Source of the DNA: Catajapyx aquilonaris
Taxonomy: Eukaryota
NCBI GenBank assembly: GCA_000934665.2
Contig: KZ538323.1
Coordinates: 62,001-90,565 of the forward strand
Reading direction: 5' to 3'
Length of the DNA stretch: 28,565 bases
In this document: one piece after another, positions 1-28,565 of the stretch
Layout: each line of letters begins with the position of its first letter
Numbering within the stretch: position 1 is the stretch's first letter
The notes under the pieces: model-generated
What the model was told of the DNA's origin: nothing
Databases searched by the model: none
The model's input: only the letters and a program-made list of their open reading frames with translations
Translations under genes and position numbers: made by a program

Positions 1-572
1 CGTGGATTTGATTCCGGAGGATGACAGGAACTTATATACCTGCCCGGAACAGCCTCGACATATGTCTGTTGCTATAGACAAGTTCAAGTATAGGTAGGTT
101 TGCCAAAATTATTATTTTTTTGGACAAATATTTATAATGAAGATTTTTTTTTTGCAGGCTTCCATATGCAGACTTGTTTGGAGGAGTCAGCGCCTTGACC
201 AAAGAGCAGTTTGAGACTGTTAATGGATTCAGCAACATGTTTTGGGGCTGGGGAGCTGAGGATGATGACATGTCCAATCGAGTTAGAAGTGCCAAATACA
301 AAATATCTAGATATCCAGCCAATGTGGCTCGATATCAGATGTTGGGTCATAATCCTGATAAGCCAAATCCAAAGAGGTTGGTCAACTTTTGTAACACACA
401 AAACTATATGAACATGCACTAAATTTTAATTATTTTCAGGTATGACTACTTGTACTCGGGTCGTAAGAGGTTCAAAACGGATGGGATCAACAGCGTGGAG
501 TATGAGCGAGTGGACTTCCTTTTGAAAAGACTGTACACGTGGGTGTATGTGAAATTACCTGAACGCAGCTGA
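1..572 (+). CDS. Beta-1,4-N-acetylgalactosaminyltransferase / beta-1,4-galactosyltransferase family (GT7, bre-4-like), copy 1, 3' part only
   Basis: Exons <1-93, 158-376, 440-572 joined by GT-AG introns give VDLIPEDDRNLYTCPEQPRHMSVAIDKFKYRLPYADLFGGVSAL...FWGWGAEDDDMSNR...RYQMLGH...DGINSVEY...LYTWVYVKLPERS*. These are hallmark GT7 motifs. Leu before FGG (equivalent to bovine B4GALT1 Tyr289) points to a UDP-GalNAc donor. The 5' part lies outside the window. Confidence 0.93.
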
Positions 573-3308
573 CCAAGGATGTTTCTCCTCTGCTGTTGGA
601 CTGACCCTAGTCTGATGGATCAGATTTTGCTAATCAATTTTTATACCGAGGTTCTATAGCCTCTGTTGTAGACTTATAGCCAGTCAGCCCCCCCTCCCGA
701 TACGACCAAAAATCTCCAACACTGCTGTGAAAAAAAAATTAAAATAAAATAAAATATTTAAAAAAAAGTCAGACGTGACTGTGATAACAGCATTCCAATA
801 TTTAGGTGGTGACTGGCCAGTTTTAATGAAGTAAAGGTATTAATAGGAAGTTGTTTGTATAGGAAAAAAAATGATTTCTGCTGCCAAATATTGTATAGGC
901 TCTGCTGGAATTTTTTAAAAAAAGGTCGAGATGTGCTTCCCATGTAGATATTGCAATTTTTTTTTTTTAAAGAGTTGTTGGGAATTTATAGCGTTATGTA
1001 ATTTTAATTAGCCTTTTACATATCATTTTTGTGTGTTAAGTTTCGTTCCATTCAAAGTGCAAAACAATGCAGCAATGGTAAAATGCTTTGGTATATGAAA
1101 ACGCATTACCTGATCTTCCACTAGACACTGTATAGTGCATAACCGCAATTGGTAATTAACTCGCATTTGCAACAATGACAACTAATAGATGCATTTTGAT
1201 GCTGATCGATAGCGTTCATTAATTATAGCTGATTGCACAAATTATGTCAGTTAATAATGTGCATATGATTTGCATAAAATATTCTGGACCTGTCAGAATA
1301 ATATATCTTGTATATGCTTCATACTTTTCTAAAACCAAGATATTGATTGCATGTGTTTGGTATGTAAATTTTACTGTGCATTTTCATGGTGGAGATGACA
1401 AATTATTATGTAAGCAAACTGCCTAAATTCACGATAGTTAATGCAGTTTAAGTAATTACGAATTCCACACGAACACTTTCATTTTCATTCATGTCAAAAA
1501 TGTATGTAATGTTTTTGTGGTGATGCGTAAGGTCTGTTTTTTTTCATCTCATTACGTTAAGTAGGCTTATGTCCTGTAAAGATTTATTTTTTTAAAATTA
1601 TGACAGAATTGGATTCGCACATTTAATTACAAATTATTCGCACTTTCAGCTGTGTTTGAAATATTACCAGGGTAATTTATCGAACTCATTGTACACAATT
1701 TGCAAATAATTTAATATGTGATTTTGCGCTTTATGTATTTGCTTATTATAATATATAATAATCATCATGGAGCATTTATTATATGGTTGTAACGTTGAAC
1801 ACGAGCAGTATGTTCAGTTGCTGCAGACAATCAGAAATGAGTTGTAGAAATTTTGTGTGCGTCTTGTTAATAACTGTCATTATATTTTGAAGGGTTGACT
1901 TATGATGCGTTTTATTTATTACGAATCAAAAGTAACCCGCAGAATTATGTAAGTACCTGTGTACATAAACATAAATGTTACAATTACTTTCGTTTCACCT
2001 GATATTGCCAAACAGTGTTGCAATAAGTCATATCGTGAGGATAATCAAAGGGAGTGGGGGTTTATTTTGTTTTTATTAGTTTTATTCGCGGCAATAATTA
2101 TGACACGATAATTATTAATTATACGTAATTTATGTAAACACAACACGCACTCTCCACACAAGTTCTCAGGGACGAGCAACGCATGGTTTTAAAATATTGC
2201 ACTATATATATTGGAAAATGTCATAACATCAATTAATACATAAATTGAATGCTTAAAAGCCATCTTGACTCGTAAAGTGCTGCCAAACTCTTTCTGTAAA
2301 GTGTACATAACGTCAAAATGTCCTGTAGTCGTATAATTGTAATATTATTAAAATAATGTTATTTCACCTTACACAGCATCACAAAAGCACATTGAGTTCT
2401 ATCTTCTGTAATCGAATTATTCCATATATTTCCAAGCGATGTAATTAATATTATAAAAGAGAGAGAACAGGTCATAGCTGTATAATAGTGAATGGTAACA
2501 AGAACGTGAGTTACTGAACTGTGCTCAATTGAAGGGGCGTAAATTAAAGGTTGTCAGATTTGGATAATAATTCCAATAAGGCTATTATTATAGGTCTTAT
2601 TTGTACATGGATTTCAAGTACGGTAGTTTGCGATGTTGCATGGCAGGAACGGCGTTTATTGGTGTTGTGATGATTTGAAGTGAAAAAAAAGAGATACTGA
2701 ACTCGTAATAAAAGTCAACAGTTTTTCTACTGTTAGATTCCCTAGTTATTTCTAAAATATTTTCTCCCCAGATGTTTAATAATTGTCCTCAAACCATTCA
2801 ATGCAAATAACTCTCTCTATATAATATTGTGCATAATACCTATACACACAATAGTGTTGGTAAGTGTAAGTGGGTATAAGAGTGTATGTACAGTACATTT
2901 GACATCTGCGTGAGGCACAGGAAAGTAGTTCATGTGAGGCCTCACTTTATCCATGATGTAATCTACCACAAGCCATTGTTTGGCCACCTTTCTGGATCGA
3001 AATTCGTCTGTTAAACAGCTGCATGTTGTGGTAATAACGTATTTTTGAGAAGCATGGTTTTAATATTCGACCGTCACTCGCCTGGAAGAGTTTAGTGATG
3101 TGGAAGTTGCATAATCTCTGCAGGAAAAGTGTTCTGAAGAATCAGACAGTGCTCAGGTAAGGATTTATTTTATTTTTACTGCCATCTGCTCTCCAGTCTA
3201 ACTTAGTTGTAAAATATTTAAATCAGATGAAGACCTAAGCGTCATATTCCGGAGCATGATGTGCATCAAAAGTATGTTCCTTCAAGAGAATTGTCCAACA
3301 TCGTGATA

Positions 3309-4626
3309 ATGGACACTTGTTTTTGCAAACATCGTTGCTACAAAATTGTCCTGGTGGCACTTCTGATCATCTCTGTTTTTCTGCACTACTTCAGCTACAG
3401 TTTCAACAACAGCATCATACACCAGCATGTTCACTCTTTTAGCAATGTATCTCTTCCATATTGTCCTCATACTTCACCACATTTGAGTAAGTACATCGAC
3501 ATTGTTTGGCTGCACCTTAGTTTAAATTAAAAAGCAAGATTATGATTGTAATGTCAAAATTATTGCAGATGGTCCTCTGAAGGTGGTTAAAACATCAATT
3601 TCAATGGAAGATCTTGAGAAACTCAATCCGCATCTGGAACCAGGTGGTCGGTTTAGGCCCAAACACTGCCGAACAAGTCACAAAGTTGCAATCATCATTC
3701 CATACAGAAACAGAGTTGAACACCTGCGCATCTTCCTGCACAACATTCATCCAATGTTACAGAGACAGCAAATTGACTACGGAATTTACATCATCGAGCA
3801 ACAAGGTATTAAAGTAATCAAACTGTAGTACCACTTTAGCAATATAGTTAACATCTTTTTGTATGTGAATAAGGAAATGGCACGTTCAACAGAGGGATGC
3901 TGATGAACATCGGGTTCGTCGAAGCTCTAAACCAGTACAGTTGGCAATGTTTCATATTTCATGACGTGGACTTGATTCCTGAGGACGATAGAAACATGTA
4001 CGTTTGTACGGAACAACCTCGACACATGTCAGTTGCTGTTGACAAGTTCAATTACATGTAAGTTAAATTGCAACATTATCACTGCAATTGAGAGCTTGAC
4101 AAATGTATGTTTCAGACTTCCATATCCAGAGTTATTTGGAGGGGTCAGTGCCATGACCAAGGGTCAGTTTGAGGCTGTGAACGGATTCAGCAACATGTTC
4201 TGGGGCTGGGGAGGAGAGGACAGCGACTTGTACAATCGAGTCATAAGCACTAATTACACACTAATCAGATATCCAGCCAAAGTGGCCAGATATAAAATGC
4301 TGCGACACAAGGAAGACACACCCAATCCAAACAGGTTCGATTTTAAACAATAAATGATTGTAGATAATATCCTCATTAATAACTAATTGTTCCGCTCAGT
4401 AATTGCCAAGTAGGCCTATACTTGGTTGTGCGACTCCTAGAAATGTTACAGGCACCTACCTAACTTAATTTTCAGGTTCAAAAACGTTCGTTTGGGCAAG
4501 AAGAGATTCAAAATGGACGGACTCAACAGCCTAAAGTACGAACAAGTGGACTTTCTCCTGAAAAGACTGTACACATGGGTTTATGTGAAACTATATGAAC
4601 ATTTTGACCCAGAATTGACCACCTGA
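3309..4626 (+). CDS. Beta-1,4-N-acetylgalactosaminyltransferase family (GT7, bre-4-like), copy 2, complete type II membrane protein
   Basis: Exons 3309-3486, 3569-3805, 3874-4057, 4116-4334, 4476-4626. N-terminal transmembrane segment (KIVLVALLIISVFLHYF), then KVAIIIPYRNR, FNRGMLMNIG, FHDVDLIP, LPYPELFGGVSAM, WGWGGEDSD and YKMLRH. The last two introns are at the same positions as in copy 1. A probable 5'UTR intron spans 3157-3226. Confidence 0.92.
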
Positions 4627-4645
4627 CATGTGCATTATTGCCTAT

Positions 4646-4651
4646 AATAAA
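4646..4651 (+). terminator. Polyadenylation signal of GT7 copy 2
   Basis: AATAAA about 20 nt after the TGA ending at 4626. Confidence 0.55.
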
Positions 4652-5110
4652 AGCATTATGCTGAAAATGAGCATAAAAATTGTGCCAAAGTTTGACACCA
4701 TTTTGAGTCCACCTGCCATAATTATGTAATAATTAAAAAAAATATTTGTCTAATTGTTGGGTACGAAACGCATTGTGTGTTGATAACAAATTCGTCCTTG
4801 CCTTTCACCCCAAGTAGCTCCCAGATAGTGAATATTTCTTCTCAAGGAGGCGCCCTGAACTCTCTCTCCAAAGAAACATTCCTACTGATAGGTGGCGTTA
4901 GAATCTAAAAATATAACTCTGAAGAGTTTTTTCCTCGCGAGTTTTCCTTCTCAACAAAAGCCAAGAAGCGCACACACACACCACCCGTGACCCTATTATC
5001 CAATTTTCCCGAGGCGGAACCGAGTGTTTGTTGTTCACCTGCCACCATTTTTTTGATACTGTGCCACATTGTCGCGAAGGTCGAGGAATTCAATTCAAGT
5101 GAGTACCAAA

Positions 5111-8100
5111 ATGGTGACCAAGGAGGATTTCGATGGGATATTTGACCATGTGTGCGGAAGGTTGAAGAAGACCGGAAGGGTCGAGTCTACGTCCATTGAG
5201 TTTGCCGGGTTGACCTCGGATGTGGATAGGGTCACTCTGGCTCGAGGATTGCTGGTTGACCTCCAGTACAAATTTCCAGTTAGGATTGAAGAGGTCAAGT
5301 CGAGTGAAGGGTCAAGCAGATGTCGTGATGCTGGAAACAAGGCGTACGAATCAAAGGATCTGGTGAAGGCTCTGGAGATGTATACATCAGGGGTCAAACT
5401 AGCACCCAGGGGGTCATCTGAACTGGGGCTAGCTCATGCCAACAGGTCAGCAGTGTTGTTCCAGATGGGCGAATACGGCCCATGTTTGAACGACATAGGG
5501 GCCGCCCTTGGGTCCGACTATCCACAGCATCTGGTATACAAGCTGCTTGATCGTAAAGCCAAATGTTTGATGGCCACTCTAGCATATCCGGAGGCTCTCA
5601 AGTGTTTAACAGAGGCTATGGAGTCAGCAAAAGTGTCCAACCTGAATCCGAAGAAGAAAAAGGCATTTCTGCAGGTAATGTGTACAATAATTATTATTTT
5701 TTAAATGTCATTATAGTTGAGCTTCCAACTTTTTTTTCATGCAGGAACTTCGAGATAGGATGAAACAATGTGAGAACAAGATGAAGGATACTGTTGCAGC
5801 AGGTGTGGATAGGAAATGTATTTTTCCTCCTCCTTTGCCACCTTTCACAGGGACTGTCAACAAGATGGTCCCAAGTGTGTCAGACTCTGTCCGATTAGAT
5901 CATAATCCTGTCCGAGGGAGACATCTTGTAGCTGCCAAAGATATCCGTCCAGGTGAATCACTAAGAGCGTTTTATTTTTATCCTCCGGAAGTACCCTGGT
6001 TTCCGCTCGACTCATATATATATTTTTTTGTACTTATTTCCACAGGAGATGTAGTACTCATTGAAAAACCGTACGTCTCGACTCTTCTGGTGGAGCATTT
6101 TAATACTCATTGTCAATACTGTTTTCAACGATGCTTGGGACCAATCCCGTGCAAGACTTGCGCAGTGGTAAGTTTATGTGTTGTGAAGGTGCGTTTTTTT
6201 TGTGAGCTGACGTTACTGTGCTTTTGCGGCTACAAAAATGTGCGAATTTTTTGGGGGGGAGATCTGGTAGTGGATGTGGTTCTGGAGCAATTTCAAGGAG
6301 ACGCCCTAAACAGGTCGAGAAGGATTGCAATATTAGCATGGGTTCAACAAACCCATGCTCATTGGCAGTTAGATGAGCTAGTGCCAAAAAGCTGCAAGAA
6401 GGGTCATGTACAGCCGAAAATTGACACCTAAAAACCAATCAGATGCATTTGCAGAATTTTATCCGTAATTTTTGAAAAATTATGCACCATCACATTTTTT
6501 AAAAAATCGCAAAAAATTCGAGAATATTATTATTGGGCAGGAGCAAAAATTAATTTGACAAATACATGTACAGTACAAATTTGCAGATTTTTTTCATTAA
6601 TTTTTGTTGGCACCAGTACTCATGTACAAAAATATGCAATCCACTACATTGATCTGGTTGCACATGGTCGTAATAAGCAATGGATGTTAAAAAAAATAAT
6701 TTAATCACAATGTCAATACGACCACGTGCGATTTCAACACCAACAATGCTTTTTTGCTGCAGAAGAAGAATGTTGTACAGAGCAACTAATAAAATAGCAT
6801 GGCTGCCAAAGCAGTAGTGTACAGTGAGGCAAGACAAGTGCTTAACAAATGTAACCCAGCTCTGCTTGTTAGCCGAGTATTTGTAATTATTTGGCTTTCA
6901 GAGTAGTTTGTATTTAATAAAGGACGCAGAGGTTACGACCGGAGAGGTGATCCTCGAGATTCAAGTCAACCAAAGTGAGTCGAAGGTCCCCCCCCCCCTC
7001 CCTCTTTTTTTCACTTTGGCACAACCCCCCCCCCTCCCCCTTGTGTCACTTACTAAAATAGAACCCATGGGCCATTAAGGGATCCATAAAAGGGTGAACA
7101 CCCTACCAAAATACTCAGCAAAACTAATCCACCGGCTGGCAACACTATATTCCTACATTTCCACTGGAACGTGTCCAATAATAACATATATGAAAATTGA
7201 AAGAAGCAGCCGCGTATATGTACTTATCAAGTACAAAAACAGCATGATTTTCTTCAATAATTGTCCTCCCAACAAACTAACATGATTTTGAATTATTATT
7301 ATTATTATTTTGGCAGGAATTTTCCTCCCACATTTAGCACTGACATCAAAATTAATTAATAGCAACCATTAAATAGGTGTGACGTCAGTGCTATCCTAAG
7401 GTTGAATATGTAATGCATTTCTTATCTGTCGCCTGGTTCAATACTTAAAAATAAGCCGGCTCACTATTTGCACGAATCAACTACTTAGTATCCGGTCCTA
7501 AAAATAATCATAAAAACAGCAGACGCGCTTCGCTGACTCTATTTTTTGCACTAATGTCCTTCGGTTCAACCGGCCCTGTTACACACTTGAAAAAAAAAAT
7601 GCTGACGATTGAATGAATGTACAGCATCATTGAATAATAATTAGCAAAATTATCCATGTTACAATTACAAATTGTAACACTGTAATTCTGGCTAAACCCC
7701 AATCGTTAATTTCGGTTAATTTAATAAACAAGTACCCGCCGAAAAAAAATTGCTAGTAACATTTGAATTGAAATCTATTTCGAATGCCTTACATATACTG
7801 TAGCCTAATTTTAGCATGAACACTTTTACTTTTCAAGCAGCGTTTTAGCTTATTTAGCACCTTTCGACAGGTATGGCTGTGTTGCCATATCTACACACAC
7901 ACAGTGGTGTCGTTTTACTAGTTTTCTTATCGGTTAGTGCAAGGCGCGTGATAATTCCAGATGTACACCATTATCATATACAGCGCTTGCAATGCTGCTA
8001 TCTGATATAGTCATTGTTAAAATCAATGTTATCGTTCGATTTTCTAAGCCTTGTACGCAGTAATATTAATTTCACATACAGTCACGTAGTTTGTCGTCAA

Positions 8101-9323
8101 ATATTTCAAATCAACAGGGTGGTACACTGACATTTTAATTTATTCAGCATACAAAATGTACACATGTCACACGTACACAACCAGAGCATGCTTAAGCAAT
8201 AATTAACATGTCATCAACTGGCTGTTGTTTTTCAGGCTCTGTTCTGCTCGGAATCCTGCAGAGTGAAAGCCTTAAATTCTTTCCATCGTCTGGAATGTCC
8301 CGTGATGTGTTCCCTGATGGCATCTGGTATGGGTCGAATGGCACAACTGTCCTACCGACTGATCACTGGCACAGGAGAGGAGTATCTGAAGCACATGTAC
8401 GCCCATCCGGAAACAATGCTTGAGGACGACGGAGTGTACCGATCGGACGACTACAAGTCCGTGTACGACCTGATGGGACACTCGGAGAAGAGGGCGGTCA
8501 GCGACCTGTTCAAACGGGCCCTGATGGCCTGCTACATGCTGGACATCCTGGAGAGAAGCACCTTCTTCACACTGGAAGACCCTGAGGACTTCAGGGTGTT
8601 CGTTGGCAGCCTTTTTCTAAGACACCTTCAGAGCCTCCCATGCAACGCACACGAGGTGTCCGACCTTGTTATTGTGGACAAGGATGTCAACGGGTCACTC
8701 TCCTGCGAGATCGGATGCGGTACATACCCGGTCATCAGCATGATGAACCACTCATGCGACCCTAATGTCACCAGGTAAACTATTAGACGATTTATTTTCA
8801 CGCAGCGTTTAATTGTGGTCCATTCAGGTACTTCCACAGCGACGTGGCGGTTGTCCAGGCCATCCAGACCATCAAAATTGGTGAAGAAATAGTGGACAAC
8901 TATGGCTACCACTTCGCAGTGGACACCAAGGAGGAACGACAGTCCAGTCTGAAGAGACAGTACTTCTTCCCATGTACCTGCGAGGCCTGCGAAGAATCCT
9001 GGCCCATGTTTCACGATCTATCAGACAAGATCAGGATCAAATGCAGCGGATGCTCTGCCCTAATGAAACGCAACAATTGCGATTCTTGTGGGTACCAGAT
9101 GGACGTGCAGTTCATCAAACAGATGCTGGAGACACAACGAGATCAGTTCAACACGATATTGCTGGAGAAGATCCAGCAAGGGAATTTGGATGCCTTGCCT
9201 TTCCTTCTCCAGCATCTGGAAATGCTGGAACGGTACAGTCCAAGACCATGCAGAGAGTACAGCAGTTGTCAGGAAGCTGTCAAGAAATGCTTTGCAATGC
9301 AAGGAAATTGCTATTGGCGATAA
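5111..9323 (+). CDS. SMYD4: SET and MYND domain-containing protein 4-like lysine methyltransferase
   Basis: Exons 5111-5674, 5745-5952, 6046-6167, 8236-8774, 8828-9323. N-terminal TPR (RDAGNKAY...ALEMYT...AHANRSAVLF), SET-N (RGRHLVAAKDIRPGDVVLIEKPY), MYND finger split by a 2-kb intron (CQYC...PIPCKTCAV|ALFCSESC...HRLEC), SET-C (MNHSCDPN...GEEIVDNYG), post-SET YFFPCTCEAC and an extra CSGC...CDSC. Arthropods have several SMYD4-type paralogues, so exact orthology is uncertain. Confidence 0.9.
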
Positions 9324-10615
9324 CAAATGTCCAATGCACACTTGCTGGAAAAGGGGCTTCTAATGATGATTATATGCACTGACAAAATTTTATAGTCGAA
9401 AAATTAGGAAAGTTTGACATGATATAGTGTGAGCTAAGCTTTGGCATTGATTAGTGTTGCCGATCAAAGCCGCTAACTTTGCTTCAGTTTGCACGCTTAT
9501 ACTTAACGTTAGAAGAGGACTTTTGACATCATTGCTGTCATGATATCAACAAAAGTGACTCCAGTCCCCAAATTAATCATTTATGACTGAGCAAAATGAC
9601 TAGTCCTAACTCAATAATGCACTGACTAACGTTATATTGAGTCATATCTTTTCTATAACATACAGAGCTTTTTTTTGCACAGGATTGCAAAACTCTGCGT
9701 ATTTTAGAAGCTATCTTAATTATGATCTATCTGCTGCTTTGCGCTTCATCGCAGCTGTCCATCTCTATGCATATATTCACAATTGTTACAGCCAGTATTC
9801 TTGCTGCATTAACAATGGCGTTAGTAAGTCAAGCAGCTGGCTTTTGCAATGTAATACATGAAGTACCGTATTTCCACTACACGTGTGCAAAAAAAGAATT
9901 ATCTGAAAACTACAGGGTATTTTCCAATTTTAAAAAAAAGTTCAAGTGTTTCACCCATATTTATTATTAGATCATACTGTTTCACCATATATTTTCTGCA
10001 ACTTCATATATACAATGTACGGTACTTTGCTCCGCTGTTTTTAACCCTGGGAATTTGCGAGTAAAGCTATACAATGCTTTTAATTACACAATATGCACCC
10101 GCCTGTCATCATTGGCCTCCTCTCCTTTTTTTTTTACAGCCGCACAGCAACGTTAACTTTTCAAAAAACGTAACATCCGATTGAACAATAAGGAATCGGA
10201 AACAAAAGCGGTTATGCCAGTTGGTGCTCCGCTGCAGAAACTCATTTTGCATATATGTTAAAATATTTTAAACTCGACGCAAGCAGGTTCATTCCGACGT
10301 GAAGCTTCAACAAGGACGCATCAGGTAGGTTAATACCTTTTTTTTTTGACCTTCACACTTATTTTTTTTATTACACTATGTCCTGTCGCATCCCACTTTT
10401 TTATATAGTGACATAGTAGACAGTCCGACAACATCGCTTTTTTGTACACAACCAGATACAGGGAAGGTTAAGTGTCTCGAGCCAGGATTGGTTGCTTGGC
10501 CGGCCTTTTATTCATCAGATAGTGTCGCTCAAAAAACATGTGAGTAACACACTCGCAATGTGCAGCTCGACCTCTTAACAACTTCAATAATATTTGTCTC
10601 CTAGTCTCGAAAGCA

Positions 10616-13600
10616 ATGAAGGTGTGTGTCCTTCTGTTGCTGCTGTTTGGACATGTCCTGTCCGATTATTCCTCCTGCAAGACACTGACAATACTGCATA
10701 CCAACGATGTCCATGCCAGATTCGAGCAGTTTAACACCCTTGGAAGTCGATGCAACCCAAGTGATGCCACCAAGGGCAAGTGTTACGGAGGATTTGCGCG
10801 TATGTTGGCCAAAGTTAACTCCATCAGGAGCAAGAAGGACAATGTGTTGTTCCTGAACGCTGGTGACTACTACCAAGGGACAGTATGGTACACACTGCTC
10901 AAGTGGAAGCCGATGGCAGTATTCGTCGAGAAAATGCGATACGACGCTATGGTACTGTCAGTTAAATATTTACACGTAATTAATATTAATAGTCTCGTAC
11001 TTGTGGAGCCACAGGGATCCGGACTTATGGCCCCCGCCGTTTCGCCCCCGGTCTTCTGGCCCCCGGCATATTGGCCCCCTTGACCATTTCGTCCCCCGGC
11101 GTATTCGCCCCCGTGACATATTCCACTTTGAAGCAATCTACTGGGCATTTCTAGAAAAGTGACAATATGCCGGGGGCCAGAAGACCGGGGACAAAACGGC
11201 GGGGGCGAAAGGTCCGAGACCAGGAGCCACAAGTACGACACCTGTACGATTCAGGGTTATTATGCCAACAATGTAGTGGAAAGTGACTTTGTTTATAGAA
11301 CAGCTCAGTCTAAACCAGGAGGAATTTCCTTGCCGACAAAGACAACACTAATTTTTACTAATTACAGTGCTCTGGCCTTTTTGGCCACACAACAAGTACG
11401 TGCGTGTTGAGAACGAAAAGAATTTCCGCGATGCCCGTTCATTCTGACAAACGGAATCCGCTTATTCTTTGTCTTGCTGTCTGATATGCACGGTGTATTC
11501 TCTTGGCAGACTCATTATGCTCTGGTACGTTTGCTGTACTGCAAGGAGACTGACATAATTGAAAGGGTGTACTGCAGCATGTGTGCTTTCCGGTAATAAA
11601 TTAAACCAGGTGGGGTGATGCTCAAATCGGTCAAGTTTCACTCGCAAAAAATGTTGCACAATCTGTAATATAGACGTGTAAACTTCATTGTGTGTCTCAC
11701 GTTTCTAGTGTTACAATAATTTTTGTGTGTGCATGTTACAAGTACGGTCGTTACGCTTCATTGTGGGAGAGTTATGACTGTTACATTGGCGAACATAAAC
11801 GGGATTTTGATATACGTGTAAGTATTTGTGAAATGTGTACTGTTTGTTTGACCTTCGATTTTGCGGTTAATCATGCCTAGGTTCGGGCTATTATAAGATG
11901 CGAAAATAATTTGCAAGAAAAATATTCGCAATATTTTTATTTTCTCTAATATGACGCAATTTTGCTTCGTTTCAAAGTCACTGGGAAACCACGAGTTTGA
12001 CGACGGCGTTGCAGGACTGGTTCCGTACCTTTCTAACATTACGACACCGATGTTGGCAGCCAATCTGGATATGTCCAAGGTTCCTGAGATGGAAAAACGT
12101 GTGAAGAAATCTGTCGTACTGGAGCGAAACGGATGCAAGATCGGAATAATCGGTTATGTAACTCCGGATACAACGGTATGTCCCGTTAACACCATCAAAG
12201 TGTCCACCAACTGACAAAATGTTATTCTTCTCAAGTTCATCTCGTCACCTGGTCCTTTGTTGGTGTTCAACAATGAGATCGAAGCAATCAAAAAGGAGGC
12301 AAAAGAACTGAGGTCACAAGGAGTCGAGCTTCTGATTGCCCTAGGTCACTCCGGATACAACATTGACCAGGACATTGCCAGAGAATGTGATGATATCGAC
12401 CTGGTGGTCGGAGGTCACACCAACACTTTCCTGTACACTGGTATGACTCAGTGGGGGATAAAAATACAATTAAAACAACAGCTGGATTTTCCAGTTGCTT
12501 CACTTGAATTGCCTAACTATAGCATGCTGTATGAAAGAGTGTTCAATTATGTATAATATAATTAACATAGCATAATTATGTAGAGCAATCGTTCGCACAC
12601 ATGAAGTGTGAAGATTTCATTATCTCTCTTGAGATTTTTTTTTAAATCATATGTGAAAACTGACCTCGCCACTAGAACGGACAATTACATAATGCCAGTC
12701 AATTTGAACCAATTTACACGCTAATGTCTCTTTACCGTCATAGCATAACCAATTATATAATATTACATCATCACCATTTAAGAATACATTTTTCTTTCTC
12801 CTAAACGGCTTATGGATGTTTGTCCGATCTGATAGTATTGCTTTCTCCCGCACGGGTGGCGGAAGTGTGCAGACAGGGTGCGCCATCTGTGCGTGAAGAA
12901 TAGTACTACGTGGTAAATCGGCGGGCTATCTCATTAAATTGTTTAATTTTGCCGAATTTTGGCAACGGATTCACTAGTTATGCCCATAGAAAGTAAAATG
13001 GTTTCAAAAACTCACATCTTCTTATTATCTGAACAGGTACACCTCCAGATCGAGAGGTTCCCAAGGACGTGTATCCCAAAGTGATAACGCAGCTGAACGG
13101 CAAGAAGGTACCGGTGGTGCAGGACTATGCTTACGGAAAGTACCTAGGATACCTGACGGTCACCGTGGATCCAAAAGGAGACCTTACCAGCTGGGAAGGA
13201 AACCCCATTCTTCTCAACTCCTCCGTACCACAAGGTATATTCCCTTTCCATTCACAATAGTACAGTGTCGTTGGTATGTAATTGGGCGAGACCATGCTGT
13301 TTCATGTCACAGATTCGGATCTTCTGGCACAGCTGAAACCTTGGCGAGACCAACTGGATCAGGAGGCCAAGAAGCAGGTCGGAACCACCAAAGTCTTCCT
13401 GGGAAATCCCAGAGATGGAGAGAGCAATCTTGGAAATCTCATAGCTGATTCCATGGTCTATCATGTGAGGCGTCTATCTTTCTTATATTTTTCTTATTCT
13501 GTAGTTCAGGTTAACTTATGTTGCCAAGAGGTGGAAGGAATGTAAGAAAGGTACAGCTGCCAGCTTCTTACTTTCAGATTGTAAAGAACAGCAATAGCAA

Positions 13601-14450
13601 CAATAGTTGGTCAGACACTGCAATAGCTATGATTAACAGTGGAGGAATCAGATCGCCTATCGATGAGTCTTCAGGCGGTAAGACTCTACAACGAATGTGT
13701 TTTGTTGGGGGTATTAATTATTACAAAAATTTTGGCTGCAGGAATAATAACGATGGAGGATCTGATGACCTCACTTCCGTTCCAAAACACAATGCAAATC
13801 CTTCGTTTCAAAGGAAAGCATTTGCGTGAAATCCTGGAATTTTCGGTCACATTTTATGGTGGTCATGGAGAGCGATCGACAGGCGGATTTTTGCAATTTT
13901 CAGGTTCGTTTTTTTATAATTCTCCATTATGTATGTCAGAAATATTTTTTTAACACTCGCATGTTTCAGGTATAAAAGTATTGTTCAACATACACAAGCC
14001 TGTTGGAGAGAGAGTGGTGAGACTTCTGGTCAAGTGTACCAAATGCAGAATACCTGATTATTATCCAGTAGAGGATGACAAGGACTATGATGTTGCTGTG
14101 ACGACGTTTTTGGCCAAAGGAGGCGACGGATTCACGATGATTTCAGGAAACGGGATTCCAATAAGCTCATCAGGTTTGTCCCCAATTGGCAAATTAAGTT
14201 TCTCTAATATTAATACCAATTCTCCCCAAAAAATTCTTCAGATGTAATAGACACCGACATGATGGTAGATTACTTCAAAAACCAAATGAACATGGTGTAC
14301 CAAGGCCGTGAAGGAAGAATTCGATTCGTAACGGACCAACCTCCAGTAACAAAATCGCCATCATCCTCGCAACAACTGAAATGCACATTGCTGTCTCTTA
14401 TAGTACCTGTGATATCCCTACTTATTTGGAGATCTATTCATAGGGTGTGA
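10616..14450 (+). CDS. NT5E: Ecto-5'-nucleotidase (CD73/5NUC-like; apyrase/5'-nucleotidase family), secreted with a probable GPI anchor
   Basis: Exons 10616-10951, 11978-12175, 12236-12440, 13037-13234, 13313-13464, 13578-13677, 13742-13903, 13970-14173, 14242-14450. Signal peptide MKVCVLLLLLFGHVLS; metallophosphoesterase motifs HTNDVH, AGDYYQG, LGNHEFD, LGHSG, VGGHTNT; C-domain motifs GGIRS, LPF, GGDGF; hydrophobic C-terminal tail after SPSSS. A probable 5'UTR intron spans 10325-10604. Confidence 0.93.
11014..11222. mobile_element. MITE (209 bp) with ~62-bp imperfect terminal inverted repeats and 9-bp target-site duplication, Mutator-like
   Basis: 11014-11075 (gggatccggacttatggcccccgccgtttcgcccccggtcttctggcccccggcatattggc) matches the reverse complement of 11161-11222. 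The element is flanked by the direct repeat GGAGCCACA at 11005-11013 and 11223-11231. The arms are built from ~15-bp GCCCCCG subrepeats. It is GC-rich within an AT-rich intron. Confidence 0.85.
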
Positions 14451-14653
14451 AAAAATCTCAACTATTCAAACCAACCGGTCAGTTTGTCTCAACCAACGTA
14501 ATTTTGTTTTAAAAAATTATTCATACACCGGTACAGTACTGTCTCAATAATGTGCCAAAAAAGTGCAACATGTAATAATGATGCATTCTCACTCGTGATA
14601 ATTTGATTGAAAAGTTACTTATTGTTGTCACTTACTAAGGCGACTGCATGCCA

Positions 14654-14659
14654 AATAAA
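14654..14659 (+). terminator. Polyadenylation signal of the 5'-nucleotidase gene
   Basis: AATAAA about 200 nt downstream of the stop at 14450, followed by a pyrimidine-rich tract. Confidence 0.5.
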
Positions 14660-14796
14660 ATGAAAAATGTGGACGCTAGATGTCTCTTGCTCCCTTCATT
14701 CCCATTTTCTGTGCCGCCTAATCCTACCGCTACGAGTCGCCCCCCATTTGACTCACGAACAATTTCCAGGGCGGGTACTTTCGTTTGCTTTGCACA

Positions 14797-14802
14797 TCAG
14801 TT
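14797..14802 (+). promoter_or_regulatory. Initiator-like motif (TCAGTT), candidate transcription start of the aminopeptidase P gene
   Basis: Matches the arthropod Inr consensus TCAKTY, about 60 nt upstream of ATG 14859 and a strong donor (ATAG|GTAAGA) at 14910/14911. Confidence 0.45.
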
Positions 14803-14858
14803 TAGTGGTCTTCATCCTCTGAGGAAGAAGACACCGCCGCTCTTGGGAAGTGGGGACT

Positions 14859-17800
14859 ATGGAGGTCCCAATCCCACGTCATTGGAACCTCACCTGTACT
14901 CTTCTTATAGGTAAGAACATCCTATAGAGGTATTAAAGGCGGGGTTCAATTGATTTAAAAAAAAAATCAGTGTTAATGATGTGACAAGCGATGCTTAAAA
15001 GGCCACTCTTAATGAATCGTGGCGAAAACTAATTTGCATTTTTCACCCACTACTAACCCATTGCCTTTCATTATCTCATGGGCAATCAATTTAACATCGG
15101 ACATGCATGCAATGGCGCAATGCAGGATGACACCTTGGATTACAATTGTTGAAGGCGGCGGATCTCTTTAGAAACGTTTTATAGAAAGAGCCAACGTCAA
15201 CTTGTCGGCACGTCTTTTGGCTGTGTGCTAAAAAAAAAAGAGTGCCGCGCTTTTAATTTGATCACGTCATTCACACTTCCGTATAGCATATGGACGAAAG
15301 GAAATGTCATGCCAGTTTGTAAAAGGGCCATTTGTTTCTTTTAAAAAATACTAGAAAAACTCGCAGTGTTTTTCTCGGCCTGCGGTGTGCGGTGGACATC
15401 GTATTTTAAATCGCTTCGGACTATACCAGTGACTCGTTAAAACATGTTATATGCAATGAAACGGCCGGATTTAATTGCCATATTATGTAATATCAAGGAA
15501 GTGACTAATTACGCAACCCACGTACAAAAACAAGTGTAAATATTTGCTATCCATCCGGAAGCTATAGTGATAGACTCACTATAAGTCGAAACAAACCCAG
15601 TTTAATGTTTGAAACTAGGCAACATCAACAGCTGAAAATTTGGACCGATCTTGATCCAAAATAAGAGCGTGAGTCAAACGTGACGCACTTTTCCTCTGAA
15701 GCGTAACCGGCTGTTAATTAATTTTCACTTAAAAAAAAACTCCACCCTGTTGATGGGCCCAAACAACACAACAAAGTTCCTAACCTATGAACCACCCTGT
15801 GATGCAATTTAACCATGGCAGACATCCAGAGGACCTTGACTTCTCTTGTCATCAAAACGAATTCTACCTGTCTGTACATTTTAAATATATTACAACTCCT
15901 TTTTTCTAATATCATTTTCACTGAGGTGAAAGTTATGTAACTACCAGACGACATTATTCTTTTTTTTTTTTTCAAAGGCCAATAAACCCGTCCTTGGATA
16001 CCTTAAATACCTATTCTTTTGGCTCGGGAAGTACCAAACGAAAGGAGTCCATTCGTTTACGATTTTTTTTTTTTTGGCAAATGGGTGTGAAAGTATTCTT
16101 TTCCCAAGCCACCAAACGAAATCGAGAGAAGAAGCCTTTTAGCAAGGATGCTTTATTGAAAGTGGCCTGTAAAACACTGAGATCTTGAAGAAGAAGAAAA
16201 AAAAAATCTTAAAACTTTTTTTTTATTATATAAATAGTATGGTGGCATCATCTCGTGTTATGCGTGACTCTAGTAAATTATTGTTCATGCAAACGGATTG
16301 GTTTTAATGTCTATCCAGCCAGTTCTCACATAATTATTGAAATTACGACGTGAGTTTCTGGAAGGCCACCAAGAAGGAGGAGGATTTATTAGTTCGCAAA
16401 ATAGTAAGGTGTAAACAGCGAGACCCTGTTTTATGTACCTATTGTTATATGCGAAAAATGGCCAGTAAATCAACTATTAGTTTGCTGACGTTGAAAAAAG
16501 ATTGCTACTCTTACATAATCTATTAAGAATTTGATAGTGAAAAACTCACTCAAAAAAATGAGCAATTTCGCATAATTCCTTTTTTTTGAATGAATTTCAC
16601 TCGGCAAAGATTTACTTTAACTCAAATCGAGTGGAAAATTACTCGAGAAAAGAGTGAAATAGTGAAATTATCACTCAAATTAAGTGATAAATCTTCACTC
16701 GAGTGATATAGTGATTTTGGGCTCAAAACGAGTGGGAGTCAAGTGGAATGAGTGAAAATCACTCGACCATTATTAGTGATATACCGTATGTCTTCAAACC
16801 ATTTATTTAAATCCCCCCCCCCCCAAAATCTACTCTTACATATCTATCGAAGGAATTTACGAGTGAAAAAATCACTCAAAAAATTATTAGCAATTTCGAA
16901 AAAATACTCGGAAAATTACTCTAAAATAAGAGTGAAAATGCTCTCAGTGAGTGACATTATCACTCAAAATTACTGATAATAATTTTTCACTCGAGTTATA
17001 TACAGTAGTGATTTTGATTCAAAAATGAATGATAATTTTGACTCAAAAATGGAGGATAATTTTGACTAAACAATGAAGGATAATTTTGCCTCAACAATGA
17101 AGGATAATTTTGACTCGACAATGAAGGATATTTTTGACTCAAAAATGAAGGATAATTTTGACTCAAAAATGAAGGATAATTTTGACTCAACAATGAAGGA
17201 TAATTTTGACTCAACAATGAAGGATAATTTTGACTCAACAATGAAGGATAATTTTGACTCAACAATGAAGGATAATTTTGACTCAACAATGAAGGATAAT
17301 TTTGACTCAACAATGAAGGATAATTTTGACTCAAAAATTATTGTGAATTTTCACTGGAGTGAGTGATTTTGACTCGAAAATGAATAATTTTCACTCGAGT
17401 GATAGTAATTTTGACTTTAAAATGAGTGATAATTTTTCACTCGAGTGAGAGTGATTTTTGACTCAAAACGAGTGGGAGACAAATAAAATGGAAGGATCAT
17501 TTTTTTAAAGAGTGTATGTCTTCAAATAAATTTTTTTCCTGTTCCAAAATTTTGAGAGCAAAATATGTTAACCGTCCCTCTGTTGGTTAACATGTTTTTC
17601 TCCCGAGCCACTTCATATATTTTGCATATACTCCCGGCCTTCACCCTCCATATTTCATAGTGGCCAAAAAAAAAAAAAATCGCACATGGAAGCCATCCTC
17701 CACTCTCGCGTCCTACCTCTTTTATCTCCTCTGGAAATAACCTCTCCGAAGAGTGATGCCAACTTGGATGGCGCACAGGGAAAGAACTTTTTTTTTTCTT

Positions 17801-20800
17801 TTCTTCATGCTTGGGAGTGGATAGACGATTACTACATAACCCAAACTTATTTTTAAAAGTACGTGGCAGACACGATTCGTATGCCCTTGCCCCAGGACTT
17901 TAACCATTGTTCAAAAAAAAATGTGAACATTGTCAAAAATCAGAAATATTAAGGTTAGATGTACAGCAGGTTTCCAAAGCTTGATTAGAAGAGGGCAAAA
18001 AGAATAAACAGAGTTATGGCCCCGCCTGTTTCATTTGGGTTTGGGACTGTAAAAATAAACGGGTTGGAAGTATACATTGTCAGGAGGTTATTTTTGTTCC
18101 TAGCCCCTTCCCCGAATTTTTTGGGGGATATTACACAAAATCTGGGGGGTGGTCACATGGAGGAAAATCATGTGAAGGTCGTGGGAATGTTGGTAGCAGA
18201 TTAATACGCATTGAGCAAGCAAACCATTAAACTGTCAGAACTATACATATTTGAGGATTAAGTTGTCCCCAGCATATAGAAAGTGCATGAAACATTTTTC
18301 ACTGTGCACATACAAATGTAAATAGAGTGAAGAAGCTAACTTTCTGCTCCCTATGATGTAACGCAAAGAAATTCTACTCAAGGTCGAATAATTTCCTGAG
18401 AGAGCGGCATAGACTACTTTTGTGACACAATGACCCCTCCAAAAAAACCTTGCTCCCGGACTGACCTTTCACATAGTCATCCTCTCTATTTCGTGACGTT
18501 ACATTCCCTCCAACAATTCAGTCAGCACCAAATTATTTTAAAAAAAAGAACTGCTCCCAAAAGGGCCTGTTAACCTGGGTACAAATGAAGGGATCCCCCC
18601 CCCCCTCCCCCCAATTTGGAAAGACCTAGTTTTTTTTATGAAGACTTTTTGGGTGTGGTCTCACCTGATTTACGAGCATCCAGAAGATAGGCGGACCACT
18701 TCACTGGGGGTAGATCGATAGCAGCTTAAATCGGTCTGGTTTTTACGTCCTTCTTCCATCCACATCTTGTTGTCCAAACAAAAGGTTAAAAAAAGGCAAT
18801 GTGAAGGTCGCAAATTTTGTATAATGCAAATAGCTGCATTAATGGTGAATATCTGAATATTAATATTGCTATAATGGCTAGCAGGTTACCTCCATGAAAA
18901 ATATTCAGATTAACGACCTGACCCTGCGTGCTCGAGGGCACTTTAAAATTTTTTTTATATAAAGTCATGCCCTTGCATCTGTTCTCTTCCTTTTCACGCA
19001 TCTTCTCATCGGGTTGTGTAATGGACATAGGAGGGGGGGAAAAAAAGGAGACGAAGCATCTCTTCCGCTTTGGCACTAGGTTACTTGGTCTTGTTTGCAC
19101 GATATTTAAATTGGGTGTGGGCCAAAAAAAGGTTTCTTGGGTGTAAAATTTGGGTGCGGCTTGCTTCCATTGCCGGATCGGACACTGTTTTTGTCGCTGC
19201 TGTGGTGGGACGACGGGGGCTATTTTGCAATTATGTTGGTTGGGGAGATGAGGAAAAAAATATATATAGTTAATCAGAGGCGGGGTTCCAACATGTCCCG
19301 ATTTGATATCAGGGTGGAACATATTGCTGGTATTAATTAAATTGCAAAATTTGATTCTGAAAAAAAAAATCCGCAATAAAATGTAGCATCTTAGGCAACT
19401 GATGTGACCCAACAAATAAACAAACGGATGTACTTGTACATATATGGTAAGTGATCATATAATAATCAAGGTCATCAATTGCTGTCAACTGACCTCGATT
19501 ACAATGTTCTTGGGTCATATCCAGATCATCATTTTAAAAAAATAATGCGTAGCTATTTTTAAGATGAAATTACCATTGGAGATTTTTTAGGGGGGGCACG
19601 CGTCTTCAAAAAAATCTCTTATGCGGCGAACCTTGAGTTTAAAGAAGTTGGTAAGGAAATGAGAAGAATAATCGAGGGTGTGTGTGGGCGAAATGTCTTG
19701 ATGGTTGAAGTCAAGGCTGTGCGCATAAGATGCTGCGGGGGCCTTCTCTTTTTTCTTTGACCATTGCTAAGCAGTCACGAAAAATATGACAGGTCGGAAT
19801 TTTCATCTAGAAGGGAACAATACTGATGCTTTCAGATCAGAATCAGGGCAGTGACTCATCAGCCCATGTCCTCTGATGATGCCGACTATAGTTCATTATA
19901 GCGATGTCAACAATATGAAACCTGTTGACAAGGTATGCGCAACATTTTAATAATTACTAAAAAAAAGACACATACGGTTACCATGGAATTGTCGGAAATT
20001 CCAAAATAAATTCCAGCAGTTCGGGGGCGTGATATTTAAGATATATCTCTCCCCATCTGTTCTGAGTACCTTTTTTTTAAAAGAACAGAACAGTTTTTTT
20101 AAATAATTAGACGCGGTCCAGCCCCCAGTCAGAGTTGATCAACTACCTTGACGATGGGGCCAAGTCGGGCTCAATTAGACCGTCGTCGAAGATCAGAGAA
20201 GGACAGTCTTTCCTTAGATGACGATGAGGACGGTTCTAAGGTGACCACTGTGGTTGCAACTCCTGGACAAGGACCAGATAGGCCACAGGAGATCTCATAC
20301 ACCGATACCAAAATCATCGGAAATGGCAGCTTCGGAGTGGTATACCAAGCCAAACTACTGGAGACTGGTGCGCTGGTGGCCATCAAGAAGGTCCTGCAGG
20401 ACAAGCGCTTTAAGAACCGTGAGTTGCAGATAATGAGAAGGTTGGAGCACTGCAACATTGTGAAGCTCAAGTACTTCTTCTACTCGAGCGGTGATAAGAA
20501 GGAGGAGGTGTATCTGAACCTAGTTGTAGAGTACATCCCAGAGACAGTGTACAAAGTGGCTAGACACTACAGCAAGTCCAAACAGACACTTCCGATCAGC
20601 TTCATCAAGCTGTACATGTACCAACTGTTTCGCAGCCTGGGTTACATACACTCGATGAACATCTGCCACAGGGACATTAAGCCACAGAACCTCCTGTTGG
20701 ATCCGGATTCAGGTGTGTTGAAGCTCTGTGACTTCGGGAGTGCCAAGCATCTGGTCAAAGGAGAGCCCAACGTCTCCTACATCTGCTCGCGATACTACAG

Positions 20801-23800
20801 AGCTCCAGAGCTCATCTTCGGCTCCATAGATTACACCACGAAGATCGACATTTGGAGCGCAGGTTGCGTCCTGGCAGAGCTGCTTCTGGGTCAGCCCATC
20901 TTCCCTGGAGATTCTGGAGTGGACCAGTTGGTGGAGATCATCAAGGTTCTGGGTACCCCAACCCGAGAGCAGATCAAGGAGATGAATCCCAACTACACGG
21001 AGTTCAAGTTCCCGCAGATCAAGGCCCATCCTTGGCAGAAGGTCTTCAGGGTCCGAACACCACCGGAAGCCATCGACCTGGTGTCTCATCTTCTGGAGTA
21101 CACCCCGGAGACACGGATCACCCCTCTGGAGGCATGTGCCCACTCCTTCTTCAACGAGCTGAGAGAATCAAACACCAAGTTGCCCAACGGTAAGGATCTT
21201 CCTCCGCTCTTCAACTTCACTGAGCAAGAGATGGCCATCCAACCCACTCTCAACCATATCCTGATGCCTGGAACCTCTAAGACTGAGGCTGATGGAGGTT
21301 CAATCGGGGTCCCCAGCATCATAGATGAAGCAGCCTCCACTGGTGAAAACGAGTCGCAGCAGCCAGCAGCATCTTCTACCACCTCCTCCATAGCCTGAAG
21401 AGCTATCAGTCGCCACTACCTAACAAAGCCATCCGAAGAATTAGGAAAAAAAAAACAGTAAATATAGCCAAAAATATTAGTCAGGAAAATATTGGCACTA
21501 AGTTGAACCTTCCTCATTTTCCTTCAGATCAACACTGTACACAACCAGTGGAGGCCCAGAAGTGTGAAGATCCGTCTTGTTAAAAAAAAGGGTGTGAAAA
21601 ATATATAAAAGGGAAAAAAATGGCATTGTTGGCATCAGAGTGTAACTGGGACTAATAAGCTCTGGTATTAAAATTATATGTCACGTTGACTTTTTTAGTG
21701 TGCTTTATTTTTTTATTTTTTTTGTAAAGAAAATAAGGTTGAGTCTTAACCCCTTTTTTTCGTCATCCGCGTGCATATTATGGTCTTATTCAAATTTTCG
21801 TTGCAACTCATGGTGTGAAAGTGGTCGCAATTGAAGAATAATTGGGTATGCAAATGGTGCAGCTCTCACACTACAGGATATGTCTGGTCAAAAATCGTGC
21901 AAAAAAAGAAAGAAAGAAATTGTTTTTTTTTCGCGGATCACGATTTTTCCACTTCATGAACAGGGGCATTGCTCCCATTGTAAGTACTTATATCGCGAAA
22001 TCCACAAGAACCTTCTCACAAGTTGGTACCAACAACGAAGTCAGCATCAGAAGAAGAAAAAAAATGTCGCCCATAAAAATGACAATCAGCGAATTAAAAC
22101 AGTAAATTTCAACTATCTCTCGACGGGTGGGTTTTTAATCGTCTGAATGGGTTTTAATCAGTTTTAATATTCGAAGGGGTTTCAGTTGATTAAGTACCGT
22201 GCTGTGGGTTCGGTTTTTTTTTATCAGCAGGTTTGGCGTCGATCTGCGTTGGTCTGGTGCCGCCCATAGCCTTGGAAGAAAATGAATCACATCATCAATC
22301 AGCTGACCAGAGTACGACGAGAGGTCACACTGTCCAACAGGACCAACTGCAAGTTCGGACAGACACGTCCAGTGGACAGAGTGGACACCACAACAAGACT
22401 GTCCAATCTGAGGTTCCAGTTTGACAGAGTGGTCGGACCAAGAGGAGAAAGGATCTCAGCATACATCGTGCCCTCAGATGATGAACATCAGGTATAAAAA
22501 TGGAGAAAGTTTGTCCGTATGTTAGTATACACTTTCTAAAAAAAATCGAGTGAAAATTTCACTCTAAAAATGGACAATTTTCGAGTGAAAATTTCGATCA
22601 AAAATGAACAATTTTATAGTGAAAAATTCACTCTAAAAATGAACAATTTTATAGTGAAAAATTCACTCTAAAATGACCAATTTTCGAGTGGAAATGTCAC
22701 GCTAAAATGAACAATTTTCGAGTGGAAATTTCACTCTAAAATGAACAATTTTCGAGTGGAAATATCACTCTAAAAATGAACTATTTTCGAGTGGAAATTT
22801 CACTCTAAAATGAACAATTTTCGAGTGGAAATTTCACTCTAAAATGAACAATTTTCGAGTGGAAATGTCACTCTAAAAATGAACAATTTTCGAGTGGAAA
22901 TTTCACTCTAAAAATGAACTATTTTCGAGTGGAAATTTCACTCTAAAATGAACAATTTTCGAGTGAAAATTTCACTCTAAAATGAACAATTTTCGAGTGA
23001 ATTCAGGCATAATGGGACGAGACATTTTCGCGCAGGTGCAAAACATGTTCAGGTCTTGAAATTTTCTCACAGGTGTAACAAGTCTAGTACAACTACTGAC
23101 CTCGTATCGTTACACACACGCTTCTCATGCCTTGCAAAAAAGGTTGCAAATAAATTTGCAAAGAGTCGGACAGCCTCAAGGCCGTGAAAAAAAAAGAATC
23201 CTTGATGTGAACTTGATGCTAAAAGGCTTGACCTGCAGTGAGAACAGAGATTAATATTCTGGGGAGTGGTCATCAATCTGAGGTCGATTATCGTTTGTCA
23301 GGTCCCAGGTTTTTTTTTTCTTTCTTCTCCAAACAAACGATGCGCATTAGAACCTTGTCACTCGGTCCATCAACACTTCATTTTTTTTTTGTGGCGACTT
23401 CTTCTCGAACTAAAAAAAGCGTGACAAACTAATATTAATCCGCTAATTTTCAAGGCAAACCGCTACTAACAGTGGTTTTAAAAGGTCAAGACGTTGTCCA
23501 GGGAGATCCTGACCTTGTTCAAATCAGACTACCCAGGATGTAAGCCAATTACATTATTATACCACACCCACATCATTATTAGGCCTATACTATGATGCCA
23601 AAATTTGTATTGGACGTACATGACACCAACAGTTGGCGCGCATTATTATTTGCACACTACTGCCGCTCTCACGTTGGTGATGATCCTACATGCACGTTGG
23701 TGATGAGCCAACATGCACGTTGGTGATAATCCAACATGCACGTTGGTGATGAGCCAACATGCACGTTGGTGATGAGCCAACATGCACGTTGGTGATGATC

Positions 23801-26800
23801 CAACATGCACGTTGGTGATGATTCAACATGTATAGGGATAAAGCCAATTCTATGTCGTTTTAATTCAATATTTTGTGATAATCTGGTGACCTGCATTGTT
23901 TTTGATTTTTCAGAGCGAGTATGTGGCGGAGTATGACCAGCGACGGAGGTTCATAAGCGGTTTCTCGGGTAGTGCTGGTACGGCCATAGTGACCAGGACT
24001 AAAGCTGCGTTATGGACAGACGGAAGGTATTTCCTTCAGGCTGAGGACCAACTGGACTGCAACTGGATACTGATGAAGATGAACGTGCCTGGGGTACTTG
24101 ACCACTCCCCAGATAGTCCACTTGAAGGGGCATCAAACACTGCTTCTTTTATATTCAACGCTATGTTTTTTCAGGTCCCTACTTTTGCGGAATGGCTCGG
24201 AGCTGAATTGCGATTTGGAGACAGCGTTGGAGCAGATCCTAAGCTGATTGGTGCACAGACTTGGATCAAATGGGCTCAGGAATTTGGTCAGATTTTTTTT
24301 AACAATCTTAAGATGTGCTTAAAGAGGATGATTACGTAATGGACTTAATTGCAGATGCGTATGGGATCAAGCTGGTTGAAATAAGGACCAACCTGGTGGA
24401 TGAAATATGGACATTCCGTGACCATCGACCACGCCTATCCAACTCTCATATCTACGTTCACGAATTAAAATACGCAGGTCAGAAATTTTTACAACTTTCA
24501 AGTACCATATAAAACTCTTCAACAAAATGTTAGACACAGGATAAGTTTCATTAATTGCTCGGATAAACAAGGTGGCGATAAAGGAAGCTGCACCCTCATT
24601 TTTTTATGTGTGTACGAAGACTTTTAAACGAGGTGTCAAGGTTGGTGCTTCGTGTATCTAGGTTGAATTGCATAGTCCATTGGATCGGCAGGAAGAGACC
24701 TTTAAGGCTGACCACGCGACCATCTTTGACCTCCTATTCATACGCCAAAAAGTACAAGGCGTCTCGTCTGAAGGGCGTTTGATCATCACGCTTCGTTTAA
24801 GTTCGAGGGGGGCTAATTTGATAGGGGAAAAGGCAATTAGGAGCTCTGCTGGACGGAAATTAATTTTTTTTTTTTTTTGCAGTGAAAAGAGCTTCTAACT
24901 TTTATTTTATTAAAACTTCGCACGGGAATTGTAAAATAAATCGGACATAATACAAAGATGAAAGTTTGTCCATATCCCAGGGCTATTTAACTCCCTTCTG
25001 GACTACTGAGACTTGGCTGGAAAAATGCACAAAATTTATGATTTTTTTTTGGTTAGTTACTTGAAAATATTAATTGCAATATTTCTGTACAGGTAAGCCA
25101 TGGGAAGATAAGGTGCAGGAGTTGAGGAGTGAGCTGACCAGAAGCAAGATCGACATGATGGTGGTGACAGCATTGGACGAGGTGGCTTGGCTGTTCAACC
25201 TGAGGTCAAACGACGTCCGGTACAACCCAGTGTTCAGGTCGTACGCGATCGTCACTCCAGATGCGTTACACCTGTATGTGCCTGGAAGCAAAGTGTCGGA
25301 CGCACTGCGAAACCATCTGCATTCCAAACATTGCAAGACAGCCTTCTGCGTCAAGTAATTGTCCCACAACAACAACAACAACAACAACAAACAACAAAGT
25401 GAACCTCACATTGTCGTTTCAGATTGCACGATTACCAGGAGATATTCCATGATCTTCCAAGACAAGTCAGCCATTGGACCAAGGCGCTGATACCATCTCG
25501 GTACAGCTACTCAGGAGGAGCAAGTTACGCCATATATGAACTTGTAAGCCAGAACGAAATTAATGTCCAACATTGTATACTAAATTGTGACGTTGCAGGT
25601 ACATACTGACAAGAGGGTTGTAGCACCTTCGCCCATACTGTTCATGAAAGGAAGGAAAAATCCGACCGAAGTTCAGGGTATGAAAAACGCACATATACGA
25701 GACTCCGTGGCTCTTTGCAACCTACTGGCTCTTTTAGAGGAAGAGGTACGTGTACTTTATGGTGATCAGGAAAAAAAGGGTTTGACCGGTACATTGTCGG
25801 CAGGTACCGGCTGGAGTACACTGGGACGAACTGAAGGCAGCACATCAGCTGTTGGTGTACAGAGACGAGCAGGCACTGAACCAAGGAGCAAGCTTCGAGA
25901 CGATATCTGCATTCGGACCAAACTCTGCAATCATACACTACGTACCCACACTTGATACCAACGTGACCATCGACACCAAAAGCGTGTATCTGCTCGACTC
26001 AGGAGGACAATACTATGGTAACTTATTGCAGACGATTTAAAATTAATTTTGGTGTTTTTTGTTTGAATAAATACGTATTAGTATTCGAGATATGATCGAT
26101 CAAAGATACGGCTTTCTGACGTCACTGTGGTTAGGCAGGAGTGGGAATGTGCCCCTTAGGTCACGCCCCCTTTTTTCGCGCCAATTTTAAATTTATCGCC
26201 CGGCTTGTTTACATGTACTTGTGAACCCAAATATTGTTTCAGATGGTACGACGGACGTGACCAGGACCGTACACTACGGCACACCGACTGAGTTTCAGAA
26301 GGAGATGTACACACGAGTGCTGATGGGTCTGATCAACCTGGCGACACTCATCTTTCCTGATGGCACTACAGACTCTGATGTTGACCTTTTAGCCCGAATG
26401 CCCCTGTACGAAGCAGGTCTCAAGTACAGACACGGGTCAGGTCATGGCATCGGCTCGTTTCTAAACGTGCACGAAGGTATTGCAAATAACCCACTTGTAT
26501 TATAGACACGAAAAATTTTAGAAACTATTTTCTCACAGGTCCGATTCAGGTTACCAACTATGGGACAGAGTCACATGTTCTAGAGGAAGGCCAATTCCTT
26601 TCTAATGGTAAAAAAAAATAGAAAAAAATATAGTTGTCAATTTTTTATGTGGTGGTTGGTCTTATTGTCATTGCACTTTTTTCTCAGTAGGGCTTATTAC
26701 TAATTTGGCACTTGGCATGTTTAGTTGTTGTCCAGTAGTTTGTAGCTGTAATAATTGCTTGTTTGTGAACTTCTAGCAAACAATGAAACTTATGACTTGA

Positions 26801-27519
26801 ACATCTTTAGGTCTATTGGTAAGTTGTAGTGGTTTTTTTTGCATGATTTTGCTTATTAATTATTAAATGCATGAAATGTACTGCCATCTGAACTAATAAC
26901 AAGTCGACATATTTTAATTACACTATATTTTTTTACAGAGCCTGGTTACTACAAGGACTACGACTTTGGAATACGGCTTGAGGATATTATGCATGTGATT
27001 CGGAAAGAAACTCCGGTAAATTAAAAAAAAGAGGTAAATTAAAGAGTTAAATGCTGATTACAATTATTTGTGTTACAGTATGAACCGGATTCGTTATTTT
27101 ATGGGTTTGAGCCAATCACACTGGTGCCATTCGAGCCAAAAATGATTCTTCCGGACATGATGACCGATAAGCAGGTAATTTCATTTGCTATTTACCGAAA
27201 CAATAAATTAATTATAATTAAAATGAAGACTAGGTCACTGACGTTGTACTGTGTATACATAGTCGTATTAAATATTAATTATAATTTGATTTGAATATGT
27301 CTGTTCCAGAGGGAATGGTTGAACGAGTACAACGCACTAGTCAGGACAAAGGTCGGAGCACTGATGAAGCAGCAGGAAAGAATGAGGACATTCCACTGGC
27401 TCATGACCAAGACCAGCTACGTGGGTACTACAAATGTCAGTCATCGAATAGGTCCAACAATCATCCTGGTGCTTATGGCTATGCCTCTACTAAGATACGC
27501 CTCTCGTCTCTTTGTGTAG
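14859..27519 (+). CDS. Xaa-Pro aminopeptidase (aminopeptidase P, M24B), membrane/GPI type (XPNPEP2-like); apparent 1-nt frameshift in exon 2
   Basis: Exons 14859-14910 (inferred), 22228 or 22231-22491, 23914-24093, 24175-24286, 24355-24477, 25093-25354, 25423-25543, 25599-25745, 25804-26017, 26243-26476, 26539-26607, 26939-27015, 27079-27174, 27310-27519. Motifs [46 protein letters not shown]; metal-ligand motifs [23 protein letters not shown]...VHE, NEPGYY, GIRLED; hydrophobic C-terminal tail. Exons 2-14 are well supported by family motifs. Exon 1 is inferred from splice phase and signal-peptide continuity. Confidence 0.88.
16506..17526. mobile_element. Two tandem copies of a repeat-rich element (16506-16798 and 16831-17526), probably a non-autonomous DNA transposon remnant
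   Basis: Both copies start TACTCTTACATA...GTGAAAAA.TCACTCAAAAAA...AGCAATTTCG, share TTCACTCGAGTGA...GTGATTTT...CTCAAAACGAGTGGGAG, and end GTATGTCTTCAAA. Many CACTCGAGTG and GAGTGAAAA.TCACTC palindromes are present. Confidence 0.55.
17009..17338. repeat. Minisatellite, 24-bp unit (CAATGAAGGATAATTTTGACTCAA), about 13-14 copies
   Basis: Directly visible. It produces the 8-aa periodic ORFs (MKDNFDST on +, SQNYPSLL on -). Confidence 0.95.
20154..21398 (+). CDS. GSK3: Glycogen synthase kinase-3 (shaggy-like), kinase domain in a single uninterrupted ORF; probable retrogene
   Basis: ORF contains [101 protein letters not shown] and [12 protein letters not shown]. No stops or frameshifts. The first ATG is at 20154, after an in-frame TGA at 20136-20138. 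The true N- and C-termini may be spliced differently. Confidence 0.95.
21667..21672 (+). terminator. Candidate polyadenylation signal (ATTAAA) of the GSK3 transcript
   Basis: ATTAAA about 270 nt after the stop, followed by GT/T-rich sequence at about 21690-21725. Confidence 0.3.
22545..23001. repeat. Tandem array, 34-35-bp unit with internal palindrome (AATTTTCGAGTGGAAATTTCACTCTAAAATGAAC), about 13 copies
   Basis: Directly visible in aminopeptidase intron 2. Each unit carries the GAGTG(A/G)AAATTTCACTC hairpin. The array is preceded by TACACTTTCTAAAAAAAAT at about 22527. Confidence 0.95.
23670..23830. repeat. Minisatellite, 23-bp unit (CACGTTGGTGATGATCCAACATG), 7 copies
   Basis: Seven consecutive near-identical units with internal GTTGG/CCAAC inverted repeats, ending about 80 nt before the exon 3 acceptor. 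Confidence 0.95.
25366..25397. repeat. (CAA)n microsatellite in aminopeptidase intron 6
   Basis: About 10 CAA units with one interruption inside the 68-nt intron 25355-25422. Confidence 0.9.
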
Positions 27520-27892
27520 TTGACCATGAAGCAACAGTACTGCCGAAGTTGAAACCCCCTTTTCAAAAAAAAATCATGCTTTTTTAAATGTGAATTATGC
27601 TGAGCATCTCATCTCTACACACTCTGCATGAAACGTCTTGTGTATCGAAAAAAAATATAGCCAAGAGAGGTATAGTTTTTACAGAGCGGAAATCATCCCC
27701 CCTTCTCATCGACTGCAGCAGGTGACATATCTCATAATTATTATTTGCCCAAGTGTTCGTGACTTTTTTGTGTATATACAGGAGAGAGCAACATACTGTG
27801 TACATAATAGTGTTTACTTCCATTTTAACTGCCATGTAAAGTGTGGCAATAAGCAGTTTATGTACTACCTAACCAGGATTGTGAATGACGAG

Positions 27893-27898
27893 AATAAA
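27893..27898 (+). terminator. Candidate polyadenylation signal of the aminopeptidase gene
   Basis: AATAAA about 370 nt after the stop at 27519, with a T-rich tract downstream. Confidence 0.45.
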
Positions 27899-28096
27899 AA
27901 ATAATGCAGTGTCAACATCAGGATAATATGGCAGTTATTTTATTGTCAAGTATTTTGTTCCTAGAAAAATGATGAACTATAATAGTAGCTGGTAAGGCGA
28001 CAGAAAAAAAAACAGAAAAAGTTAGTCACTCTAGTGCTTCAATATATTGAAGCAGTAAATTGACTTGACCTATCCCGTAATGTCTTCATCAGTTGT

Positions 28097-28175
28097 GGGC
28101 AGCTGGTCTAGTGGTTAAGACGTTGCATTAGTGATTAGAAGGTCGGTGGATCGAATTCCACTCTGGTCACTTCCC
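28097..28175 (+). mobile_element. tRNA-derived SINE head or degenerate tRNA pseudogene
   Basis: Pol III A box TGGTCTAGTGG (28104-28114) and B box-like GGATCGAATTCC (28148-28159) at tRNA-like spacing, but no convincing acceptor or anticodon stems. Confidence 0.55.
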
Positions 28176-28565
28176 ATTTTATATCCTCTTCTTCTTCCAT
28201 GCCAATTTTCGGGTCAATCTCGGAAGGGCAAAGAAGAGGAGGACAGGGGGCGGAAGAGAAGCATTATTTTTAAACTGCTACATTATATGAAAATAGACTA
28301 TCTAAAACCGCGCCGACGATCTGCGCATCTCCACCCACGGCCTTAGAAGCGGGTGGGGATTTATTTTTCTTTTATGAATCCATTGAGAAAAAGCCACGAT
28401 GCAGTGATGCCATTAGCAGCAGTCACATTTTAATATATAAATCATAAGAAAAAGAAGAAGAAAGAGAGAAAAAGTGTGCCGAACAGGTATCGAACGACCG
28501 TCCTCATGATCACAAGGAGGTGACCATAACCACTCGCCTACTCCCCATCCACACCGATTAGCGGC

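What the first reader, a model, noticed from the sequence alone, without database searches (positions are those of the whole stretch)
14859..22491. Intronless GSK3 gene nested on the same strand inside the first intron of a membrane aminopeptidase P gene
Seen: the aminopeptidase exon at 22228/22231 starts after a strong T-tract-CAGCAG acceptor in phase 1 with half a signal peptide ([18 protein letters not shown]) and no ATG. At 14859-14910 there is ATG + 17 codons + 1 nt ending in ATAG|GTAAGA, behind an Inr-like motif. Joined, they read [30 protein letters not shown], a credible signal peptide that fits the GPI-type C-terminus. The intact GSK3 ORF (20154-21398) lies in the resulting ~7.3 kb intron. 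Known: animal GSK3 genes (human GSK3A/B, fly sgg) have introns in the kinase domain, and every other gene in this window is intron-rich. Nested genes are more often antisense to the host. Inference: a GSK3 retrocopy landed in the host intron in sense orientation and has been kept intact, so its polyadenylation would compete with host splicing.
Basis: partly seen in the sequence, partly recalled or inferred. Interest (0 to 1): 0.78.

Follow-up and report, generated by a model that had tools for sequence, protein, structure and literature searches.

The report
Intronless GSK3 gene beside aminopeptidase P
An intact, single-exon copy of the kinase GSK3 sits just upstream of a many-exon aminopeptidase P gene in an arthropod genome, but the claim that it lies inside that gene's first intron is unproven because the proposed exon join is one base out of frame.

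Summary
The GSK3 ORF (20154-21398, 414 aa) is real, intact and has no coding intron. It is 82% (P0074) and 77% (P0082) identical to two insect GSK3s over BLASTP alignments that reach the C-terminal region, and up to 90% over the kinase-core columns of the tree alignment. It lacks the canonical Ser9 N-terminus.

The aminopeptidase P (APP) gene is also real. From ATG 22282 it has 13 exons and encodes 684 aa, with a hydrophobic C-terminal tail.

One key detail is wrong. The hydrophobic stretch [18 protein letters not shown] is in a different frame from APP. The APP frame is closed by TAG at 22267-69 and has its own ATG at 22282.

Nesting works only if a base near 22270 is wrong or polymorphic, or if a 46-55 nt mini-intron is removed. 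Comparative points favour a missing signal peptide: homologues have one, and the 14859 exon is statistically unusual. A proximal start is equally workable.

No genome is held, no RNA run was listed and no close relative was found, so the junction and a parent gene could not be tested.

My odds: RNA-mediated origin about 0.8; nested about 0.4. This is a known kind of feature and of modest interest.

The parts
10544..14450 (+). Upstream neighbour: a multi-exon 5'-nucleotidase gene. Stop codon at 14448-50; AATAAA at 14654.
   Evidence: Pfam Metallophos and 5_nucleotid_C on ORF pieces; ORF list; polyadenylation-signal scan
14797..14802 (+). TCAGTT, an initiator-like motif 57 nt before ATG 14859
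   Evidence: The motif is not enriched in the window (19 found against 22.4 expected).
14859..14910 (+). Candidate signal-peptide-type first exon: ATG, 17 codons and 1 nt, then donor G|GTAAGA (phase 1)
   Evidence: Sequence; the only such exon in 57 kb, and seen in 1% of shuffles; best of the phase-1 candidates
14911..22227 (+). The proposed 7,317-nt first intron. It holds a 24-nt tandem repeat (17011-17338) and no recognisable gene other than GSK3.
20097..20136 (+). TATA-like (TTTAAATAA) and initiator-like (TCAGAG) motifs about 30 nt apart, just upstream of the GSK3 ATG. A possible own promoter.
   Evidence: Read from the sequence; inference only, not tested for significance
20154..21398 (+). 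Single-exon GSK3 ORF, 414 aa, with a non-Ser9 N-terminus
21667..21727 (+). ATTAAA followed by a stretch that is 68% T and 80% G+T. This is the best candidate GSK3 polyadenylation site.
21956..21983 (+). Proximal alternative first-exon candidates: ATG 21956 with the strong donor ATT|GTAAGT at 21980 (phase 0), or GTACTT at 21984 (phase 1)
22158..22187 (+). Two TCAGTT motifs, 124 and 100 nt upstream of ATG 22282, with no ATG in between. A possible proximal APP start site.
22214..22230 (+). Run of 9 T followed by ATCAGCAG: strong acceptor-like site, giving an exon start at 22228 or 22231
   Evidence: pyrimidine fraction 0.76 and 0.71, at the top of the range of the 12 real APP acceptors
22228..22269 (+). 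Hydrophobic stretch read in the frame of ORF 22194..22424, one base out of register with APP. Possibly the second half of a signal peptide.
22267..22269 (+). TAG stop codon in the APP reading frame
22282..27519 (+). Membrane-type aminopeptidase P gene. From ATG 22282 it has 13 exons and encodes 684 aa. Introns are 1422, 81, 68, 615, 68, 55, 58, 225, 62, 331, 63 and 135 nt.

Best explanation
The region holds an intact, single-exon GSK3 gene. It most likely arose through an RNA intermediate, as a processed copy of an mRNA isoform that carries a basic/acidic N-terminus instead of the canonical Ser9 segment. It has promoter-like motifs directly upstream and a good polyadenylation site about 270 nt after its stop codon. 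It appears to be under strong constraint, so it is probably a working kinase gene.

It lies on the same strand between a 5'-nucleotidase gene, 5.7 kb upstream, and the first homology-supported exon of a 13-exon, membrane-type aminopeptidase P (APP) gene, 0.83 kb downstream.

On the assembly as given it is not demonstrably nested. The proposed join of exon 1 to exon 2 reads a frame one base out of register with APP and stops after 82 codons. Nesting remains possible, at about 40%, under one of two conditions: one base near 22270 is mis-assembled or polymorphic, or a 46-55 nt mini-intron is removed.

Shown: the ORF, its colinearity with homologues, the frames, and the APP gene model.
Inferred: the RNA-mediated origin, the promoter and polyadenylation sites, and function.
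For: GSK3:
- Full-length Pkinase match, E 7e-66.
- 82% (P0074) and 77% (P0082) identity to insect GSK3s by BLASTP, with no insertion in the window's protein. It lacks the inserts those isoforms carry between PWQK and VFR, a site I take to be an exon junction (inferred, not checked).
- In a tree of 22 rows it falls within a starred set of 10 rows, otherwise all insects, with 98/92 support. Its end branch is 0.14 against a median of 0.069.
- 117 of 120 listed homologues share the x-D-G-x-K-V-T-T-V start of the shared core, which follows different N-termini in different hits. 46 of 120 carry the canonical RxRT[TS]SF segment. No such segment is coded anywhere in the window.
- 2 of 120 (weevil isoforms) have an N-terminus like the window's.
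- ATTAAA at 21667 is followed by a stretch that is 68% T.

Neighbours are intron-rich: APP has 12 introns of 55-1422 nt.

Frame conflict: there are two different ORFs, TAG at 22267-69, ATG at 22282, and the join stops at 22422.
Against: - No poly(A) remnant and no convincing target-site duplication. The best direct repeat is a low-complexity 10-mer.
- A parent gene could not be sought, so intron loss at the native locus is not excluded.
- Against 'not nested': four of four crustacean APP homologues with complete N-termini have a signal peptide of 21-25 residues before a Cys, followed by a spacer and then REVTL.
- The window's APP keeps a hydrophobic C-terminal tail, yet from ATG 22282 it has only 9 residues where the homologues have 45.
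- The out-of-frame hydrophobic stretch has a 2.4% chance expectation. The 14859 exon occurs once in 57 kb. Both fit a real split signal peptide.
- The codon-usage test places a frame switch near 22270.
Confidence: 0.6

Rival explanations
1. APP transcription starts near 14799. Exon 1 (14859-14910) splices across 7.3 kb to 22228/22231 and supplies the first half of the signal peptide, so GSK3 is nested in sense orientation in the first intron. This requires either that one base near 22270 is an assembly error or a frameshift allele, or that a mini-intron (22248-22302 or 22257-22302) is removed.
For: - The exon is unique in 57 kb and appeared in 1% of shuffles.
- Its phase matches the hydrophobic frame.
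- Joined, the distance from Met to the Cys is 24 residues, against 21-25 in four homologues.
- APP needs a signal peptide if its C-terminal tail is a GPI signal.
- AATAAA of the upstream gene lies at 14654, before the exon.
- Codon statistics favour the hydrophobic frame up to about 22269 and the APP frame after that.
- Introns of 55-68 nt exist in this gene.
Against: - As assembled, the join is out of frame and stops at 22422.
- About 3.3 kb of GSK3 and APP coding sequence shows no other frame break, so an indel at this exact spot is unlikely beforehand.
- The mini-intron donors (GTTGGT, GTGCCG) are weak and conflict with the codon test.
- The N-terminal alignment to homologues is not significant: z 0.87, and 49 of 300 shuffles reach the observed score.
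- The host transcript would have to read through an intact polyadenylation site about 540 nt before the acceptor.
- The thresholds were chosen after the fact.
Confidence: 0.38
2. Tandem neighbours. GSK3 ends at about 21690 and APP starts downstream of it. APP begins either at the TCAGTT motifs at 22158/22182 as an unspliced first exon with ATG 22282, or from a short exon ending at 21979/21983 or 21641 that splices to 22228. GSK3 is not nested. The 14859 exon is chance or belongs to something else.
For: - This is the only reading that needs no change to the assembly: there is no ATG between 22147 and 22282, ATG 22282 is preceded by AAA, and two TCAGTT motifs lie 100-124 nt upstream.
- A strong donor, ATT|GTAAGT, lies at 21980, 248 nt before the acceptor.
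- Proximal phase-1 candidates give signal-peptide-like joins.
- Most introns in this gene are short.
Against: - From ATG 22282 there is no signal peptide, although four of four homologues with complete N-termini have one and the hydrophobic C-terminal tail is kept.
- The proximal phase-1 donors are weak. One lies 4 nt after a much stronger donor that is in the wrong phase.
- These candidates still need the same frame repair.
- This model leaves both the hydrophobic stretch and the 14859 exon to chance.
Confidence: 0.45
3. The 14859-14910 exon is an alternative first exon of GSK3 itself. It would splice to an acceptor-like site inside the ORF (ctttccttag|AT, exon start 20218), which is phase-compatible.
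For: - The phase-1 donor and this acceptor keep the GSK3 frame.
- Arthropod GSK3 genes use several alternative first exons that join just before the D-G-S-K-V-T-T-V core (PMC7410302, passages read).
Against: - The site lies 3 residues upstream of the conserved junction.
- Its pyrimidine fraction is only 0.53.
- A hydrophobic leader makes no sense on a cytosolic kinase.
- Phase agreement alone is a 1-in-3 chance.
Confidence: 0.05
4. On origin, independent of nesting: this is the animal's only GSK3 locus. It became intronless in place, by recombination with a cDNA, or it is a retrocopy that replaced its parent. It is not an extra copy beside an intron-bearing parent.
For: - Conservation is as high as between orthologues, 90% to a mayfly over 311 columns, and its end branch (0.14) is only about twice the tree's median (0.069).
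- No poly(A) remnant or target-site duplication.
Against: - No exon coding the canonical RxRT[TS]SF N-terminus occurs in the 20 kb upstream or anywhere else in the window.
- 46 of 120 arthropod hits carry it, as do 10 of the 17 environmental GSK3 transcripts I examined, out of 80 fetched.
- A sole gene without that segment would be unusual.
Confidence: 0.3

Closest known systems
Drosophila gasket (gskt, mojoless), a retrotransposed GSK3 gene
   Same: It is a GSK3 copy made by retroposition from the intron-bearing shaggy gene. [quoted passage not shown] Kalamegham et al. 2007 was seen only as an entry in that paper's reference list.
   Different: The parent of gasket is known; here a parent could not be sought. 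The window's copy is as conserved as an orthologue. From memory, not checked here, gasket is said to have diverged functionally. Expression of the window's copy is unknown.
Nested (intronic) protein-coding genes in animals
   Same: PMC3192792 (passages read) reports that about 41% of human nested genes are single-exon and about 63% lie on the opposite strand. It also describes interference through cryptic polyadenylation.
   Different: Here the orientation would be sense, with an intact polyadenylation site about 540 nt before the host acceptor. The nesting itself is unproven.
Membrane-bound aminopeptidase P (XPNPEP2 type; signal peptide plus GPI anchor)
   Same: It has Creatinase_N, Creatinase_N_2 and Peptidase_M24 domains. 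It is 52% identical (326 of 627 aligned columns) to a stomatopod homologue. It has the REVTL..C N-terminal motif and a hydrophobic C-terminal tail.
   Different: No in-frame signal peptide exists on the assembly as given. That the XPNPEP2 type is GPI-anchored is from memory, not from a call.

Membership tests
GSK3 / shaggy kinases | Full-length protein kinase domain, colinear with GSK3 orthologues | tested here: met
   Pfam PF00069 covers residues 49-333 against profile positions 1-263 of 263. BLASTP identity is 82% and 77% to insect GSK3s with no insertion in the window's protein.
GSK3 / shaggy kinases | Catalytic-loop and DFG motifs and the activation-loop tyrosine | tested here: met
   [14 protein letters not shown] and [14 protein letters not shown] are identical to those of P0074 and P0082 in the alignments. 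Which residues count as diagnostic is from memory.
GSK3 / shaggy kinases | N-terminal inhibitory segment (RxRT[TS]SF, Ser9 type) | tested here: not met
   Absent from the ORF and from all six frames of the window. Present in 46 of 120 homologues. This is a feature of one isoform class, not of all family members.
Retrocopy / retrogene | No introns where relatives have them | tested here: met
   The ORF is uninterrupted. It lacks the insert that P0074 and P0082 carry between PWQK and VFR. Intron positions in relatives are otherwise from memory.
Retrocopy / retrogene | Poly(A) tract at the 3' end and flanking target-site duplication | tested here: not met
   Only short A-runs are present (A10 at 21446, A8 at 21582), and the best direct repeat is a low-complexity 10-mer. 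An old insertion could have lost these marks.
Retrocopy / retrogene | An intron-bearing parent gene elsewhere in the genome | not testable with these tools
   No genome is held. No near-identical protein or contig was found.
Nested gene in a host intron | Host exons on both sides joined in a transcript | not testable with these tools
   See Tried and rejected.
Nested gene in a host intron | The join of the flanking host exons keeps the host reading frame | tested here: not met
   The join of 14910 to 22228 reads the ORF 22194..22424 and stops at 22422-24. APP is in the ORF 22270..22497.
Membrane-type aminopeptidase P | Creatinase_N, Creatinase_N_2 and Peptidase_M24 domains | tested here: met
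   the 13-exon, 684-aa model has no internal stop codon.
Membrane-type aminopeptidase P | N-terminal signal peptide | tested here: inconclusive
   There is none in frame from ATG 22282. A hydrophobic stretch lies one base out of frame.
Membrane-type aminopeptidase P | Hydrophobic C-terminal (GPI-signal-like) tail | tested here: met
   The last exon ends in a 13-residue hydrophobic run followed by 8 residues, resembling the tails of P0121, P0122, P0125 and P0126. No GPI predictor was run.

The most novel reading that the evidence does not exclude
A highly conserved processed GSK3 gene, possibly the animal's main or only GSK3, lacks the Ser9 regulatory N-terminus. It sits in sense orientation inside the 7.3-kb first intron of a GPI-anchored aminopeptidase P gene. 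Every host transcript would then have to read through an intact polyadenylation site about 540 nt before its acceptor, so expression of the two genes would be coupled by competition between polyadenylation and splicing.
Probability: 0.3. Interest if true: 0.45.

Novelty: new member of a known kind. Interest (0 to 1): 0.25.

Why it matters
If the GSK3 copy is a kept retrogene, it adds a second arthropod case beside Drosophila gasket. This one shows no sign of fast divergence and lacks the Ser9 switch, which bears on how Akt-type control of GSK3 is spread over isoforms and copies.

If it is truly nested in sense orientation, it is a compact natural test case for competition between a nested gene's polyadenylation site and host splicing.

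In practice, the finding flags a probable one-base frame problem, or an unannotated mini-intron, at the start of the APP gene. An annotator would otherwise resolve this by calling a protein without a signal peptide.

Tried and rejected
- Whole genome: none is held, so neither a parent-gene search nor synteny was possible.
- RNA evidence: no RNA holder was listed for 14800-24700.
- Earlier notes of this scan: nothing by place, sequence or words.
- Metagenome scan with GSK3: 466 relatives found, 80 kept, best identity 85%. No same-species contig turned up that could check the frame at 22270. Most contigs are 2-4 kb and look like transcripts.
- Search with the GSK3 C-terminal tail: 4 hits, all matching only the conserved part. 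No close relatives.
- Alignment of eight N-terminal models to four homologue N-termini: z from 0.41 to 1.32, none significant. The resemblances I saw by eye (A-G-x4-C; ALE..HH; PW) carry no statistical weight.
- tblastn of homologue N-termini against 14451-22500: the only match was the REVTL region.
- Target-site duplication and poly(A) search: nothing convincing.
- Initiator motif as evidence: rejected, because TCAGTT is not enriched.
- Acceptor at 22269|22270 (phase 0, no frame repair needed): rejected as unlikely. It is a TAG acceptor, whereas all 12 real acceptors in this gene are CAG. It lies after two AGs that follow the T-tract. The only upstream phase-0 candidate found is an unconvincing signal peptide.
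- Other genes in 14.9-20.1 kb: 6 ORFs gave no Pfam hit. The 222-codon minus-strand ORF had 0 hits among 1.84 billion representatives. No Rfam family and no tRNA were found.
- Literature search for intronless or crustacean GSK3 gene structure: nothing relevant appeared in the listings.


Full report
WHAT THE WINDOW HOLDS. All recognisable genes lie on the + strand.
- There are two beta-1,4-galactosyltransferase-like genes. One is cut off at the start of the window and one lies at about 3.2-4.6 kb (Pfam Glyco_transf_7N/7C). Their matching pieces are 70% identical over 74 residues.
- A multi-exon gene at about 5.0-9.3 kb has weak TPR matches below Pfam's cut-off.
- A multi-exon 5'-nucleotidase gene follows (Metallophos and 5_nucleotid_C). 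It ends at 14450, and AATAAA lies at 14654.
- The GSK3 ORF comes next, then an aminopeptidase P (APP) gene (Creatinase_N, Creatinase_N_2, Peptidase_M24).
- The best GSK3 hits are insects and an ostracod. The best APP hits are lobster, crayfish, crab and mantis shrimp. The source is therefore an arthropod, probably a pancrustacean.
- No protein or contig from the same or a close species was found.

THE GSK3 GENE.
- The ORF 20139..21398 holds ATG 20154 and stop TGA 21396-98, and encodes 414 aa.
- Pfam's kinase profile is matched end to end.
- BLASTP against a mayfly and a weevil GSK3 gives 82% and 77% identity. There is no insertion on the window's side. The window lacks the short inserts those isoforms carry between PWQK and VFR, a site I take to be an exon junction (inferred). 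The coding region therefore looks like a fully spliced message.
- I built a tree of 22 rows. Seven rows were dropped because my anchor motif did not match them: P0100, P0035, P0108, L001, L002, L025 and L030. In this tree the window's protein falls within a starred set of 10 rows, otherwise all insects, with 98/92 support. Its end branch is 0.14 against a median of 0.069. That is about twice the median, similar to the mosquito row (0.13), and 90% identity to the mayfly remains.
- Among the 120 listed homologues, 117 share the x-D-G-x-K-V-T-T-V start of the shared core, which follows different N-termini in different hits. 46 carry the canonical RxRT[TS]SF (Ser9-type) segment. Two, both weevil isoforms, have a basic-then-acidic N-terminus like the window's.
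- No Ser9-type segment is coded in any frame of the window. It is present in 10 of the 17 environmental GSK3 transcripts I examined, out of 80 fetched.
- Downstream, ATTAAA at 21667 is followed by a stretch that is 68% T and 80% G+T. This is the best polyadenylation candidate.
- Upstream, a TATA-like and an initiator-like motif sit about 30 nt apart, just before the ATG. I read these and did not test them.
- No poly(A) remnant or credible target-site duplication was found.
- Inference: complete absence of introns in an intron-rich neighbourhood, together with an isoform-specific N-terminus, points to an RNA-mediated origin (about 0.8). Whether a parent gene survives cannot be tested here.

THE APP GENE.
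- tblastn with five homologues maps exons from 22270/22309 to about 27560.
- A model from ATG 22282 has 13 exons and 684 codons, with no internal stop. Its introns are 1422, 81, 68, 615, 68, 55, 58, 225, 62, 331, 63 and 135 nt. All 12 acceptors are CAG.
- It is 52% identical to a mantis-shrimp homologue (326 of 627 aligned columns). The alignment starts at residue 10 of the window's protein and at residue 46 of the homologue.
- The four crustacean homologues with complete N-termini begin with a signal peptide of 21-25 residues up to a Cys. A polar or acidic spacer of about 25 residues follows, and then REVTL.
- They end in hydrophobic tails, and so does the window's protein.
- From ATG 22282 the window's protein has no signal peptide.

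THE CRUX: THE FRAME.
The APP homology lies in ORF 22270..22497, one base out of register.
- In the APP frame, TAG at 22267-69 closes the frame, and ATG 22282 follows, preceded by AAA.
- Joining 14859-14910 to 22228 gives 82 codons and then TGA at 22422-24.

- (a) A hydrophobic 10-mer as strong as the one after the acceptor occurs in only 2.4% of 17-codon stretches in the six-frame translation of the window.
- (b) A codon-usage test was trained on 2,242 codons of the window. In calibration the right frame won in 89% of 380 13-codon windows.
  - For 22230-22269 it favours the hydrophobic frame: +3.9 against -12.4 for the APP frame and +1.4 for the third frame.
  - For 22270-22317 it favours the APP frame: +1.2 against -6.3 for the hydrophobic frame.
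  - So the coding frame seems to switch near 22270.
- (c) A short ATG exon with a hydrophobic end and a strong phase-1 donor occurs once in both strands of the window, at 14859. It turned up in 1% of 300 shuffles of 14451-20153. The thresholds were set after seeing it, so the true chance is higher.
- (d) Of 572 ATG-to-GT combinations, 18 have a donor score of 4 or more and 11 of those are in phase 1. Only 2 of the 11 start outside the GSK3 ORF, at 14859 and 19428.
- (e) With the 14859 exon, the distance from Met to the Cys is 24 residues, within the homologues' range.

THE THREE POSSIBLE REPAIRS.
- One base too many in the assembly, or a frameshift allele, near 22266-22272.
- A mini-intron at 22248-22302 (55 nt) or 22257-22302 (46 nt). 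Introns of 55-68 nt exist in this gene, but these donors are weak and the codon test speaks against this option.
- An acceptor at 22270. I consider this unlikely (see Tried and rejected).

- About 3.3 kb of GSK3 and APP coding sequence shows no other frame break, so an error at exactly this spot is improbable beforehand.
- No N-terminal model aligns significantly to the homologues.
- TCAGTT is no more frequent than chance (19 found against 22.4 expected). Two further copies lie 100 and 124 nt upstream of ATG 22282, with no intervening ATG. That gives the simplest as-assembled model: a proximal start, an unspliced first exon and no signal peptide.
- Proximal phase-1 exons also give signal-peptide-like joins (21620-21641; 21956-21983 next to a strong GTAAGT donor at 21980). 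This is because most of the hydrophobic run is in exon 2 itself.
- A host transcript starting at about 14799 would have to read through the GSK3 polyadenylation site.

VERDICT.
- GSK3 is a real, intact gene that looks like a processed copy and is probably functional. This is a known kind of feature: Drosophila gasket is a retrotransposed GSK3 (PMC7410302, passages read).
- Nesting is unproven. My odds are about 0.4 for nested, about 0.45 for tandem neighbours, and the rest for other arrangements.
- Nested single-exon genes are common, and roughly a third or more lie on the host's strand (PMC3192792, passages read: 63% opposite strand, 41% single-exon in human).
- The decisive data are transcripts and accurate reads across 22200-22330, plus a genome-wide search for a parent GSK3.

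Noticed in passing
window 141-422 and 3231-4626 (+): Two beta-1,4-galactosyltransferase-like genes lie in tandem. Their matching C-terminal catalytic pieces are 70% identical over 74 residues. The first gene is cut off by the start of the window.
   Followed up: partly
window 17011-17338: A tandem array of a 24-nt unit with 13.7 copies and 94% matches, flanked by degenerate 42-48-nt repeats. It is open in one + frame and two - frames only because the period is a multiple of three.
   Followed up: partly
window 18786-19454 (-): A 222-codon stop-free frame on the minus strand, unusually long for DNA of about 40% GC. It has no Pfam hit and no hit among 1.84 billion protein representatives, so it is probably non-coding.
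   Followed up: yes
window 24094-24174: An 81-nt APP intron that is in frame and free of stop codons. If retained, it would insert 27 residues rather than break the protein. Six of the gene's 12 introns are only 55-68 nt.
   Followed up: partly
window 10544-14450 and 22282-27519: Both neighbours of GSK3 encode ectoenzyme-type proteins with hydrophobic C-terminal tails (5'-nucleotidase and aminopeptidase P), and they lie on the same strand.
   Followed up: no
window 22320-22332: The REVTL codons spell GGTCACACT. From memory, this matches a Drosophila core-promoter motif (Ohler motif 1). It is most likely a coincidence of coding sequence.
   Followed up: no
window 20184-20195 (GSK3 residues 10-14): The N-terminus carries RRRRS in place of the canonical Ser9 segment. 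This may be a site for a basophilic kinase. Speculative.
   Followed up: no
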